This document shows positions 1-64,000 of a stretch of DNA of 64,000 bases, piece after piece. A program made the translations under genes and the position numbers. The notes beneath the pieces are model-generated. The model was given only the letters and a program-made list of their open reading frames with translations, did not search any database and was not told the DNA's origin. The first letter of the stretch is position 1, and each line of letters opens with the position of its first letter. This stretch comes from a virus, in the IMG/VR virus record IMGVR_UViG_3300009702_000016, positions 1 to 64,000 of that record. One strand, given 5' to 3'.

Positions 1-555
1 AAGCATGCGAGTAGGGTCATCAGAAAACGTCTTGTCAGGGTCGGACGGGGTATCCATAATCCCCGCCTGTAGGTCCTTCATTCCCTTCCCTGTAAGGTCG
101 ATGATCTCTGCTTTATCGGGTCCGTCAGCTAGTTGGGAAAGACGCCACATCAATGTGTTAAAATTGAACTCTCGCCTTCCCACATCTTTTTTAAGAGTGG
201 CGTGCTCCACCTTATTAGGCTTATACCCCCCTCCTGCGTAGCTCTCGCTTCGGGAGTTGGCGATCTCAATCTGCTCCCCTTGCATGTCGATCCCATCAAG
301 CTCCCAGGGACCAGAAATGGATAGAATCGCAACCCCATATTGGTTCGTCGCTAGGTTGGTCTTTGCGGGTATGACCTTGCTAAGCTCCTGTGCGAACCAC
401 TTAGAGTCTCTTCCTTCTCCTATACTCAAGGCATCGATCACCATGTCGATATCCTTGATGGGCTGCTTGATCACCCAGTTACGGACTGCTCCGCCGACCA
501 CATAGGTGTGCTCAGCGACTCCTAGCCTTTGCGCTTGGCGCGCAAGCCATCGCAT
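1..555 (-). CDS. cca: Class II tRNA nucleotidyltransferase (CCA-adding enzyme / poly(A) polymerase family), N-terminal part, truncated at window edge
   Basis: Translated by hand (absent from the track because there is no stop in the window): MRWLARQAQRLGVAEHTYVVGGAVRNWVIKQPIKDIDMVID...RSESY...DVGRREFNFNTL...IIDLTGKGMKDLQAG...FSDDPTRML. Matches the GGxVR, DxD, RRD(E)FxxN and (E/D)DPxR motifs. May be made as a frameshift fusion (see findings). Confidence 0.9.
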   Translation of the reverse strand, partial: MRWLARQAQRLGVAEHTYVVGGAVRNWVIKQPIKDIDMVIDALSIGEGRDSKWFAQELSKVIPAKTNLATNQYGVAILSISGPWELDGIDMQGEQIEIANSRSESYAGGGYKPNKVEHATLKKDVGRREFNFNTLMWRLSQLADGPDKAEIIDLTGKGMKDLQAGIMDTPSDPDKTFSDDPTRML

Positions 556-597
556 TAACGCTACTTGGCGTTCGTGGCTTGCGCTTGCTCTTTTTTT
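540..597 (-). promoter_or_regulatory. Putative -1 programmed ribosomal frameshift signal (slippery heptamer plus downstream hairpin)
   Basis: Minus strand: CT[A AAA AAA] (597-591), spacer GAGCAA, then GCGCAAGCCA (584-575) pairing perfectly with TGGCTTGCGC (549-540). The -1 frame is the nucleotidyltransferase frame. Confidence 0.7.
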
Positions 598-2573
598 AGG
601 TTTTCGCCCTTCTCTCGCCTCTCCCCATTTCCTTGGGCGGGTCGGGTTCGTATGAGCTTCTGCTGCAGAGCCTTGAACTCTTGCTTCTTCTCCTTGAGCT
701 TCTTACGAACAACGATAATGTCTTTCCTTGCCCGTGGACTCTTTGCCAGGAGTGTGGGCCTATCACCAAGGTATTGCAGCACGCCAAGGACTCTCGCAGA
801 TACCACGACGGTCCTATACATACGAGCTATCGTCTTACCCACCGAGCTACTCGTGAACTCCGCAAAGTCGAACGTCTCCATGGTGTTCTTCATCTGAACG
901 GCGTCTCTGTAGGGCTGAGACTTGGCTGTGCTCAGGTCACTTCCAACAATACCACCTGAATAGAAGTCCTCGATGTTGTCCTTGAGTACTTCCTTCAGAT
1001 CAAAGTCGTCTGACTTGTAGTACTTGCTCGCCTTGTTTACCAGATAGGACATCATTGTTTCGACGTCGTCTTGGACGTCGGTCTCTATTTCGTCCATCTG
1101 CCTCTCGATGGACTTGACCACATCAACCCCTGGAACCTTGTCCTGGACCTTATCAGTCATCTCATACCGGGGATTGTGGGTTTCTGGTTCCTCTCCCGTT
1201 TCTTTCTCCTTTTCCCTCTTTCCGTGAGGCTTGAAGTTACTCTCCTCTTCTGCCTTGAGCTTTTCTTCGAGGGGCACTGACTCTTCCTTCTTCTCCTCCT
1301 TGACCTCCTCCTTGTTCTTCTTCCTTGTAAGCTCCAAGGGGGCAGCTTCTCCTAGGAGAGTATCAATGTGGGAGACGTGAGAACGTACCAGTTTTGGAAA
1401 CTTTTGTATCTTCTCTAGGGCCTCTTCTTTCTTATCATCTGAGAGGGTGGTCCATAGCGTTGATATGTAGTTAACCATATCGAGGGCTCGTGCCACAATT
1501 AGATAGCTTCTGTATGCCTTATACAGCGTCTTTCCCTCATGGCTACGCATCAGATCTCGTGCGGCCAAGAGTGTTCCATCCTTCTTTACCCTTGGAGGCA
1601 TGATCATGTATTTGTAGTTCTCGTACACACTCTTGTCAGTACTGATGGTTTTGGTTTCTTCGGAGGGCATGCTAGGGCTGTAGATACCTTTAACATGCCT
1701 TTTGATAAGCTCGTACAGCTCTTTTTCGTCAGAACCGTAAATCTCTTTCGCCTTGGCTAGCATGTGCTTACGCGCAGACTTAACTAGGGGCTCGATTTCA
1801 TCCTCAGTTGCTTGCAGCTGCCTAACAACAGACTTGACGCCCTCCTCCTCATGTCTACTAGGGTCTGTACTCTCCCTGTTGTCCTTGACTATTTTCTTGC
1901 GGACCAAGCTCTGCATTTTCTCTATGACTTTCTGATCAGGAGTTTTTCCTCTCAGATCCGTCCTGAACTTTCTGACCTCTTTCAGTATGTCGAGAGTCAT
2001 TACTACAGTCTGCGTAAACTCCTGGAATGTATTGGAGTCCTGTTTCGCTCGCATAATGAACTTAGGATTCTGAATCTTGGATAGCAAGGAAGCTAAGTTT
2101 ACTACTTTCTGGTAGAACTCGGTCATATTGGCGGAGTTTCCACTAAAGGCGTCGAAAAGTCTTAACTTCTTTAGCGCCTTCTGGTCATTCATCGCCTTAT
2201 TTAAGTTTGATTCCGAGATTCTTCCGCTTTTCTCGAATATGCTAAGAAGTCGGTCTCCTCCAGGATCCTGCGTTGAAACTACCTCGCTGATAGCCTTTTG
2301 GTCGTGCTTCCCAAAATCCATTGCGCGTGCGGTGTAACCAAGAGAGTCAATCAAATACTGGTAAATCTCCCCTCTCAGGTTTTTAGCAATCCCGAGAGAC
2401 TGCCGCGCAGACTCACTAACCGACTCAGGGTGGATCTCCCCCTCGTCTGCTGCTGTTAAGCAGATGCGGGCGACTCTGAGAACGTCTTGCTCTCGTAAAA
2501 TCCACTGCAGGCGGTCGTTCTGTAGAATTACGTTGGCGGACTTCTCCAACCTAGCTTTCAGCAGTCTGTTCAT
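561..2573 (-). CDS. Hypothetical 670-aa charged, helical/coiled-coil protein (possibly virion-associated)
   Basis: Long ORF. ATG at 2573 is preceded by AGAGGA, which is more likely than the track start at 2657. K/E-rich, no recognisable catalytic motif. Confidence 0.75.
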   Translation of the reverse strand: MNRLLKARLEKSANVILQNDRLQWILREQDVLRVARICLTAADEGEIHPESVSESARQSLGIAKNLRGEIYQYLIDSLGYTARAMDFGKHDQKAISEVVSTQDPGGDRLLSIFEKSGRISESNLNKAMNDQKALKKLRLFDAFSGNSANMTEFYQKVVNLASLLSKIQNPKFIMRAKQDSNTFQEFTQTVVMTLDILKEVRKFRTDLRGKTPDQKVIEKMQSLVRKKIVKDNRESTDPSRHEEEGVKSVVRQLQATEDEIEPLVKSARKHMLAKAKEIYGSDEKELYELIKRHVKGIYSPSMPSEETKTISTDKSVYENYKYMIMPPRVKKDGTLLAARDLMRSHEGKTLYKAYRSYLIVARALDMVNYISTLWTTLSDDKKEEALEKIQKFPKLVRSHVSHIDTLLGEAAPLELTRKKNKEEVKEEKKEESVPLEEKLKAEEESNFKPHGKREKEKETGEEPETHNPRYEMTDKVQDKVPGVDVVKSIERQMDEIETDVQDDVETMMSYLVNKASKYYKSDDFDLKEVLKDNIEDFYSGGIVGSDLSTAKSQPYRDAVQMKNTMETFDFAEFTSSSVGKTIARMYRTVVVSARVLGVLQYLGDRPTLLAKSPRARKDIIVVRKKLKEKKQEFKALQQKLIRTRPAQGNGERREKGENLKKEQAQATNAK

Positions 2574-2756
2574 CTGGGTCCTCTTTGGGCCGACCTGTAA
2601 AATAGTCTTCGTGGGTATATAACACCCAAGCACGACGCAGATAACTGCCGAATACACGAAGGTTTATCACCACTGGGCCGCCCCATTAAAAGGACGACAA
2701 GGTGTATACACCCTAACCCATGCCAGACAGCTAGTTTGGTAGAAAAGAGAAAAAGT

Positions 2757-3098
2757 ATGAAAGACCTAGGAAGAAAAGTAAAGACTCTGGTTCGTAGAAG
2801 GAACTACCTCAAGCGCAGGGTAGACAAGCTGAAGGAAAAGAACACTAGCCAGTCTTATGACGCCGCTGAAATATCGGCCCTGTCGGATGCAATCGAGGTA
2901 ATGTCCCTATATAGGGACTCCATTGATGGAAAGGGAAATGTATACCAAGCGATTGACTTTGCTGCTGAGACCCTCGATGAGGTCCTCAAGTTAGGAACTC
3001 TACCCGATTCCCTTCAGGACAAGGTAGCCTCTTCCATTGATTCCTGCGAGGATAGCTTGGACATCATTGACGGGATGCGCAATGCTTCGCCCTCTTGA
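2757..3098 (+). CDS. Hypothetical protein
   Basis: First ORF of the tightly packed + strand operon; overlaps the start of the next gene. Confidence 0.65.
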   Translation: MKDLGRKVKTLVRRRNYLKRRVDKLKEKNTSQSYDAAEISALSDAIEVMSLYRDSIDGKGNVYQAIDFAAETLDEVLKLGTLPDSLQDKVASSIDSCEDSLDIIDGMRNASPS

Positions 3099-3945
3099 GG
3101 ACATACCAGACCGTTACGTTGTAGTCGATTTCCAGAATACGCTGTGGAAGTCCTGGGCAGTTAAACCAGGAGGAGAGGAGCTAGTACGGGATGACGGCTA
3201 TCCAACGGGGCACGTCTACCGCTTCTTTCGTACCATCCATAAGTGGAAGCGAGACTTCGGAGGAGACCTTGTATTCTGCTACGAGGGAGGGGAAAAGCAT
3301 AGGTTCTCCCTTTTCCCTGGGTACAAAGAGGGTCGTGTAAAGGATCGGGACTTCGATCCCGCTCCTGACGTTAGGCGACTCATCTCCTATCTAGCGTGCA
3401 TCGAGCTTAAGCCGGTTGAGGCTGAGGCAGATGATGCTATAGCCTATTTCGTGCGAAAAAGAGGAAAGGCCAAGCACCTAATACTCAGCAGCGATAAGGA
3501 TTTATGGACGCTAAGGAACGACAACGTTAGCATTGTGTCCTTCCGGGACTTTCTTCAGGAGGACTACGTTCGTAAGTCGTGCAAGAAGAACTTCGGGTGC
3601 GAGATACCGATGTCCATAACGCTGGCCAAGGCGCTGTATGGGGATAGCAGTGACCGGATCCCCGGTGTCCCTCGGCTTCTTAAAAAGCACGTTGCACATG
3701 TTCTAGAAAAGGCCAATACTCCTGAAGAGTTCTATGCTAACCTAGAGGGTGTACCCCCGAAGACAGTGACTAAGCTGCTGGAGTACAAAGAACAAGTCTC
3801 ATTGATGTACGAGGTTGTAAAGCTAAGACCAGAAGTTCGAGTTAAGAGAAGATCGAGAGCAGGAGACGTTGAAGGACTAAAGAGTTTCCTTCGTGAGTTC
3901 TCGTGCTTGTCGTTGTTGAGCCAAGCAGAGTTTATGGCAACATGA
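3082..3945 (+). CDS. Stand-alone 5'-3' exonuclease / flap endonuclease (PolA N-terminal-like)
   Basis: Motifs VVVDFQN, YPTGHVYRF, RFSLFPGYKEGR, EADDAIA, SSDKDLW and H3TH motif LYGDSSDRIPGV. Confidence 0.92.
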   Translation: MLRPLEDIPDRYVVVDFQNTLWKSWAVKPGGEELVRDDGYPTGHVYRFFRTIHKWKRDFGGDLVFCYEGGEKHRFSLFPGYKEGRVKDRDFDPAPDVRRLISYLACIELKPVEAEADDAIAYFVRKRGKAKHLILSSDKDLWTLRNDNVSIVSFRDFLQEDYVRKSCKKNFGCEIPMSITLAKALYGDSSDRIPGVPRLLKKHVAHVLEKANTPEEFYANLEGVPPKTVTKLLEYKEQVSLMYEVVKLRPEVRVKRRSRAGDVEGLKSFLREFSCLSLLSQAEFMAT

Positions 3946-3952
3946 GGAAGAC

Positions 3953-4285
3953 ATGACAAAAAACGAAGAAGAAGAAGAAGACGAGAGATTTACGGTGATC
4001 GTAGACCTCCTTAGTCACATGTGCGATGAACTCGTGGATGATCCTAAGTCCTTGACATTTAACTCGGCTTACACGGGTGTGACAGGTGTCATCGAAGTCG
4101 TAGGGCCACAGAATGAGGTTAGCAAGATATTCGGAGCACACAAGGCAACGATCATGGCCATCGAAACTGTGATTAGAAATGTCGCAGCGAAGAATGGATT
4201 TCGTATTCTTATCAACATACTGAACGACGAACGTAAAAAGGACCTTCAAAGTAAGTCGGTCTCCTTTTACGAGGACGAAGACTGA
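3953..4285 (+). CDS. KhpA-like single KH-domain RNA-binding protein
   Basis: LVDDP...VIEVVGPQNEVSKIFGAHKATIMAIETVIRNVAAKNGFRILINI parallels KhpA (LVDxP...D.GKVIGKxGRT..AIRT....A.K...RV.vEI). Confidence 0.75.
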   Translation: MTKNEEEEEDERFTVIVDLLSHMCDELVDDPKSLTFNSAYTGVTGVIEVVGPQNEVSKIFGAHKATIMAIETVIRNVAAKNGFRILINILNDERKKDLQSKSVSFYEDED

Positions 4286-4288
4286 GAT

Positions 4289-4747
4289 ATGGCACCTAGA
4301 GAAAGAGCAGACTTGATCCTGAAGATCAAGACACTAAACGAAAACGCGGTTATCCCCGAACAAGCCACGTCAGGGGCTGCGGGCTTCGACTTGTGCTCCG
4401 CCGAGGAGGGGATCATAAGGATAGCAACGGGACAAAGAGCGGTGATCGACACAGGAATCGCCCTAGAAATCCCCCATGGGTACGAGGGGCAAGTTCGCCC
4501 CAGAAGTGGACTGGCTGCCCGAAATGGGATCACGGTGCTAAATTCTCCAGGAACAATTGACTCGGACTATCGCGGTGCTGTAAAGGTAATCTTGTACAAC
4601 ACAGGACCCACCTTCGAAGTCAATAAAGGGGACCGAATCGCGCAACTCGTGATCTCTAAAGTTCCAAAGTTGATAAGGTTTCAGAAGGTGAAGACCCTCT
4701 CTGACACGGAACGAGGAGAAGGAGGTCTAGGGTCAACAGGAAAGTAA
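4289..4747 (+). CDS. dut: dUTP diphosphatase (trimeric dUTPase)
   Basis: Conserved motifs AAGFDL, RPRSGLA, GTIDSDYRG, GDRIAQL and RGEGGLGSTG. Confidence 0.97.
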   Translation: MAPRERADLILKIKTLNENAVIPEQATSGAAGFDLCSAEEGIIRIATGQRAVIDTGIALEIPHGYEGQVRPRSGLAARNGITVLNSPGTIDSDYRGAVKVILYNTGPTFEVNKGDRIAQLVISKVPKLIRFQKVKTLSDTERGEGGLGSTGK

Positions 4748-4750
4748 CTG

Positions 4751-6445
4751 ATGAGCAAGAAAGACCCATCCTGCGTACTCAATAGTCAGCTATGGGTCCC
4801 CACAGACCTTGTCACCCGCAAGGCAGAGAAGGACTTTACGTACACCTTCGACAAGGTGGAATACCAGCCAAAGGTAGACCTCCCTCGAATGTGCATGAAC
4901 TGTGACTTGTGGGGAAAGAAGTGGCGTCCAGGAAAGACGACGTGCGAGTCTAAGGGATACTCGGTGGATGACTTGTGCAAAGACTTCACGCACAAGAAGG
5001 AACCAATCCATATCAAGAGCACTCTTAAGACGTACAAGCACCGCTCCGATGGCTGGTCCATATTCTCACGGGGGGATCTATCGAAAATCAAGAAGCACTT
5101 TGCTTCCCTAGGGATAGAAGACCAGAGATCTGCTCCTAGGCTTCCTTTCAAACTCGTTTGCCACCGGGACCTGTATCCTGAACAGGAAGAAGTCGCACAG
5201 CAGTGGCTGGATCACCGATACGGCATCATAAAAGCGCCTACCGGATGGGGCAAAACTGTTCTGTGGGCGTGGCTTGTGGCGAAGCTGCAGATGAAGACAC
5301 TGCTGTTTGCTCAGGAGGTTCGACATCTGATGGTGGGCCTGGAGGGGCTCTACGAGCACACGAACATCGCAGAGCTTGAGGAAGAGGCAGGAGAGCACCT
5401 GATAGGCGTCCTAGAGAAGGATTGGGAGTGGAGGACGGACAGCGACGGAACGAGGCACAGGCACTTCCTGAAGCGGCCTGGGAAGACCTATCCGATCATG
5501 TTCGCCACGTTCCAATCGCTAGCCTCGAAGAAGGGCAAGAAGCTACGTAAGAAAATCAAGAACGACTACGGGCTTGTTTGGCATGAGGAGGGGCATCACT
5601 CCTCAGCGAAGACGTTCTACAAGGCAGCCCGTGCATTCAATCCCAAGTACCGGGGAGGGCAGACCGCTACTCCTACGCGAAAAGACAAGACTCACGTTGC
5701 CATATACGACCTTATCGGTCCTGTTACTGCAACCGGAACGAAGGAGCAGATGACTCCTGAGGTCGAGTTCCATGCCTCGAACATTCTAGTTCCAGACAGT
5801 GTGTTTCGACGGCAATACGTTATGCCAATTCTGGTCAACTTTCTAGCTTCAAATGCAGTCTATCAAGAGCTGTTGTACGAGACCATCATCTCGGACATTG
5901 AGGAGGATAGAAAGATCCTCGTCATCACAGAGCGAAAGAAACATGCCCTTAATCTGCAGAGCAAGCTTAAGTTGGAGGGCTTCGGCTGCGAGTTGATGAT
6001 GGGAGGGATGAAGCTCAAGGAGCAAAACTGGTACGCAGAGAAGCTGCTATCCGGTGATATCTCCGTGATCATCGGAACAAGCGTGATCAATGAGAACGTG
6101 AACATCCCGCCCTGGGACACGATACACCTGCCCTTCCCCAACTTTGGTAAGGAGAGGGAGGAGCAGCGAGTCGGACGAATCCGCCGATACCTGTCAGGGT
6201 CCAACAAGGAATACCTGCGTGAAAACGGGATCGAATGGGAGAAGCCAACACCTAGGGTTCACGTATACACATGGCATTCCAGCAATGACATGGCAGAGAA
6301 GGAAGTAAACTTACGAAAGAACCTGTACAAAAGCTGGGGGTTTGAGTTCTCCGCAGGGGCCGAAGCGGAGAGCAAAAAGAAGAGAAGGCCAAAAACAATG
6401 AAAGACTGGTTAAAAGACTGTGGAGAGGATGACAACGATGAGTAA
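4751..6445 (+). CDS. Superfamily 2 (UvsW/XPB-like) DNA helicase
   Basis: Walker A APTGWGKT, motif II variant HEEGHH, motif III TATPTRKD, motif VI QRVGRIRR. Cys cluster near the N-terminus. Confidence 0.88.
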   Translation: MSKKDPSCVLNSQLWVPTDLVTRKAEKDFTYTFDKVEYQPKVDLPRMCMNCDLWGKKWRPGKTTCESKGYSVDDLCKDFTHKKEPIHIKSTLKTYKHRSDGWSIFSRGDLSKIKKHFASLGIEDQRSAPRLPFKLVCHRDLYPEQEEVAQQWLDHRYGIIKAPTGWGKTVLWAWLVAKLQMKTLLFAQEVRHLMVGLEGLYEHTNIAELEEEAGEHLIGVLEKDWEWRTDSDGTRHRHFLKRPGKTYPIMFATFQSLASKKGKKLRKKIKNDYGLVWHEEGHHSSAKTFYKAARAFNPKYRGGQTATPTRKDKTHVAIYDLIGPVTATGTKEQMTPEVEFHASNILVPDSVFRRQYVMPILVNFLASNAVYQELLYETIISDIEEDRKILVITERKKHALNLQSKLKLEGFGCELMMGGMKLKEQNWYAEKLLSGDISVIIGTSVINENVNIPPWDTIHLPFPNFGKEREEQRVGRIRRYLSGSNKEYLRENGIEWEKPTPRVHVYTWHSSNDMAEKEVNLRKNLYKSWGFEFSAGAEAESKKKRRPKTMKDWLKDCGEDDNDE

Positions 6446-7079
6446 CAACAATACAACAATGTACTTCAGCATTGATATCGAGACAGATGGACCCATTCCT
6501 TTTGACTACTCGATGCTGTCCTTTGGTGTAGTTGCCTTTGAGGCTGACGGCACCGTTCGAGGAACGTACGAAGCTAACCTAGACCGAATCCCAGGGGCAC
6601 AGCAACACCCCGATACCATGAAGAACTTCTGGGAGAAGAATCCTGAGGCATGGGAGTACTGCACGTCAAACACCCGACCTGCAAAAGAAGTGATGCCTGA
6701 GTTTGATGCATGGGTTCGGGACCTAACTGTAGATAGGCGTAGGTCGGCCATATGCTACCCGTCAGGGTTCGACTTCACCTTCCTGTTCCCTTATCTCATG
6801 CGCTACTCGGGCTCTAGCCCGTTCATGTTCTCATGCATCGATGTGAGATCTTATGTGTCGGGGATGAGAAACTGCGAGTATAGTAAGGCAGGAAAGTCCT
6901 ACTGGCCGAAGCGCTGGAAGAACAAGTCCCTGAAGCACACCCATAAGGCAATCGATGACGCAGTGGAGCAGGGATTGTCTTTTCTGAAGATCAGAACGGA
7001 GAACGTATCCGGTGTGCAAGACATCGACGCCGTTGAAAGCAAATACCTAGAAACGCTGAAGAGCTTCAGGAACGAGTAG
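6438..7079 (+). CDS. DEDDh 3'-5' exonuclease/exoribonuclease
   Basis: SIDIETDG, GFDF and HKAIDDA motifs. Start refined to ATG 6438. Confidence 0.85.
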   Translation: MSNNNTTMYFSIDIETDGPIPFDYSMLSFGVVAFEADGTVRGTYEANLDRIPGAQQHPDTMKNFWEKNPEAWEYCTSNTRPAKEVMPEFDAWVRDLTVDRRRSAICYPSGFDFTFLFPYLMRYSGSSPFMFSCIDVRSYVSGMRNCEYSKAGKSYWPKRWKNKSLKHTHKAIDDAVEQGLSFLKIRTENVSGVQDIDAVESKYLETLKSFRNE

Positions 7080-7080
7080 A

Positions 7081-7647
7081 ATGCGCTCTGGTCGTAGAAC
7101 CCAGGATTACCACTTTATCAAGACGGAGAGGGATGCCCTCTACTATGCAGCAGAGATCCCCTCCGTTGCTTGGGGTCCCCCTCCAAAAGAAGTAAATCCT
7201 CCCTTCAAGGTGATCGTAGCTGACAGCTACACTGTCACTCCCAAGGAGCAGAAGAAGTGGTTCGATTCCCTGTGGGAAGGGGAGATGTTCAGTGTTCCTT
7301 ACCTGATCATCGTGTCCTCTGACGAGGATGACAGTGTGGCGGTGTCCCTAGGATACAACCTGATGAAGAAAGCCCTAGAGAATAATCGTGTACAGATTAC
7401 TGGGTCCGCTGGAATCAAAGAGGAGGAGACGAACGAAGAGACCGTCTTCATGCTCACCAATCTATACAGCGAAGCACCCGAAGAAAGGATTCAGAAAGTG
7501 CGTGACTGGTGTTACAGGCATAAGGACTGTTTCCGTATACTCTGCTCCGCAGGAGACCCCGCAGTGCTCGTAAGACGCCTTCATTTGAGGTTCAACGCAG
7601 TGTTTTCAGTGGAATCAGTACGACACGAGGAGCACAGTTTCGTATGA
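7081..7647 (+). CDS. Hypothetical protein, possibly a degenerate DnaC-like helicase loader
   Basis: Overlaps the dnaB start (ATGA). Alpha/beta pattern without an intact P-loop. Function is inferred from position only. Confidence 0.45.
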   Translation: MRSGRRTQDYHFIKTERDALYYAAEIPSVAWGPPPKEVNPPFKVIVADSYTVTPKEQKKWFDSLWEGEMFSVPYLIIVSSDEDDSVAVSLGYNLMKKALENNRVQITGSAGIKEEETNEETVFMLTNLYSEAPEERIQKVRDWCYRHKDCFRILCSAGDPAVLVRRLHLRFNAVFSVESVRHEEHSFV

Positions 7648-8972
7648 AGATCATTCGTCCGAAGGCCGAAGAGAAGGCCATCCTGTCCATCCTACAGGGG
7701 TCTTCCAAGGTAAAGACCGAGCTTCTCGGAACCCTGTCTGCCGATCATTTTGGGTATACCCCAATGCACGCAGCGTTCCGTGCCATTGAGAGAATGCTCG
7801 TTACTTCTGCACTCGACCTGCCTTCGATGGAGACTTTCCTGAGCCACCCTGACCTAGATCAGGAGTCAGTGGCTATTCTTGGGTCCCCTACAGTGAGTCC
7901 GATTCGGAATGTTGACGATGCGAAGCGTCTAGTGCACATGCTAGACCATTACCGAATTGTTCGTACCTACTACACTTTCAGTTCGAACACCCTAAAAAGG
8001 ATGGAGGAAGAAGACAAGATAAACCTCACTGAACTCACTGACGACATGGAAGAGTGTCTGTCTACGATGAGGTCAGACGTGGGTGAGGTCCCTCTCTATC
8101 ATGTAGGAAGAGGAGTCAAGGACGAAGAGGCTGACGTACTGATGACCGAAGTGTTCGACAATAAGCCTGTTAAATTGATAGCGAGCACGTTCAACAACTT
8201 TGATTCTCGGACGGGAGGCTTCGGTACAACCGATCTGTTCATCCCTGCTTCCCACAAGAAGGGAGGCAAGTCCATCATGACTCTCAACATGGCAGCCAAC
8301 ATTCATATGAATGGCCATGATGTGATCTACATTCCCTTAGAGATGAACAAGCAAGAGACTGCAGAACGAATCATCTCTATGCTCTCTGGCGTAGAGCACA
8401 CCAAAATCCGAACGAAGAGTACGACCGCGATGGAGTACTCGAAGATGGGCAAGACCTGGAAGAGATTCAAACTTCGAGGAAGAAAGAAGAAGAATCGATT
8501 CACAGTGTGGCCGACCTCGCATACCAGCGTTAGCCATCTTAGAATCAAGCTAAAGCCCTTCAGGTATAATGTTATAGTAATCGACTACATTAACCTGCTA
8601 GATCACCCCAATAGCCATAAGATGCAAGACTGGCAGAAGCTAAACGACCTTGCACGAGAGTTGAAGCTCATGGCGAAGGATCTGAACGCCCTAGTGATTG
8701 CCCCGACACAGATGAACGAGGATGGAAGCCTACGGTATGCTCGTGGACTTGCGGAGCACGCAAATACCGTGTGGACGTGGAAGTATGGGGAAGAAGAGAA
8801 GGGAACACACATCCTAGCCATAGACCAACCTGCGGTACGTGGGTGGGCTCCGTTCAAATTTTTCCTGATGGAGGACTTCTCAAGAATGAAAGTTGTCGAC
8901 CATCTGGGAGGGGATCCTGACATGGACGTCGGCTCTCCTGTAAAGGTAAACAGTATGAAGGGACTAAAGTAA
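7644..8972 (+). CDS. dnaB: DnaB-like replicative helicase
   Basis: N-terminal AEEKAIL...L.ADHF; P-loop variant SHKKGGKS; IPLEMN; VIDYINLL; ARELKLMAKDLNALVIAPTQMN. Confidence 0.9.
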   Translation: MKIIRPKAEEKAILSILQGSSKVKTELLGTLSADHFGYTPMHAAFRAIERMLVTSALDLPSMETFLSHPDLDQESVAILGSPTVSPIRNVDDAKRLVHMLDHYRIVRTYYTFSSNTLKRMEEEDKINLTELTDDMEECLSTMRSDVGEVPLYHVGRGVKDEEADVLMTEVFDNKPVKLIASTFNNFDSRTGGFGTTDLFIPASHKKGGKSIMTLNMAANIHMNGHDVIYIPLEMNKQETAERIISMLSGVEHTKIRTKSTTAMEYSKMGKTWKRFKLRGRKKKNRFTVWPTSHTSVSHLRIKLKPFRYNVIVIDYINLLDHPNSHKMQDWQKLNDLARELKLMAKDLNALVIAPTQMNEDGSLRYARGLAEHANTVWTWKYGEEEKGTHILAIDQPAVRGWAPFKFFLMEDFSRMKVVDHLGGDPDMDVGSPVKVNSMKGLK

Positions 8973-8978
8973 CAAGCA

Positions 8979-9200
8979 ATGCCGAAAGACGATCATATAC
9001 ACCTATCTGGCTCCGTAGAAAAAGTGCATCCGGGAGGCCAGTTCAGTGTCTCCTTAGAAAACGGTAATACCGTAACCGCAAGACTTTGCGGGAAGATGCG
9101 AAAGAACCGAATCCATGTGATTCTTGGTGACAAAGTGGATGTCGCTTTGTCCCCCTACGATCTTTCGCATGGCTTTATCACATTCCGACACAAGGTGTAA
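8979..9200 (+). CDS. infA: Translation initiation factor IF-1
   Basis: 73 aa; F.V.LENG..V.A.LCGKMRKNRIHVILGDKVDVALSPYDLSHGFITFR is the IF-1 signature. Confidence 0.95.
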   Translation: MPKDDHIHLSGSVEKVHPGGQFSVSLENGNTVTARLCGKMRKNRIHVILGDKVDVALSPYDLSHGFITFRHKV

Positions 9201-9201
9201 C

Positions 9202-9408
9202 ATGAGACCGTTTAATGCCCACTGCTCCAAATGCAACGCTTCGATGTCCATATTCGCAGAGGAAAAGCCTGAACACTGCCCAAAGTGTGGAAGGAAACTG
9301 TTTGACACGAAGTACGAATCTTGTTCCTCTTGCTCTTGTAGGATCAAGAGTGGAGAGGGAAAGTGCGATACCTGCCGCGCAAACTCCGACGAGGGCACAG
9401 ATGAGTAA
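9202..9408 (+). CDS. Double zinc-ribbon protein (4 CxxC)
   Basis: CSKC, CPKC, CSSC, CDTC. ATG lies 1 nt after the infA stop. Confidence 0.7.
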   Translation: MRPFNAHCSKCNASMSIFAEEKPEHCPKCGRKLFDTKYESCSSCSCRIKSGEGKCDTCRANSDEGTDE

Positions 9409-9643
9409 CATCGTACACTGTGGTGGTTGCGGGGCCTCCTTAACTGCAATACAGGGACGAGTTCCGAACAAATGCCCGTTGTGTAGAGCGTCTCTTACTG
9501 TGGCGTATGAAGAGGGTAAGAAATGCTTTGCATGTGGATCTACTATAGCCAAAAGGAACTCCGTCTGCCCACAGTGTGATCGTGCCCAGAATGTTCAGCG
9601 TGTAAGTCCTGAGAACAAGCGTCGACCCCAAAAGATAAAGTAA
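9401..9643 (+). CDS. Double zinc-ribbon protein (4 CxxC)
   Basis: CGGC, CPLC, CFAC, CPQC. Overlaps both neighbours. Confidence 0.7.
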   Translation: MSNIVHCGGCGASLTAIQGRVPNKCPLCRASLTVAYEEGKKCFACGSTIAKRNSVCPQCDRAQNVQRVSPENKRRPQKIK

Positions 9644-10029
9644 TGCCGAATTTCATCTCGACTTCTAGTCTTCTGAGGAAGAAGTATGAGGAGAGGAAAG
9701 ATGAGGTTGTTCGTGCTTTTCCTGCTCCCGTTAGCGAGATATGCAGGAACTGTTGGTACCAAGGACCGTGTACCTTTCGAACAATGATTCATCAGCCTCC
9801 TCATAGCTGCTGTGTCTACGAGTTCTTTGGGTCGATGGGGAACAATGAGGCTACTCTGGAAGAGGTCGTTAGCTTTACGTGCGATACCCGATGTAGGGAC
9901 CGACAAAACTGGGTTGGTGATCCCTGTCCGCACAACGAGGAATACTGTTCAAACCACTGCCCTGTATCCAGATACATACTCGGTGAAGATGCCTCGAACA
10001 TCGAGGACGTACCTTACGACGATGGATGA
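9643..10029 (+). CDS. Cys-rich hypothetical protein
   Basis: TAATG-coupled start; many Cys/His residues. Confidence 0.6.
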   Translation: MPNFISTSSLLRKKYEERKDEVVRAFPAPVSEICRNCWYQGPCTFRTMIHQPPHSCCVYEFFGSMGNNEATLEEVVSFTCDTRCRDRQNWVGDPCPHNEEYCSNHCPVSRYILGEDASNIEDVPYDDG

Positions 10030-10032
10030 GAA

Positions 10033-11106
10033 ATGAAAGTAGAACTAGAGTCCTCTCTGTTTAGTCAGGCGATAAAGACGTGCGCAACTTTGATGGGAGC
10101 GGAGGTAGATGTCCTCCTTACTGCCGTAGAGAGCGGATTTCTTCGAATTGAAGCAGGAGCAAACAGCTCCTACGTGTACAACACACTCCCTGCGAAGGTA
10201 GCAGCTAAGGGACGTGTGGTGATCCCAATTCAGCGACTCATCGGACTCCCACTCCGGGAGGAGCTAAAACTGACGGCTTCGAGTTCGGAACTGTCCTTCA
10301 AGACAGGATCGTTCACAGGAACACTGAAGGCAAGCAGTGATGTCGACCGGGTGATTGCTCAGCGCCCCTTGAAGAAGTTCAAGCCAACAGTCCATGTTCC
10401 TACGGAAGTGTTCAAGGATGCCCTATCCCGTGTAAGCCTGGGGTCCTCCCTTCCTGGCGCTCAGCTGGGCGTTAGGGTGCAAGTGGGAGAGGATCTCACC
10501 CTGTCTACCACAGACCAGTATCGAGCGGTCATCTACAAGGACGAGCTTGCGCTGGCCCAAACGGAGCTTGACGTGCTTCTCCACCCAGACTTCCTGCATG
10601 GCGCAATGTCCAAGATATTGTCCCCCGAAGTAGGAATGGGAGTACACAAGGGAGTCTTTCACCTATCGACAGACACCGTTTCAATCTACCATCCCTCCAT
10701 CCAGCAACAGCCTGAGGATATCGAAGACTGGATGGACAACGGAATCGACTACAGTAAGAAGGAATGCACGGTAACTGTATCCTGCGACCGCTTGTCCAAG
10801 AACATACGAGAGGTGTCTGCGGTACAGCTAGGGTCGTTGGCCTATGACACCCACTTCGACCTGCTCATTAAGGGACAGCTGGCGCACCTAAGATGTAAGT
10901 CAGACCACGGGTCCACGAAGTCCTCCGTTGAACTGTTCAGGTCGAACGCAACAAAGACGATCACAAAGCTGTCCTCGAAGTACACATTGGAAATGCTGCA
11001 TCTAATCCGTGCAGGAGACTCTGACATCAGCTTTTGGAGTGACTTTATTCTCCTCGAAGGGCACGAAGGAAAGTTTCGTGGACTGATACCTACGGTTGCA
11101 GCATGA
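10033..11106 (+). CDS. DNA sliding clamp (DnaN/beta-clamp-like)
   Basis: 357 aa, matching beta-clamp length. LTLSTTDQYRAV resembles VATDGHRLA; LSSKYTLEML resembles FNxxYLLDxL. Lies in the replication operon. Confidence 0.7.
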   Translation: MKVELESSLFSQAIKTCATLMGAEVDVLLTAVESGFLRIEAGANSSYVYNTLPAKVAAKGRVVIPIQRLIGLPLREELKLTASSSELSFKTGSFTGTLKASSDVDRVIAQRPLKKFKPTVHVPTEVFKDALSRVSLGSSLPGAQLGVRVQVGEDLTLSTTDQYRAVIYKDELALAQTELDVLLHPDFLHGAMSKILSPEVGMGVHKGVFHLSTDTVSIYHPSIQQQPEDIEDWMDNGIDYSKKECTVTVSCDRLSKNIREVSAVQLGSLAYDTHFDLLIKGQLAHLRCKSDHGSTKSSVELFRSNATKTITKLSSKYTLEMLHLIRAGDSDISFWSDFILLEGHEGKFRGLIPTVAA

Positions 11107-11486
11107 AATCAAAGGAGCCTGTTCTTCCCTGGAAGTCATTTGCTGATGGGAAGATTACCGAAGTAGAGAACAACTTTTGGGTTGTTCGAATGGGCGTTGT
11201 CGTCAACAAGCCAATCAAGCATAAGAAATACGAGGACAGCTACGTCTCTCTCCATTGCATGACAAGTTCCAGCAAGTCTACTCTAGGCTACTCACTACGA
11301 GCAAAGCGAGAGTTCCACCAGAAGTTCCAGCAGGAAACCTACTTGTCTCTTTTAGCTGACATCGAGAAGCACAAAAATCCAGATCTAGTATACGAAGACC
11401 AGAAAGTCAGGTTGTACAGGTTCAACTCTCAAAAGAATCCTAGCTACTGGTTTTTGGTAAGGTACAGACCCTCTGAGGCAAAATGA
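11103..11486 (+). CDS. Hypothetical protein
   Basis: ATGA overlaps at both ends. Confidence 0.65.
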   Translation: MKSKEPVLPWKSFADGKITEVENNFWVVRMGVVVNKPIKHKKYEDSYVSLHCMTSSSKSTLGYSLRAKREFHQKFQQETYLSLLADIEKHKNPDLVYEDQKVRLYRFNSQKNPSYWFLVRYRPSEAK

Positions 11487-12205
11487 CAAAGAGCAAAGTA
11501 ATTGTCATGGACATCGAGACCATTCCCCTGCCTCAGTCCATGCTGTATACAGGGGAGAGCACAGTTGTTCCAATCCTTCAAGAGATCGTTTGCATCTCGT
11601 ATATCGAGTTGGACGACCGCTTCGAGGTTAAGAAGATTCGTACATTGGGTCTTCCTGAAATGAGCGAGAAGGCGGCAATCTCCGCTTTCGTGGGGGAAGT
11701 TTCTTCGGATACTATGGTGGTGACCTGGGGAGGACGAGGATTTGATATCCCTGTTCTCCTATATCGAGCTATGGTCAACGGAATCAAAGCAAAGGCACTC
11801 ACTGGAAAAGAGTTTTCCAACAGGTACAACCCTCTTAGTCACTTGGACCTTCAGGATGACATGACCTTCTTTGGTGCCGTTCGTAAAATCGGGCTAGACT
11901 ACACGTCTGCGGTTCTCGGTTTGCCAGGGAAAATGGAGGTTAAGGCATCTTCTGTGCACGACCTAATCGTCAGGAATAGGTTCAACTCCGTACGTTCTTA
12001 TTGCGTGACTGACGTTGTTCAGACACTCGTCGTATTTCTTCGTTGGGCCTATACGAAAGGCCTTTCTCCCAAGAACGAAGTGAACAACGCACTAGATTCT
12101 TTATTGGACCCGGATATTTATGATGAGTACTCCTTCGCTTCAGAGAAAGAAGGAGTTCAACTGGTCATAAATAACTGTGACTGGGACTCCCTAAAGATTT
12201 GGTAA
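11483..12205 (+). CDS. PolB-type stand-alone 3'-5' proofreading exonuclease
   Basis: MDIETIP, VTWGGRGFDIPVLLYRA, HLDLQD, GLPGK and YCVTDV motifs. Confidence 0.88.
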   Translation: MTKSKVIVMDIETIPLPQSMLYTGESTVVPILQEIVCISYIELDDRFEVKKIRTLGLPEMSEKAAISAFVGEVSSDTMVVTWGGRGFDIPVLLYRAMVNGIKAKALTGKEFSNRYNPLSHLDLQDDMTFFGAVRKIGLDYTSAVLGLPGKMEVKASSVHDLIVRNRFNSVRSYCVTDVVQTLVVFLRWAYTKGLSPKNEVNNALDSLLDPDIYDEYSFASEKEGVQLVINNCDWDSLKIW

Positions 12206-12214
12206 AATAAAAGC

Positions 12215-12703
12215 ATGGCTATCGTTTGGGACGAGAATCAGCTACTTTCTTTGCTTACTCACTTAGAACGTGAAGTTCCACTAACTAGTGGCACCCTAAA
12301 TGTCATTTCCGCTTCCATACCTGAGAACAGCTTTGCTGGAAAGGTGGAGACTGGAATGAAGACATTCAACGTCTACTTGGGAATGGACATGTCTATGGGT
12401 ATGGGAATCGTAAATGTATTCCTTGGTTACATCATGGCACTTTCCTACGCAGAGTCCGCGTGGAACGAGGAAATGGATCCTAGCACCATTGTTTTCATGC
12501 ACGAGAAGGTGTGCGAGGCGATGCAGGACCAAAATCCAGAGTTCGCTCAGGAACTTCAAGAGCTTGACGGCCTACTTCTGGAGTGGTACAAGGCAACCTC
12601 TACAGACGCCCCCGAGGAAGACCAGTTCCTCTCTATCTATGCAGAAGACGACCTCACCTCAGGGTTGTTCTCCTCTGAAGAGGTGGATTACGGAGCGAAC
12701 TAG
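12215..12703 (+). CDS. Acidic hypothetical protein
   Basis: ORF continuing the operon; acidic C-terminus. Confidence 0.6.
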   Translation: MAIVWDENQLLSLLTHLEREVPLTSGTLNVISASIPENSFAGKVETGMKTFNVYLGMDMSMGMGIVNVFLGYIMALSYAESAWNEEMDPSTIVFMHEKVCEAMQDQNPEFAQELQELDGLLLEWYKATSTDAPEEDQFLSIYAEDDLTSGLFSSEEVDYGAN

Positions 12704-12771
12704 CCACAAGCACGATTAGGCGACTGACGTCCAATTTCTAGTGTGTAAAGGTTATCTATGACAGTCCCCCT

Positions 12772-12857
12772 GGAAAGTTGGCCGAGTGGTCGAAGGCACC
12801 TGATTTGAAATCAGGCGTGCCCTAAAGGCACCGGGGGTTCGAATCCCTCACTTTCCG
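12772..12857 (+). tRNA. trnS: tRNA-Ser (anticodon UGA), long variable arm, CCA not encoded
   Basis: Acceptor stem GGAAAGT/ACTTTCC; D-arm GCCGAGTGGTCGAAGGC; anticodon stem CCTGA/TCAGG with loop TT-TGA-AA; variable arm GTGCC/GGCAC; T-arm GGGGG-TTCGAAT-CCCTC; discriminator G followed by CCG. Confidence 0.95.
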
Positions 12858-12869
12858 CCGAGATGCACT

Positions 12870-13130
12870 ATGTTTAACGAAGGAACACCATTCACTGTCG
12901 ACGACTTCAGAGATAAGCTCAAGGCTTATGTAGACTGGACTGAAACGAAGAAAGGAACAACTCTTTCTGATGACAGATTACAGAGTCTATCCTCAGTCCT
13001 AGGTACTCCTGCTGAAACCATTCGTCAGTGGATCATAGGAAGAGCACGACCCTCAATTACGGAAGAGCGTAGTCTACTTTCAGTCTTAGGAACTATGGTC
13101 TGCAATAAAACCAGGATTGAGAACAAGTAG
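12870..13130 (+). CDS. XRE-like helix-turn-helix protein
   Basis: LQSLSSVLGTPAETIRQWIIGRARPS fits the Cro/C1 HTH pattern. Confidence 0.65.
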   Translation: MFNEGTPFTVDDFRDKLKAYVDWTETKKGTTLSDDRLQSLSSVLGTPAETIRQWIIGRARPSITEERSLLSVLGTMVCNKTRIENK

Positions 13131-13146
13131 AACACAAGAAGGAAGC

Positions 13147-13311
13147 ATGAAGATTAGCCTAGACTTAGCGCAAGACATTGCCAAAAGAGTTAACAAGCAG
13201 TTATCGGATTGGGACATCCCAATGTCAGTACGTCCGAACTTTATTGTCATGGTCTCTTTGGTTGTTCGTGAGCTTCGGAGGGAAGCTCGGAAGTCAAGAG
13301 ACACAAAATAA
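13147..13311 (+). CDS. Small hypothetical protein (54 aa)
   Basis: ATG preceded by AAGGAAG; the stop lies just before a terminator. Confidence 0.55.
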   Translation: MKISLDLAQDIAKRVNKQLSDWDIPMSVRPNFIVMVSLVVRELRREARKSRDTK

Positions 13312-13319
13312 CCACACGT

Positions 13320-13355
13320 AAGGCGTACCATGTTTTTCCATGGTACGCCTTTTTT
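13320..13355 (+). terminator. Rho-independent terminator
   Basis: AAGGCGTACCATG-TTTTTC-CATGGTACGCCTT (13-bp perfect stem) continuing into a T run. Confidence 0.85.
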
Positions 13356-13376
13356 GTTCCTAACGGGTACACTTCG

Positions 13377-13601
13377 ATGAAAGAGTTTGAGATGGAGATG
13401 ACGAAGGCGTTTGACCGCTATCTAGATGACTATTGCCACAGTATGGAGGAGGGAAGGGAGGATGAAGCAGTTGCCTTTTCATACAAGGCCGAAGCTATCC
13501 GCGACCTGGAGGACTCAATCAAGAGTTCTCTTTGTTCCTCCCTCCTTCGTAAAAAGTCGTCAGGTCTTTTTGCGGAGCGGGAACACCCCCTCCTTTCGTA
13601 G
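13377..13601 (+). CDS. Small hypothetical protein
   Basis: Protein-like helical ORF; its 3' end overlaps the convergent gene by 42 nt. Confidence 0.45.
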   Translation: MKEFEMEMTKAFDRYLDDYCHSMEEGREDEAVAFSYKAEAIRDLEDSIKSSLCSSLLRKKSSGLFAEREHPLLS

Positions 13602-14117
13602 CCTCTCTTCCGCTGCTGGAGACTTTGTCCTCTGCCACTTATCGTAGAGCTTGAGGATGTCCTGTGGCGTACGCATAACTGTGGACTCTTTGACCTCATC
13701 GAGTACGAGAGCAAACTCGTCAAAGCCGTCTGATAGGTCGTAGTACACCTTGTTGAACCCCTTTGGAGAGAGACCCGCAGCATTAGCGTACGCGGATCCT
13801 CCAATCGTGGTCACATAGCTTCTATGCACTCCTTTCCTCTCTAAGAAATCGGAGAAGAACCCAAGTAGGAACAAGGCAGAGTCTCCTGCTTTTCGGTACA
13901 GGTAGAAGCGCTCTAAGTCAGAAGCGGCCTCTCGTGCTTTTGACAACTGGAAAGCCAGAGGCTCCTCTAGGTCGTCCTGTGCGAATGCCTTCTTCGTGAG
14001 CACCTCTACGAGGTAGAACTCTACGATCTGCTCTACAGAGATCCCAAGACGACCTATGGCCGAAGTGACAGCCTCGTAGAAGTAAGACTTAGCAGTATTA
14101 CTTCCGAGGCTCGTCAC
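13560..14117 (-). CDS. Bacterial-type conserved hypothetical protein (recalled from myxobacteria/other proteobacteria)
   Basis: Pattern YLVEVL...EPLAFQL...GDSALFLLGFFSDFLERKGV...Y...GGSAY...VYYDLSDGFDEFALVLDEV...LKLYDKW..T.S...ERLRKEGV, recognised from memory. Confidence 0.7.
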   Translation of the reverse strand: MTSLGSNTAKSYFYEAVTSAIGRLGISVEQIVEFYLVEVLTKKAFAQDDLEEPLAFQLSKAREAASDLERFYLYRKAGDSALFLLGFFSDFLERKGVHRSYVTTIGGSAYANAAGLSPKGFNKVYYDLSDGFDEFALVLDEVKESTVMRTPQDILKLYDKWQRTKSPAAEERLRKEGVFPLRKKT

Positions 14118-14205
14118 CTTAGAAACCCTTTAAGTCCAGGTCACCTAAATAGTCGTTTGTCTTTTTGTCTTCCGCCTCAATGGCGTCTGCTTCCTCGGGC
14201 CTATT

Positions 14206-17200
14206 CTACCTTCTCAGAGCAGCGACTAGAAGATCTACAACATTGAGTCCGTAGGGGTCCAGTCCCTTGGCGTTGGCCTTCTGTACCTCGTTAAGGCGGC
14301 TAACAAGGGTGGATACGTCTCTTTTCTCTTCGTCCGTCTTTTGGTCGTAGTTCCTAAGAAGCTTATCACCGATCTGGAATCCCCTTTCCTCGTTTTCGTC
14401 GGGTTCCGGTTCTTCCTCTCCCTCGTCGAACTCAGGCTCGTCAGGCTCCTCGAAGGGTGCCTCTGGTGGTGCCTCTGGTGGTGCTGGTGGCGCCTCTGGT
14501 GGTGCCTTTGGTAGTTCTTGTACTGGTCGGTCACTGACTATCCGGTCTCCTGATGATAGCGATTCTATCTGGGGGTTGTCACTACGGGCTTCCATGTCCA
14601 GGGCCTTGAAGTAATTGGACATAGCGTTCATGTAGTTTATAACTGAAGCCCTGACCTTGCTAGGGTTATTCTTTGTCAGGAGGGGACTATTCTCCACATA
14701 GGTCACGAGCTTGTCCCTCAGTCTTTTAAGTTCCTTCATCGACAACGACTTATTGATGATTAGTGGTGTATCGTGAAGAGCTTCCGCTACCTCTGATCTA
14801 TACCTTTTTGTTACGCTGCTAAAGTCTTCATCGTATTCCTCTTTAAACTTGTTCTCTACATAGTTCTGTGCCTTTCGAAGGTTGTCAGCAGACCTCCTTA
14901 TCTTAGCACCAGTCCACCTACGAGTTTTCTTCTTCTTAGCGGGGGCTGGAGCCTCAGGAGCAGGAGCAGCAGGAGCTACTGCTGGGGCAGGAGCGGGGGC
15001 TGGTGCTGGAGCCTCAGGAGCCTCATGAAAGAGCTTTACCAGACGAGGAGTTATTCCACCCAGCTTTGCCTTATTCGCTAGTAGCTTGAACGCTTTCTTG
15101 ATAGACTTGCTTTCCCCTGGTCTGCTAATGTAGGTAGAGATAGCAGTGACGACGGCATCTCCCATTTGGTCTAGATTGCTTTCGGCAGCGGTTAAAGCAG
15201 CATGAACTACAGTGTCTCTAAAGTCGTCGGTACTAGTATCCTCCAGGATATTAGAAATAGTTGTAGCTAGCTCGGCCACCATAGAGTTAAAGCTCAAGAC
15301 CTTGAACTTATCATTTTGAGTTAGCTTGTTAGACTTAGGTGCTCTTGGAGGAGGAGCGGTAGGTATGTCCATCGCAAGATAGGCATTTAGCGTTCGTGGT
15401 GTTACTTTACCCCGTTTTGCTTCTCTGACCAGCTGCTTGAACGCCTCGCTTATGATTCTACGGTCTTCTGGGCCATTAAGGTGAGAAGAGATAGCGGACA
15501 TGACATCAGTCACCAGACTGTCCAGATTCTCTTTGGCAGCACTTAGGCCAATCTCCTTTACGGTTTCCTCAAACTCCGGGTCGTTGATCTCCAGGCTCTT
15601 GAAAACTTCCTGCACTAGATGGTACAACTCCCCTATAAAGTTGTGTGCTGCTGCCTCCTCCTTTATAGTTATCTTCTTAGCAGCAGGAGCAGGTGCTGCT
15701 GGAGCCTCAGGGGCGGGTGCAGGAGCAGGAGCTACTGCCGGGGCAGCAGGAGCTACTGCCGGGGCAGGAGCGTTCATCTCTTCATGCGCCTTTAGATACG
15801 AAACGGCATCCTTCTGGCTGATTCCGCTTTGAGCACGAAAAGCTTCCAGACCTCCAAGGTCTGACGCATTTGCTCCCTCGAAGGTAAATCCTTGTTCCCA
15901 GCCTTCGCCAGATTGCGCGATGGCTCTAAGTGCGGCTTCTCCCAAGCCCTCCTTGAGGGAATTTCCTGCATCAACAAAAGTCCTAACTAGAACACTCTTA
16001 TCTTCTTTTCCGGTATAACGGTTGGGTCGATTTTGAGACGTCCCTTCCTCCATTTCTTCTGGACTGCGGCCCGTAGGCCCAGGCATGAAGTCAGGAGCAG
16101 GAGCAGCAGGAGCCTCAGGGGCGGGTGCTGCTGGAGCCTCAGGGGTGGGTGCAGGAGCCTCAGGAGCCTCAGGTGTAGTCGGTGTGTTCTGATCCACCTT
16201 CGAGAAGTAGTGAGCAAAGTCAGCAGCAGTTAGGCCCTCGCCCTCTGCCTCCTTCACCAGGCTATCTGCAACCTTTGACTTTACTCCAGCAGGGAGTCCT
16301 GGGCTTTGTCCTGCAGCAAATGCCCGCATGACATTTTCTACATCCCCAGGCCGGAATACCTTCCTAGTCTTAGCTACAGCACTATGAATGAACTTTTGAG
16401 TCTCCTCGAACTTGTCTCCAGCGGCAGGTGCCTCTGGTTCCTCGTCTAACTCAGGTCCCTCATCGAACTCAAGTTCTGGTGGTTCCTCCTCCTCTGGTGG
16501 TTCCTCGCCTAACTCAGGTCCCTCATCGAACTCAAGTTCTGGTGGTTCCTCGTCTAACTCTGGTTCCTCTTCCTCACCTAACTCGGGTCCCTCTTCCTCC
16601 TCTTCCTCACCTAACTCTGGTTCCTCTTCCTCACCTAACTCTGGTTCCTCTTCCTCACCTAACTCTGGTTCCTCTTCCTCACCTAACTCGGGTCCCTCTT
16701 CCTCCTCTTCCTCACCTAACTCTGGTCCCTCTTCCTCCTCTTCCTCACCTAACTCGGGTCCCTCTTCCTCTTCCTCCAGAGTGGGCTCAGTGGGAATAGG
16801 AGCAGCCTCCTCAGCCTCAGGAGCCTCTTCAGCCTCAGGCTCAGGAGTGGTTTCCTCCTCTAGGTCCTGGGAAGCTAAATCGATGGCGTGATCGAGCAGG
16901 TCCTTGTCCCAGTTTCCGTAGTTTAGCGCTCCCTTAATGTAATTCGCGATCTCTTCCGAACTCTTTCCTGCCGCTGATAGTTTCCTTGCCTTTCCAACAA
17001 GGCCCATGTAAGTGGACTTGAGCATTGGTAGCCAGTTGGCGGGAACACCCTGCAGTAGCTCGATGATGTTTTTCTGGCTCTTTGTAAGGTGTCCTACTGG
17101 GTTATGAACAGCCAGCTCGACAATCTTCTTCAGAAGATCGGAGTCCAGATCTGCTCCCTTTTCTTCAAGGACCTCCACTACGCGATCAACTGATACGTCT

Positions 17201-20200
17201 TTGCCCTCCTTCAACATGGAGGGAAGAACGGCATCTTGGACAAGAGAGTAGGCCTTTTGTATCTTCTTCAAGTCTGAAGGATCTTGTCCCTTCATCAACG
17301 TGGCAATGTCTCTCCTCGTCGGGCTCTTAGTTGAAGGAGGAGGAGTGACGGTCTTCTCCTTCACTCCGTAAAGCGCGTCAAGGACAGCTTTCTTGCTGGA
17401 GTTTAGCCTACGCTTTAACTTGTCACGTTTAAGTCCTGTCGCCTTGTTAGCCTCCAATACCTTTTTGATTGAAGAGGAGATCTTACTCTCTGACTCTTCT
17501 CTAGGAAGATTCTCCTTTTTCAGCGGAACGTACAGATGATGGTATGCGTAGTTTACCAGCACTTGGCTGGCATCTTCATGGTCAGGGTCCCATAGCTCCA
17601 GGACAATCCTAGAGTATGCACTGGAATCCTCCTCTGGGATGCTGTTCTTTTCCGCTAGGTCATCAATGTCGTCCTGGTTGAAGGGAGCATCTTTGCCCTT
17701 GCTGCTACTACTGAACATGTGGGCGATCCCCTCTGTTCCCTTGTAGTTCTCAATTCCCTCCTTTCGGCTCAGCCCGTAAAAGGCCCTGTGCAGAGCATCA
17801 AAGATGTCCTTGTTCCCCTTGTTCTTATCCCTTTGCATTAGGTTTGAAACCGCACCTTGCCAGGACAGGCTGGGATCCTTTTCTGCCTCCTCCTCGACCT
17901 GGGCAATGGCCCGAAGGACCAGGTTGTAGGTTGCAGTGGCCGTTTCAATGTTAACGGATCGGGGCTTCTCTCCTGCCTTCTCGGCCCGCTCCTCTTCTTG
18001 TTCCCTAGCCCTTGAAATCCTGTCCTTTCTTACACTCCTTGTAACTCCCCTGAGGGTGTCAGAAAGATCCATACCTCCTTGACTGATTTGGTAATCCCTA
18101 GCGGAAGGGAATGCGTACAACCTCTTAAGAAGAGGGGAGAAATCCCATTTTTCTGTGCTTTCGTCGTACAGGTCTTGGTGCTCATCCATGAACATCAGAA
18201 GACGTCCGAGAGACTCCTTCAGGAGAGCATTAGGAGAAGACTGCTGAGACTTCCTAAGGTCTTCCTCTGTTGATGACCCCTTAGATAGAGGGTAGATCCA
18301 AGGAGCAAGCACGGAGGGGTCCGAGCCTCTCATTCCCTTGACGTTCTTAAGTTGGTTTCTTAGCAGTTCTCTTGCCATGTTTTCGTCCTCTTCCTCTTCT
18401 TCCACGGGATAAGGAACGTGGAGAGGGCTTAGATCATAGATTCCTTCTGTGACCTTTAGGTCGGGTCTCTTCGTGTCAAAATAGGACTTTATCGCACGAA
18501 GAACACCCGATAAGTTGAATACAGATTTGGCCTTAGGAGAGGGAACAAAGTCATGTATGCTGTGGCCTGTGTACCTACCTTTCTCTCCCTCCTTCGTGTA
18601 CATATGGGAGCTTAACTCGGAGAGAAGAGCAGGCATTGCAGTCTGTCTTTCCTCCGCGCTAAACGTGCTAGATAGGCTATTCTGGATGTAGGAGAGGAGG
18701 TCCTCGTACAGACTAGTTTCCCTTCCAAGGGCAGGTCTTCTAAGTTCTTGGTCTTCGTCCCCCTCTTCCACAGGGTAAGGAACGTATAGAGCACTTAGAT
18801 TGTAGACTCCATCCTTGTGCTTTAGATCGGGTCTCGTGTCAAGATAGGACTTTATCGCATGAAGAACATCCGACAAGTTGGATATAGAGGATTTAGCCGT
18901 AGGAGAGGGGGCAAAGTCATCTATGCTGTGACCCGTGTAGCCGTCTTCCTTCGTGTACATATGGGAGCTTAACTCGGAGAGAAGAGCAGGCAGTGCCTTA
19001 ATTTCCTCTGAGTTGAGAGGGCTAGCTAGGTTATTCTGGATGTAGGAGAGTAGGTCCTTATACAGACTAGTTTCATCCTTAGATTTTTTGGGGATGAGAT
19101 AGCCTTCCTCACTTTTGACGTCCTCAAGAGGAACAACGTAATCCCGAAGATAGGACGACTGCTGGCTCAAGTCATCGTATTTCGGAGGCTCCTCCCCCTT
19201 TTCTCTGGCTTTTTCTGCTTCATCCAACCTGTGATCAAACTCTTTCTGGGCTTCTTCCACCTTCTTGATGAACGCCTTTTGCCTTTCCTCGGACTCCGCT
19301 GCAGCTTCTTCCTGCCTCTTTTGAACCTCCTTCTTTCTCTCCTCGCTCATCTGTATGAACTCGGGCGTCTTTTGCCTTTTCTCTTCCTCCCTAAGAAAAT
19401 CTTCGTGGGATGGAATTTGTGGAATCTCCGATTTAGTAGAACGAGGAACAAAAAACATATTGGCCAACGATGTCTCTTGGCCGTCATAATGCTCTTCCAC
19501 GTAGTTATGAAGCTTTTCAAGAAGATTCACACGCCAGTGTTGAGGCAGACCCTCTAGCACTGCGTTTTTGTCCCTGTCGTACCTTTCCTTGTCCTCTTGG
19601 TACTTTCTACGCATGGCCTCCAGGCCTTCGCTTTCGCTCATATACTCAGCGCGAAGACTCCTAGCTTCTTCTTCATACTCTTCTTCGCTCTTTTCTGATC
19701 CCTTGAGGTATGAGTCAGCTAGATTCCTAGTTTCCTCATCTGTTATCTGTCCTTCGGCAGTCAGAATCGACGTAAGGGTTTCAGTTACATTTTCTTTTGC
19801 TTCATCGCGTTCTGCTCGTGCTCCCTCTAGGTCTGACTCAAGCTTCTTGACGGAATCAGAAAGTTCCTGACTAGCCTCCTTAAGTTCCTCTTCCGTAAAG
19901 TGTGTTACTCCTCCGATTTCTAGGTTTCCTTCTTCATCGTACACGTCTTCGTAATTCGCTACGATATCTGCAACCCTATCTCCACTGGAGGAACCTAGTC
20001 TCTTTAGAAGGGTATTTACATCTTTGAGTGCTCCAAAGTACTTGACTCGTCCCTCCCTAACAGACTTATCTTTGAGGTTCTCATTGTTCTCATACTTCTT
20101 GTTCTCCGTTAGCTGTGCGACCGCGTCACGTAAACGAACAAGATTGTCTCGACCACTAAACTTGGAAAGCTCCGCCTGAGCGGCTGTACGTTGATCTACG

Positions 20201-23200
20201 GCAGCCGCAAGAGCCTCCTCGCCTCTAACATTGACGTAGTGGGAAACTAGCTTTCTTTCTGTTTCATTACGCTTGTTCGCATTATTCTCAACGATTTGAA
20301 TTTTATCCTGTAGGGCCGTAAGCTTTTCTTTGATTTCGGCCCCATCGGTACGCAGGTCCTCTCGGAGACTTTTGATCCTGTTTACTAGCTTCTTGTTCCG
20401 CTTATCATAGACAGCGGAGGCTTTTTCCTCGGCCTTTCGCTGCTCTCTCGTTGCCTTGTTCAACAGGCTGCGAAGAGGTCGCCTGTCTCCCTTCGCTCCC
20501 TGCTGCTGTACCTCCTCCATTAGCTTGTAGAAGCGAGAGTCATCTTCTTCCTTCTTAAGGGAGAGCTTGTTGTTCAGCTTCTCAAGGTCAGCCTCTAGCT
20601 TCTCCCTCTCCTTCGCCTTCTTTCCAAACTCAGGAAGGGACTTGAGCTTCTCCTCAATCTCCTTTCTGGATTTGGAGGATTCTTCATCCTCCTTGGTAGT
20701 GGGAGCGATTGACTGCTCCAGCTTGTTGAACAGAGTTATCTTTCGGAACTCTTCCTCTCGGTCCTTCACCTTGACTGGCTCGATGAACTTATGGGTTACG
20801 CCATTCTCCTCGTCCATGACGGACCTTCGTGCGTCACGGCCAAGCTGGGCAATAGAATCCCTCTGGTACCAGTCCTTGAGAATGTGAGCGTACTTGTCGC
20901 GTAAAGAGGGCTGCTTTCGGACCTCTCTAGTCTTCTTTCGAAACGCACGGGAGAAGGTATCGAGAGCATCTGCGTAAGTGTCCTTAATCCAGCGAAGAGC
21001 AACGGAATCCTCGTCATCCTCGTCGAATAGAGAGTACTTCTTTCCGTACTCATTGGAAGCCATCTGTCCTATGCGATCATAGAGGGAGAGTGAGGACAGC
21101 TGCGCAATGGCATCGTCATCAAGTTGTGCAGGGGCGTTCTTTCCTCTCTTGTAGGGAAGGTCTGACGTTCTGAAAGGTCCGGGGATAGTCCATACCCACC
21201 GTAGGATGTTCTCCTGCTCTGGTGGGATCTTGGCGTCCCGAAGAGTCTCATTGAGGAGTTTCTCTGTGGCTATATTCTTTTCCCCCTCGTTCTCCTTGTT
21301 GCTACTCAATGACCAAAGAATTGGGTCATCCGGCATGCTGTCGCTGCCCCCCATATTCTTTGCCATGACGCGACTGAGAGGCAAGATGGTTTTGATCAGA
21401 GAATCTGACCAGTTGTCATCCATCTCTACTGCCTTTTGCATGAGAAGGGAGAGAAGCTTCTTGTAGGCTCTCCTCTTCATCTTCTTGTAATGGCGAGTAT
21501 TATTTCCGATATTGAGCTTCTTTTGGATCTCTAAATCGGTCAAAGCCGCAGTCTCTGGGCTTTGAGTTGTAGAGATTCCTAAAGCAGCGCTAAGATAGCT
21601 TATCTCCTCACTATCAAGTTCTGAGTTAGGGTCTTTAAGCACATCAGCGATGACTCCAAGTAGGACCTTCGCGTTTTCCCGTGCCTGAGCGGCCTCTTCT
21701 TCGTCTTCTATGTTGGCTACGTCAGCACCGATTTGGTCAATGACATTGACCATATCCGACTCCTCGCCTTCACCCCCGACATTTGTCTTTCCTTCTAGAT
21801 CCTGGTACCTAGTCACATTGACATAGTCGATGTAACTGATAGAGATTTCATCTCCGCTGTTCTCGGGGGAGAAGTAAATACGTCCCTTAGACGTGTCTAG
21901 TCTAAACTCGTCGCTTGCTAATGACGTTATGTCGTTCCCGCCAAGGCCCGCTATCGTAACGGTCTCCCCAATCAGACTCGTACTAAAAATAAGGGACTTG
22001 CTGCTTACTCTGAAGAGGTAGTCGGTTGCAGCCAGTCCCTCACTGAACTCCTTCAGCTTAACATTGCGATTTTTGGTTACTTTCCGAAGTTCCTGCCCAT
22101 CCTCTAGAATGATCTTCAAGTCAGGAGTGGCCCTATTTCTAACGGGGTCCCCCTTCTTTCTAAGCGAGATATACCCCGTAGGTACTGTGTTTCCCTTGGG
22201 GGATGGAAGGACTTCAAACGGAGTACCCGCCGCCCTGTAGACATTTCCACCTCTTCCCTTGATGGTGAGGCTTCCTAGGTCGATCTTTCCCGAGGGGAAA
22301 TCAATGTATCCTCCCCCGTCAGGAATCACTGCTTCCTTGTTCATGGAGCGGGCAGAGCTACCCTTAACAATCCCTTCCTTGAGCTTGTTATGCAGGTCTC
22401 TAAGAGCCCGAGTTGCAGTAACCTTGACAACTGTCAGCAGATTGAACTGTTTCCCTGTTTCGGTATGAATTGCTTTTGGATTGTACTTAAGAACAGAGGA
22501 TCGGAATACATCCATGAGCATGGAGTGCAGGTCTACTAGTGACACCTGGGAGTCGTCAAACACCTTACGGACCTTATTCCAGATCCTCTTTTTATCAGCA
22601 GCTTCCTCTGCCTTTGTCTTTTTCTTCTTTCCCGTTTGATCGTAGTACGTGTACCCATTTGTAATGAGCCTATTGAAGTACCCAGTAAAATACTGGTATA
22701 GGTCAGTAGACTCCCTGTCCATCTTTTTACTTGCGGAACTGACCTTAGTGAGATAAGAGAATGCCTCTGGGGATACCGTTCTGAAGTCTGACATGCCAGG
22801 TATGGCTGCCATGATGTCTTCATCTACTTTCCTCTCAGTAGAGCGGTACACCTTCTCTGTGATGATCGATGCCAGAGGCGTCAACACCGCCATGTCAGGA
22901 GCGACATTCTTTTCCGCAAACGCATATGCCTTTTCCTTAGCTTCTGGAGTTGTTGCGTTTGACAGAAGGTAAGTAAAGCGGAATAGGCTGGAGTCTTCAG
23001 GAAGTAGCGTAGTCTCGGACGCCCTAGAGTTCCTGATTTCTGCTGCTTCGTTTATGATAAGAGGTACGATTTCGTTCAACACTACTTCGGTATCGGGGAA
23101 CCGAAGGATATCCATCCATAGTTTTTGTGCGGCTTCCTGGATCTTGACTACCCTTTGGATAGCCTCCTCCTTCTTGTCCTTCATCGTATCTTTGCTAGAT

Positions 23201-24036
23201 TCGTTATCCTTACTCGGTGCGTATTTTACCTCCACCGTCTTTCCGTTGTCCTCATCTTTAAACGAGAAGGAAGAGGACTCTGGATTGAATCTGTACTTTA
23301 TGTTGTAGGTCTTAGTTCCGTCCTCATTCACTAGAGCCACGGAGACTTTAGACTTTGGCTCCACATCGAAGTCAAGATCTACTTTTCCATCACTTACAAC
23401 GTACCTTTTGGTTACCGTTTTCCACTTAAACCATTCCTTTCCAAGGCTCCAGGTTGACGCGGGCCAACTCTTTCCCTTGTTCCCCTTTCCCTTTTTCTTT
23501 CCTTTTTCCTTTCCTTTGTCGTCCTCTCTTTCGCTGTTACTAAGCTCTTCCTCGGAAGGAACGTTAGTGCCTACCTCGGCATTTTCTGCCTCTTCCTCAA
23601 CTTCCCTGGTATCCTCAGCAGCGCTGTCTTCTGTCCAATATTCCTCATCATCCTCCTCATCAGCCTCATCAGCCTCATCAGCCTCGCTGTCGACGATTAG
23701 GTTGTAGTTTAGGGTAACCTCCTCCCCTCCATAAAGGTCTTCCTTAAGCTGCAGCCTAGTCTCACCTTCTTCATCCTCACCTAGGATTGTGAAAGATTCA
23801 AGACCAGCCCGATTCTCCCCTTCTACCACAGCTAGAAACTTGGTAACACTTGGTGTATCAGGATCGGGAGCCTCGATAGTTAGAGAGTCAAGGTCAGCGT
23901 TGTCTGGAAGCTGAACAGCCAATACTCCGTCGTCCCCTACAATTCCCTCTATGGAACCTTTTGCTTGGGACTCCTCTTCGTTCGCCTCTTCCCCTTCAGA
24001 TGCGGTAATGACTTTTGTACGCCTAACGTTCTTCAT
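14206..24036 (-). CDS. Giant 3276-aa multidomain protein: sigma-70-like r2/r4 segments, coiled coils, duplicated domains, acidic and Pro/Ala linkers; probably virion-associated
   Basis: Uninterrupted 9.8-kb ORF at the distal end of the head block. See findings for domain evidence and a possible readthrough to 14119. Confidence 0.85.
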   Translation of the reverse strand: MKNVRRTKVITASEGEEANEEESQAKGSIEGIVGDDGVLAVQLPDNADLDSLTIEAPDPDTPSVTKFLAVVEGENRAGLESFTILGEDEEGETRLQLKEDLYGGEEVTLNYNLIVDSEADEADEADEEDDEEYWTEDSAAEDTREVEEEAENAEVGTNVPSEEELSNSEREDDKGKEKGKKKGKGNKGKSWPASTWSLGKEWFKWKTVTKRYVVSDGKVDLDFDVEPKSKVSVALVNEDGTKTYNIKYRFNPESSSFSFKDEDNGKTVEVKYAPSKDNESSKDTMKDKKEEAIQRVVKIQEAAQKLWMDILRFPDTEVVLNEIVPLIINEAAEIRNSRASETTLLPEDSSLFRFTYLLSNATTPEAKEKAYAFAEKNVAPDMAVLTPLASIITEKVYRSTERKVDEDIMAAIPGMSDFRTVSPEAFSYLTKVSSASKKMDRESTDLYQYFTGYFNRLITNGYTYYDQTGKKKKTKAEEAADKKRIWNKVRKVFDDSQVSLVDLHSMLMDVFRSSVLKYNPKAIHTETGKQFNLLTVVKVTATRALRDLHNKLKEGIVKGSSARSMNKEAVIPDGGGYIDFPSGKIDLGSLTIKGRGGNVYRAAGTPFEVLPSPKGNTVPTGYISLRKKGDPVRNRATPDLKIILEDGQELRKVTKNRNVKLKEFSEGLAATDYLFRVSSKSLIFSTSLIGETVTIAGLGGNDITSLASDEFRLDTSKGRIYFSPENSGDEISISYIDYVNVTRYQDLEGKTNVGGEGEESDMVNVIDQIGADVANIEDEEEAAQARENAKVLLGVIADVLKDPNSELDSEEISYLSAALGISTTQSPETAALTDLEIQKKLNIGNNTRHYKKMKRRAYKKLLSLLMQKAVEMDDNWSDSLIKTILPLSRVMAKNMGGSDSMPDDPILWSLSSNKENEGEKNIATEKLLNETLRDAKIPPEQENILRWVWTIPGPFRTSDLPYKRGKNAPAQLDDDAIAQLSSLSLYDRIGQMASNEYGKKYSLFDEDDEDSVALRWIKDTYADALDTFSRAFRKKTREVRKQPSLRDKYAHILKDWYQRDSIAQLGRDARRSVMDEENGVTHKFIEPVKVKDREEEFRKITLFNKLEQSIAPTTKEDEESSKSRKEIEEKLKSLPEFGKKAKEREKLEADLEKLNNKLSLKKEEDDSRFYKLMEEVQQQGAKGDRRPLRSLLNKATREQRKAEEKASAVYDKRNKKLVNRIKSLREDLRTDGAEIKEKLTALQDKIQIVENNANKRNETERKLVSHYVNVRGEEALAAAVDQRTAAQAELSKFSGRDNLVRLRDAVAQLTENKKYENNENLKDKSVREGRVKYFGALKDVNTLLKRLGSSSGDRVADIVANYEDVYDEEGNLEIGGVTHFTEEELKEASQELSDSVKKLESDLEGARAERDEAKENVTETLTSILTAEGQITDEETRNLADSYLKGSEKSEEEYEEEARSLRAEYMSESEGLEAMRRKYQEDKERYDRDKNAVLEGLPQHWRVNLLEKLHNYVEEHYDGQETSLANMFFVPRSTKSEIPQIPSHEDFLREEEKRQKTPEFIQMSEERKKEVQKRQEEAAAESEERQKAFIKKVEEAQKEFDHRLDEAEKAREKGEEPPKYDDLSQQSSYLRDYVVPLEDVKSEEGYLIPKKSKDETSLYKDLLSYIQNNLASPLNSEEIKALPALLSELSSHMYTKEDGYTGHSIDDFAPSPTAKSSISNLSDVLHAIKSYLDTRPDLKHKDGVYNLSALYVPYPVEEGDEDQELRRPALGRETSLYEDLLSYIQNSLSSTFSAEERQTAMPALLSELSSHMYTKEGEKGRYTGHSIHDFVPSPKAKSVFNLSGVLRAIKSYFDTKRPDLKVTEGIYDLSPLHVPYPVEEEEEDENMARELLRNQLKNVKGMRGSDPSVLAPWIYPLSKGSSTEEDLRKSQQSSPNALLKESLGRLLMFMDEHQDLYDESTEKWDFSPLLKRLYAFPSARDYQISQGGMDLSDTLRGVTRSVRKDRISRAREQEEERAEKAGEKPRSVNIETATATYNLVLRAIAQVEEEAEKDPSLSWQGAVSNLMQRDKNKGNKDIFDALHRAFYGLSRKEGIENYKGTEGIAHMFSSSSKGKDAPFNQDDIDDLAEKNSIPEEDSSAYSRIVLELWDPDHEDASQVLVNYAYHHLYVPLKKENLPREESESKISSSIKKVLEANKATGLKRDKLKRRLNSSKKAVLDALYGVKEKTVTPPPSTKSPTRRDIATLMKGQDPSDLKKIQKAYSLVQDAVLPSMLKEGKDVSVDRVVEVLEEKGADLDSDLLKKIVELAVHNPVGHLTKSQKNIIELLQGVPANWLPMLKSTYMGLVGKARKLSAAGKSSEEIANYIKGALNYGNWDKDLLDHAIDLASQDLEEETTPEPEAEEAPEAEEAAPIPTEPTLEEEEEGPELGEEEEEEGPELGEEEEEEGPELGEEEEPELGEEEEPELGEEEEPELGEEEEEEGPELGEEEEPELDEEPPELEFDEGPELGEEPPEEEEPPELEFDEGPELDEEPEAPAAGDKFEETQKFIHSAVAKTRKVFRPGDVENVMRAFAAGQSPGLPAGVKSKVADSLVKEAEGEGLTAADFAHYFSKVDQNTPTTPEAPEAPAPTPEAPAAPAPEAPAAPAPDFMPGPTGRSPEEMEEGTSQNRPNRYTGKEDKSVLVRTFVDAGNSLKEGLGEAALRAIAQSGEGWEQGFTFEGANASDLGGLEAFRAQSGISQKDAVSYLKAHEEMNAPAPAVAPAAPAVAPAPAPAPEAPAAPAPAAKKITIKEEAAAHNFIGELYHLVQEVFKSLEINDPEFEETVKEIGLSAAKENLDSLVTDVMSAISSHLNGPEDRRIISEAFKQLVREAKRGKVTPRTLNAYLAMDIPTAPPPRAPKSNKLTQNDKFKVLSFNSMVAELATTISNILEDTSTDDFRDTVVHAALTAAESNLDQMGDAVVTAISTYISRPGESKSIKKAFKLLANKAKLGGITPRLVKLFHEAPEAPAPAPAPAPAVAPAAPAPEAPAPAKKKKTRRWTGAKIRRSADNLRKAQNYVENKFKEEYDEDFSSVTKRYRSEVAEALHDTPLIINKSLSMKELKRLRDKLVTYVENSPLLTKNNPSKVRASVINYMNAMSNYFKALDMEARSDNPQIESLSSGDRIVSDRPVQELPKAPPEAPPAPPEAPPEAPFEEPDEPEFDEGEEEPEPDENEERGFQIGDKLLRNYDQKTDEEKRDVSTLVSRLNEVQKANAKGLDPYGLNVVDLLVAALRR
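16431..16780 (-). repeat. Coding tandem repeats (PELGEEEE / PELEFDEG) in the giant protein
   Basis: Repeated TCACCTAACTC(T/G)GG units at 24-33 nt spacing on the + strand. Confidence 0.9.
18397..19074 (-). repeat. Tandem duplication of a ~105-aa domain in the giant protein
   Basis: ETSLY.DLLSYIQN...PALLSELSSHMYTKE...AIKSY.DT.RPDLK...VPYPVEE at ~19074-18763 and ~18720-18397, with clear DNA-level similarity. Confidence 0.9.
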
Positions 24037-24046
24037 AATCGAACTC

Positions 24047-24682
24047 TCAGTGTGAGCTTAAGTTTGGAGCCGGGGAGGGAGGAGGTGTTCCTCCAGCAGC
24101 GGGGGAAGAGGCCGTTTCATTAAGGTCGAGGTCTGGTGATTCATCACCAATTCCTTCCTCTTCTTCCTTGCCTGACCCCACTTCCTTTCCAGGCAAGCTA
24201 TGGGAGACAGGAGTTGTCTTTTCCTCTTTGTGCGCCCGTCCAGCCAATGCGGACAACATCTTTCCTAGCTCCTGTACCTCAGCTATCTTTTGCGACTCCT
24301 CCTTGAGAAGCTCAGCTAGCTGGCCAAGAGCCGAGGCCTTGATCCCTGGTAGATCCTGCTCGTCCACCGACAGTATCTTCTCTAGCTCCGTTCCTGCCTC
24401 GGTTAGCTTCGACATCAGGCTGTCCGATGCCTCTGCAAGCCCACTGACTAACTTCTTGAAGGGATGTTTCTTAGGAAGAGTCCGCATCAAGACTAAGAAC
24501 GAATCCGCGTTGTCCTCAAGTTCTGACATGGCAGAGTCTGCTTTGTCGAACTTTTTAGTAACAGGAGCATCGACTCCGTTCGGATAAGAGTTAGCAATAG
24601 CATCGATTACCCGAGCTACCCGTGGTCTAATCTCTACTGGCGACCTTCGCTGTACGATCTTCAGCTTGTTCAGGACAGACAT
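24047..24682 (-). CDS. Hypothetical helical protein
   Basis: Tightly packed in the head block. Confidence 0.7.
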   Translation of the reverse strand: MSVLNKLKIVQRRSPVEIRPRVARVIDAIANSYPNGVDAPVTKKFDKADSAMSELEDNADSFLVLMRTLPKKHPFKKLVSGLAEASDSLMSKLTEAGTELEKILSVDEQDLPGIKASALGQLAELLKEESQKIAEVQELGKMLSALAGRAHKEEKTTPVSHSLPGKEVGSGKEEEEGIGDESPDLDLNETASSPAAGGTPPPSPAPNLSSH

Positions 24683-24685
24683 TTC

Positions 24686-27673
24686 TTAGCTTCCTGGGGG
24701 AAAGTCGCGATCAACAGAAATGACATCACCCCTATCAGGCGGGCCGCTCTCCTGATCATATGAGGGTCCTTTAGTGTAGGGACCTGTTGGACTGCCGTTG
24801 CTTGGAGCATTCTTCATTTGGTTAGTAATGGAGTCTGCGTTCTTGTCCTCTGGCATCTCATGCACTGGAGCAGTAATAAGCTCAAATCCATGGACTGAGG
24901 TTGGAAGTTCCTTTCGCAAGGTCTTTGGCATCGTGCTATGAACGTATAGCACCGTATCACCCTTTGGTCCTAAGGAACTCCGCACATTCTTTACTCTTGG
25001 GTCGCCCTTTGTCTTTTTCTTCAGCCTTGTGAGTGCTGCTTCTATATCGTTATCTTTTTCTGATGCGGGAGGTCCTTCTTCCTTTCTATTGGGAGAACTA
25101 CTGAAGGTAAGTCCGGGGGCTGTCTTACTTTTGATGTCCTCCAGTACCTCATTGTCTGTGTCATCCTCAGCACTGTCTTCAGAATCGACAGCAATGTAGG
25201 TGTCCTCTCCTTCCACAGACGGTCCATGCTGCTCCTGTGCCATCGGAGGAGCCATCATTGGGGGCGCATCCATTGGAGCCATCATGTGAGGCATGTCCAT
25301 CGGAGGCATGTCCATCGGAGGTGCCATCATTGGAGGAGCATCCATTGGAGCCATCATGTGAGGCATATCCATCGGAGGTGCCATCATCGGAGGAGCATCC
25401 ATTTCAGGTGGATCCAAAGGAAGGTCCCCAGGGAAACGACCAAAAGGAGGCGGAGGAGCCTCTTCGCCCCCGTCAAAGGTGTCGGGTTCCATTGCTTTCG
25501 GATCGATTCGGACCAGATAAACTGTTCCTTCCCCACTGTCCTTAACGTAGCCAAATGCGTTTTCCGTGGGAGGAATAGCACCTGAGTCTACCATGGGCGC
25601 AGGGAGGGAAGGGGGCGCCGCAGGTGCCACTGCATCTTCTAGCGCCCTCTGAGCCCATGGAGGAAGAGACCCAGACGAAGAGGGAGTCATTGTCTTTTCT
25701 AGTATGTTCTTTAGCATGGGATGCGGAGGGGTTGGCCCTTCGCCGCAACCGCAGCCAACTCCTTCTCGGATCCAGGGAGATGCGATACGGATCTCCTTAC
25801 CCGTGTCCAGGCTTCGAACAACGTACGAGATCTTCGATGCCTTTCCAGTCTTTCTGCCCGCTACACGAACAAGTTCTACCTTTACGTTAGCTCCCGTATC
25901 GGGATCAATCGTAGACCAGTGCGTTCCAATGTCTGGGATAATTCCAATAGCACCGCTTGCGTAGTGCATTACGTCTGTCTTCAGTGCCACGAGGATGTGC
26001 GCTCCCACTCGCAAGTGGTCGGAGACCTCCTCGATCCTAGAGCGAAGGGAATCCGTTGCAGACAGTAAGGAAGCGGCTCTTTCCAGGTCGGATGCGGCCT
26101 TCGGGCTGTACGTACTGCGTGCTACTCTCTTCCTTGTTGGCGCGACTGGGATGTAGGTTAGAGCCAAACGTGCCGAAGATGACCGAAGGAGAGGAAAAGA
26201 GTTCCAATTGTATACCCCGAAATCCTTTTCGATGGGAGTCTCGCTGTCCTCCAGCAGCTCAAAGATTTCGATCTTATAGTCGAACTCTTCTCGCACCTCC
26301 TGTAGGAAGAAGTTGATATCTTCCTCCCTGTCGAAGGGGACATCGTAGGTGAAATGCTTCGTCTTCTTGGCGTTCTTTTTGCGGAGGAAATCTCTGAACT
26401 CTGGATCCCTCACCGCATTCGCAGTAAATGTTACGCGAATTACAGAGCTTGCAATCTTACGTGTTGCTGCTTTTCTTGGCATCTGTTCACCTTTGCTTAG
26501 CATCTCAATCAGAACTGGGTCCGCAGCTACAATGTGTTTTCCGCTTATCAAAACGGGCTCATCTGCAACAGTATATACCCTGTAGTCGTAGGTTCCTTTT
26601 CTATCTGAGCGGGAATAGCTTGATAAAAGGTCCTCTAATCTGTCATCAACGATATTCCCATAATAAAGGGCGCCTGTTCTCCGCTCAGCTTCCAGGAATA
26701 AACTACGGACAAACGGATCTGTTTCTGCTATTTCTTCCAAGGAAGAGAGGAATTTTTTGCTGCTTATTTTCTTGATTCCGTTAACTAGGTTCGCTTCTTT
26801 CAGCATAATGAAGCTCTTGCACTTAACGTAGCTTCCCCGACTACGATCAAAAGAGGGGCACTCTTCTTTGTTGAACCTACAGAAAGCAAAATGTTCTGTT
26901 AGTCGTGTCTCCTTTTCTGGCAGCTGATGATCAGGACAGTCGTCTCTGGCCACTTTCCAATTACCTTGTGCTCCCATGTAGGCAGGGATTAGACCCTCTT
27001 CCTTGACGTAGTACTGCTTGATCTTATCGTTGACGTCTTCGACCTTCTGCGCGGCGAAGTGGCTGGACCTACCCCGGAGAAGGGAAGAGACTTTCAGCAA
27101 GATACTATGCGCAGACTTCTCGTTTGGCCTGAGCCTGGTGATCGCACGACCAAGCAGGGTGGACGTCTTACCAAAGCTCTCTACCCACTTTCCTACGACC
27201 TCCTTGCGGATGTCAGGCCAGAAATCGTCCAGGTACTTCCAATAGTTTCCTATGCTTCTCAGAAAGGAGGATGTCTTGGGGCGCCCAACAGAGTTCTTCC
27301 TCACTTCCCCTAGAGTAAACTCCTCTGCCTTAGCATAGATCGTATAGGACTTTTTGACCATGTCTATCGCATAGTCTAACGACATCCTTAGCTCTTCATC
27401 ATCCGCCTCCGGGGAAGATACTGCCTCCACTGTGGCAGCCCGGATGCGGTCAAGTAGGTTCAACTGAGAACTTACCTTGGGTAGAAGGCTATCCTCATTG
27501 ATCATGTTCCAGAACTTTTGCAGGTTCTCTAGGTCATCCTGGTACCCAACAACCACAGAGGCTAAAGTTCGTACTCTAGCTCCTATGCTTCTATCGACTA
27601 GATCGCTCCATTCGCTCTCAGAAGCCCCAAGAAACGCCATCGCAAGATCTTCTTTCTTATCCGTAATAGGCAT
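24686..27673 (-). CDS. 995-aa hypothetical multidomain protein with Met/Pro-rich repeats
   Basis: TGATG-coupled start; Cys cluster; PPMDMPHMMAPMDAPPMM repeats. Confidence 0.8.
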   Translation of the reverse strand: MPITDKKEDLAMAFLGASESEWSDLVDRSIGARVRTLASVVVGYQDDLENLQKFWNMINEDSLLPKVSSQLNLLDRIRAATVEAVSSPEADDEELRMSLDYAIDMVKKSYTIYAKAEEFTLGEVRKNSVGRPKTSSFLRSIGNYWKYLDDFWPDIRKEVVGKWVESFGKTSTLLGRAITRLRPNEKSAHSILLKVSSLLRGRSSHFAAQKVEDVNDKIKQYYVKEEGLIPAYMGAQGNWKVARDDCPDHQLPEKETRLTEHFAFCRFNKEECPSFDRSRGSYVKCKSFIMLKEANLVNGIKKISSKKFLSSLEEIAETDPFVRSLFLEAERRTGALYYGNIVDDRLEDLLSSYSRSDRKGTYDYRVYTVADEPVLISGKHIVAADPVLIEMLSKGEQMPRKAATRKIASSVIRVTFTANAVRDPEFRDFLRKKNAKKTKHFTYDVPFDREEDINFFLQEVREEFDYKIEIFELLEDSETPIEKDFGVYNWNSFPLLRSSSARLALTYIPVAPTRKRVARSTYSPKAASDLERAASLLSATDSLRSRIEEVSDHLRVGAHILVALKTDVMHYASGAIGIIPDIGTHWSTIDPDTGANVKVELVRVAGRKTGKASKISYVVRSLDTGKEIRIASPWIREGVGCGCGEGPTPPHPMLKNILEKTMTPSSSGSLPPWAQRALEDAVAPAAPPSLPAPMVDSGAIPPTENAFGYVKDSGEGTVYLVRIDPKAMEPDTFDGGEEAPPPPFGRFPGDLPLDPPEMDAPPMMAPPMDMPHMMAPMDAPPMMAPPMDMPPMDMPHMMAPMDAPPMMAPPMAQEQHGPSVEGEDTYIAVDSEDSAEDDTDNEVLEDIKSKTAPGLTFSSSPNRKEEGPPASEKDNDIEAALTRLKKKTKGDPRVKNVRSSLGPKGDTVLYVHSTMPKTLRKELPTSVHGFELITAPVHEMPEDKNADSITNQMKNAPSNGSPTGPYTKGPSYDQESGPPDRGDVISVDRDFPPGS
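25240..25402 (-). repeat. Coding Met/Pro repeats (MDAPPMMAPPMDMPHMMAP)
   Basis: Repeated CCATCGGAGG and CATCCATTGGAGCCATCATGTGAGGCAT blocks on the + strand. Confidence 0.85.
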
Positions 27674-28626
27674 CAGAGTTCCAGAAGAAGGAGTTTGGCT
27701 TCCGCTATTCTACCCTGTTCTAAAAGCGGGGCTAGAGGAGAGGGGGTAGACCCCTCGTCTACCTCTTGCAGTGCCTCTGCCTTCTTATAAGCCTCGGTTC
27801 CTGCTGTGAGGGAGGAAAGTAGGGAATGGTACCCGCTTTTCACTGCGGCTTGCTTCTTTGCGCTTCGGTAATCTGCTGCCACTCTTCGGATAAGGCTATC
27901 CGCCATCTCTCTCGTGCCTAGAAGAAGGTCCATGTTCAGTGACAAATAGTCCCCGAGCTTCGAGGAAAGGTCATCTGACCTCATATCCTTCAGGAGAACA
28001 GCATCTTTACCAAGAGCCTTAATGATGGAAGAGACGACCCTCTCCCGTAGATTTCTAACCTCGGGACTTTGGTAAATGTCCTCCGAGGACAGGGCTTCCT
28101 TAACCTTTTGGCCGAACTCTTCCCAGCTCTGCTCGCCCGCGATCTTAAGAAGCTCGATGGCATCTTCTATGTGTCCCCCTTCGAGAAGCTCTCTGGCCGT
28201 ATCATCAAATTTTGTGTTCGACATAACTAGTGTGCTCGCTGTTCCTGCGCTAGGTGGTCCTAGATAAGGAGAAGCCCCTACGCCTCCGCCTGCTCCACCG
28301 CTGTTGCCCTTATCTGTGCCCCGTAGCTCTTCCTGGCGCTTACGTTGTGCGTCCAGTGCCTCGCTTTTCTTTCCCTTTGGCCAGAGGCGGCACTTGATAG
28401 TGGTGGCGTTGGGGTCTTTCGTTTCCTTGCTATACTGGATTCCGTTTTCATTAAGGCTGTCAAAGAATGCCTTTGGGTTGTGGTTCCGGGGAACACGGAA
28501 CTCGATCATCGTGACCTTAGCCCCAGGGATAGAGGGGTCCTCTACAACTCCTGAGTTCATCAGGTTCATGTGGTGCCCCTTGAGGAGCTTGGCCGCAACT
28601 GACCTAATGTCTACCGGAGCCGTCAT
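27673..28626 (-). CDS. Hypothetical protein
   Basis: 317 aa, coupled to the downstream gene. Confidence 0.7.
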   Translation of the reverse strand: MTAPVDIRSVAAKLLKGHHMNLMNSGVVEDPSIPGAKVTMIEFRVPRNHNPKAFFDSLNENGIQYSKETKDPNATTIKCRLWPKGKKSEALDAQRKRQEELRGTDKGNSGGAGGGVGASPYLGPPSAGTASTLVMSNTKFDDTARELLEGGHIEDAIELLKIAGEQSWEEFGQKVKEALSSEDIYQSPEVRNLRERVVSSIIKALGKDAVLLKDMRSDDLSSKLGDYLSLNMDLLLGTREMADSLIRRVAADYRSAKKQAAVKSGYHSLLSSLTAGTEAYKKAEALQEVDEGSTPSPLAPLLEQGRIAEAKLLLLEL

Positions 28627-28629
28627 CGT

Positions 28630-29001
28630 TTACCTTCTAGTCTCGTTAAATAACTCAGCGAGCTGTTTAAGCCTCTCTTTTTCATCACTTATTTCTTTGA
28701 TTTTTTCAAGCTTATCTGTAACTTTCTTCTCTTCTTTCTTCGCTTCTTCTATCTCTACCTCGGCTTCTGCATTCACTTTTTCTAGACCTTCGTCTAGCTT
28801 TTTCTTCTTCTTATCTCCCTTTACGTCTGGTTTTTCTGTCTTCTTGAGCTTACCAACTAGAAAAACCACGGAAAAAGCAACGGCTCCTGCCCCAGCCAGG
28901 TACTTCCAATACTTCTTAAGGAGTTCTGGCTGGAACTTAAGCAAAAGAATAAGCACAACAATAAGGAGCGAAAATAGAGCTACTAGGTAGATAGTGGTCA
29001 T
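28630..29001 (-). CDS. Membrane protein (two hydrophobic helices plus charged coiled-coil tail; holin/spanin-like topology)
   Basis: IYLVALFSLLIVVLILLL and LAGAGAVAFSVVFLV followed by a K/E-rich tail. Confidence 0.65.
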   Translation of the reverse strand: MTTIYLVALFSLLIVVLILLLKFQPELLKKYWKYLAGAGAVAFSVVFLVGKLKKTEKPDVKGDKKKKKLDEGLEKVNAEAEVEIEEAKKEEKKVTDKLEKIKEISDEKERLKQLAELFNETRR

Positions 29002-29423
29002 TATACGAAAATGGGCTCAAACGCTGGGGTGGTCTTAAGACTTTCCTCAAACACTCCTTCAATCCAAACCTGTGCTATAACGTCCACTAATGTTCCTGCT
29101 GTTTCTAGCAAAAGCTCATGCGATGTGATTCCAGAATCCAAAGCTACAGTAAGAAAAGTGTGACATAGCAGTCCCTGAGGGGCAACTACCTCGTCAACAA
29201 GAACAGTAGAAAACGATCCGGTGAGTAGAGGGTCGTCACTTACTCCCAGATTTAGAATATGAGTAATTTGAACCCTCAAGGTATCAGCAGTTGACGTATT
29301 TTTAACGAACAACTTCGGCCTTAGAATCGGAGAAACCGGAAGGTTTGTCTCAACTTCTGTCGTTATGGTTTCTCCAGGAGTAACCAAGCGATAGGGGTAG
29401 AGCTGCTTTACAGGTACTAACAT
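29001..29423 (-). CDS. Hypothetical beta-rich protein (possibly structural)
   Basis: TAATG coupling at both ends. Confidence 0.65.
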   Translation of the reverse strand: MLVPVKQLYPYRLVTPGETITTEVETNLPVSPILRPKLFVKNTSTADTLRVQITHILNLGVSDDPLLTGSFSTVLVDEVVAPQGLLCHTFLTVALDSGITSHELLLETAGTLVDVIAQVWIEGVFEESLKTTPAFEPIFV

Positions 29424-29665
29424 TAGATATTCTCAGCTAGTTGTGCTAGGCGATTTGCGAGCGCCTCTAGCTTATTAGCGTAGGGAGCTATATTCCTAAT
29501 TCGACACAAGCGTTCGAAGTTGTTTTTTGCCACAGTCCACTGTGTCGTAAGATCCTTTGACTCGTAGATGCTGTCAGCGTAATGCTTAACCGTGTATCTC
29601 CAAACCGAATAAGCGTCTGGGTTCAGTGAGCTTGGTGTGTTCTTGTATGAGGGTGCGGGTTTCAT
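29423..29665 (-). CDS. Hypothetical protein
   Basis: Coupled ORF; ends ANRLAQLAENI. Confidence 0.6.
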   Translation of the reverse strand: MKPAPSYKNTPSSLNPDAYSVWRYTVKHYADSIYESKDLTTQWTVAKNNFERLCRIRNIAPYANKLEALANRLAQLAENI

Positions 29666-30237
29666 AGAAGCTCCTCGTCGACTCTCTTCTTACTTCGAAG
29701 TTCACCATTCAAGTCGGACCCAGTTCCTGCCTGACGTTCGAGTGGTAGATAAGGAGTTTCTCCCTTAGTTACTGGAACGGTCTTCGCTAATAAGAATACG
29801 GGTATAGGTCCTCCTCCTCCTGGTGGTGGGCCATTACCCCCTGGTGGTGGGCCATTACCCCCTCCTGGTGGTGGGCCATTACCCCCTCCTGGTGGTGGGC
29901 CATTACCCCCTCCTCCTGGCGGGTTTCCTGGGGCCGTAGGAACATCCATGAGCATCTCAATCCGTACTTGCAAGTTAGTGATAGCGGAAGGATGACTGAA
30001 CTGAAATACAAAATCTCCTAGCCCTTCTGGTCCGTTGCCAAACCTCTTGTCGAACAATATCTCTCGAATGAGGTTTCCTCTGTACAGGAGCTGGCAGGTC
30101 CCTGACTTAACGAGTCCCGGAAACCCTAGCTCTAAGGTGGGATCTACAACAAAAGCGTACACTAGAACTGTGTCCCCAGTTTTTTCATACTCCGCCCTCA
30201 AGTCAAGAACGAGTTCTGTAGGGGACGCAGAGGGCAT
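29662..30237 (-). CDS. Hypothetical beta-rich protein with GGGNGPPP repeats
   Basis: 21-24-nt repeats of GGTGGTGGGCCATTACCCCC at ~29815-29917. Confidence 0.7.
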   Translation of the reverse strand: MPSASPTELVLDLRAEYEKTGDTVLVYAFVVDPTLELGFPGLVKSGTCQLLYRGNLIREILFDKRFGNGPEGLGDFVFQFSHPSAITNLQVRIEMLMDVPTAPGNPPGGGGNGPPPGGGNGPPPGGGNGPPPGGNGPPPGGGGPIPVFLLAKTVPVTKGETPYLPLERQAGTGSDLNGELRSKKRVDEELL

Positions 30238-30650
30238 CAGATAGTCTCAGTCGGAGCAGTGAATGTGGTTCCTTGAGACCAGGTTGACGTGATTCGATTA
30301 CGGAACAACACGGTTTCCGGTACGCTCACGAGCAGGGGAACCCTGACCACGTTGGTACTTGCGCCTGCGTCATAGGAATACGTTATGGTTAGCTCGTAGT
30401 TGGAGAAAGCCGCAGCTGTAAGATCGAGGGAACCTGAGTACAGAAAGGCACTTCCTGGAACCAAAGACAGCGTTATCTCGCCAAGCGTCCCTAGACTTAG
30501 ATCCTTCGCAAGTAGTCCTGTGGTTGGATCCATTCTGAAGATAGCACATAGGGGGTCTGCATCAGGAGACACCAGGCTGCCATCCGTGCGCCTAGTAACC
30601 GTAGACACAGCCACAAACTGTTGGTCTTTATGGGTAAGTATGAGACTCAC
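30237..30650 (-). CDS. Hypothetical beta-sandwich (Ig-like) protein
   Basis: Coupled ORF, Thr/Val-rich; DGSLVSPDADP...Y.LTITY pattern. Confidence 0.6.
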   Translation of the reverse strand: MSLILTHKDQQFVAVSTVTRRTDGSLVSPDADPLCAIFRMDPTTGLLAKDLSLGTLGEITLSLVPGSAFLYSGSLDLTAAAFSNYELTITYSYDAGASTNVVRVPLLVSVPETVLFRNRITSTWSQGTTFTAPTETI

Positions 30651-32503
30651 GACTTCCTCCTAGGAGCGAGCTGAAGATCCTCATCCTCAATCCTGTTCTT
30701 GATTCCTCTCGTAAGTCTTGACTTATGCGATGCGTCTTCGATCTGTTTGTTAACCTTGGTTATGAACGCGACCAAACCGTTCTTCTTCTCCGAGACGCTG
30801 TAGACAGAAAACGGGATACCGAACGTATACATGGCTCCCTTTCTTACTTCTTTAAGTAGTGGAGCAGCCCCCATAAGGCGTTCTAGATCAGAGGAGTTAG
30901 CCCGTAGGATGCGAAGAAGCTCCTTCGTAAAGGTTGTATCGTTCTCTCCTTTGACTTCTTCCCCTTCTACATGGTGAGACCAAATTATCATCATGTGATA
31001 GTCTTGGTCGAAGTCAACAAAGCCAGAAAACTGTGTGCTCTGGACCGGGGTAACCATCACCTTGGTCATCATGTTCGGAACTTTTCTGTCTACAGAGAAG
31101 GAGGCGATGGGACTTCCCTCCTCCTCTTCCATCATCATTCCAGGAGGCAGACGGACCAGGGACATCATGTTTCCGTCGCTACTCTTTCTAGCCTCCTGGA
31201 GTGCAGAACGATACGAAACGAACGATTGATACCCCTGCGATAACTTATGCCCTTGGATTTTGAAGGAACGGGCATAGTTGTCGACTGAAGAGATAAAATC
31301 AGAAACAATCATAAGGGTTTCGTCTAGGCTTCGATTTACCGTTCGGCCCTTCCTAAGTGTTAGAAGTGCGTCACTAAAGAGGCCAAAGGCTAACTGAACA
31401 GTAGTATCCTCGGGAAGCTCTCGGAACCCTTTCTCCTGATCATACTCGCCTAAATCGTATGACTTAATAGGGACTAGTTCACCCTCGTCATCGTACTCCA
31501 TCTTTTCCGTATCGGTCTTGGTCACGACCTCCATATACCCGTATCGTCCAACTTTTGACCGTACCGACAAATAAACCCTTTGTTTATAGACGTCGTAGTC
31601 CCCCTGTCTTCGCAAAGCGTCAAGCGTTTCGTCCGCCTTGTTCTCACTCCCCAGAGGAAAGAGTATCTCTAACTGGGTGGGAGGGGGAATGATGTCTACA
31701 ATCCTTGCTCTTCCCCTGTCGAACGCGAGCAGAGCGTTATCAATGCTAGGTCCCCCCGTCTGCTTCTCATACTGTTCAGAAAGATTCTTCAGGAGCTTCT
31801 TTCCTCCTCTACTTACTGCCCATATGCCAGGAGAGCTAAGGTCCTCGTACTCGCCTCTGTCATTGACCACGCTGAAGTTTCTCCGGTCGATTCCGTACAT
31901 TGGAAGTCGAACTACCCCAGGAGATGTCTTTGTAGTTATGTTGATAGAGTTCGAGAGTCTGTCATACACTGCATCTAGTTTCTTCGACTTGACCGTTAGA
32001 TCCCGAGCGGACGAGGAGTCTACGTTATAGACATCCTTGACGGACTTCTCGATGTCAGCCACGAGGCGAAGTTCTGGCTCCCCTACGGTAATCAGAAGTC
32101 CCTGAGAGTTGTGATGCGCCTCCTCCTTAGCTATCGTCTGTCGGAGTTTACGGATGGGGGCAGACAAGGCACCAATGTTGGGAGGGTTGACTTCATCTGG
32201 CACCGTAATGGGAGAACGTCGAGCCATATCCATAGCGGATTTGGTCTTTGGGAACTTGTATCCTTTTCTCTCCGCACTGGTTAGTAAATCAGAGATCAAA
32301 GTGAAGGGGTCTTTTGTCCCTACGGAGGATGCCTTGCCTAGCATTCCCTGGTAGTACAAGGTTAGAAAGATGCGAAGCAAAGGGGAGTCTAGAATATCCA
32401 TTCGGACCAGGATTTCTGCTCCATTTTCATCTTCGGCAAGAACCAGGTGAGCAAGACGCTTAAGCCTTATTGCGTTCCGCTCTAGTAGAAGTTTCGAGTT
32501 CAT
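30647..32503 (-). CDS. 618-aa hypothetical protein
   Basis: Long coupled ORF; N-terminal RLKRLAHLVLA helix. Confidence 0.75.
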   Translation of the reverse strand: MNSKLLLERNAIRLKRLAHLVLAEDENGAEILVRMDILDSPLLRIFLTLYYQGMLGKASSVGTKDPFTLISDLLTSAERKGYKFPKTKSAMDMARRSPITVPDEVNPPNIGALSAPIRKLRQTIAKEEAHHNSQGLLITVGEPELRLVADIEKSVKDVYNVDSSSARDLTVKSKKLDAVYDRLSNSINITTKTSPGVVRLPMYGIDRRNFSVVNDRGEYEDLSSPGIWAVSRGGKKLLKNLSEQYEKQTGGPSIDNALLAFDRGRARIVDIIPPPTQLEILFPLGSENKADETLDALRRQGDYDVYKQRVYLSVRSKVGRYGYMEVVTKTDTEKMEYDDEGELVPIKSYDLGEYDQEKGFRELPEDTTVQLAFGLFSDALLTLRKGRTVNRSLDETLMIVSDFISSVDNYARSFKIQGHKLSQGYQSFVSYRSALQEARKSSDGNMMSLVRLPPGMMMEEEEGSPIASFSVDRKVPNMMTKVMVTPVQSTQFSGFVDFDQDYHMMIIWSHHVEGEEVKGENDTTFTKELLRILRANSSDLERLMGAAPLLKEVRKGAMYTFGIPFSVYSVSEKKNGLVAFITKVNKQIEDASHKSRLTRGIKNRIEDEDLQLAPRRKS

Positions 32504-33339
32504 CAGATCTCACCGTGAGTCTTGGGCTTAATAGAGGACCATTCGCCTAACGAGTACCCGTCCTTTGTAAGTTGATCGAATAGTGCCTTGAGCTTTCTAG
32601 ACGCAGGACGTGACATGGAGTACCCATCTGCACAAAGTCCATTGGAAAGTTCACGTATGGATCTCTTCAGCACGTTATTTGCGTGCATGGAGTAGGAACT
32701 TGTAGGGATTTCCTCGATGTAAGGAGACTGCTCTGACCTATTGCACTCCCCAAGCCAGAACTTGACAGCAAGGGACCACTGGTCCTCTAAACTTCGGGGA
32801 CTTAGGATGATCTTTCTCTTGTCCTTGTTGCGTAGAACTTTGTTCCAGCACTTTTTGCCCTCCTTTGATGCCCCAGCAGGAGGCTTGTTGAGCTTAGGTC
32901 GCTCTCCCTTTGCTGCCTCAACAAGCTTTCCCTTTACGTCTGGACTCATAGCCAAGGCTTCTTTGATGACTCCTACTACATCTTCTGTCGAAGAGGCTTG
33001 TAGGTTCATAGGCATAAGTGGCCGACTAAGAAACCCTTTCTCCTTCAGCCACGACGTAGCGTCCTCTAGATCATCCGGCTTCCAAACCTTAGCAATCGCC
33101 TCCTGCAGATGGCCAAGTCCGACTTTGTTTTGGATATACATCTTGGCCATGTTTCGGATGGCGTTGTCATCCTGTGTTCCCAGCAAGCGTAGTCTATCGA
33201 GAAACTGGTTGTAGTAGTCTATCGGTAGCACCTTAAATAGCTTAAGCCAGGCGGAATCCTCCTCTAGGATAGCCCAAAGGAGATCCTTGGGGGCATACAA
33301 TATAGCCCTCTTTTGCTCATCTAGAGGAAGGGTTTTCAT
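32503..33339 (-). CDS. Hypothetical protein
   Basis: Coupled ORF. Confidence 0.7.
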   Translation of the reverse strand: MKTLPLDEQKRAILYAPKDLLWAILEEDSAWLKLFKVLPIDYYNQFLDRLRLLGTQDDNAIRNMAKMYIQNKVGLGHLQEAIAKVWKPDDLEDATSWLKEKGFLSRPLMPMNLQASSTEDVVGVIKEALAMSPDVKGKLVEAAKGERPKLNKPPAGASKEGKKCWNKVLRNKDKRKIILSPRSLEDQWSLAVKFWLGECNRSEQSPYIEEIPTSSYSMHANNVLKRSIRELSNGLCADGYSMSRPASRKLKALFDQLTKDGYSLGEWSSIKPKTHGEI

Positions 33340-33869
33340 CGACTTAGTTTCCAGTACATTTCAAGGTCAGACTCATGCTCCCTCAAATAACTAGACATCT
33401 TTTCTAGTCTCTTGGGTGAGGTGTGGCAGAGTGCTCTTTTCATAGCAGAAAGAAGAAGAGTGGTCATCTCGTATGGATCGTTAAATCCTGCTTCTAGGAG
33501 ACGGTCACTTACATACTCCTCAGTAGAAAGTAAAGAGTTGGCCGCCTTTCCGTGCAAGCGCAACTTGCCAAAAGAAGCACTAACTTCTTGCCCTCCTCCC
33601 CCGCCTAGCTTCTTAGCCAAAAGATTCCCAACAAGTGATCCCAGTTCATGACCTAGGCGAGCCCAGACATCATCAGGAATCATCTTTATGGCCTTCATGA
33701 GCATCTCTGCGGCTCTACCTGCCGTCTTCATGTTAGGCACAAGCAGAGAGGCAGTGCGCTCTTTAGCCGTAGGAATTATTTCTTCCTCAAGATCCACCTG
33801 TAGAAGGTCCTGTATCTTAGCAGATAGAACGATAAGTTTAACTGCTGCCTTTTCTTCCTTACTAGTCAT
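33336..33869 (-). CDS. Hypothetical protein
   Basis: Coupled ORF; contains RTAS, KTAG and VSAS motifs. Confidence 0.7.
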   Translation of the reverse strand: MTSKEEKAAVKLIVLSAKIQDLLQVDLEEEIIPTAKERTASLLVPNMKTAGRAAEMLMKAIKMIPDDVWARLGHELGSLVGNLLAKKLGGGGGQEVSASFGKLRLHGKAANSLLSTEEYVSDRLLEAGFNDPYEMTTLLLSAMKRALCHTSPKRLEKMSSYLREHESDLEMYWKLSR

Positions 33870-35287
33870 ATTCTGTCCACCAGATCCTGCGCTTTTTGAA
33901 ATGTCTTAGCTTCGGGGTCCACGAGCCCTTCGGACTGCACAGACTTCGAATACGTTGCGATGTCACTGAAAGTACCAGGACTCCCAGGACCAAAGGCGTC
34001 TACATCCTCTGGCTCTTCTTTTTCTTCTTGCTCTGAAAAGTCCAGAAGCTTGGCGATCCTATTAGACGCCTCTAGTGCACCACGGCTTTCAGACTCCTTT
34101 CGAACATAAGAGAGTTTCTTCTTAGAGGTCGAGGGAAACTTCTGACTGGTCACCCTGTAGTAAATGTCGAATATACCTCTACCGAGGTTCTTTGTTTCGA
34201 TTACGGACAGAAGTCTCTCTGAATTTTGGGTAGCGAACGTGATCTCGTCGTTCTCTAGTCCCTCAAGCATGCCCTCCCTTCTTGTGTCCCGTATCCTTAC
34301 TTTCAGATGGTTATTCTTGTCTGACTTCACCTTGACGGGGATTGTAACATCTCCAATCTGGAGATGAGGAGAAACCGAGGCTGTCTTTCGGTGTCTGTGC
34401 AACTCTATCTTAACTGGAGGCTCTTCCGCGTTGAGAGTCACATGACCCACTGTCCAAATGACAGGAGTAATTGGAAGACCCTGTACTGGTGTCTTGACGT
34501 ACTCTAAAGTCACATGCGGGTTAAAGTTCTTGTGTATGAACTCCGTACTCGCAAGACCTGGGAGATGGTACTCAAGAAGGTCCAGGAGAGTGTCATGGAA
34601 GTCCATTAGACCCTGGCTTTCTGCGAGAGCCACCCACGGGTAGGTTCCGTCCTTTTGCTGATTAGGAAAGGTGAAAGACCTTTCTAGGCGTACGTCGAAG
34701 CTTCCGACTCTGCCTGCTGCTTTCTCGATCAGTCCTTCAACTTCCTTTCCTTCCTCTTTCGTAATCGAGGGGAAGTGGGCGACGGTGATATGCGGTTCGT
34801 ACTCTAGAGAGTCGGACAAGGGAAGAAAGCTTTGAATGTTCGTCGGGACTTCTACTCCAACGATTGCGCTAGGAGCCGAGGCGGCATACCGATCAATCCT
34901 CATCTCCTTAGTCTTCGATGGAACGATCATCATAAAGCTAAACTCTGCGTTCTTGTATCTGCTGAAGGATCCTCCGGTTTGGATCTCCGTGACCCCATCT
35001 ATGACCCCAGTAACCTCTTCTCCAACAACCTTGAAGGTGACACTGGACCCTACTTTAGCCCTCATGTAACGATACACATGCTCATTTCTGGCTTGTGCCG
35101 CTTCTTTCTCCTCCTTGAAGACAAAGGTAACTCGCAGTTTGTTCCTCTGGTACGCGGTCGAAACGAGCATTCCGATAAAGCTTTGCCCTCCAAAGCTCAT
35201 GTGCACACTTTGACCACGATACGACCCTAGTATTCTAGAAGCCGACTCCGCGTCATTAGCTGTATCAGCGGTGCGAAAGAGAAACAT
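33866..35287 (-). CDS. Multidomain protein with a central 2H phosphoesterase domain (LigT/2'-5' RNA ligase/Acb1-like fold)
   Basis: Two HxT motifs about 90 aa apart: YEPHITVAHF and FNPHVTLEY. Confidence 0.82.
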   Translation of the reverse strand: MFLFRTADTANDAESASRILGSYRGQSVHMSFGGQSFIGMLVSTAYQRNKLRVTFVFKEEKEAAQARNEHVYRYMRAKVGSSVTFKVVGEEVTGVIDGVTEIQTGGSFSRYKNAEFSFMMIVPSKTKEMRIDRYAASAPSAIVGVEVPTNIQSFLPLSDSLEYEPHITVAHFPSITKEEGKEVEGLIEKAAGRVGSFDVRLERSFTFPNQQKDGTYPWVALAESQGLMDFHDTLLDLLEYHLPGLASTEFIHKNFNPHVTLEYVKTPVQGLPITPVIWTVGHVTLNAEEPPVKIELHRHRKTASVSPHLQIGDVTIPVKVKSDKNNHLKVRIRDTRREGMLEGLENDEITFATQNSERLLSVIETKNLGRGIFDIYYRVTSQKFPSTSKKKLSYVRKESESRGALEASNRIAKLLDFSEQEEKEEPEDVDAFGPGSPGTFSDIATYSKSVQSEGLVDPEAKTFQKAQDLVDRI

Positions 35288-35288
35288 G

Positions 35289-35978
35289 CTACTTCTCGAT
35301 GCAACGGTGCACGATCCGATTTAGACCTGCACACCATCTCTTGCACATCCCCGCGTTTGGGGCGTAGAATGTACGGTTGTCAAACGTGTAGGCCCGAATA
35401 CCGTCAATACGATACTCGTCAAGAACCATTGTATTATCCTCGCTGCTCCTTTTTTGGGACTTCTCCATTCCGAAACCTTCCACCTTGGCCCAGGTTACGG
35501 GCTTGGGGAGGCTCATGTTCTTGCCTGACTTACGTGCAAGTTCCTTATTCTTTGGCTTTAGCATATAGGAATAACACTGCCTGCTGTTAAACATCGAGGA
35601 CAGGAACTCTGTCTTCTCCTTGGTGAGACCCTTAGGTGGCCTTGAGGAGATAAGCATGCACAAGGAGCCCAGACACATGACCATGTCCTTGTCTGTGGGC
35701 GAGTCCAGCTGGGCAGGGGCGGTGGAGCTTAGAGAAGGAGAAACATTTCCGCTTGGAGATGTCAGGTTGAACCGATATCCCTCTGCCGTGAGTGCGCTCT
35801 TCAGCCGCATAAGAAGACGGAAGGCTCTTGTGTTTTGATCGTAATCTGTACGCTCATCCATATGTGTCTGAATGTCGTCAAAGGCATTCTCCACGGCCTT
35901 GTTGTACTTTTTAGTCTTAGGCTTCTTCCTCTTTCCAGATAAGACCAGAAGTCTACTGGCTAGCTTATTCGCTGTCAT
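35289..35978 (-). CDS. Basic hypothetical protein
   Basis: Likely start MTANKLASRLL (35978); overlaps the upstream gene. Confidence 0.65.
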   Translation of the reverse strand: MTANKLASRLLVLSGKRKKPKTKKYNKAVENAFDDIQTHMDERTDYDQNTRAFRLLMRLKSALTAEGYRFNLTSPSGNVSPSLSSTAPAQLDSPTDKDMVMCLGSLCMLISSRPPKGLTKEKTEFLSSMFNSRQCYSYMLKPKNKELARKSGKNMSLPKPVTWAKVEGFGMEKSQKRSSEDNTMVLDEYRIDGIRAYTFDNRTFYAPNAGMCKRWCAGLNRIVHRCIEK

Positions 35979-36330
35979 CTTCGCTACTCCCTGCAACAAT
36001 ATCCATGCGGAGGTTTGTTATTACTTGCTGCACCTCTGCACGACGTTCTTGGCTGCTGACGTCCGCTGTACGCACCGAGGAAAAGGCCTCTCCTACGGAG
36101 GGGCTGGACTCCATTGACGCGATAATCTCCTCATACATCCGATGAATGAGGGAAGAGTCATTCTCCTTCGAGGAGGCGTAGGCAATAAGCTCAGCGCCTA
36201 AAAGGGCAGCGGATGCCACAATAGCTCTAGGGGAAGTTCCCTCCGAGTCCTCCACTAGAGAGCGCAGGCGCTCTAGTTTGTCGAACTTTTGGTAGGCAAG
36301 AACTACCCTCTTCTGTAGGCCAGAATCCAT
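35965..36330 (-). CDS. Hypothetical protein
   Basis: GGAG SD upstream of the ATG. Confidence 0.65.
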   Translation of the reverse strand: MDSGLQKRVVLAYQKFDKLERLRSLVEDSEGTSPRAIVASAALLGAELIAYASSKENDSSLIHRMYEEIIASMESSPSVGEAFSSVRTADVSSQERRAEVQQVITNLRMDIVAGSSEDDSE

Positions 36331-36456
36331 TTTAGTGCTCCAGTATTACGCCATATTTGCTGTATCGTAGGGTACTGTTCCCAAAGAGCAGCAGCACAGT
36401 GAGAGGTTGCAGTGCAGACTTAGGTAACATGAAAAGGCACCTGGTAATACTTGTAA

Positions 36457-38085
36457 TCAAGGTTCAATATTTAGCATCCATTTGGCTTGTCCACAGTCCC
36501 AAACCTTGTGGCATCCCTTTTTGTACCCAGAGTTTCTCCTGAACCTCATTCTGTGATATGAGTTACCCTTTCCATCAGTCCACGCGAAACTCAAACTGGT
36601 GTTCTCTAGGGTCCACCCCAGGCTTGACAGATAGGTCCCGTCGCCATAACGAAGATCTACAAACGTCTGAACCTTTTTAGGCTTCTTGTCCCTTATCGCA
36701 TGCGCAAGTAACTTGCTGTATCCTCCTACGACTGAGAGGTGGGGCATAGAGCAGAACCGGCTGACATTCAATATCCCGTCTTTTATGGACTTGAACTTCA
36801 CCTGTAGAGAAGATACTGCCTCGTCCTCGTAGAAAAGAGAATACACAGTGCCTTGGCCCTTTCCCATTAGATGGTACTTTTCGAACATAACTGGGCTGTC
36901 CTGTGCTACTTTCGTTTTTCGCGCAAACACTCGGGTGTTTTTCCCCAGGAAGTTCAACAGGATGGATCGACACACTTCTGGTTTGTTGTTCAACTCATCT
37001 TCCCTAAAGAAGAAGGAGCGGTATCCTTGGGCAAGGTAAGCTGCCCGTTTCTTCTCATGGTACCTTTTGTCCTTTATTACGGCGTCAGAGTGCCAAAATA
37101 GTCCATCACATTCGACTACTAGCTTCTTGTCGTGGACAACGATATCCGGGATGTACGACGTACCTGCAAACTTACGATTTCTTGTGACCTCCAGGCCCTC
37201 TTCTTCGAGCCACCGAGCTACTCGGTTCTCCAAGGTCCAGGATGCAGGACTGTAATCCTCTAGGAGATTTATGGCCTCCTCTTCTGTCCTTCCCTTAAGA
37301 GCTACCAAAACTGTGGAGTAGGACGAACCGATTTTCTCCGCATACTCTCTCTGCGTCATCCCCTCTATCAAAGTCATCGTTCCATTTCGGACTCGTTTCT
37401 CAACTACCTCCGACTGGCTAGGAAAGAAAACCTTAATCGGATCCTCCTCCAGACTGGAAAACATCCAAGAGGAAGTGTGAGTAAAGGTTCGTCCGTTTCT
37501 GGTGTCCAGCACCTCCAGCATGATGTCCGACGACTTATCGCTCTTGTGCACACTGAGAAGAGTGAGATGAGGAGCGACAGCCTCCAGTCGTATCCCAAAC
37601 GCCTCCTGGCTGCTCGCTGGAGGCAGCCCTAGCCTTTGGGAGAGCCGTCCTCGGCTTACTCCCTGCTCCTTGGCTATCCTCGACAGGGAGACGCCCCGTG
37701 CCCACTGACGGATGAGATCCCTGTCCTCCTCAGACCTGCCCTCAAGTAGCTCCTCTAGCGTGCTTGCCTTGGGCTGCTTGACACTAGAGATCAAGTCCCC
37801 TGACAGCATAACGTGGTTCTCGCCCTTCTCTGTGTTCAGGAAATGCAGGTAGACTTGCTTGTTTCCTCCCTTCGTATGCCTGACTTCCTGGCGAGTGATA
37901 CGAAGATGAGGAGCTAGAAGGTTTAACTTGAACTGGAAGATCCCTGGGTCCCCTTTTGCTGGGATACCAAGTTCCTTCCTTACTCTCCGTGTTGGGATTC
38001 CCAACTCCCTACCAAGATTTGACAGGGTTTCTCCTTTTGCCCATGAGTATAGAAGAGACTTCTTTTTCTCTAAGGCTAACTTCAT
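36457..38085 (-). CDS. Hef-like free-standing (homing) endonuclease: N-terminal HTH repeats, DUF559/Vsr-like PD-(D/E)xK nuclease, C-terminal GNAT-like domain
   Basis: YIPDIVVHDKKLVVECDGLFWHS...GYRSFFFREDEL; FARK...YHLMG...SRFCS...VVGGYSKLL...TFVDLRYGDG...VWDCGQAKW. Confidence 0.78.
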   Translation of the reverse strand: MKLALEKKKSLLYSWAKGETLSNLGRELGIPTRRVRKELGIPAKGDPGIFQFKLNLLAPHLRITRQEVRHTKGGNKQVYLHFLNTEKGENHVMLSGDLISSVKQPKASTLEELLEGRSEEDRDLIRQWARGVSLSRIAKEQGVSRGRLSQRLGLPPASSQEAFGIRLEAVAPHLTLLSVHKSDKSSDIMLEVLDTRNGRTFTHTSSWMFSSLEEDPIKVFFPSQSEVVEKRVRNGTMTLIEGMTQREYAEKIGSSYSTVLVALKGRTEEEAINLLEDYSPASWTLENRVARWLEEEGLEVTRNRKFAGTSYIPDIVVHDKKLVVECDGLFWHSDAVIKDKRYHEKKRAAYLAQGYRSFFFREDELNNKPEVCRSILLNFLGKNTRVFARKTKVAQDSPVMFEKYHLMGKGQGTVYSLFYEDEAVSSLQVKFKSIKDGILNVSRFCSMPHLSVVGGYSKLLAHAIRDKKPKKVQTFVDLRYGDGTYLSSLGWTLENTSLSFAWTDGKGNSYHRMRFRRNSGYKKGCHKVWDCGQAKWMLNIEP

Positions 38086-38113
38086 TGTACCTTCTTGTTT
38101 ACAGCGTTAACGA

Positions 38114-38141
38114 GAAAAGGGCCGCCGAAGCGACCCTTTTC
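38114..38141 (-). terminator. Rho-independent terminator after the major capsid gene
   Basis: Minus strand GAAAAGGGUCGC-UUCG-GCGGCCCUUUUC, with a C(UUCG)G tetraloop. Confidence 0.85.
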
Positions 38142-38173
38142 CATTTGTTAGCAGCTAGTTAGCTGCCGCGAGG

Positions 38174-39292
38174 TCAGACTCGGATTCCACGGTCGCACGC
38201 GCGCCCGTTAACAATCACCTGTCCCTGGATCTGCTCCATGAACCAGCCACGAGCAGGACGCCCGAGGTTGTACTGGTCGATGGCACGGGAGTCCAGTTCC
38301 TTACGCTGCGTGATGGTTCCCAGGGTTACTGGGGAAGCCGTCACGTAAACCTCACCAGGCTGAAGAACCTGCAAGGTCTCGTAGCGGAAGCCGTCCGTGA
38401 TGATCTCCATTCCAAGCATTGAACCAAGTCGTCCCTCAAGGATCAACTCGTGCTTGTGAACCTGATCCCACCAAGCCACGAAGTCCGCATCTGCGATGAT
38501 GTCATCCCAGATATCCCAAGCAATCACCATGGTGGCTGCGTTGGTTCCCCAGCGGTTGACCTGCGTACGCAGGGTAGTAAGCACTGAGGGGTTGAACGTG
38601 GTGAACAGAACGAGGTCGTTGAAGGTCGTTGCTGCGCGGTTAAGCAGGGCACGGGTAAGCACGTCCTCGCGACGAAGAATCGCCTCAAGTCCGTCCTGGA
38701 ACTTCTCATCGAGAATATCCGTGGGAGCCTGCTCGATCTCCTTATCCTCGATAAGGATGTTCGCAGCAAGGTAGAACTCAGCCGGGTAGACCCAGGTCTG
38801 ACGAATGCGCTGCTCGCGAATCTTGACGTCCGAGGTAACCTGGAACGCCAAGACATCCTTACGACGGACCTTCACTCGGCCTGTCTGTCCCTTGGAAAGG
38901 GGCGTAACAGCCAAGAGACGGCGGCTAAAGCCTTCACGACCCAGAGTTTCCCAGATTTCCTCGGAGATTACCTCTCCCAGAACCTGGAACTTGGAGCCGC
39001 TCTTGTCGTAGTATGCTTCACGAAGTGTTGCGAGACGCTGGTTTGCGTCAGCAACAGAAGCAGTCTTTACGTCAGTACGGGACTGTTGAAGTACGTTACC
39101 GATGACCTGCATCAGCTCTTGCGTCGAGCTAGCATTAAGCTCTCCGTTCGCGCCGTATGCGGGACCATTGGACATTCTCGTACCAGAAGCCGTCCGAACG
39201 CCGCCACGCACACCATCCTGAGAGGCTGCGGGAACGTCGGGGGCATTTCGCATCACCTTGATGCCGGGACCTGAAGCGTATGGGTTTGCCAT
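38174..39292 (-). CDS. Major capsid protein (HK97-type fold)
   Basis: 372 aa from MANPY; follows protease, scaffold and decoration genes; ends at a strong terminator. REGFSRRLL...YPAEF...EIEQAPTDILDEKF...RED resembles, from memory, MCPs of phiRSL1/Lu11/PaBG-type jumbo phages. Confidence 0.85.
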   Translation of the reverse strand: MANPYASGPGIKVMRNAPDVPAASQDGVRGGVRTASGTRMSNGPAYGANGELNASSTQELMQVIGNVLQQSRTDVKTASVADANQRLATLREAYYDKSGSKFQVLGEVISEEIWETLGREGFSRRLLAVTPLSKGQTGRVKVRRKDVLAFQVTSDVKIREQRIRQTWVYPAEFYLAANILIEDKEIEQAPTDILDEKFQDGLEAILRREDVLTRALLNRAATTFNDLVLFTTFNPSVLTTLRTQVNRWGTNAATMVIAWDIWDDIIADADFVAWWDQVHKHELILEGRLGSMLGMEIITDGFRYETLQVLQPGEVYVTASPVTLGTITQRKELDSRAIDQYNLGRPARGWFMEQIQGQVIVNGRACDRGIRV

Positions 39293-39485
39293 TTCGTTTT
39301 CTCTTGTTAGAACAAAGTTGTAGTGGTTGTTAGACTGGTTTTTGTTTGGGAGAAAACTTGTGATTTCCTTAAAGTAAAACTTAGACTCGCTTCGATTGGG
39401 TCCTAATGAATACATCAGGGTAAGACTATAGGGTTAACATAATGTTGCTGAAGATTAGTGTCTTACTTCTCAGAAGAAGTAATAG

Positions 39486-39800
39486 TCAGGAGAATGCATT
39501 TTTTCCAAAGTATTGGATGTCCGCGAGGTTCATATTGGACGCGATGGCGTCCAAGAATGAAGAACCGATTGACCTGATTCCTGTAGGATTTAGCTGCTTT
39601 GGCGTGATAACAACGGGCTTTCCTACTTTGTAGTCAGACGTTAAGGGAGTGACTTCCACGCTGACTGCCGCATAGTCTGTGGTCACTAGAGTCAGGGCCA
39701 GTCCTGTTCCTTTCTTCCTGGATCCGTAGTAGTTCCTAGCCGCAAACTCATCTTGGTAGTGTCCTGCGTGGTATCTGTCGCTTTTGATTGTGATCGTCAT
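39486..39800 (-). CDS. Hypothetical protein inserted between the decoration and capsid genes
   Basis: Strong SD (AGGGAG), own AT-rich upstream region, located downstream of a hairpin terminator. Confidence 0.65.
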   Translation of the reverse strand: MTITIKSDRYHAGHYQDEFAARNYYGSRKKGTGLALTLVTTDYAAVSVEVTPLTSDYKVGKPVVITPKQLNPTGIRSIGSSFLDAIASNMNLADIQYFGKNAFS

Positions 39801-39860
39801 GGATTTTCTCCCTTGTATTTCTAAGATAACGAGGCAGGAAATAATACAGTAAGCCCAAAC

Positions 39861-39896
39861 GACAAGAGCCCCGAACTTTCGTTCGAGGCTCTTGTC
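39861..39896 (-). terminator. Hairpin terminator after the decoration gene
   Basis: Minus strand GACAAGAGCCUCGAAC-GAAA-GUUCGGGGCUCUUGUC, then GUUU. Confidence 0.75.
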
Positions 39897-39923
39897 TGAT
39901 GCGACTACGAGAGTCGCTTAGGG

Positions 39924-40628
39924 TCAGCTGGCGAGATGGTACTTGATACCAAGTCGTCCATCTGCCACACCGGGAACCTGTGAAACGAAGCCAAGCTTGG
40001 TTCCAACTGCTGCCGAGGTAGCAAGGCCGCCTGCACCGGACATGACGTCGTCACCCACTGCGTAAGCTTTGGAGGTGTCGTACATCGTGGTGAAGATCTC
40101 ACCTTCCTGGGCACCCACAGCAACCGAGGAGAACAAGTCCTGTGCCCGGTTGTTGATGGAACGCTCGTGCTCGGTCGCAAGGACCTCCTCAAGCGTGGGC
40201 GTGTAACGGTAGGTCACACGAACGGAGTGACCTGCATCAAGCGCATTGAAGGTCAGGATGCCCTGTGCTGCATTCAGGGTGTAGGTACCCGCACCTGCGA
40301 GAGGTGAGGACATGGCACCAGGAGCCGTGAGGTCGAACACAAGTTCGTCACCAGCAATCAGGTTCGTGTTGCGCAGAGAGACGTTTCCGCCCGCTGCAGG
40401 AATTACGAGTTCCTCCACGACTGTTGCGGTGGCGTACTTCATCGCGTCAGTGATTGCGAATCCCGCAACCACCTCAGATGCCGCACCGGCAGAAGGCTGT
40501 ACAGCAAGGGTGCCGTCACCGGCATCCGTGTATACAAGGACTTGACCCTCTTCAGTGATTGCTGCGCCTGCGGCGACAGCCCTCTCACGAAGGTCGTTGA
40601 AATAAGAACGCTTTAGATCATATGCCAT
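39924..40628 (-). CDS. Putative capsid decoration/cement protein
   Basis: Ala/Gly/Thr-rich beta protein between scaffold and MCP; strong SD (GAGGGAG); own terminator. Confidence 0.65.
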   Translation of the reverse strand: MAYDLKRSYFNDLRERAVAAGAAITEEGQVLVYTDAGDGTLAVQPSAGAASEVVAGFAITDAMKYATATVVEELVIPAAGGNVSLRNTNLIAGDELVFDLTAPGAMSSPLAGAGTYTLNAAQGILTFNALDAGHSVRVTYRYTPTLEEVLATEHERSINNRAQDLFSSVAVGAQEGEIFTTMYDTSKAYAVGDDVMSGAGGLATSAAVGTKLGFVSQVPGVADGRLGIKYHLAS

Positions 40629-40647
40629 TTTTTATCTCCCTCAGAGA

Positions 40648-41604
40648 TTATCGAGTAGCGTGCGTATGTGCACCACGGAAACCCAATGACTCCCTCAGAG
40701 ACTCCTTTCCACTTTCCTCGTTATCAAACGAAGTAGATGCGCGGGTCTGAATGGGAACATTGTGCATTTGGTGAGAAGCAGGAATGGAATCAGTAGCCGC
40801 TACCACAGGGGTACGGGTATTGAGTCCCTTGATCTGTTCCTCTAGTTCTGAAAGGGCCTCGGGCTGGAGATCCATCCACTTGAATGCTTGCTTGAAGCAC
40901 TGCTCGAAATGGTCGGAAGCCTTGGCTTGGTAAGACGCTTCAATTACGGAGACAGCCTGTTGTTCGTTGATACCCGCAGACGCCATTCGCTGGAAAAGTT
41001 CCGCCTTGAGGGGATTCTCCTGAATGAAGTTCTTTGTCTGCGCGAGGACAACGAGATTAAGCATATTGAGGGCATCATCACGGAGATCGGCCTTGGCCCT
41101 ACGAAGCTCGGCGGTGGCAGAGGCAGTAACCTGCTGCTGAACCTGCTTGAAAGCGTCAGAACCGGAGACAGTGGCGACGTATGGACGAGCGTAAACTCCT
41201 TCCAGAATCTCCGCAAGATCAAATCGCTTTGATGCTTCACGGATCCCTTCGGCATACTTTTCAGTGACAAAGAGCTTTGCGATCTTCTCGTGCTCCTCCT
41301 GGTCTTCGAGACGAATCTCTGCGACAGGACGACCACTAGCTAGCACAACCCAGTGTGGGTTTTCCTGATCAGCTCCGTAGAGGAGAAGGTCAAGATGAGC
41401 GGTCTTTGGAACCAGAGCAGGATCCACCACAGGTGTAGACATCGTTGTCGGCGCTGGAGCCGCCATCTTTGCCTTGGGTGCTGTAGTGTTACCCTTGTTA
41501 CTTGAGGTTGAATGAGACTGTGCGCCCGTAGCAGATGCGTTCTTGCGAGATGCAATACGCTTCAATCGGGCGGCTCTTAAGGCTGCTGCATTTTTCTTAG
41601 CCAT
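40648..41604 (-). CDS. Putative scaffolding/head assembly protein
   Basis: Helical, Ala-rich; canonical position upstream of decoration and MCP genes. Confidence 0.55.
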   Translation of the reverse strand: MAKKNAAALRAARLKRIASRKNASATGAQSHSTSSNKGNTTAPKAKMAAPAPTTMSTPVVDPALVPKTAHLDLLLYGADQENPHWVVLASGRPVAEIRLEDQEEHEKIAKLFVTEKYAEGIREASKRFDLAEILEGVYARPYVATVSGSDAFKQVQQQVTASATAELRRAKADLRDDALNMLNLVVLAQTKNFIQENPLKAELFQRMASAGINEQQAVSVIEASYQAKASDHFEQCFKQAFKWMDLQPEALSELEEQIKGLNTRTPVVAATDSIPASHQMHNVPIQTRASTSFDNEESGKESLRESLGFRGAHTHATR

Positions 41605-41676
41605 AGTTTGGTACCTTGTGAGGGTTTGGGCCTAAGAGCGGCGAGGGAGATAGACACCATTGTCTACTTCCATAAG

Positions 41677-42963
41677 TCACAATGACTTGTGACGTAAATA
41701 GTCTAGAATCAAAAGCCTTTTAGCAACTTTACTCAATCTTTTTCTTACAGACGATAGTCTGGTCCCACGAGGATGCATCGGGGGAAGACCACCCCTTCCT
41801 GGAGCGGGCTTCTGTTTTTCACCACTTTGCGTGGATAAAGGTATCTCACTCTTCGTGTTTACGTCTTTTGGTATGGCCGTATTCTTACTTGGTTTACTTT
41901 CATTCCTAGACATGGGGTGCATTGGAGGAAGATTGTCTTCCTCATGCTTCCTTTTTATGGCATCTAGTTGCTTTTTGAGGGTATCAATGTCCTTGGTAGC
42001 TCTTTCTGACTGGTCTTTGATTGTATAGGGCATCATCTCCTGTGCCTTTTTAATGGCCTGGAGATAAGCTACCTTGAACTCTACGATGTCCCTGTCTTTA
42101 CGGAACAGACCGAACCGCTGGGTGTACACCTTCTTTACTCGTTCAAGCTCTTCAGGAGACAATCCCTGCTGGTTCTTTTCTATTGATTCTTTCAGATTGT
42201 ACAGGTAGTGCTCTTCCTTCTTCAGATGGTTATTTGAGTCCTGTACCTCCTTCTCTCTCTTTTTGGTCTCTACCCCGAGCGACTTTTCTACATTCTCTGT
42301 TCCTGCAGAGGAAAGTTCTGAGAACAGATTGGCCACCTTGTCTAATACAGGAGGTAGTTTCTTTACTAGAGATGGAATTGCACCCTGATCTATCTCAACA
42401 TTGGGGAACTCCTTACGGAGATCCGATATCTTCTCTCTAGCTTCTTTCTTCGCCTCTGCACTGTTTCCAGGAGTCTTTAGAAGCTTAACCAACGTATTGA
42501 TTTCTTTCTCGATCTTTCGGTTCCCATCGACCCAAGAGGCCTCCTTCGCCCTTATCCCCTTCTCGATGGGGTCCAAGATCTGTTTGACGCGATCAGTGTA
42601 CTTACTGTACTCACCAAATAGAAGATTGATCTTCTCTCCTACCCTCTGCTCTAATGCAGGAATCTTCAGTTCAGAAGAAACCTGCTTAACAGACTTCTCG
42701 ATCAAGTACTTTGATCCAACAGCCAATGTAGCTCTGTGGGAAATATCTTTTAGCCCATCTGCTACGACTCGCAAAGATTTCGCAGTCTCAGTGTTCTTCT
42801 GTATTTTCTTCTGTTCACTCTCAGGTAAGAGTGTCCTATCAGAATAGGGTCGGGTGGACCTCGCGGCAACTCGCATGATCCTTAGGTAGTAAGGGTATGA
42901 AGTTCTAGCTGTGTCTCGGGCCATAGGACAAATATAAGCCCCACTTCCATAATCTGGTAACAT
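41677..42963 (-). CDS. Coiled-coil hypothetical protein
   Basis: K/E-rich; LPPMHP occurs twice; exact start uncertain. Confidence 0.7.
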   Translation of the reverse strand: MLPDYGSGAYICPMARDTARTSYPYYLRIMRVAARSTRPYSDRTLLPESEQKKIQKNTETAKSLRVVADGLKDISHRATLAVGSKYLIEKSVKQVSSELKIPALEQRVGEKINLLFGEYSKYTDRVKQILDPIEKGIRAKEASWVDGNRKIEKEINTLVKLLKTPGNSAEAKKEAREKISDLRKEFPNVEIDQGAIPSLVKKLPPVLDKVANLFSELSSAGTENVEKSLGVETKKREKEVQDSNNHLKKEEHYLYNLKESIEKNQQGLSPEELERVKKVYTQRFGLFRKDRDIVEFKVAYLQAIKKAQEMMPYTIKDQSERATKDIDTLKKQLDAIKRKHEEDNLPPMHPMSRNESKPSKNTAIPKDVNTKSEIPLSTQSGEKQKPAPGRGGLPPMHPRGTRLSSVRKRLSKVAKRLLILDYLRHKSL

Positions 42964-42989
42964 TCCAGACCGAAAATCCTGGCTTATTT

Positions 42990-43400
42990 CTATTCGCTCT
43001 CGTACTTGGCCTTCAAGCTAGCCAACAGCTTCAAGTCCTCCCTCCTCTTTTTCTCCTCTTTTTCCCTCTTTCTTTTCTCCCCTGCCTTAGCATTTCTGAT
43101 CCCTTGGGCTGTCATCGGCCTAGAGAACGCAACCCCAACCCTTGGCCTGATACTAAGCTTAAACCCGTCGACACGATGGCCCTTGCTCTCGGCGCCTCTT
43201 TGCGCTTCATTTTCTATCTCAGAAGATACGGCTTGAAGGTATTCCATGATCTCCTTCAGAACCTCTTCTTTGTTGTCAGAGGAATAAGGAATGATCGTAG
43301 GTTTTGCTTCTGTCCACCTGTTGTACCTGACTCGGTACTTTTCTTTTTCTGTCATTTCACTCCATTCCTTCCTTAAGGTCGCCAAGTTGGAGTCTAGCAA
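42990..43400 (-). CDS. Hypothetical protein
   Basis: Charged ORF ending LKLLASLKAKYE; start uncertain. Confidence 0.55.
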   Translation of the reverse strand: MLDSNLATLRKEWSEMTEKEKYRVRYNRWTEAKPTIIPYSSDNKEEVLKEIMEYLQAVSSEIENEAQRGAESKGHRVDGFKLSIRPRVGVAFSRPMTAQGIRNAKAGEKRKREKEEKKRREDLKLLASLKAKYESE

Positions 43401-43623
43401 ACCTGGGCCTAGCCCTAGAGCGTAAGTCAGGCGTTACTTCCTCGTTGAAGTTCGCTGCAGTCCGAACATAGAGTTCGTTTCCTTCTGCACTTTTGTACAG
43501 GACCATTTCCCGGTCTGTTGTGGCGTCGATAACACTGCCTAAGACAACGTACAGGTTGCCTTTGAAGTGTCGGTAAACACCGCAAGCTGGAAGGTCTGTG
43601 CGCCCACAATTCGTAATGTGCAT
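43357..43623 (-). CDS. DUF1653-domain protein
   Basis: GVYRHFKGNLYVVLG...T.REMVLYK...LYVR...F.EEV...RF signature. Confidence 0.85.
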   Translation of the reverse strand: MHITNCGRTDLPACGVYRHFKGNLYVVLGSVIDATTDREMVLYKSAEGNELYVRTAANFNEEVTPDLRSRARPRFARLQLGDLKEGME

Positions 43624-43643
43624 GGGCTCTTTTTACAGAGTCT

Positions 43644-44378
43644 CTACCTGAACGATTCTACCCAGCGGTCGTGCGCTGTATGGTCAGCGGGGTCTAGGAC
43701 GTTTGAGGTCTCGATGAAGTTGGTGCGACGACACACCTCGTACACCAGTTGGCCTTCCACGACATTTCCTTTGCCACGTCCGTATTCCTGGTGTCTGCAC
43801 GCGATCTTGCCATTGGGGCTTGTAGCACCGCAGCCAGGAACGGAGCACTCCGTATACCCGACTAGGGCTCCCATGCTGAATCCAGTCCTCTTACGAGTCA
43901 GGATATCGTTCGCAAGCTCGGGGTCCTTGGTTCTATCCCATCCTGCCAGCACTACAATCTTGTAGAGCCCGTTCGCCATTTTCTGCAGGCTCGCATCGAA
44001 GTGGACGCCCTTGGCCTTTCTTGGATCCCTATTGTCATGATCCTTGTGTGTGGGCTTCCCGATGAAAGTTGTATAGACCAGCCTTCCCATCTCTGCATTG
44101 AAGCTGGTTACGTCGTCGAGAGGGAACTCGTCTAAGTTTCTGTTTGGGATCCCAACAGTGACAATTGGGATCTCATTGATTACGTAGTCTCGGATATCTG
44201 CCGAGATTTGATAGGCCTCAGATGCCTGGGTAAGCCAGTCTACGTCTAGAGACTTTGTCTTGTTGAAGATGTTCTCTGACGCGATGCGTAGTGACCCGGT
44301 GCGAGGATCTCTCTCCTTTGTACAGGAGATTCCTTCGAACACCCGGGTGTCAAACGAAACGTCACCAGTCTTAATCAT
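43644..44378 (-). CDS. Prohead maturation protease (HK97/herpes-type serine protease-like) with C-terminal Cys cluster
   Basis: PNRNLDEF, FIGKPTHKDH, GFSMGALV (candidate catalytic Ser), FIETSNV.DPAD; located between portal and scaffold. Confidence 0.75.
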   Translation of the reverse strand: MIKTGDVSFDTRVFEGISCTKERDPRTGSLRIASENIFNKTKSLDVDWLTQASEAYQISADIRDYVINEIPIVTVGIPNRNLDEFPLDDVTSFNAEMGRLVYTTFIGKPTHKDHDNRDPRKAKGVHFDASLQKMANGLYKIVVLAGWDRTKDPELANDILTRKRTGFSMGALVGYTECSVPGCGATSPNGKIACRHQEYGRGKGNVVEGQLVYEVCRRTNFIETSNVLDPADHTAHDRWVESFR

Positions 44379-44426
44379 AGTATCTCTCACGTTAGAATAG
44401 GAGCAGACACCCATATAAGACTAATA

Positions 44427-44852
44427 CTACAAGGCTCTGACCTCATCTTGTAGTCGTTCTCCCTTATTGTCTACGATGTCAAGTAGCCTCATAGACAGGA
44501 GTATGTTTTTCTTTGCTTTGTTCACCAGAGCTGCGTACTCAATTAGGGACACCAAAGCGGCTTCAAGATTCCTCTCGTCTTCCGTTGATTGTGGGTTCTT
44601 TGAGGGTAGGACTGCATCCATCTTCTTGAACGCCTTGATGATTATCCCCGAATCTGCCTCGGAGGGTCCAATCAGTTCGGGCTTCGTTTCCATCAAACGG
44701 TATTCATCGTAAACGTCTTCTACGATTTCGTTGACTAGGCGTTCGTAGCTTGTAGGCTTCTTCTCCATTGACCTGGCCTTGTCTATCAAGGAAGACACTG
44801 TGGAGGAAACGTGCTCCGATGCTTTTCGAATAAGTGGAGTAAGGCTTGCCAT
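44427..44852 (-). CDS. Hypothetical protein
   Basis: TAATG-coupled to the portal gene. Confidence 0.65.
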   Translation of the reverse strand: MASLTPLIRKASEHVSSTVSSLIDKARSMEKKPTSYERLVNEIVEDVYDEYRLMETKPELIGPSEADSGIIIKAFKKMDAVLPSKNPQSTEDERNLEAALVSLIEYAALVNKAKKNILLSMRLLDIVDNKGERLQDEVRAL

Positions 44853-47176
44853 TAGTCGTCGTCGTCATCATGAACAGCAGGTGTGCTTCCGGTAAGTAAG
44901 TTGACATTAGGCACCAACCTACTCTCATCCTTGATCGTTTTAGAGAAACGACGAGCGTGCTGTGAGGCAGGGGTTCTGCTTTGTTCCGCCTCTTTATACA
45001 GGGCACGCTGTGCCTCTTCCTCTAGTAGTAATGAGTTTCTCCTTCCCTGCTGTGCGCAGGCAGCAATAACCCTAAGTTCCGCTGCAAGATCCTCTGGGCT
45101 GGAAGAGAACATGGAACGAAGCTCTTTGGTAATGTCAGAGGCTACGACTCTAGAGATGTCTGCGTCGTGTAGAATCCCGGCTCGGGTTAGGATGTACCGA
45201 AGCACTTGGTCCTTCTTGTTGTTTCCCGTACTGATGGCTTTTCTGGCCTCTCCCCTAGTTAGAGTTCGCGCTATGGTCTTCTTGTCCAGCATTGAAAGAA
45301 GAACCTTGGCGTATTTTTGGGCTTGGTCTGCTGTGACACCCAGGAACTCCTTCTTCCTGCCCTTCCAGACAGGGAGGGACTCAAGCAGCGCCAGTGAGTT
45401 AGGAATAGAAGCAACACGAACCGAGGCACCTACAGAAGGAAGCTCTAGGCCGCCTCCCGTAGCGGCTCCTCCCCCGAGTCCTTCCTCAGGTACTCCGCCT
45501 CCCATTCCGCCTCCCATTCCTCCAAGGTCACCACCCATTCCTCCAAGGTCACCACCCATTCCGCCGAGATCACCGAGGCCGCCTCCACCTCCCAGTCCAC
45601 CGAGGCCTCCCATTTCTCCACCCATTTCTCCACCCATTCCTCCGCCCATTCCTTCTTGCTGAGGAGGGGCCACCTGGGCTAGCTTCTTTTGCTGTTGGAC
45701 CAGTCTGCGGCTTACTTCGATATCATCGTCAAACTGCTCCATCTCTGACTCTAGGTCAAATCCTGCAGCGGACGTCCACGTCCTCTTGGTGATTGGAATG
45801 CCCTTCTCATTCATCATCTGAAGAATCTCCAGATAATCCCTATCGGCAACAGGACGGAGCGACTTCTCCCACGCGATTGTAGGAAGAATATAGCGCTCTT
45901 CCCCGGGGGTATGGGCAATACGGATGCGATGATCTAACTCTGCCTTCTTTCGATGGATGAACCCATGACGCTTCGCGAGGGGCAGTAGCAGTTTGTTGAA
46001 GATCAGGTTCCTCTCAATGAACTTTCGATGAACCTTGATCCTCTCCAGGAACACAGACATGAGCTGTTCAAGAGAGTTATAGGTTGCGTCTCCTGAGATG
46101 AAGGACTCACTAACGCCAAGAGCGTTTAGCTTTCCTTTAAGAAGGAAATCCCATTCGTCAGTGACTTTGGTTACATCCTGGAGTGTTCCTCCACCAACCT
46201 CGTTTGACTGCACGCCTGAACGGGTGACAACAATGGCGCCGACTGGGTCCTCATCCGCCTGCATGAACAGAGAGGACAAGTCGTCAAGCTCATCTGGGGA
46301 GGGTTCCCAAACATCATCGATTCCAGCAGTGATGTGTCGGATTCTCGAAGCGCGTCTCCTTGAGGCAGCAATCGTTGCATTGACAAGTGCCTTCTCGTAC
46401 GCAACGAACATGATTATTCGAGTATAAACGCTAGCGCCAATAACGTCGTAGGGAGATGTCTTGCGTGGCAGGTAGAAGGAGTTTTCCGTGGGGAGAGGAA
46501 TCTCTTGCCCATTACGGATCATCGCTGCCAGTTCTTCCACTTCTCCCTGCGCTTGTCGGTCCCTTTCGTCGGAAGAGTTCGCCCACGCCTTAAGGTCTGG
46601 GGTAGGGATGATATCCAACTTGGGCTGGAATCCTGGAACGGGTATAGGGCTGACCCGGATCCAGTCTGGGTCATGGATAATCATCCGCTCCCAGATTCCT
46701 TTGGCCTCGTTCATGATGAGGTGGCCAATCACCTTTCCCATGCCAAGGAACTCCCCAGTAATACCCGGAAGCTCATTGGTTATGTCAATGTTGTTCATTG
46801 CATCTGTGTAGATGCGAGCGATTGACCTGTCTTCTAGTCCTGTGAACTGGAACTCAGACCACGGAAGGTCACTGTATAACTCAAGAGCAGGACCCGCGAC
46901 GGGGTCCTGAAGACGGATTCTGCGCCAGATTCTGTGGAGTCGCCGGAAATCAACCGGCATAAATTGTTCAACGATTGTGCCTTCTGACAAATCGTCGAAC
47001 ACAGGGTTGAACCTGTTATGTGAATTACGTCCCCCAGCCCCTCCGCCAAATCCGAAGCCTCCACTGCCTCCGTTTCCGTTTCCTGTGAACCCACCGCTGC
47101 TTCCGCCAAACCCCAGCGCTGACTTCCGTAAGGAAGCGGTTTTCATACGTGTGTAATTTAGCTTAATGGCAGACAT
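44852..47176 (-). CDS. Portal protein with Gly-rich N-terminus and Gly/Met-rich linker plus extra C-terminal domain
   Basis: DPVAGPALELYSDLPWS, EFLGMGKVIG and LNALGVSESFISGDATYNS portal-like segments; lies downstream of the terminase. Confidence 0.78.
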   Translation of the reverse strand: MSAIKLNYTRMKTASLRKSALGFGGSSGGFTGNGNGGSGGFGFGGGAGGRNSHNRFNPVFDDLSEGTIVEQFMPVDFRRLHRIWRRIRLQDPVAGPALELYSDLPWSEFQFTGLEDRSIARIYTDAMNNIDITNELPGITGEFLGMGKVIGHLIMNEAKGIWERMIIHDPDWIRVSPIPVPGFQPKLDIIPTPDLKAWANSSDERDRQAQGEVEELAAMIRNGQEIPLPTENSFYLPRKTSPYDVIGASVYTRIIMFVAYEKALVNATIAASRRRASRIRHITAGIDDVWEPSPDELDDLSSLFMQADEDPVGAIVVTRSGVQSNEVGGGTLQDVTKVTDEWDFLLKGKLNALGVSESFISGDATYNSLEQLMSVFLERIKVHRKFIERNLIFNKLLLPLAKRHGFIHRKKAELDHRIRIAHTPGEERYILPTIAWEKSLRPVADRDYLEILQMMNEKGIPITKRTWTSAAGFDLESEMEQFDDDIEVSRRLVQQQKKLAQVAPPQQEGMGGGMGGEMGGEMGGLGGLGGGGGLGDLGGMGGDLGGMGGDLGGMGGGMGGGVPEEGLGGGAATGGGLELPSVGASVRVASIPNSLALLESLPVWKGRKKEFLGVTADQAQKYAKVLLSMLDKKTIARTLTRGEARKAISTGNNKKDQVLRYILTRAGILHDADISRVVASDITKELRSMFSSSPEDLAAELRVIAACAQQGRRNSLLLEEEAQRALYKEAEQSRTPASQHARRFSKTIKDESRLVPNVNLLTGSTPAVHDDDDD

Positions 47177-47179
47177 TAG

Positions 47180-47662
47180 TCATCCTAGTAAACGAGTTAG
47201 GCTATCCCTCTGATCAAGTATATCCTGAAAGCTAGGACCTTCCCTCTCCCCTAATACAGCGGACAGAAATGATCTAGCCATAATCTTTTCTGGAAAGTAG
47301 AACGTCTTTAGGTCCTGATCCGTTAGGAATCCTACCACAGGGCTTGGTCCTCCAATTGAAACCTTCCACAAGAGGGGAGGCTCGCGGCGTTTCCAATCAT
47401 TGGGCACGGAGTCTAGCGTATACTCCATGAACTGAAGAACGTAAACAGTGGGACCTAGTCGAGATTTAAGCTCGACCTTGTACGGAGAGATTATCCGTAG
47501 CTGGTCTACCTCCGCAGGATACTCCAGCATTGTACCTGCTGTTGGAGTGACCCCTCTACTGCTCTGCGGTTCATCAATCGAGTGAATTCCGTCTGTATCC
47601 GTTCCCTTTTCGGGACCCAGAATGAATACGGGATTCTTGTGTATGGTACTTGATTCACTCAT
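47180..47662 (-). CDS. Hypothetical protein
   Basis: Packed between terminase and portal. Confidence 0.65.
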   Translation of the reverse strand: MSESSTIHKNPVFILGPEKGTDTDGIHSIDEPQSSRGVTPTAGTMLEYPAEVDQLRIISPYKVELKSRLGPTVYVLQFMEYTLDSVPNDWKRREPPLLWKVSIGGPSPVVGFLTDQDLKTFYFPEKIMARSFLSAVLGEREGPSFQDILDQRDSLTRLLG

Positions 47663-47663
47663 C

Positions 47664-48017
47664 TTACTTGACTATGAAAACAAGAAGCCCAGTTTTCTTG
47701 CTCAGTTCCTGACTGAACTTAAGATCTCTGTTCACGCTGGAGTTACCTCTAAAGCCATCCTCTAGGGAGGGCACGAGGTCATTGTACCGGAAGAAATCTA
47801 CGCCCTTTATGTAGATATGGTCCTCCTTGTAGGTCACCTTAGGAGACGGCCCAAGGCCAGACTCTGATAGCAAATTTTGTACGATACCAACACTGGTTGC
47901 CATCTCCACAACGGAGGGCTCACCCCGTGCAAGCACAAGAAACTCCTCTTCCTCTTCGTACATGCCACTACGATGAAGGTCTTCTGCGATTTTCAGTATT
48001 TCCTTAATGGACGTCAT
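47664..48017 (-). CDS. Hypothetical protein
   Basis: Packed ORF; N-terminal ILKIAEDL. Confidence 0.65.
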   Translation of the reverse strand: MTSIKEILKIAEDLHRSGMYEEEEEFLVLARGEPSVVEMATSVGIVQNLLSESGLGPSPKVTYKEDHIYIKGVDFFRYNDLVPSLEDGFRGNSSVNRDLKFSQELSKKTGLLVFIVK

Positions 48018-48024
48018 AACAGAA

Positions 48025-48372
48025 TCACATGCAAACGTGGCAGTTACGGCAATACTTCGCTTCTGTTGAGTTCGCTAGCTTCACGAATTGCATGGAGCTT
48101 GAGCACCGAGGACACATTCCAGCGCTGCGAAGGTTTGGAATACCACCCAAGTGAGGAGCCGCTGATGCCGTTCTCAAGTTTCCGCTTCCCTTTTTGTAGT
48201 CTGACAGAATGATGTCCAGGGCAAGGGTTTCGTCTCCCTTGCTTACTGTATTTACAATGTCAGCCATCTTAAGCTTATAGCGGAGCTTTCGCAGCCGATC
48301 TGACGTAAGAGCATACTTGACGTTGTACAGCTTGTGTGACTCCTTGATAAACTTCTCAACGGGTGTGCCCAT
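48025..48372 (-). CDS. Hypothetical protein with C-terminal Zn ribbon
   Basis: CPRC...CRNC; AGGAG SD. Confidence 0.7.
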   Translation of the reverse strand: MGTPVEKFIKESHKLYNVKYALTSDRLRKLRYKLKMADIVNTVSKGDETLALDIILSDYKKGSGNLRTASAAPHLGGIPNLRSAGMCPRCSSSMQFVKLANSTEAKYCRNCHVCM

Positions 48373-48381
48373 GACGTACTC

Positions 48382-50427
48382 CTATCCATTCCTAAATATA
48401 GATGTCTTTCCTCGAACGGACCCAATACTTGCTCGGGTTCTGCTGATCGAGGAACCAGCAGAGGAAGACTTCAGTGAGACAGCCCCAACTCTGGCGGAAG
48501 ATTTGGACGCAGCTCTTCTAGAAAACACTAAGAAATCCTTCTTGTGCTCAGACATATAGTAACTTGCAAGTACGGCAGTACGAAAGTAATCGTCATCACC
48601 GACCTCGGGTTTGATTATTTTCTTTCCTATTTCCCTTACTGTGGCGAATTGGACCGCGAAAGCAGTGTAGGGTGAGGCACGCATCATATCGATGTTTGTG
48701 ATATCAAGATCACTAAGTTCTGAGTGCTCCCAACGCGGCATAGCTACTGCTCCTGAGTAGACCAAACTTCTCAAGAACTTAAAGTCCCGATCCTTTGGGC
48801 TGTAGCGTATTGCCTTGATCTTCATCTCCCTAAGCTCTTGAATGTGTGACGTACTTTGCCACCTATCATAGAGTACGCATTTGACATTGAGTCCTTTTCC
48901 CTTATCGCACAACGTCTTAATGATGTTGAACATAGTTGGGAAGTGAACTGGAATTAGCTCCCCTGTTTCGGCTATCTTCTCAGGCATTGCAGATATGGCC
49001 GCATCAAGAACAAGCTTAAAAGAGCTGCCCTCCTCCTCTTGGCTTGCTTCTAGATGGTAGACACCGATAGCAAAGGAGTTTTGAGTTTCTCCGCAGTCTA
49101 CTGTAACTACTCTAGGAACCATACGAACACGACTGTCAGATATCGTTCCTAACAGCTTGGCTGCAATATACCGGGTACGCTTGGGATCGATTTTGTCTTT
49201 GATGAAGTGTGGCTTCCAGCTGACCAGAGGACGTTCGTTCGTCCTCATATCCATGATGGCGCGTTCTGATTCGATAAAGGGACTGTCTGCAAGAGGAGGA
49301 AGCGCCCCAAAGTCTCTCCAAAACTTGACAGGGTTATTCATCTCCTCTGTTTCAAGACTTTCCCTTGTGATCAGTGGACTTGCTTCCCATGAATGCATGT
49401 GGAAGCATACCTTCCTCTTGTCCCTCGCTCCCTCCTTTAGAAGGGACATCATCTTATCGTACTGGGAGCTAGGTGAGGAGATGTTGAACATGATGCCAGG
49501 AAGCGTCTGGTACTCATCCTGCTTCCATTTCAGGTCGCTGGCGGAGCGAACAGTACGCAGGGAGTTGGACAGCGAGGCATAGGTCTCATCTGCGTTCGCT
49601 CGAACGGCATCCTTTTTCCCACTCGTAAACCAACCAAGCTCATCAATGGCACACGCGATTCTCGTTGAACCACGAAGGGACTGCCCCACCGCTGCTGCGT
49701 AAGATATTCCGACTTGCTTATTTCCAAACCAAATGTAGGAATCCATTACCTTGACAAGGTCTCCCTTATCAAGTCCTCTCTCTTTCTCCAGTGCCTTTAG
49801 CTTCGCGATGTAGCTTTTGAACCAAGGACTTTGCGCAATCGCTCCCTTGAATGCGGGCCACAACGTCTTTTTAATCTGTCCAACGGTAACCGCTACAAAT
49901 GTCATCTCGAAAAACGAGTTTGACATCAACCCGTAGAATCTGGCAGGATTTCTAATGCTAAGAAAGCGGTGAAGGTAATAGGGAAGGAGAACGCCTCCTG
50001 TGAGGGCCGTCTTTCCCGACCTCTGACCGAGGCAGCTCACCAGCTCCCAAGGAAGTTTGTCGAACAACTCCTTGCGGTTCTTACTGCATTCTGGGCATAT
50101 TCCCTTCTTTAGTAAGACGACCTTGGACTTGAACGTACCAATCGAGGCGTCGACAGGAGGGTCGTCAAGAAAGTCCATGTCCGTGCACTCTGGACAGTAG
50201 TCACAGTACACTTTAACTGCTTGCTCTGCCTGCTTCGCCCACAAGGAATCCATGCCCATGAAGTCAGGACTTACTGCGAACTCGATCACGTTGTCCGAAT
50301 AGGGAATGTCGATGTCTACGTCAAATACGGACGGATCCAGACCTGAATCAATTACCTTGTCTACAAGAGCTTGCAGATCAAGTAAGTGAAGGTTTTTATC
50401 CGCGTCGTCCCGTCGCAGGCGTGCCAT
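48382..50427 (-). CDS. terL: Terminase large subunit
   Basis: Walker A GQRSGKT, Walker B CAIDELGW, coupling motif ISSP, FWRDFGA, nuclease motifs TVDCG, YDRWQS and DDYFR. Confidence 0.9.
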   Translation of the reverse strand: MARLRRDDADKNLHLLDLQALVDKVIDSGLDPSVFDVDIDIPYSDNVIEFAVSPDFMGMDSLWAKQAEQAVKVYCDYCPECTDMDFLDDPPVDASIGTFKSKVVLLKKGICPECSKNRKELFDKLPWELVSCLGQRSGKTALTGGVLLPYYLHRFLSIRNPARFYGLMSNSFFEMTFVAVTVGQIKKTLWPAFKGAIAQSPWFKSYIAKLKALEKERGLDKGDLVKVMDSYIWFGNKQVGISYAAAVGQSLRGSTRIACAIDELGWFTSGKKDAVRANADETYASLSNSLRTVRSASDLKWKQDEYQTLPGIMFNISSPSSQYDKMMSLLKEGARDKRKVCFHMHSWEASPLITRESLETEEMNNPVKFWRDFGALPPLADSPFIESERAIMDMRTNERPLVSWKPHFIKDKIDPKRTRYIAAKLLGTISDSRVRMVPRVVTVDCGETQNSFAIGVYHLEASQEEEGSSFKLVLDAAISAMPEKIAETGELIPVHFPTMFNIIKTLCDKGKGLNVKCVLYDRWQSTSHIQELREMKIKAIRYSPKDRDFKFLRSLVYSGAVAMPRWEHSELSDLDITNIDMMRASPYTAFAVQFATVREIGKKIIKPEVGDDDYFRTAVLASYYMSEHKKDFLVFSRRAASKSSARVGAVSLKSSSAGSSISRTRASIGSVRGKTSIFRNG

Positions 50428-50433
50428 GGTACC

Positions 50434-50739
50434 TTACAGAAGTTCCCGAAGACGTTCCGCTGTCCTGCTAAGCAGGTCACTTAGGTGCTGAGAGTGTCCT
50501 GGCTCTAGCTTGTACCGTGAGTTATTTCGCGTAGAACGAGGACCCTGAGCGGTAGCGTCATCGGGTAGACCGTCTTTGTGCTCAGGAAGCCCTGTGGGGT
50601 AGTTGGTCCCTGTTCCCTCTTCCTCATCGGGTCCAGGTAGAGCTTCATTCTGCTCCCTAATCTCCTTTATCTTCTCCTCGCTAAGAAAGGACAGGCGAAG
50701 AGAAGAATGGAAAAGCCGTTTTCTAAGCTCTCTATTCAC
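50434..50739 (-). CDS. Hypothetical protein
   Basis: Coupled ORF upstream of terL. Confidence 0.6.
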   Translation of the reverse strand: MNRELRKRLFHSSLRLSFLSEEKIKEIREQNEALPGPDEEEGTGTNYPTGLPEHKDGLPDDATAQGPRSTRNNSRYKLEPGHSQHLSDLLSRTAERLRELL

Positions 50740-51398
50740 ATCACCACCTCTTCCTTAGACTGTGTTAGCCTGTCCTCCGCATCACTCTTCTTTACGCCAA
50801 GCTTCATATCCAGGTTAAGCTTTGTGACTGGGATCAGAGCCTTGATCCGGTCAGTAAGCCTAGAGAAGCTGTCAGTGGCTATTCCCTTGGCATCTCTAAC
50901 AGGTACTCCTGCCTTTAGCATCTCTTGTTGTAGTCGACTTGCTTCTTCTGTGCATAGGCGAACAAGGTCTACAACAAAGGGATTGAACGTGTTTTTGACG
51001 ATATCGTCTACAACATCCTGAGGCTTCTCAAGTGCTGTCATCTCAGCCAGAGCGATTCGATACTCTGACATCATCCGTTGGTAAGACTGAAGGAGAAGAG
51101 CGCTCTGTTTGACTTCGAGGGTCTTCTTTGTAAGAGCACACTGATCGTCAAGGTCGTTGACGATGTCTCTCAATCGATCATAATGAGACTTGTTGTGACG
51201 AACGAGGAATAGAAAGTGAGACTCCACGTCCTCTAAGGGAAGGCCAAAGTCTGCACTAACTCGTTTTGCGCTGTGTCCTAGACTCCAAGCTTCGTCGACA
51301 AGGGCGACCTCTTCGGATCGGATTTCTAGCTTCCGAGGTAGAGCGTCCTCCCGCTCCTCCTCGTCATCTATCTCATCATCGAAGCTACTCGTCCTCAT
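50736..51398 (-). CDS. Possible terminase small subunit (HTH plus helical oligomerisation region)
   Basis: GHSAKRVSADFGLPLEDVESHF HTH-like segment; two genes upstream of terL; start refined to MRTSSF (51398). Confidence 0.45.
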   Translation of the reverse strand: MRTSSFDDEIDDEEEREDALPRKLEIRSEEVALVDEAWSLGHSAKRVSADFGLPLEDVESHFLFLVRHNKSHYDRLRDIVNDLDDQCALTKKTLEVKQSALLLQSYQRMMSEYRIALAEMTALEKPQDVVDDIVKNTFNPFVVDLVRLCTEEASRLQQEMLKAGVPVRDAKGIATDSFSRLTDRIKALIPVTKLNLDMKLGVKKSDAEDRLTQSKEEVVM

Positions 51399-51615
51399 CT
51401 TCTTCCTCGTCCTCGTCCTCGTCCTCTGCGGAAGCAATGCCTCGTGGTCCCTCATATTCATGGGGCCGGTGTTGCTTCAAAGTGGGTCCTCCCATTGTGT
51501 CTGTGAGCAGACCTGGGTAGGAATGAGGATCAACAACTGTGTCCTCCGTCATAAGATTCTGCACTTCTTGCAATCGTATGGCAAGTTTGCGAAGCTTATC
51601 CGCTGCGGAAGACAT
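51385..51615 (-). CDS. Small protein with basic N-terminal helix and acidic tail
   Basis: ADKLRKLAIRL...GIASAEDEDEDEEEDEDE. Confidence 0.6.
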   Translation of the reverse strand: MSSAADKLRKLAIRLQEVQNLMTEDTVVDPHSYPGLLTDTMGGPTLKQHRPHEYEGPRGIASAEDEDEDEEEDEDE

Positions 51616-51639
51616 GATGCTAAGGAACGAGAAGACGGG

Positions 51640-52452
51640 TTACTTCCCGCCTGTGGTTCCTTCGAAGCCCTGGTCGCCCTTGTCTCCGTCTCTGCTCATG
51701 TTCTTTGTCATCTGACGAGCAAAGTTGGCGTCACCGAAGGCACGAGTGTAGTAGTCTTCGAGATCCTTCTTGTCCGTGGACACCAAGGAAGGGGCACGAG
51801 TCTCTACATTGAACACAGCATCCTTAGACACCGTGTAGGTCTTTCCACTTGCTGAGATGGTGACGTCGTCTCCGTTCAGTGACTTCACCTCTCCGTGCTG
51901 GGGGATGGTTCCGGTGAAGAAACGAACCCGGTCTCCCTTGGTCAGCATGGGAGCAGCCTGACGTAGTTTAGCAAAGCTTGCACTCTTTCGACCCGAGCGA
52001 GCAACCTTCTCGGCTACTATTTGAGCAATGTTGTCGTCCGTCTGACGAACAAGGAACTTTTGAGTTCCATTATCACGTACCTGCCAAACGTGGCCAGTAG
52101 ACTCGTCAAAGTAGCCATTTCCTGCAACTCGGCGCATTACTGTAGCATCAACCACAGGACGGGTGTCGGTGTGCATCGTAAGGCAGACAGAAACAGCGTT
52201 ATCCGCTTCGTGCAGTTGCGCCGTATTCGACTGCGCATGCACCTTTCCGTTGAAGGCTGCCTCTACAAAGCGCTCAACCTGACTGAGTGTGGGCTCTGCC
52301 CCGATGTGCCCCTCGTAGCCGATGAGTACCTTACACTTCATTGCATCGATCTCATGCATATCCACGATCTGCATGTCAGAACGTGGGGGAAGGTTCCGCT
52401 CATCTACTGCCTGAGCAAGTCGGTCGATGATCTTTCCATGAATGCTTCGCAT
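51640..52452 (-). CDS. Putative virion structural protein with C-terminal SH3-like barrel
   Basis: Strong SD (AGGAG) with an upstream hairpin; KGDRVRF...GEVK...DVTI pattern. Confidence 0.6.
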   Translation of the reverse strand: MRSIHGKIIDRLAQAVDERNLPPRSDMQIVDMHEIDAMKCKVLIGYEGHIGAEPTLSQVERFVEAAFNGKVHAQSNTAQLHEADNAVSVCLTMHTDTRPVVDATVMRRVAGNGYFDESTGHVWQVRDNGTQKFLVRQTDDNIAQIVAEKVARSGRKSASFAKLRQAAPMLTKGDRVRFFTGTIPQHGEVKSLNGDDVTISASGKTYTVSKDAVFNVETRAPSLVSTDKKDLEDYYTRAFGDANFARQMTKNMSRDGDKGDQGFEGTTGGK

Positions 52453-52535
52453 TTTTATCTCCTAAACGATGGAGATAGCTCCATCAAAACATGCCTATGC
52501 GATTGTAGATAATCCTGTTTTCTACAAGTCTAAAG

Positions 52536-53357
52536 TCATATCGTTCGTAGGATAGTGTTCAACTCGTTCTTTAGCTTCGTAAGGTCGATGGAAACAGGCC
52601 CATACTTCTCAGTCATTTTCTCTCGGAGCGGGGCCATGTCCTCGTAGAACTTATTGAGCCACTCAGGCTTGGAGCCTGTTCTACGGACCAGCGACTTGCT
52701 TCGTGTCTTGACTCGTTTAGTTGTGGGGTACAGATTGTCTGCATCAATACCGAGGAGTACGTCTAGGGAATGACCTAACAGCTTTCTGTTCATCCCAAGT
52801 GCCTGTTCCAAACCTCCAAGCGTAGAATACTTACGAACTGCCCAGGCTACGATTGTCTTGATGTCATTCTGGCACTCCATCTCTGCCGTAACCCACTGTG
52901 GAGGATATTCATTCTGGCACTTGGATGAGCAATACCAAATCTTGTGGTCTGTGCGGGGAAGCCTAACACGGCTTGCCTTTTTTCTCACCTTGGGCGTTAT
53001 TGGCTTCTCGCAGTTGTAGCAGATCTTCCTATCCATCAAAGTAATGAACGATCTGTCTACGCTTCCGTAATGGGAAATCTTTAGTGTCTCGCTGCGTAGA
53101 TCCAGCATGGCCTTGGACAGGGCCTTCGTTACGTCAGCCTCTGGCACCCTTTTCAGCATCCCAATATCCAATGCCTTGAATGACTTTGCATTATGCTTCG
53201 CCAGGTAGACGAGCATGCACTGTTTTACTCCAGGGTACCCTGTGTGGAATAAGCACTGGGGAAGGTGGCAGTCGACCTTTATGGTCTCACCGTGTACGTG
53301 GCATCGTACTTCGTATTTGCTCTTTGTCTTTTTGGTGCTCACAGGGCGCTCTCCCAT
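52536..53357 (-). CDS. Zn-binding/HTH putative DNA-binding regulator
   Basis: Cys/His clusters (CHVH, CHLPQC, CYNC...YCSSKC) and two HTH-like segments. Confidence 0.6.
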   Translation of the reverse strand: MGERPVSTKKTKSKYEVRCHVHGETIKVDCHLPQCLFHTGYPGVKQCMLVYLAKHNAKSFKALDIGMLKRVPEADVTKALSKAMLDLRSETLKISHYGSVDRSFITLMDRKICYNCEKPITPKVRKKASRVRLPRTDHKIWYCSSKCQNEYPPQWVTAEMECQNDIKTIVAWAVRKYSTLGGLEQALGMNRKLLGHSLDVLLGIDADNLYPTTKRVKTRSKSLVRRTGSKPEWLNKFYEDMAPLREKMTEKYGPVSIDLTKLKNELNTILRTI

Positions 53358-53484
53358 ACTCAGGTCTAGAATAACTTTTACCGAAGGAAATATACTCTCA
53401 TGGAGAAATAAATACCGCTGAAGGTTTAGGATTCAAGAAAGTTCAGAGATGTGGTTCGAGTATAACACCTTTCGTGGCCACCCT

Positions 53485-53626
53485 TCACTTAACCGCTCAG
53501 GTCTCCAAAACGGACTCTCCCAGGGCACCTCTGAGCGGTTAAGTGACTTAAGCAAAACACGGGAAAAGTGGCCTATGTCGGGAACCGCTGAGCGGTTAAG
53601 TGGGGACCCTCCGAGCGGTTAAGTGA
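53485..53626. repeat. GAGCGGTTAAGTG repeats: one 16-bp perfect inverted pair plus two further direct copies
   Basis: TCACTTAACCGCTCAG 53485-53500 pairs with CTGAGCGGTTAAGTGA 53531-53546; further copies at 53588-53602 and 53611-53626. Confidence 0.92.
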
Positions 53627-53893
53627 GGACCGCCGAAAAACCCAATGATTTCAACAACCGTGTCAAGGGAAGTAGTGATCTTTTCTCTATAAAAAAATCG
53701 TCAATGATTTCAGTCACTTACAACTTTTTTTGCGTTCGATGTCGTTTTTTTCCTTATTTGGCAAACCTGAATTGTAAAAATGAGTTACTCACTCAGTAGC
53801 TCGTTCAACCCATTTAGGGAGGCCCGGGATCCAATATTCTATCAATGTTATTAACTACCAACTAGTCCGGCTACTCCCCGCTCCCCGCTCCCT

Positions 53894-54025
53894 CACTGAT
53901 GATAGTATGCCAGTGTCCCCACTGATGATAGTATGCCAGTGTCCCCACTGATGATAGTATGCCAGTGTCTCTACTTCCCACTCCCTCACTAGAGTCAATA
54001 AGATAGTATGCCAGTGTCCCCACTG
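53894..54025. repeat. 26-bp tandem repeat x3 plus one partial copy
   Basis: CACTGATGATAGTATGCCAGTGTCCC starting at 53894, 53920 and 53946; partial copy at 54002-54025. Confidence 0.92.
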
Positions 54026-54026
54026 A

Positions 54027-54130
54027 CTACTGACTACTCTCTACTCCCACACCGCCATACTATCCTATCCCCTACTGACTACTCTCTACTGACTACTCTC
54101 TACTCCCACACCGCCATACTATCCTATCCC
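54027..54130. repeat. 45-bp direct repeat x2
   Basis: CTACTGACTACTCTCTACTCCCACACCGCCATACTATCCTATCCC at 54027-54071 and 54086-54130. Confidence 0.9.
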
Positions 54131-54242
54131 ACTGACTCCTCCCTCCCACTGTAGAAATCACTCCTTGATAGTTAGACCCTCTATTGTCCCTGACTACTCT
54201 ACTCGGAGCCACTACAGGCCTAGCTCACCAGGAGAGACTACT

Positions 54243-54497
54243 GTGGATATAGTTGAGATCGATGATCAAGATGCAGATCAATTACTAGCAGTGATTGATT
54301 ACGTCAGAAAGAAATTGAAGGAAGACGAGGAGACAGAGGATGAGGAGACAGTGTACGTCATCCCCTTCGTCAAAGGACTTATCAAGTCACTTGTGGAGGA
54401 CCGCCTAGGGGAAACCTATGAGCTGGGTACCGTGACGTTAGAGAACGACGAGGAAGAAGAGGGAGGGGACCTCTTTGATGAGTTCGACTTTGAGTAG
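54243..54497 (+). CDS. Small highly acidic protein
   Basis: GTG start preceded by AGGAG. Confidence 0.6.
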   Translation: MDIVEIDDQDADQLLAVIDYVRKKLKEDEETEDEETVYVIPFVKGLIKSLVEDRLGETYELGTVTLENDEEEEGGDLFDEFDFE

Positions 54498-54554
54498 GTT
54501 TACGTTCTTTCTGAACGTCAACGCAGACAACATTAAACGTAAAGGGTATAGGTT

Positions 54555-55097
54555 ATGACGAACATGAGTGACACTACGACGAATCCTTTCTGGACCCCAA
54601 CAGCAACAGTAACAGACAACACAGACTGTGTGTTGAAGATCGTAGGGACCCTAGAGGAGGAGGCGAGACTGTTCCACATGTCAATTCGGATCGAGGAGGA
54701 CGACCTTGATAAGGTTCTTCTGTACGTCCGAGGAGTCAAGGGGGCCAAGGCCTCTGACGTTCACCTTGAAGAGGGAGGAAATTATCGGGTGGTCATCCTC
54801 CTCTCCCAGGAAAAGGTGGGGAAGATGTTCACGAAGTTCAGGAAGAAGTCCCTGCCCTACACCCTGATCGGGGTTGAGCAGGTTGTAGAGGCTGACTCTC
54901 CCCTGCTCTGGGTTACGACCCAGCCTAATGAGGGAACAGAAGAGGCTACCTCTCCGACTGCGCCTCAGCAGCCCTTGCCTCCCTCCCCCACAACGATCCC
55001 TGGAGGTCCATGGGTCACTCCTTGGGTTGTTTACTCTACCCAGATCCCCGACGCTAGCCAGACGACGCTTCCTCATTCTTCTGCTGTGCGTCTCTGA
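54555..55097 (+). CDS. Hypothetical protein with Pro/Thr-rich tail
   Basis: Protein-like ORF. Confidence 0.6.
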   Translation: MTNMSDTTTNPFWTPTATVTDNTDCVLKIVGTLEEEARLFHMSIRIEEDDLDKVLLYVRGVKGAKASDVHLEEGGNYRVVILLSQEKVGKMFTKFRKKSLPYTLIGVEQVVEADSPLLWVTTQPNEGTEEATSPTAPQQPLPPSPTTIPGGPWVTPWVVYSTQIPDASQTTLPHSSAVRL

Positions 55098-55100
55098 CTG

Positions 55101-55253
55101 ATGACAGTGAAGAAGGACAGGAGCACCCAAGCGAACCGGGACTTCTGGGATGCGGTCGCTCAGGCGGCTGAGATCGTTAAGAACTGGCCTGCGTGGAAGC
55201 GAGGGGAGTCTGTTCCTTCCTCAGAGAAACCTGACCTTGCGAAGAAGGGCTAG
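55101..55253 (+). CDS. Small hypothetical protein (50 aa, not in track)
   Basis: MTVKKDRSTQANRDFWDAVAQAAEIVKNWPAWKRGESVPSSEKPDLAKKG; starts 3 nt after the previous stop. Confidence 0.55.
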   Translation: MTVKKDRSTQANRDFWDAVAQAAEIVKNWPAWKRGESVPSSEKPDLAKKG

Positions 55254-55344
55254 CCTAGGTCGCTGTGTCGTCCCTCTGGGCGGTTCTGTACAAGCATGGC
55301 ATGGTAGGGCGTTTCCTGCCGTACAGGCCCCTGGAGGTCCTTCT

Positions 55345-55524
55345 ATGAGTAAAGTCGAAACCATTCGTAACCCCTCTGCGTTCTTCTTTAAGATTGCGGA
55401 CATCCTGGATAATCGCGATGACTGGTCAGAGGACCAGTTCAAGTCCGTAGACAAGGCGATTGATAAGTGCGAGTCGCTTGCCAATCTGTGTGAGACTCGG
55501 GGCTATACCTCACTTAAGGCTTAG
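55345..55524 (+). CDS. Small hypothetical protein (59 aa)
   Basis: GGAGGT SD before MSKVETIRNP. Confidence 0.6.
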   Translation: MSKVETIRNPSAFFFKIADILDNRDDWSEDQFKSVDKAIDKCESLANLCETRGYTSLKA

Positions 55525-55745
55525 TCACCGAGAGAACTGGGTTATTTCTTAGGAAGCACGGAAAACCGCCGTGCTGTCTGTTCGAGACAACCCGACGTTT
55601 CCTAGTATTAGATGCCTCGTGACGAATTTGAGAGCGGAACGAGTCATCCCACAGTCTAATATAGTCTTTAGGCCCGTAACTAAGAATGGCCTCCCATAAA
55701 AAACTTCGGGGTGACCCGACATTAGTTCCTGAGAAGGGATAGAGC

Positions 55746-56258
55746 ATGAGTAAACGAGCAGATTCCCTCCAGCGCATTCGTGACTGGGTTAGTTCGATGG
55801 GCGGGGAGCGTAAGCCTGACCTGGCCGTTTTGGATGACCTCATCCAGGAAGAGAGACTTCGTGACTCGTATGTGGCTTCCCAGGATTCTCATCTTGCACG
55901 GAAGGAGCTTGAGACCACGGTATTCTACTTCGGGTGCATAAGAGAAGTGGGGCACTACGTTCACGATGTCTGGGGCCATCGCCGCTACAGCGATGTGGAT
56001 CATCCCTGGTGTGGGGCACTCGACGCAAAGCTCACGCCTCAGGAGAAGAGACAGGTGGAAGGCCTTGCTGTTCTTCATCACTCGGGGGACTGGACCGCGA
56101 TTGGCTTTTGGGACAGGACCGTGGACAAGCGATCCGGTGCAAACTCTGCTTTTCTGATTAACCGAAAAGACCTGTCCTTTGAGCAGGCCGTTGAGCTTTC
56201 TCGCCGTGCCTTTCCCAATGTTTGGGCTCGGTTTCCCTTCGAGGTACGACAGCAGTGA
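55746..56258 (+). CDS. Hypothetical protein
   Basis: FYFGC...GHY...WTAIGFWDRTVDKRSGANSAF...FPNVW pattern; AAGGGA SD. Confidence 0.65.
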   Translation: MSKRADSLQRIRDWVSSMGGERKPDLAVLDDLIQEERLRDSYVASQDSHLARKELETTVFYFGCIREVGHYVHDVWGHRRYSDVDHPWCGALDAKLTPQEKRQVEGLAVLHHSGDWTAIGFWDRTVDKRSGANSAFLINRKDLSFEQAVELSRRAFPNVWARFPFEVRQQ

Positions 56259-56265
56259 GGATTCT

Positions 56266-56955
56266 CTAGGCCGCCTTGGCCTCTTGCGCTGACCTGGCCT
56301 CAATCTGTTCGAACGTCTTCATCGCGGCGGGCGCGGATCCTAGGAGGTTTGCAGTTGTGCTCGCCATTTGTCCGTAAGCGGGAGCCCCCTTCTTGGCTAT
56401 GCTATGGAGTGCGGGTGTCTTCCCTACGTCTAGGGCGAGTCTCTTGACCTTGTCAGGGGCGGTCACAGGAACATTCCCGGAGAACATTCCTCCTATTCCT
56501 TGGATGTATCTCATGACTTCCTTTCCGTAGGTATGTGCGAACTCTACGAAAGCCTTGAGCACAGTTTTGATTTCCTTTCCGTGCTTCAGAACGAACTCAG
56601 CGATCTTTCCTAGCTTTCCTTCCTTCGACGCTATTTTAAGCAGCCACCTTAGAACCTTTCCTCCTTTTCCCACAGCGTCACCCGCCTCTGGGATCATGGA
56701 GATTACAGACATCGCTGCTCCGAAGAAGTCTCCTCTGGCGAGTGAGATTAGCGCATTCGCTCCGTCCGCAAACTCCCCTACTCCTGGGATAAACCCTGCT
56801 GCGTCGAGGGCAACTTGGCCTGCGTCTGCGAGGCTCCCTCCGATCCCTGCTTTTCTGACTATCGCTGCGCTTCGAACCAGCCTCCTTTTGATGACTGGAT
56901 TATCCGTATGGGAAGCTGCGAGTAGCAGTCGGTAGGTTGGGTTGTTCTTGGTCAT
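56266..56955 (-). CDS. Protein with a Gly/Ala-rich hydrophobic hairpin resembling polymorphic-toxin pre-toxin regions
   Basis: LDAAGFIPGVGEFADGANALISLARGDFFGAAMSVISMIPEAGDAVGKGGK. Confidence 0.65.
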   Translation of the reverse strand: MTKNNPTYRLLLAASHTDNPVIKRRLVRSAAIVRKAGIGGSLADAGQVALDAAGFIPGVGEFADGANALISLARGDFFGAAMSVISMIPEAGDAVGKGGKVLRWLLKIASKEGKLGKIAEFVLKHGKEIKTVLKAFVEFAHTYGKEVMRYIQGIGGMFSGNVPVTAPDKVKRLALDVGKTPALHSIAKKGAPAYGQMASTTANLLGSAPAAMKTFEQIEARSAQEAKAA

Positions 56956-57416
56956 CGGAGTTTGTTTTTGTCGAGCCAGTATTCGTCTGCGTACTGTGCC
57001 ATTCCTGCTGCATCTTTCTTGTGCACGCTGTCTAGCTCATCAAATAACTCCTCCCAGTTTTCTTTCTTGGTCTTGTTCCACCAGTTCTTCCATTGCGCAG
57101 CAGTGAACTGGGCTACATCTACAGCTTCGTGCTCCTTGGCTAGAATGACGATCCTTCCTAGCATTTGGTTTATGATCTCCGCGAGTACTGACTGTCCCCT
57201 ATTCCGCACCATGAACCTTTCCATAACGATGTAGTCTGGGCTAGTTCTTTTAAGTAACTCTATGAAATCATTTATGAACTCTGCGTCGTCATTTACGTTA
57301 GCAAGAGGAGTTACCCACCCCGATTCAGTCGTCTCCCCATTAACCCGAAGTACCCAGGCAAAGTTAACTTTACCTGGGTCCATGGCTAATATTCTCCTGT
57401 TTTCTTTAGTCTTCAC
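56952..57416 (-). CDS. RuvC-like Holliday junction resolvase
   Basis: ILAMDPGKVNFAW, IVMERF, A.QWK and HKKDAAGMA motifs. Confidence 0.82.
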   Translation of the reverse strand: MKTKENRRILAMDPGKVNFAWVLRVNGETTESGWVTPLANVNDDAEFINDFIELLKRTSPDYIVMERFMVRNRGQSVLAEIINQMLGRIVILAKEHEAVDVAQFTAAQWKNWWNKTKKENWEELFDELDSVHKKDAAGMAQYADEYWLDKNKLR

Positions 57417-57804
57417 CTAGTTTTTCTAGTGTATCGTCGTAATCTAGGAAGAATTCGTTTTGGTCCTTGATCTTTATAAGCTCCTCTGCGGCTATCCCCA
57501 CGACCTCGCTCTCGCTCCATTCATCAACAAAGCCATCAATGGCCTGGTCTGTGTCCTCTAATCTCTTTGACATTGCTGCGTATCTTGATCGTACCGAGGA
57601 TAGAAGTTTCTGGTTCTTCTGGGCCGCTTCCGTGACCCAGTTACGATACTTCTCCTCTAATCGCACTCGTGTTTGAAGCTCGTTTAGCTTAGTGAGAAAT
57701 ATTTCACGTATGATGTGCGTGATGTCAATTTCCCTCTTAACTTCTTTGCTTCTTACATCGAGTACGTAGGAGCCGTCCTCATGCTGTCGAAGTCGTATGT
57801 CCAT
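57406..57804 (-). CDS. Coiled-coil hypothetical protein
   Basis: Packed ORF. Confidence 0.65.
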   Translation of the reverse strand: MDIRLRQHEDGSYVLDVRSKEVKREIDITHIIREIFLTKLNELQTRVRLEEKYRNWVTEAAQKNQKLLSSVRSRYAAMSKRLEDTDQAIDGFVDEWSESEVVGIAAEELIKIKDQNEFFLDYDDTLEKLGED

Positions 57805-57818
57805 GGTAGTGGTGCTTA

Positions 57819-58217
57819 TCAGTAGTTTCGCATCTGGTCAGGTGTGAATCGTGGACCTCCGCCCTCTGTTACAATGATAAGCTTTCTGAAGATTAGGTCG
57901 CCAAGAGCATCCTTGACAAACTGATCGATTTTCTTCATTACCTCCGCTTGCAAAACTACTCCATCAAAGGGTATGATGATGCTTGCACCATGTGAGGGTA
58001 TGGATCGTTGAACCGACCCAAATCTTCCATTGGACCTGAACCCTGTCCTTCTAGACTGGTCGCTTCTGGACACAAATCCTAGATTCGAAGACCCAAACAT
58101 TTTGTTCCCTACTACGATTACAGCGCGATCTGGAACCGTAAGGGCTACGGCTGTGGCCGGAGCGTCATCAGGTGGGATGCCGGTAGGATCCGCTCTCTTT
58201 ATTTCTAGTGTTGCCAT
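57819..58217 (-). CDS. Hypothetical (possibly structural) protein
   Basis: AGGAG SD. Confidence 0.65.
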   Translation of the reverse strand: MATLEIKRADPTGIPPDDAPATAVALTVPDRAVIVVGNKMFGSSNLGFVSRSDQSRRTGFRSNGRFGSVQRSIPSHGASIIIPFDGVVLQAEVMKKIDQFVKDALGDLIFRKLIIVTEGGGPRFTPDQMRNY

Positions 58218-58219
58218 AG

Positions 58220-58411
58220 CTACTCCTTTTGTGTCCTAATTTTTGCAGTGGGTGGTGGCCATTCTACATGTGTTTCATCAATGTAGGACCGATCTTCTAG
58301 AGACATCGCTTGCCATAGTAAGTCCATTTCCGTTAGTATCTTGTCCTCAGCAGCTCTGTTGCTCTTAAGCTTTTCTAGAAGCTGGGCGTATCTTTTCGCT
58401 AACTTTGACAC
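58220..58411 (-). CDS. Small hypothetical protein
   Basis: TAGTG-coupled GTG start. Confidence 0.55.
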   Translation of the reverse strand: MSKLAKRYAQLLEKLKSNRAAEDKILTEMDLLWQAMSLEDRSYIDETHVEWPPPTAKIRTQKE

Positions 58412-59541
58412 TATACTTCACGTTTTGGTGTACTTACATCCGTTTGTCCTGGAGTAGTTACATGTGGGCCGTCTGGGGTTGATGTTTCTGCTCTATCCCC
58501 AGGTAGTCTGAGGTGGTTCGCGTTGCTCTTTTGTACGAACAGCTCGTTTTCTTTGTCTGTCTGTATGCTCTTAATATAATCAGGTAGAATCTTGTCAGTT
58601 ACCTTCCCAAGAGGAACAATCGAGTATCGATCATACGATTGAACGATTCGAGCTGTTACGTCCCACGACGTTAGGATTCCGCTGGGCTTGTTATCTTGCG
58701 CAGTGATAATTTTCCATCGAGTGCCGTCTAGTGTGTTGTACAGCCAGTCGTCCGTAGTGAGGTTTTTCAGGGTATTGTCCAACCAAAACCTCTGGCTACT
58801 GAAGCTCTCGTAGATTCCAAGTTCCTCTAGCGTGAGGCTTTCTTCTACTCTTGGTATGTTGACACGAAGTGCTGTTTCTGGAATTAGTCTATACGCGATT
58901 CTTATCGTAACCACCTTAGGAAGTGCTGCGTGAGGGGACACACGCTTCATCACTATTTTAAGCTGAACCTTTTGCTGTCCAAGACGAACCCCTAGTGACT
59001 CTTCTGTGAGTACCGAGTAGTCAGTTTCTGATGGGGATTTAATGTAGTAATAGACGTTTGTTCCCTCTGGCGCATAGTCTTTTATGCTCAGCGTGTCTAG
59101 TATTCCTACATTACTTTGAATTGGAACCTCAAAGTCTAGCGTACCATACACTGCGGACTTAATCAGTGACCAGAAGGTAGGTCTAGTCGGTTGGTTATAG
59201 TCTGGCGTAGTGTTTGCGCAGGACACGTTAGGGTAGGTTACATCGAAGACTACCGTTTTCGTTCCTCTCTTGTTGAACCCCCCAACGACTCCTGTGCCAA
59301 AGCATACGGGACAGATTCCTGCGGGCTCTGTCTCTACCTCAAAGCACGAGCATCTTCTTCCTGTCTTGAGTCTTTGGAAGTACTCAAAGTACACAGGGTT
59401 TACATTGGACGCATTTTGGCTTAGACGAGCGATTATGGGAACAAGGTCTTCCCTCGCCTGCCTTTGGGGCAAGTCACCGAGAATGTCGGTATTCGACGTC
59501 ACTCTGTCATCGTCCATAGGACGGTATCCCTGCGCACCCAC
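58411..59541 (-). CDS. Putative head-closure/neck protein with Zn-binding CxC...CxxC.GTG motif
   Basis: RRCSCF...CPVCFGTGVVGGF followed by beta-rich domains; the pattern is recalled from jumbo-phage neck proteins. Confidence 0.55.
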   Translation of the reverse strand: MGAQGYRPMDDDRVTSNTDILGDLPQRQAREDLVPIIARLSQNASNVNPVYFEYFQRLKTGRRCSCFEVETEPAGICPVCFGTGVVGGFNKRGTKTVVFDVTYPNVSCANTTPDYNQPTRPTFWSLIKSAVYGTLDFEVPIQSNVGILDTLSIKDYAPEGTNVYYYIKSPSETDYSVLTEESLGVRLGQQKVQLKIVMKRVSPHAALPKVVTIRIAYRLIPETALRVNIPRVEESLTLEELGIYESFSSQRFWLDNTLKNLTTDDWLYNTLDGTRWKIITAQDNKPSGILTSWDVTARIVQSYDRYSIVPLGKVTDKILPDYIKSIQTDKENELFVQKSNANHLRLPGDRAETSTPDGPHVTTPGQTDVSTPKREV

Positions 59542-59605
59542 GGCATTTCCTCGGTCTAGATTAGCCCTGCTTTTTCTGTACGTTATCTACAGTTCGTACC
59601 TTCAA

Positions 59606-59611
59606 TATAAT
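59606..59611 (+). promoter_or_regulatory. Candidate sigma70-type -10 box
   Basis: TATAAT about 20 nt upstream of ATG 59631, followed by an SD-like AGGGAAG; no consensus -35. Confidence 0.4.
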
Positions 59612-59630
59612 GTAGGGAAGTCTATCTACT

Positions 59631-60767
59631 ATGGCCATTTCTCCCCAAAGGGCGGTTCGAGGAACTCCTACGGTGTTCGAGCAGTTATTTGCTGACACGG
59701 ATGGTACTCCTCTTTCTCCCATTGACCCTAGTGCCTATCCTTAGGTGTCTATCGTCTCGCCATCTGAGGAAGTAATACAGTCCGGCGTGGCTGTGTCAGC
59801 TGGTGACGGTCGTTGGAGATTCACCTGGTTTGTTCCTGCTGACGCAGAGATGCTAGGCCCAGACAATCCTTGGAGGATTGACTGGCTAATGGCCACTGCG
59901 GGCGGAAGACAAATTGAGCTTCAGACTAACTTCTTCCTGATTGACAACATTGAGGCCACTCCTGACGAGCGTGCCTATACCAATCTAACTTACAAGGGAA
60001 ACTCAGAGCGTGCTCTGATAAAGTTCAAGAACGCACAGGAGTCTGTTAGCGTCACTTTAATGGACCAATCAGGAGCGGAAACGGACCTATCTTCTACCCT
60101 CCAGACGATACAGAGTGACGGCTTCTATAACTATTTCGTTGATACTCCTGTTTTAGACACATCAGGTTGCTATATCGTTGTGTGGAACACTAGACAGACT
60201 TCTGTTTCCCCTAACTCTACGATGGTCCAGCAGATCCGTGTTCCAGAGATGAACTTTTGGTTTGTTCAGCCAAGCTTGCGCATGCTTTTGGACAAGATTC
60301 AGAAGAAGATAGGACATGTCCAGTCGTATTCGGATGCTGACCTTTACGAGTATATCCTTCGAGGAACTGAGTACATCAATGCTGTGAACCCTATCACAGG
60401 ATGGACGTTCACTAATTGGCCGTCCAGCTACGGCATGGGGAACTTTCTCCTAATGGCCTCTGCCTGGTGGGGATTAAACGCTCAATACCTGTCAGAGGCC
60501 GAGGCTTCGTTCAATTTCAGCGGCCAGACGGTCACGCTTCAGGTAGATAGAACTGCGCATTATGAGGCAGCAATGAACCGCCTGCAAACGTACCTGGATA
60601 AGGAACTTCAGCACACAAAGAGAAACATGCTCCGCAGAGTGAGCGTGGGCGCTATTTCTACTCGTCCCTATGACTTCGGACTTCAGAGCCTTGTAACAAA
60701 GGTTCAGACTGTAAACGGTGGACAGAATCAGGTTCTTCCTCTATTTAGCAGATTAGGGTTGGTTTGA
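59631..60767 (+). CDS. Putative head-tail adaptor/neck protein (Ig-like N-terminal domains plus helical adaptor domain); contains an in-frame TAG at 59742-59744
   Basis: LRMLLDK...YSDADLYEYI...INAVNP...FNFSGQTVTLQVDR. The frame is open from ATG 59631 except for one TAG just before the track start at 59745. Confidence 0.65.
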
Positions 60768-60768
60768 T

Positions 60769-61197
60769 ATGGCTTCTGAGAAAGAACCAAAGGCTTGGTA
60801 CGTTAAGGTAGGCGGCATTGCTGGCTCTGTAATGGCCGTTGGTGGCTTAGTGTGGGCGGTTGTTGGGGCCATCATGTGGGCTGGCGCATTTGCCGCCAAC
60901 GTTAGATCGTTGACCTCTGACGTACGCGCCATGAAGACAAGCATATCAGACCTAAATAGTTCTGTGATACAGAAAATGGAGGCGTCCAAGGACCGAGATG
61001 AGCAGAGGTTCAGGGATATGGAGGCTACCGAAGCTGGTCTTGCCCTAGCAGTGGAGAGGGTACGAACTGAGGTTCGTGTTCGTCACTCCCTGCCTTCTTC
61101 TCCCCTGGAACGAAGGTCTGCTGTGGCAGATGCAGAGTCTAGAACGAATGATGCAGTTACTAGGGCTATGGTACAGGTAGATCCCCAAGTCCCATGA
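60769..61197 (+). CDS. Membrane-anchored coiled-coil protein (holin/spanin-like topology)
   Basis: Hydrophobic VGGIAGSVMAVGGLVWAVVGAIMWAGAFAA followed by a heptad region. Confidence 0.6.
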   Translation: MASEKEPKAWYVKVGGIAGSVMAVGGLVWAVVGAIMWAGAFAANVRSLTSDVRAMKTSISDLNSSVIQKMEASKDRDEQRFRDMEATEAGLALAVERVRTEVRVRHSLPSSPLERRSAVADAESRTNDAVTRAMVQVDPQVP

Positions 61198-61391
61198 GAC
61201 TAAAAGTAACAATAGGAAAGTATGACCTAGATATGAGTGGGTCGAGAGAGGACCTAATTCTTTCCGTAAAAAGACTCATTCCACTCCTTAGTGAGGGTAT
61301 AGAGATTTCTGATGAGTCAGGTTCTTCTATTGAGGATGCTAAGGTAAAACTTCTAAGCCCACAACAGTGGAGCGTAATAAGAAACGAATAG
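61194..61391 (+). CDS. Small hypothetical protein
   Basis: ATGA-coupled start. Confidence 0.55.
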   Translation: MRLKVTIGKYDLDMSGSREDLILSVKRLIPLLSEGIEISDESGSSIEDAKVKLLSPQQWSVIRNE

Positions 61392-61489
61392 CCTAACTCT
61401 TACTTTGTCTTCCTCAGCGTCTTAGTCATCTTATCTACTCGGTTATCTAACGTTATCATCGTGGTTACACACTAATCTTGGAGAAGACA

Positions 61490-61861
61490 ATGCCCACACT
61501 TTCAGTTACAAACCTAACCTCCTCTAGACTGCCAGTCGGTAAGTTTGTTGGAATCCTTTCCCCGAACGAACTCAAGACTATCGATCTCACATCGAATGAG
61601 ATCGAAATGTCCAAGGATCAGCTTGTTGGCTTAGCGGCAGCAGGCCACATTTCCTGGGACGTAACTAGCACAGCTTCAGAGGCCGACAACAAGGCTGAGG
61701 CTGTTATGGGAGGCGCTATTCTACTGAGCGGCTCAGGCACACCTGAAGCAGCTGTAGTTGCTCCTGTTGGGGCTGCTTATTTGCGCACGGATGGCGGCTC
61801 GGGAACAACTCTTTATGTAAAGGAGTCAGGAACTTCGGATACGGGCTGGGTCGCAAAGTAA
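61490..61861 (+). CDS. Small virion fibre/decoration-like protein
   Basis: C-terminal GSGTPEAAVVAPVGAAYLRTDGGSGTTLYVKESGTSDTGWVAK, a motif common at phage fibre termini; GGAG SD. Confidence 0.65.
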   Translation: MPTLSVTNLTSSRLPVGKFVGILSPNELKTIDLTSNEIEMSKDQLVGLAAAGHISWDVTSTASEADNKAEAVMGGAILLSGSGTPEAAVVAPVGAAYLRTDGGSGTTLYVKESGTSDTGWVAK

Positions 61862-61901
61862 TACGATAAGGCTCTAACCCTAACTCTTATAGGACTGTTT
61901 A

Positions 61902-62318
<417 letters not shown>

Positions 62319-63293
62319 ATGCCTGTCCACGTTAGCCACATCTCATTTAAGTCTTACGCAGGGCCGAGAATACGAGGAGACGTACCCTTTGTGCTAGGCC
62401 CTACAGCTTCGCACTGGGACAGAGTATTATGGCTTACCGCTAAGGTCGAATCTGGTGGTACGTTTGGCTCTATCGTCATGTACGACGGGACTGCAGTAAC
62501 AGCTGGTTTGCACCAGGCTATTGCCGTATATCCGAAAGAGCTGTCCCACGAGGATTATCAGGCCAAGGATGACCAGGGAAGCTTTTGGTCCTTGCTTCGA
62601 AGGATAGAGCTTGTTCCTGACTTCCCAGAAGTGAAGAAGTTGTGGGATAAACTTGCTTCCTCAGGATTCTATTTGGGTCGTGATGGCGTTCTTCGCTACC
62701 TGAACGACGGTACCGTTAAGGTAGGATCAAGAAATGTGAACTATTCTGCGGGTGACCCCGTTTACGGCTCTCATATTAGAAACACATTCACTCCTATGAA
62801 TGGTTCTGTGCCAAAGAGAGGCGCACAGTGGGAGCAATCCAAGCAGTGGGCTCTTGCCTTTCACTCTGTGTTTTCTAATCCAAAGTCGTTTAAGGCGCAG
62901 TCTGAGTTTGGAATGGAGCATTTTGAGCATGTAGCGAGGACTCGTCACATAGGAGACGAGAAAATCGTAGATGCTCTCTACGGTGGTTCTTTGCGCTCTC
63001 CTGGATACGAGGGGGATGATTACGATCTGGCCTTAGCTGTATTCTGGTCACACAGCGTGAACGCTCCTGCTATTGCGTATAGGATACTCAAGAGGGCGTA
63101 CAGAGTTGCCCCTCCAGCGGAGGATTCTTCCAAATTCGCCAGAACTCTACTCCATATGCTTGGTAGAAGTAACTTTGGTCGATGGAATTTCAGTGAGAAG
63201 AACGGACGGTGGTCACGAACTAGAAGTTCCGCGAAGAAAGTGTGGGAAAGTGGCCTATTTTCTAGTTCTGGAATTATGCCTAAGGCACTGTAA
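62319..63293 (+). CDS. Putative lysozyme-fold peptidoglycan hydrolase (endolysin or virion lysin)
   Basis: Helix ending in E, then ESGG.FG....YD...VTAGLHQ, the lysozyme-superfamily E...G..Q arrangement. Confidence 0.5.
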   Translation: MPVHVSHISFKSYAGPRIRGDVPFVLGPTASHWDRVLWLTAKVESGGTFGSIVMYDGTAVTAGLHQAIAVYPKELSHEDYQAKDDQGSFWSLLRRIELVPDFPEVKKLWDKLASSGFYLGRDGVLRYLNDGTVKVGSRNVNYSAGDPVYGSHIRNTFTPMNGSVPKRGAQWEQSKQWALAFHSVFSNPKSFKAQSEFGMEHFEHVARTRHIGDEKIVDALYGGSLRSPGYEGDDYDLALAVFWSHSVNAPAIAYRILKRAYRVAPPAEDSSKFARTLLHMLGRSNFGRWNFSEKNGRWSRTRSSAKKVWESGLFSSSGIMPKAL

Positions 63294-63305
63294 AGGAGAA
63301 GTAAC

Positions 63306-63461
63306 ATGCCTACTCTACGATATGGAGATGTAGTAAACTCATCATTACCTGAGGAAGTTCCTCAGTCGCTAGATGATAGGATTAAGGAGCGTCGGGCTTC
63401 TATGGAAGAGGAATCTCAATCCTCGGACGAACAGACTGATTCTGAAACGCAACAAGACTAA
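63306..63461 (+). CDS. Small acidic protein (51 aa, not in track)
   Basis: AAGGAG SD; MPTLRYGDVVNSSLPEE...ETQQD. Confidence 0.55.
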   Translation: MPTLRYGDVVNSSLPEEVPQSLDDRIKERRASMEEESQSSDEQTDSETQQD

Positions 63462-63472
63462 GGTGAAGTAAC

Positions 63473-64000
63473 ATGAACGATAACTATGAGAGCGCATTTG
63501 TATACATTGATAGGATCCTTGACTCTAAGGAGCCCATTTATGTGCGAAACGTCTTCAGTAAGCGAGGAATTGTCGTTGTAACATTGAACGACGGAAACAG
63601 GACACATCGGGAGCCTATCCCCAACACTAAGTATCCTATTTGTCTTTCAAACAAGGCCACCCCTGATATGATCAGGAATTCAAAGTCTCTCAGGCAGCTC
63701 CTTGACAAGGGAGTTTTGGAGTTAGTTCCCCATAAGGTAGCGGAGAAGGAGCTTTCCAACCCGAATGTGAGGCAGGCTTTGGCTGACGCTTACGAAAGGA
63801 TTAGCCCTTCCTCCTCTGGTGTAAAGGCCAACCGAACTCCTACTAACCAAGATAATGAGGACTTTGACGCTCCTTCCGTCGATGACTCCGATGTAGAGCA
63901 TAACGCCTCTCTTTCTAACTCTGATGACGACGTGGGGTTTGAACGTGAGAATGACCCAGAGACAGAAGGTGTGGCCATTCGTGTGGTGACGCTAGTGGAG
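63473..64000 (+). CDS. Hypothetical protein, truncated at the right edge (not in track)
   Basis: AGGTG SD; MNDNYESAFVYIDRILDSKEPIYVRNVFSKRG..., no stop seen before the window end. Confidence 0.7.
   Translation, partial: MNDNYESAFVYIDRILDSKEPIYVRNVFSKRGIVVVTLNDGNRTHREPIPNTKYPICLSNKATPDMIRNSKSLRQLLDKGVLELVPHKVAEKELSNPNVRQALADAYERISPSSSGVKANRTPTNQDNEDFDAPSVDDSDVEHNASLSNSDDDVGFERENDPETEGVAIRVVTLVE

Follow-up and report, generated by a model that had tools for sequence, protein, structure and literature searches.

A putative programmed −1 frameshift joining a jumbo-phage carrier protein to a tRNA nucleotidyltransferase with a HAD phosphatase domain

Introduction

Known phage frameshifts produce tail chaperones, or place small display domains on capsid and tail proteins. 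Those in structural genes include lambda G/GT, T7/T3 gp10A/10B and the capsid extensions of Lactobacillus A2 and Listeria A118/PSA (PMC5009743). The locus described here resembles them in its fixed ratio of short to long product and in an inserted, out-of-frame domain that would be expressed by the shift, but theirs are chaperone or Ig-like display domains on structural proteins, whereas here a complete two-domain enzyme follows a carrier that is not recognised as structural. In bacteria, the heptamer A_AAA_AAA followed by a stem-loop is a proven −1 signal (PMC4066793), and an SD-like stimulator has been reported 9–14 nt upstream of the heptamer (PMC5009743). The cassettes of E. coli dnaX and of the IS1/IS3 elements (PMC4066793, PMC5009743) share with the present one an A_AAA_AAR-class heptamer, a short spacer, a 3′ stem-loop and an upstream SD-like element, and in IS1/IS3 the longer product is also a fusion. 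Unlike theirs, the present signal separates an RNA-processing enzyme from a phage protein that has no known family, its final slippery Lys opens a candidate protease motif, and its SD-like element is either closely spaced or weak.

The Gag-Pol proteins of retroviruses and totiviruses are comparable as minority −1 fusions of an enzyme to an abundant partner, although packaging and proteolytic release are only inferred here. Gag-Pol belongs to eukaryotic RNA viruses and has a polymerase as its cargo and proven packaging, whereas the present case is a dsDNA jumbo phage with a tRNA-end enzyme as candidate cargo. The enzyme has the fold, the DxD, the basic/acidic loop motif and the templating motif of class II CCA-adding enzymes (Thermotoga maritima, 3H38/5HC9; S. 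pombe cca1, 9NS2), but differs from them in having RRE for RRD, a C-terminal HAD domain instead of the HD domain, and no start codon of its own. For the CCA enzymes and the Swiss-army-knife HAD phosphatases of jumbo phages, a role in tRNA-end repair has been proposed (PMC7824862). Polyvalent phage proteins likewise hold conflict enzymes within large polypeptides that are thought to be packaged, processed and injected (PMC5512222); the 1225-aa product predicted here would also combine several enzymes, having two enzyme domains, but only if the shift occurs. The account of polyvalent proteins mentions neither CCA enzymes nor frameshifts, the fusion here is conditional rather than in frame, and the linkage to MuF, portal or head genes that marks polyvalent proteins is absent at this locus. 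No paper describing a phage CCA enzyme fused by frameshifting turned up in literature searches.

Results

The window analysed is a 64,000-nt stretch of virus record IMGVR_UViG_3300009702_000016, and the features of the carrier/enzyme locus lie on its minus strand. An earlier note, made from the sequence alone, had proposed that a programmed −1 frameshift fuses a carrier protein to a CCA-type tRNA nucleotidyltransferase, and each element of the signal that it described was found again. The carrier ORF (561..2573) encodes an all-helical protein of 670 aa, 661 residues of which enter the fusion. Near its end lies the slippery heptamer A AAA AAA (591..597), seven A's read in the carrier frame and placed in −1 phase, followed by a 6-nt spacer (585..590) and a predicted stimulatory hairpin (540..584) with a 10-bp base stem (584-575/549-540) and a 5-bp inner stem (572-568/561-557). 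A purine-rich, SD-like run (607..614) ends 9 nt 5′ of the heptamer and, at −5.6 kcal/mol, is only a weak element in this genome. Both ATG 555 and the stop codon of the carrier (563-561) fall within the hairpin. The −1 frame is open from 702 to 1 and is the frame of the PF01743 match, as claimed for the nucleotidyltransferase; its earliest ATG, GTG or TTG is ATG 555, which is within the stem and lacks an SD (anti-SD duplex −1.4 kcal/mol).

The hairpin folds to −26.0 kcal/mol (z −4.6), and none of 200 shuffles was equally stable. There are eight A7 runs in the 164-kb genome, and a hairpin is present downstream of the shift-site run only (others −2 to −17 kcal/mol), while none of 1500 random genome positions folds to −25. 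Four layouts in the genome combine an ORF end, a heptamer and an open −1 frame, and the shift site is the best of them. The earlier note had asked whether the reads might show A8, which would give a simple in-frame fusion; no A8 was found. A7 is identical in three other assemblies of related phages and in a Logan contig (depth 18) that equals the window over all 3000 bases with no indel, although this contig is probably from the source sample and hence is not an independent confirmation. In run X2, which holds a relative of ∼90–95% identity, the contigs end at 471 and restart at 749 and are therefore uninformative on the junction.

The cassette is also present in two further phages from other samples (L003/L004 and L170). 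All three phages have A7 exactly 42 nt 5′ of the enzyme Met and in −1 phase, a spacer of the same 6 nt, and a hairpin of −25 to −26 kcal/mol. The carriers of the window and L003 are 31% identical, and the enzyme genes of the three phages differ at 60–68% of four-fold sites. The enzymes of these phages group in a single clade (SH-aLRT 100, quick tree), and the three cassette loci are of one origin. Among 114 distinct homologous loci, the cassette is confined to these three, and exactly these three have no start codon 6 or more codons ahead of the Met. In the same window of sequence the other 111 loci have a best fold of −20.5 and a mean of −10.9 kcal/mol. Synonymous resampling gives p 0.001–0.003 for the hairpin, which is thus more stable than coding constraint accounts for. 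The preferred Lys codon of the full-length carriers is AAG, and AAA AAA is used only at the Lys-Lys pair of the shift site (1 of 9 and 1 of 11 pairs). Bacterial −1 frameshifts are recognised by an X_XXY_YYZ heptamer, by a stable structure 5–9 nt 3′ of it and by conservation in diverged genomes; here the heptamer links two long frames, the structure follows after 6 nt (at 0 of the 111 other loci), and the signal is kept at three loci of one origin.

Both heptamer and stem are retained in the diverged relatives, but the covariation that the earlier note had proposed to check is lacking column by column, as the stem has been remodelled, with its 3′ arm one codon later in L003 and L170. The SD-like element is strong in these two phages and in the same register as in the window. 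Compared with the reported 9–14 nt, its spacing is 9 nt in the window, where it is weak, and 7 nt in L170, where it is strong but below the range. A DNA pattern search of viral and genome contigs found no further cassette-bearing relatives, and an exhaustive profile search found two full-length carriers only. Six more distant syntenic loci have a short carrier and no enzyme, and many relatives are in-frame fusions.

The twelve −1-frame codons that precede Met555 (556..591) encode the initial half of helix 1, which is conserved in the enzyme. Over 248 homologues, the seven positions just ahead of the Met (−1 to −7) are conserved (L 100, A 85, I/V 79, S/Q 88 and H 68 percent), so that conservation extends 5′ of Met555, a point that the earlier note had named as a check. 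Gene callers choose this Met as the start, but the proteins annotated from it whose DNA was available have upstream starts (L199, L200, L011, L016, L050 and L090), and an AlphaFold model places it in the middle of a helix (residues 2–23, pLDDT 91–98). Between the window and L003 the twelve codons show 5 synonymous and 2 replacement changes; the same stretch codes for the carrier in the window but falls mostly between the two genes in L003. Sequence comparison establishes that selection acts on these codons, and the frames indicate that they are reachable by the shift alone.

In the window the enzyme gene is represented by the head and neck of a class II tRNA nucleotidyltransferase (1..591, DxD at 453-445). 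The contig end truncates the gene, which was completed from L005, a 265-kb contig of the same phage, in which it runs to 13677. Completion by circularising G000 was rejected, as there is no terminal repeat. After the shift the enzyme has 564 aa, comprising the nucleotidyltransferase and a C-terminal HAD_SAK_1 phosphatase, and the predicted fusion of 1225 aa has the order carrier, nucleotidyltransferase, HAD. The CCA-type assignment of the earlier note fits the class II part (PF01743, phrog_2244, with GG-x-VR and the catalytic DxD), to which the full enzyme adds the phosphatase. The best Foldseek match of the nucleotidyltransferase is 3H38 (E 5e-13). R115-x-E117, in the flexible loop, and D192-D-P-T-R are invariant or nearly so in the family alignment; we take R-x-E to be the basic/acidic motif and [ED]DxxR the templating motif of class II CCA enzymes. 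RRE instead of RRD, a conservative change, is invariant in this phage enzyme family. The HAD domain (PF10307, E 4e-18) conserves its DxDxT, T/S-G-R, Lys and DD motifs. By alignment, the catalytic motifs of the enzyme are intact. Judging from the families, the HAD domain is likely to remove 3′ phosphates and the nucleotidyltransferase to rebuild C-C-A on clipped or immature tRNAs.

The carrier is the long form of a syntenic phage protein family of ∼380 aa. No usable match to its family or fold was found in Pfam, PHROGs, phage tblastn, ESM Atlas or Foldseek (on a low-confidence model, pLDDT 67, pTM 0.35), and the locus showed no MuF, portal or polyvalent-associated domain. The gene is not part of the head operon: it lies beside replication genes, and 11.6 kb separate it from the head block. 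Of 113 homologue loci, 18 have a portal or terminase gene no more than about 4 kb away. A promoter-like element, GTTAT[CA]TA (2616..2623), lies 50 nt before the carrier ATG and also upstream of most carrier homologues. Its 5 occurrences are all intergenic and on the coding strand, and their number is not above chance. It precedes neither the portal nor the capsid genes, which leaves its assignment to a late promoter class weak.

The earlier note also pointed to an R-A-S-A-S motif after the shift that resembles putative head-protease sites. The idea of a protease site gains indirect support from head-module proteins, in which [RK]xAS occurs 26 times against 10.8 ± 3.4 expected, with no excess in tail and replication genes, but the motif at the junction is K-R-A-S (583..594). 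The shift creates K-x-A-S in all three cassette phages, with the last slippery Lys as its K. The junction Ala is at −11, the commonest position in the family, and L003 and L170 have a second [RK]-E-A-S just ahead of the shift. Within the window carrier itself, [RK]xA[SADG] does not occur. Its leader scores weakly against the family leader profile, and leader profiles failed to single out head proteins convincingly. Maturation removes about 20% of the PaBG capsid protein (PMC7412058), and a possible cut after K-T-A, residue 78 of 372 here, would be of similar scale; at the aligned site, however, the PaBG protein carries no [RK]xAS.

Discussion

The claim of a programmed −1 frameshift is strongly supported by A7 rather than A8, by the conserved codons before Met555 and by the cassette in three phages. 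That recoding of some kind joins carrier and enzyme is very probable, and a ribosomal −1 shift is its probable form; for the explanation as a whole, a ribosomal −1 shift that yields the carrier/enzyme fusion, we estimate a probability of about 0.8. Most ribosomes would terminate at the stop of the 670-aa carrier, while a minority would pause at the hairpin, perhaps aided by the upstream SD-like element. Both tRNA-Lys would then re-pair one base back, and translation in the −1 frame would give the fusion. Enzyme molecules with a complete first helix would come mainly from the shift, and enzyme output would thus be a fixed fraction of carrier output. Such an arrangement probably arose by a single out-of-frame insertion of the enzyme gene behind a conserved phage gene, with the shift taking over from the in-frame leader used by relatives.

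What the fusion is for is less certain. One possible aim is to pack a small, fixed share of enzyme into particles. We put just short of even odds on the proposition that the phage head protease (43644-44414 of the window) cleaves at K-x-A|S and that particles carry the enzyme in their heads. Against it stand the position of the carrier gene, its lack of a family or structural match, the weak leader score, the absence of the motif within the window carrier, and the PaBG capsid protein. More tentative is the full parallel to Gag-Pol, according to which the shift would put the phosphatase and CCA-type repair enzyme on an inner-head carrier at a fixed low ratio, with release by the protease at K-x-A|S and injection with the DNA, so that defence-damaged tRNA ends are mended before phage genes are expressed. 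A serious competitor to the packaging step, though not to the shift, is that a real −1 shift only meters a low level of enzyme inside the cell, where it finishes CCA-less phage tRNAs and mends host tRNAs, K-x-A-S being a leftover of in-frame ancestors; we rate this only a little below packaging. The carrier's lack of a link to any virion family fits it, and so do the 26 tRNA genes that start 700 nt behind the enzyme gene, 7 of them without a full CCA, and a tRNA-Ser in the window that lacks the final A; these offer the enzyme a plainer job than counter-defence. However, tRNA genes are absent from the 13.7-kb and 8.2-kb loci of the two relatives, a separate sigma-70-like promoter match (by consensus only) belongs to the tRNA cluster, and K-x-A-S is kept in all three phages, with the additional motif in L003 and L170.

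For the shift itself, the alternatives fare much worse. RNA polymerase could slip on A7 and add one A, giving an in-frame fusion from a share of transcripts. The site is a pure homopolymer kept in three phages, and orthologous dnaX genes use either route (PMC3711429), but reported cases of realignment involve A runs of more than 7 (PMC3711429), all three loci have seven, and the conserved hairpin 6 nt 3′ of A7 points to ribosomes since it is not yet made when the polymerase is on the run; we consider slippage improbable. It is equally hard to sustain that there is no fusion, with re-initiation at Met555 by translational coupling, or a near-cognate start, and a hairpin that only damps expression. 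The gap from stop to ATG is 5 nt in the window and the Met is nearly invariant (234 of 248 homologues), but the gap is 32 nt in L003 and L170, so that the coupling geometry is not conserved. The ATA found 12 codons before the Met in those two phages, behind the strong SD-like element, is AGA in the window. A start at Met555 would delete half of helix 1 in the AlphaFold model, and re-initiation leaves unexplained the selection on the upstream codons, A7, and the further-upstream starts of all 111 other loci. A homopolymer site and the many in-frame relatives might also have suggested that an in-frame fusion gene was misassembled, or was recently inactivated by loss of a single base; this is already refuted by the same A7 and frame relation in phages of three samples at near-saturated synonymous divergence, each with both frames intact on either side.

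A ribosomal −1 shift therefore remains the preferred reading, and the same kind of signal that serves known phage structural genes appears here to be the main way of making a whole RNA-processing enzyme, one whose start gene callers misplace to a point midway along the first helix. It would be a clear case in which an enzyme inserted in the wrong frame was retained through recoding while the phages diverged widely, in a cassette that is short and fully defined. Packaging of the product, if it occurs, would give bacterial viruses a counterpart of Gag-Pol, and pre-loaded tRNA repair as a counter to tRNA-targeting defence would become directly testable.

Phage and Genomic Setting

The window opens a single 164-kb contig (G000), itself part of the 265-kb contig L005 of the same phage, whose capsid protein shares 33–35% identity with its counterparts in PaBG, Motura, and other jumbo myoviruses of that kinship. 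Minus-strand genes for terminase, portal, head protease, and capsid occupy 38–50 kb, and an HNH/homing-endonuclease-like gene (36457–38085) immediately follows the capsid gene. Between the protease and scaffold-like genes lies a 428-aa protein (41677–42963), a 384-aa paralogue of which (27% identity, E 4e-31; L005:18750–19904, near the tRNA genes) has near-identical N- and C-terminal peptides. The junction between the 670-aa carrier ORF (2573–561, minus strand) and the enzyme gene is at the contig end, on the same strand as the head genes, and adjoins plus-strand replication genes.

The Enzyme and Its Start

Completed from L005, the enzyme has 552 aa counted from Met555, the first start codon of its frame, or 564 aa counted from the shift. 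It comprises a class II nucleotidyltransferase head, neck, and body followed by a C-terminal HAD_SAK_1 phosphatase, the catalytic motifs of both being intact, with RRE in place of the RRD found in most. Its predicted structure (pLDDT 93) is best matched by CCA-adding enzymes, and this putative CCA-type enzyme may add CCA, CC, or A. On another viral contig (L121), the nucleotidyltransferase N-terminal motif occurs twice, at 2138 and 3081, less than 1 kb apart.

Met555 is not the start of this enzyme family. As the fusion proposed in the earlier note implies, conservation among 248 homologues reaches upstream of it, position −1 being Leu throughout, −2 Ala in 85%, −3 Ile or Val, −4 Ser or Gln, and −7 His in 68%; the −1 frame of the window agrees with the family at positions −1 through −5 and −7, and Met555 falls midway along the first helix of the predicted model. 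Six or more codons upstream of the Met, 111 of the 114 distinct loci with DNA have an ATG, GTG, or TTG in frame, and the three without one are this phage and two related phage loci from other samples, L003 and L170. Separate initiation of the enzyme is considered improbable. Other family members have an in-frame leader or are part of long in-frame fusions, and 18 of 113 homologue loci have a portal or terminase gene no more than about 4 kb away.

The Candidate Slippery Site and Its Hairpin

The junction features reported previously are all present where they had been placed. The carrier frame reads Leu-Lys-Lys across the seven A's (597–591, minus strand) and stops at 563–561, while the −1 frame, open from 702, is that of the nucleotidyltransferase. 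The hairpin at 584–540 (−26.0 kcal/mol) is more stable than all 200 shuffles; among the genome's eight A7 runs, only the junction run is followed by a hairpin of such stability, and a comparable one occurs at none of 1500 random positions. A homopolymer error is very unlikely, as the seven A's recur in related phages; a public contig (depth 18), though probably of the source sample and so not independent, is identical base for base.

L003 and L170 are syntenic with this phage, the enzyme lying behind an orthologous carrier and ahead of DHFR and a metallophosphoesterase-like gene; the L003 carrier is 31% identical to that of the window, and only the last 219 residues of the L170 carrier are present on its locus. 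In all three phages the seven A's begin 42 nt ahead of the Met in identical phase and are followed by a 6-nt spacer and a hairpin of −25 to −26 kcal/mol; the register of the SD-like element is likewise shared. The carrier stop of L003 and L170 comes directly behind the seven A's, and the −1 frame of L170 is closed by a stop 18 codons ahead of the Met. Because the three enzymes group in a single clade, the cassette represents one origin seen three times; their genes differ at 60–68% of four-fold sites, near saturation. Comparison of the window with L003 over the 12 codons ahead of the Met shows five synonymous changes and two replacements, the latter both at variable positions, even though this DNA encodes the carrier tail in the window and is mostly intergenic in L003. 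The hairpin is not a side effect of the encoded protein, because the 111 other loci reach at best −20.5 kcal/mol there and synonymous resampling attains the observed energy in 0.1–0.3% of trials. The stem has been rebuilt among the three phages instead of covarying: its 5′ arm begins at the same place in all three, and the 3′ partner sits one codon further on in L003 and L170.

Probable Mechanism of Fusion and Origin of the Gene Pair

Recoding of the carrier into the enzyme is well supported, and the programmed −1 frameshift claimed in the earlier note is favored by conservation of the cassette in three phages. The sequence is best read as ribosomal −1 shifting (probability about 0.8), and RNA polymerase slippage on the A run is very unlikely, because a hairpin conserved 6 nt beyond the run acts on ribosomes rather than on polymerase, and slippage is reported for runs longer than seven A's. 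Of IS1/IS3 heptamers, 72% are A_AAA_AAA or A_AAA_AAG, and frameshifting at A_AAA_AAA followed by a stem-loop is proven (PMC4066793); in E. coli, a cassette of seven A's alone yielded 10% shifted product (PMC3711429). The shift product would have 661 + 564 = 1225 aa and, judging from signals of this kind, would be a minority.

The carrier is the long form of a family of proteins of about 380 aa that occupy the corresponding genome position in related phages; relative to this family it looks internally duplicated (about residues 245–410 and 485–645 of window 561–2573; weak alignment support). At six loci of this family (L167, L169, L171–L173, L195) the enzyme gene is absent behind the carrier-family gene, and it was therefore probably inserted there in one lineage. 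A candidate phage promoter element, GTTAT[CA]TA, occurs at 2623, 12751, 59582, and 61442, at G000 140601, and at L005:20442, in this genome always intergenic and on the coding strand, and also upstream of most carrier homologues.

Candidate Head-Protease Motif and Possible Packaging

The motif [RK]-x-A-S, a candidate head-protease code, occurs 26 times in head-module proteins (10.8 ± 3.4 expected), seven times within their first 60 residues (1.4 ± 1.2 expected), and in the N-terminal parts of the capsid protein, portal, and protease, with no over-representation in tail or replication genes. The enrichment, about 2.4-fold, is seen in minus-strand head-module proteins at 14206–53357 and not elsewhere. 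[RK]-x-A stands immediately before the helix in 111 of 200 enzyme homologues (52 when shuffled), the commonest Ala position being −11. In all three phages the shift creates the motif with Ala at −11, last slippery Lys included, which suggests that the enzyme may be meant for release by the head protease.

The motif enrichment and the shift-built candidate cut site speak for the earlier proposal of virion loading; against it stands the carrier, for which family and fold searches gave no match and whose sole ties to the virion are a conserved basic helical leader and the shared promoter-like element. Packaging of the fusion is given slightly less than even odds. The ingredients are singly known: −1 shifts in phage genes, Gag-Pol-type enzyme loading in eukaryotic viruses, phage CCA enzymes, and polyvalent proteins. 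Our literature search found no paper on such a phage enzyme produced via frameshift.

Possible Roles of the Enzyme

The full phage has 26 tRNA genes (L005:14375–18684), 700 nt behind the enzyme gene and beyond the window's contig end, among them the two for Lys, UUU and CUU. At L005:14071–14099 there is a match to a sigma-70-like promoter, the cluster contains an IS605/TnpB-type gene and an HNH gene (L005:16121–17903), and a lone tRNA-Ser(UGA) in the window (12772–12859) ends in CC, the last A being absent. CCA is encoded by 19 of the 26 genes and incomplete in seven, and completing the phage's own tRNAs is therefore a plain job for the enzyme. The HAD domain points further, to removal of phosphates from damaged RNA ends, which has been proposed for jumbo phages (PMC7824862). 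A 473-aa head-block protein (33866–35287), with a 2H phosphoesterase domain and then a K-T-A-S motif, is a possible partner that would open cyclic phosphates ahead of the HAD domain. The enzyme may plausibly also serve counter-defense.

Follow-up and report, generated by a model that had tools for sequence, protein, structure and literature searches.

The window, a stretch of 64,000 nucleotides, covers the first 64 kb of a virus record of 164 kb, which CheckV rates as 42% complete. On its minus strand it carries a block of head genes for terminase, portal and prohead protease as well as for a major capsid protein and a head structural protein. The closest relatives of the capsid were complete genomes of 388 to 424 kb. 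Near the end of this terminase-to-capsid block lies a giant open reading frame, as the first-pass annotation had reported, and the peptides quoted from it were found at the residues given for them. The landmarks of the block are as follows.

13560-14117, minus strand: 185-aa gene directly after the giant gene (8 of 8 loci examined).
14206-24036, minus strand: giant open reading frame of 3276 aa.
38174-39415, minus strand: major capsid gene of the PaBG/Lu11/Motura type, a marker of the head block.

A Logan contig of the probable source run covered positions 18963 to 24800 with one substitution and no gap, indicating an intact frame, and at the corresponding position a second assembly record encoded a product of 3305 aa; one contig contained a joint of 1264 bases, which was disregarded. 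In a close relative (84%; L002:8852-18034) the giant gene occupied three frames through single-base insertions, one of them at an A-run; since a neighboring gene was also split, this is probably a sequencing error. Several other features of the window were recorded. A head-block protein with a 2H phosphoesterase domain (PF13563, E 3.5e-12) and leader-like motifs on both sides is encoded at 33866-35287 on the minus strand. Inserted beside the capsid gene (36457-38085, minus strand) is the gene of a 542-aa protein that resembles a mobile homing endonuclease, having repeated helix-turn-helix (HTH) units and what is probably an endonuclease domain. The 241-aa protein at 50736-51461 (minus strand), whose gene lies a short way upstream of that for the large terminase subunit, is probably the terminase small subunit; its HTH scored 91% against a region-4 profile. 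Tandem repeats of 26 bp and 59 bp at 53889-54141 lie where two divergent blocks are separated by a stretch without genes and mark a possible origin or packaging region.

A word-indexed homologue search with the giant protein gave no match, and its family was revealed later by an exhaustive search with residues 380 to 1100, which returned 14 proteins, mostly of 2000 to 2800 aa and with identities of 24 to 29%; genome searches added three more members. The orthologues (2071 to 2814 aa) are 23 to 29% identical, and synteny of the giant gene extends to at least 15 uncultured jumbo phages, with the same order of surrounding genes in all eight loci examined. Its identity of 23 to 27% compares with 57% for the median core gene. 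No cultured phage matched the giant protein in searches that included PaBG and Vibrio phage GR7B, and its sigma module had no match in these two phages or in three more distant records. The product of the adjoining 185-aa gene has cellular homologues that are 31 to 46% identical, one encoded two genes from rpoZ (L172) and another labelled Polyangia; it is possibly a partner of the giant protein or a host-derived transcription factor. The Polyangia-labelled homologue and its genomic setting point weakly to a myxobacterial host.

The giant protein was divided into the following parts, all on the minus strand and given from the N terminus.

23995-24036: basic N-terminal leader ending in I-T-A before S, followed by an acidic stretch (motif and charge comparison).
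23701-23931: residues 36-112, beta-module copy 1 (hhalign 98.5%, E 2e-15, to the outer module of the insert).
23212-23424: residues 205-275, beta-module copy 2 (hhalign 89 to 95% to other copies).
22375-22737: residues 434-554, sigma domain 2, regions 1.2 and 2.1 to 2.4 (VIA-align, profile scans).
22480-22533: residues 502-519, region 2.2 helix (residue audit, gp55 register).
21805-22371: insert replacing sigma domain 3 (two nested beta-module copies within residues 563-742).
21712-21810: residues 743-775, acidic region-3.2-like linker (hhalign).
21424-21711: residues 776-871, sigma domain 4, copy 1 (hhalign, structure match).
20932-21228: residues 937-1035, second region-4-like segment (54-column alignment).
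19537-20709: residues 1110-1500, charged and poorly conserved spacer (conservation, composition).
17587-18789: residues 1750-2150, second conserved block with no fold assigned (conservation).

When an AlphaFold model of residues 430 to 1070 (pLDDT 69) was compared with 48,161 chains, the best match was domain 2 of FliA (Z 8.1, rmsd 2.6, 85 residues aligned). All 13 rows covering model residues 1 to 127 (protein residues 430 to 556) were sigma or sigma-like chains, including sigma70, SigA, SigB, SigE, sigma32, pro-sigmaK and the AR9 holoenzyme. The first-pass annotation had placed region 2 at about residues 497 to 552; the sigma domain 2 fold was indeed found there, but the domain begins earlier, near residue 434, with a region 1.2-like helix (nucleotide 22737). 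By sequence alone, region 2 was weak (5%, E 0.007, in a profile comparison). Sliding windows over residues 1 to 2475 peaked only at residues 391 to 590 for region 2 and 716 to 915 for region 4. Neither Pfam, PHROG and NCBIfam nor a PDB sequence search gave a significant sigma match for the giant protein of the window, and with PF04542, PF04545 and the NCBIfam models no family member was above the cut-off, the best being single members at E 0.005 to 0.03 to SigK and RpoD models. Foldseek searches with multi-domain models of the giant protein gave no match at E ≤ 0.001. The sigma assignment of regions 2 and 4 was thus upheld by structural and profile-profile comparisons, but not by curated models or by Foldseek.

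Residues 743 to 866 or so had been likened to sigma regions 3.2 to 4, and this was confirmed over residues 743 to 871. The family profile of residues 742 to 875 matched region 3.2-4 of group 1 to 3 sigma factors in hhalign (86%, E 4.7e-6), compared with 0.2% for a control with a reversed alignment. Adding the acidic linker raised the hhalign score from 25.8 to 38.5, and the linker residues had low pLDDT values, as linkers should give. For a model of residues 735 to 1075, the top row was the sigma chain of a Streptomyces RNA polymerase open complex (Z 7.1, rmsd 3.6, 86 residues aligned), and sigma chains made up about 21 of the best 50 rows. The hydrophobic core of domain 4 and the basic residue at position 588 were mostly kept, and the base-reading positions R584 and E585 were replaced in a variable recognition helix. 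A second region-4-like segment had also been proposed. Residues 937 to 1035, where the best-conserved motif of the whole family (EN-I-LR-W) is located, did align in register over 54 columns (E 0.002 against copy 1), but the score of 16 to 17 did not beat column-shuffle maxima of 21 to 24. The segment was absent from the structural rows listed for the model of residues 735 to 1075; its Atlas features (0.83 to 0.84) served as a lead only.

Structural Z values of 6 to 8 are middling and common for helical domains, and an HTH alone is not diagnostic, since the terminase-small-subunit-like HTH also passed the region-4 profile. Among the core families compared with broad region 2 or region 4 profiles (141 of 150 families), only the stand-alone sigma and this HTH scored above 47%. 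The sigma reading draws its strength from the selection of the same family by both domains, placed in sigma order; domain 2, linker and domain 4 in that order are diagnostic of sigma. A chance resemblance, in which a generic helical bundle happens to precede a generic HTH, would account for the 91% score of the terminase-type HTH, the lack of a family-model match for the window protein and Foldseek E values above 0.001. It is highly improbable in view of the 13 of 13 sigma or sigma-like rows for residues 430 to 556, the position-specific peaks in the right order and the linker signal. These results indicated that the giant protein contains a very divergent bacterial-type sigma module that is conserved in its family.

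An audit of region 2.2 in 12 family members indicated that the core-binding signature D..Q[E/D] was not kept. Position 403 was acidic (D or E) in 12 of 12 members, position 404 was L or V, position 419 was F or Y, and position 410 was acidic in 9 of 12. In contrast, Q406 was kept in a single member, versus 26 of 30 bacterial sigmas, and an acidic residue at 407 likewise in 1 of 12, versus 24 of 30. The promoter-melting aromatics, described earlier as degenerate, proved to be so: across the family Y430 was not kept in strict register, and W433 and W434 were conserved in neither register. Two residues that we take to be parts of the A-11 pocket in the sigma70 structure, F419 and a basic one near position 423, were mostly kept. 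As judged from the alignments, the giant protein fails the strict sigma70 signature, in ways partly found in a working phage sigma.

This pattern, with core-facing acidic residues kept and Y430, W433 and W434 lost, might also be expected of a virion-delivered decoy that occupies the clamp helices and flap of the host polymerase, displaces the primary sigma and shuts off the host while opening no promoter; the two region-4-like units could then compete for the flap. We regard such a decoy as unlikely. It leaves the first phage transcription unexplained in a lineage whose relatives show neither a polymerase nor an excess of host-type promoters, F419 and the basic residue near 423 are mostly kept, and gp55 of T4 melts DNA without the W-dyad.

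The insert of about 190 residues between domains 2 and 4, already described as rich in beta structure, was resolved into two nested copies of a 75-residue beta-module, an outer copy at residues 563 to 601 plus 707 to 742 and an inner copy at residues 600 to 700. Some orthologues have an optional extra copy. The insert fold resembles domains of phage necks, baseplates and tailspikes (Z 6 to 7.8), and the module recurs in a protein of the head block.

40203-40418, minus strand: beta-module in the 234-aa head protein (phrog_16710; hmmsearch iE 8e-6), whose gene (39924-40628) lies between the scaffold and major capsid genes.

Because the outer module is interrupted by the inner one, its ends should adjoin, and domain 2 would thereby stay beside the linker, as in two-domain sigmas.

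Outside the sigma module, conservation in two flanking blocks (residues 200 to 400 and 1750 to 2150) equals that of the sigma part. The first 105 residues of the second block are duplicated at residues 1655 to 1755 (pair 1655-1755 and 1773-1877, 69% identical over 106 residues; region 18403-19075), a duplication that most orthologues are without. The spacer at residues 1110 to 1500 is, from its composition, probably a coiled coil, and the C-terminal third of the protein consists of tandem repeats rich in Glu, Pro and Ala. The matching conservation of the flanking blocks, the presence of the virion-type beta-module in four to five copies and the loss of Q406, E407 and the melting aromatics could all be reconciled with a vestigial sigma fold that serves as a structural or DNA-organizing core protein, its HTH units gripping DNA or guiding ejection without engaging any polymerase. 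We consider this unlikely. Family members that are about 25% identical still share all of domain 2, the 3.2-like acidic linker and domain 4 in this order, acidic residues are conserved at the clamp-facing positions 403 and 410, and we know of no role for a region 3.2-type linker outside polymerase.

The N-terminal leader provided a link to the virion. A [K/R]xAS motif is common to the capsid, scaffold, protease and portal proteins, and it occurred 15 times in 21 head-block proteins, with 2.2 expected, although the four proteins that define it contribute 6 of the 15; in 31 nonstructural proteins it occurred 4 times, with 3.1 expected. Within the first 30 residues, [K/R/I]xA[S/A] was present in 9 of 13 N termini of the giant family, versus 3% of other sequence windows, and in 13 of 13 members the net charge was positive before and negative after the leader alanine. 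The leader is thus a candidate capsid-loading and head-protease site. A leader-like motif was found internally only once, at residue 1283 in the spacer, and was not conserved among orthologues; a polyprotein model, in which internal cuts would free the sigma, was unsupported, the internal sites being without conservation. Together, the head-type leader, the module common with a head protein and the late-block position give indirect support to virion delivery. TTATCT sites of the late type upstream of the giant gene, in the same block, would also suit an ordinary intracellular factor that boosts late transcription or closes earlier classes in the same cell and is never packaged. We consider this quite improbable, given that all orthologues carry the head-type leader with its charge switch, that the beta-modules are of virion type and that two stand-alone sigma-like genes are already present.

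The lineage has three promoter-like classes and three sigma-like genes, the giant gene and two stand-alone genes of the window phage.

G000:68607-69830 (L001:895-2115): stand-alone RpoD-like sigma of 407 aa, one copy in each relative.
G000:154890-155963 (L288:891-1961): 357-aa homologue of PaBG gp112 (phrog_19229), candidate second stand-alone sigma.

The RpoD-like factor has an intact W-dyad and ends after region 4.1, with no 4.2 recognition helix; its gene adjoins SSB-like and RecA-like genes, as that of PaBG gp118 does. PaBG gp112 has been flagged as a possible sigma (PMC7412058), and its 357-aa homologue, which has a four-cysteine insert, matched region 2 weakly (4%, E 0.011).

Class 3 (GTTATCT[A/T]) precedes structural genes, and class 2 (CTGTAAA) precedes replication genes, among them those for helicase, polymerase and an SSB-like protein, in several cases at a distance of 8 bases from the start codon; each is identical in all genomes, that of the window included. 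In the window, sites of these two motifs include 39830 (minus strand) and 59582, 61442 and 12751 (plus strand), among others. Class 1 is an element of 17 to 18 bp with 17 to 27 copies per genome (G002, G004, G011 and G005), mostly in the noncore region and mostly on one strand. Its upstream box, roughly from -23 to -13, is variable and is followed by [G/C]AT[A/G]nTA; the element has no -35 box and shows no conservation upstream of -24. The upstream box is phage specific, being AACCCTGCC, AACCCTGGC, AACCCTTCT or CAAAGTCC. In three genomes class 1 precedes the same orthologous genes, including an rIIA-like gene and a gene of 241 to 266 aa, the product of which was considered as a sigma and found not to be sigma-like. 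Class 1 was seen only in relatives and was not found in the window record, which is 42% complete and lacks most of the noncore region. From its position and gene content, we infer that class 1 is early.

Class 1 varies between phages, whereas classes 2 and 3 are constant, and identities are lower for the giant protein (23 to 29%) than for the two stand-alone sigma-like proteins (35 to 50% and 44 to 68%). In these few genomes, a variable class 1 fits a variable giant factor. Since both stand-alone sigma-like genes mostly lie downstream of class-2 sites, any pairing of factors with classes is tentative, and a host primary or alternative sigma might read class 1, because A-11 and T-7 are kept. 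Host-type -35/-10 sites were at chance level in the intergenic DNA of three complete relatives (11 versus 9.9, 6 versus 8.2 and 8 versus 8.2). No multisubunit or single-subunit RNA polymerase was found in three complete relatives, nor was a T7-like or double-barrel polymerase that could read class 1 found in the relatives searched. An Alteromonadaceae MAG carries, besides one rpoC, a divergent second copy (L208, G020:C122) that probably stems from a contaminating contig. Relatives in which no phage polymerase was found, and whose promoter classes are unlike those of the host, lend genomic support to a redirection of the host polymerase.

The giant protein may be carried in the virus particle and direct host RNA polymerase to phage promoters, which gives partial support to the first-pass annotation and its suggestion of a giant, possibly virion-delivered sigma-like factor or sigma decoy. 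The favored explanation, a virion-delivered sigma for the host polymerase, is held at a little less than even confidence, its packaging, cleavage, ejection, binding and promoter pairing being deduced rather than observed. A late-made internal head protein with a divergent sigma70-family factor in residues 434 to 1035 would enter the prohead by means of its basic N-terminal leader and then be cut behind the alanine. It would leave the capsid together with the DNA and dock on host core RNA polymerase, where domain 2 would contact the beta-prime clamp helices, domain 4 would sit on the beta flap and the acidic linker would reach into the active cleft. Initiation would follow at phage promoters without a -35 box, the likeliest targets being the 17-bp class-1 elements, and the beta-modules would be placed where sigma domain 3 would touch the upstream box. 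A fuller version, in which the packaged sigma reads the 17-bp promoter from the first minute, a capsid-type module replaces domain 3 and the protein heads a cascade of three sigmas and three classes, is more doubtful. Against a virion-delivered sigma stand the loss of E407 and Q406, Y430 out of strict register and a variable domain 4 recognition helix. One or two host promoters could also start the cascade without visible enrichment, and, with no internal cut site conserved, a protein of about 360 kDa would need to pass out of the virion in one piece.

To our knowledge, phage transcription begins either at host-like promoters read by the host holoenzyme or with a virion-carried polymerase, and no description of a virion-packaged sigma was found in the part of the literature covered by our searches. 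If the proposal is true, a specificity factor carried alone in the virion would be a third route to the start of phage transcription. It would also explain start-up without a polymerase or visible host-type promoters, independently of the sigma in use by the host.

Compared with sigma70 factors of groups 3 and 4 (FliA/sigma28, SigB, SigE and SigL), and with regions 3.2 to 4 of groups 1 and 2, the giant protein has the same domain 2 and domain 4 folds in the same order. It also has the acidic linker, the D403, L404 and F419 positions and the region-4.1 signature. Unlike these factors, it holds its sigma within a protein of 2000 to 3300 aa, with nested beta-modules in place of domain 3, and it lacks Q406, E407, Y430, W433 and W434. 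A candidate second domain 4, the location among head genes and the leader also set it apart.

We know of no report of T4 gp55 as a virion protein. This working phage sigma for the host core is, in a manual register, also without Q406 and the W-dyad. It contacts the clamp helices through E70, D74 and E77 (PMC7892883). In the manual register these residues correspond to positions 403, 407 and 410, and two of the three contacts (acidic 403 and 410) are kept in the giant family, which is without the equivalent of D74. The giant protein differs from gp55 in size (gp55 has 185 aa), in the Y430 equivalent, which gp55 has, and in domain 4, which gp55 does not have. Profile matches of domain 2 to gp55 or to the stand-alone sigma of the same phage were not significant. 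AR9 gp226 and phiKZ gp68 are likewise phage proteins of large size and divergent sequence that contain a sigma-2-like domain (AR9 holoenzyme chain, Z 7.2), but they serve a phage-encoded nonvirion polymerase, and none was found in the lineage of the giant protein. The types of PaBG gp118 and gp112 are both present in the window phage as its stand-alone 407-aa and 357-aa genes. The N4 virion RNA polymerase (vRNAP), crAss-like RNAP, phiKZ vRNAP and T4 Alt are very large proteins of early transcription that are packaged in the head and ejected. Neither DxDGD nor single-subunit polymerase motifs were conserved in 12 giant orthologues. Whereas the N4, crAss-like, phiKZ and T4 proteins are polymerases or modifying enzymes, the giant protein would supply promoter specificity only.
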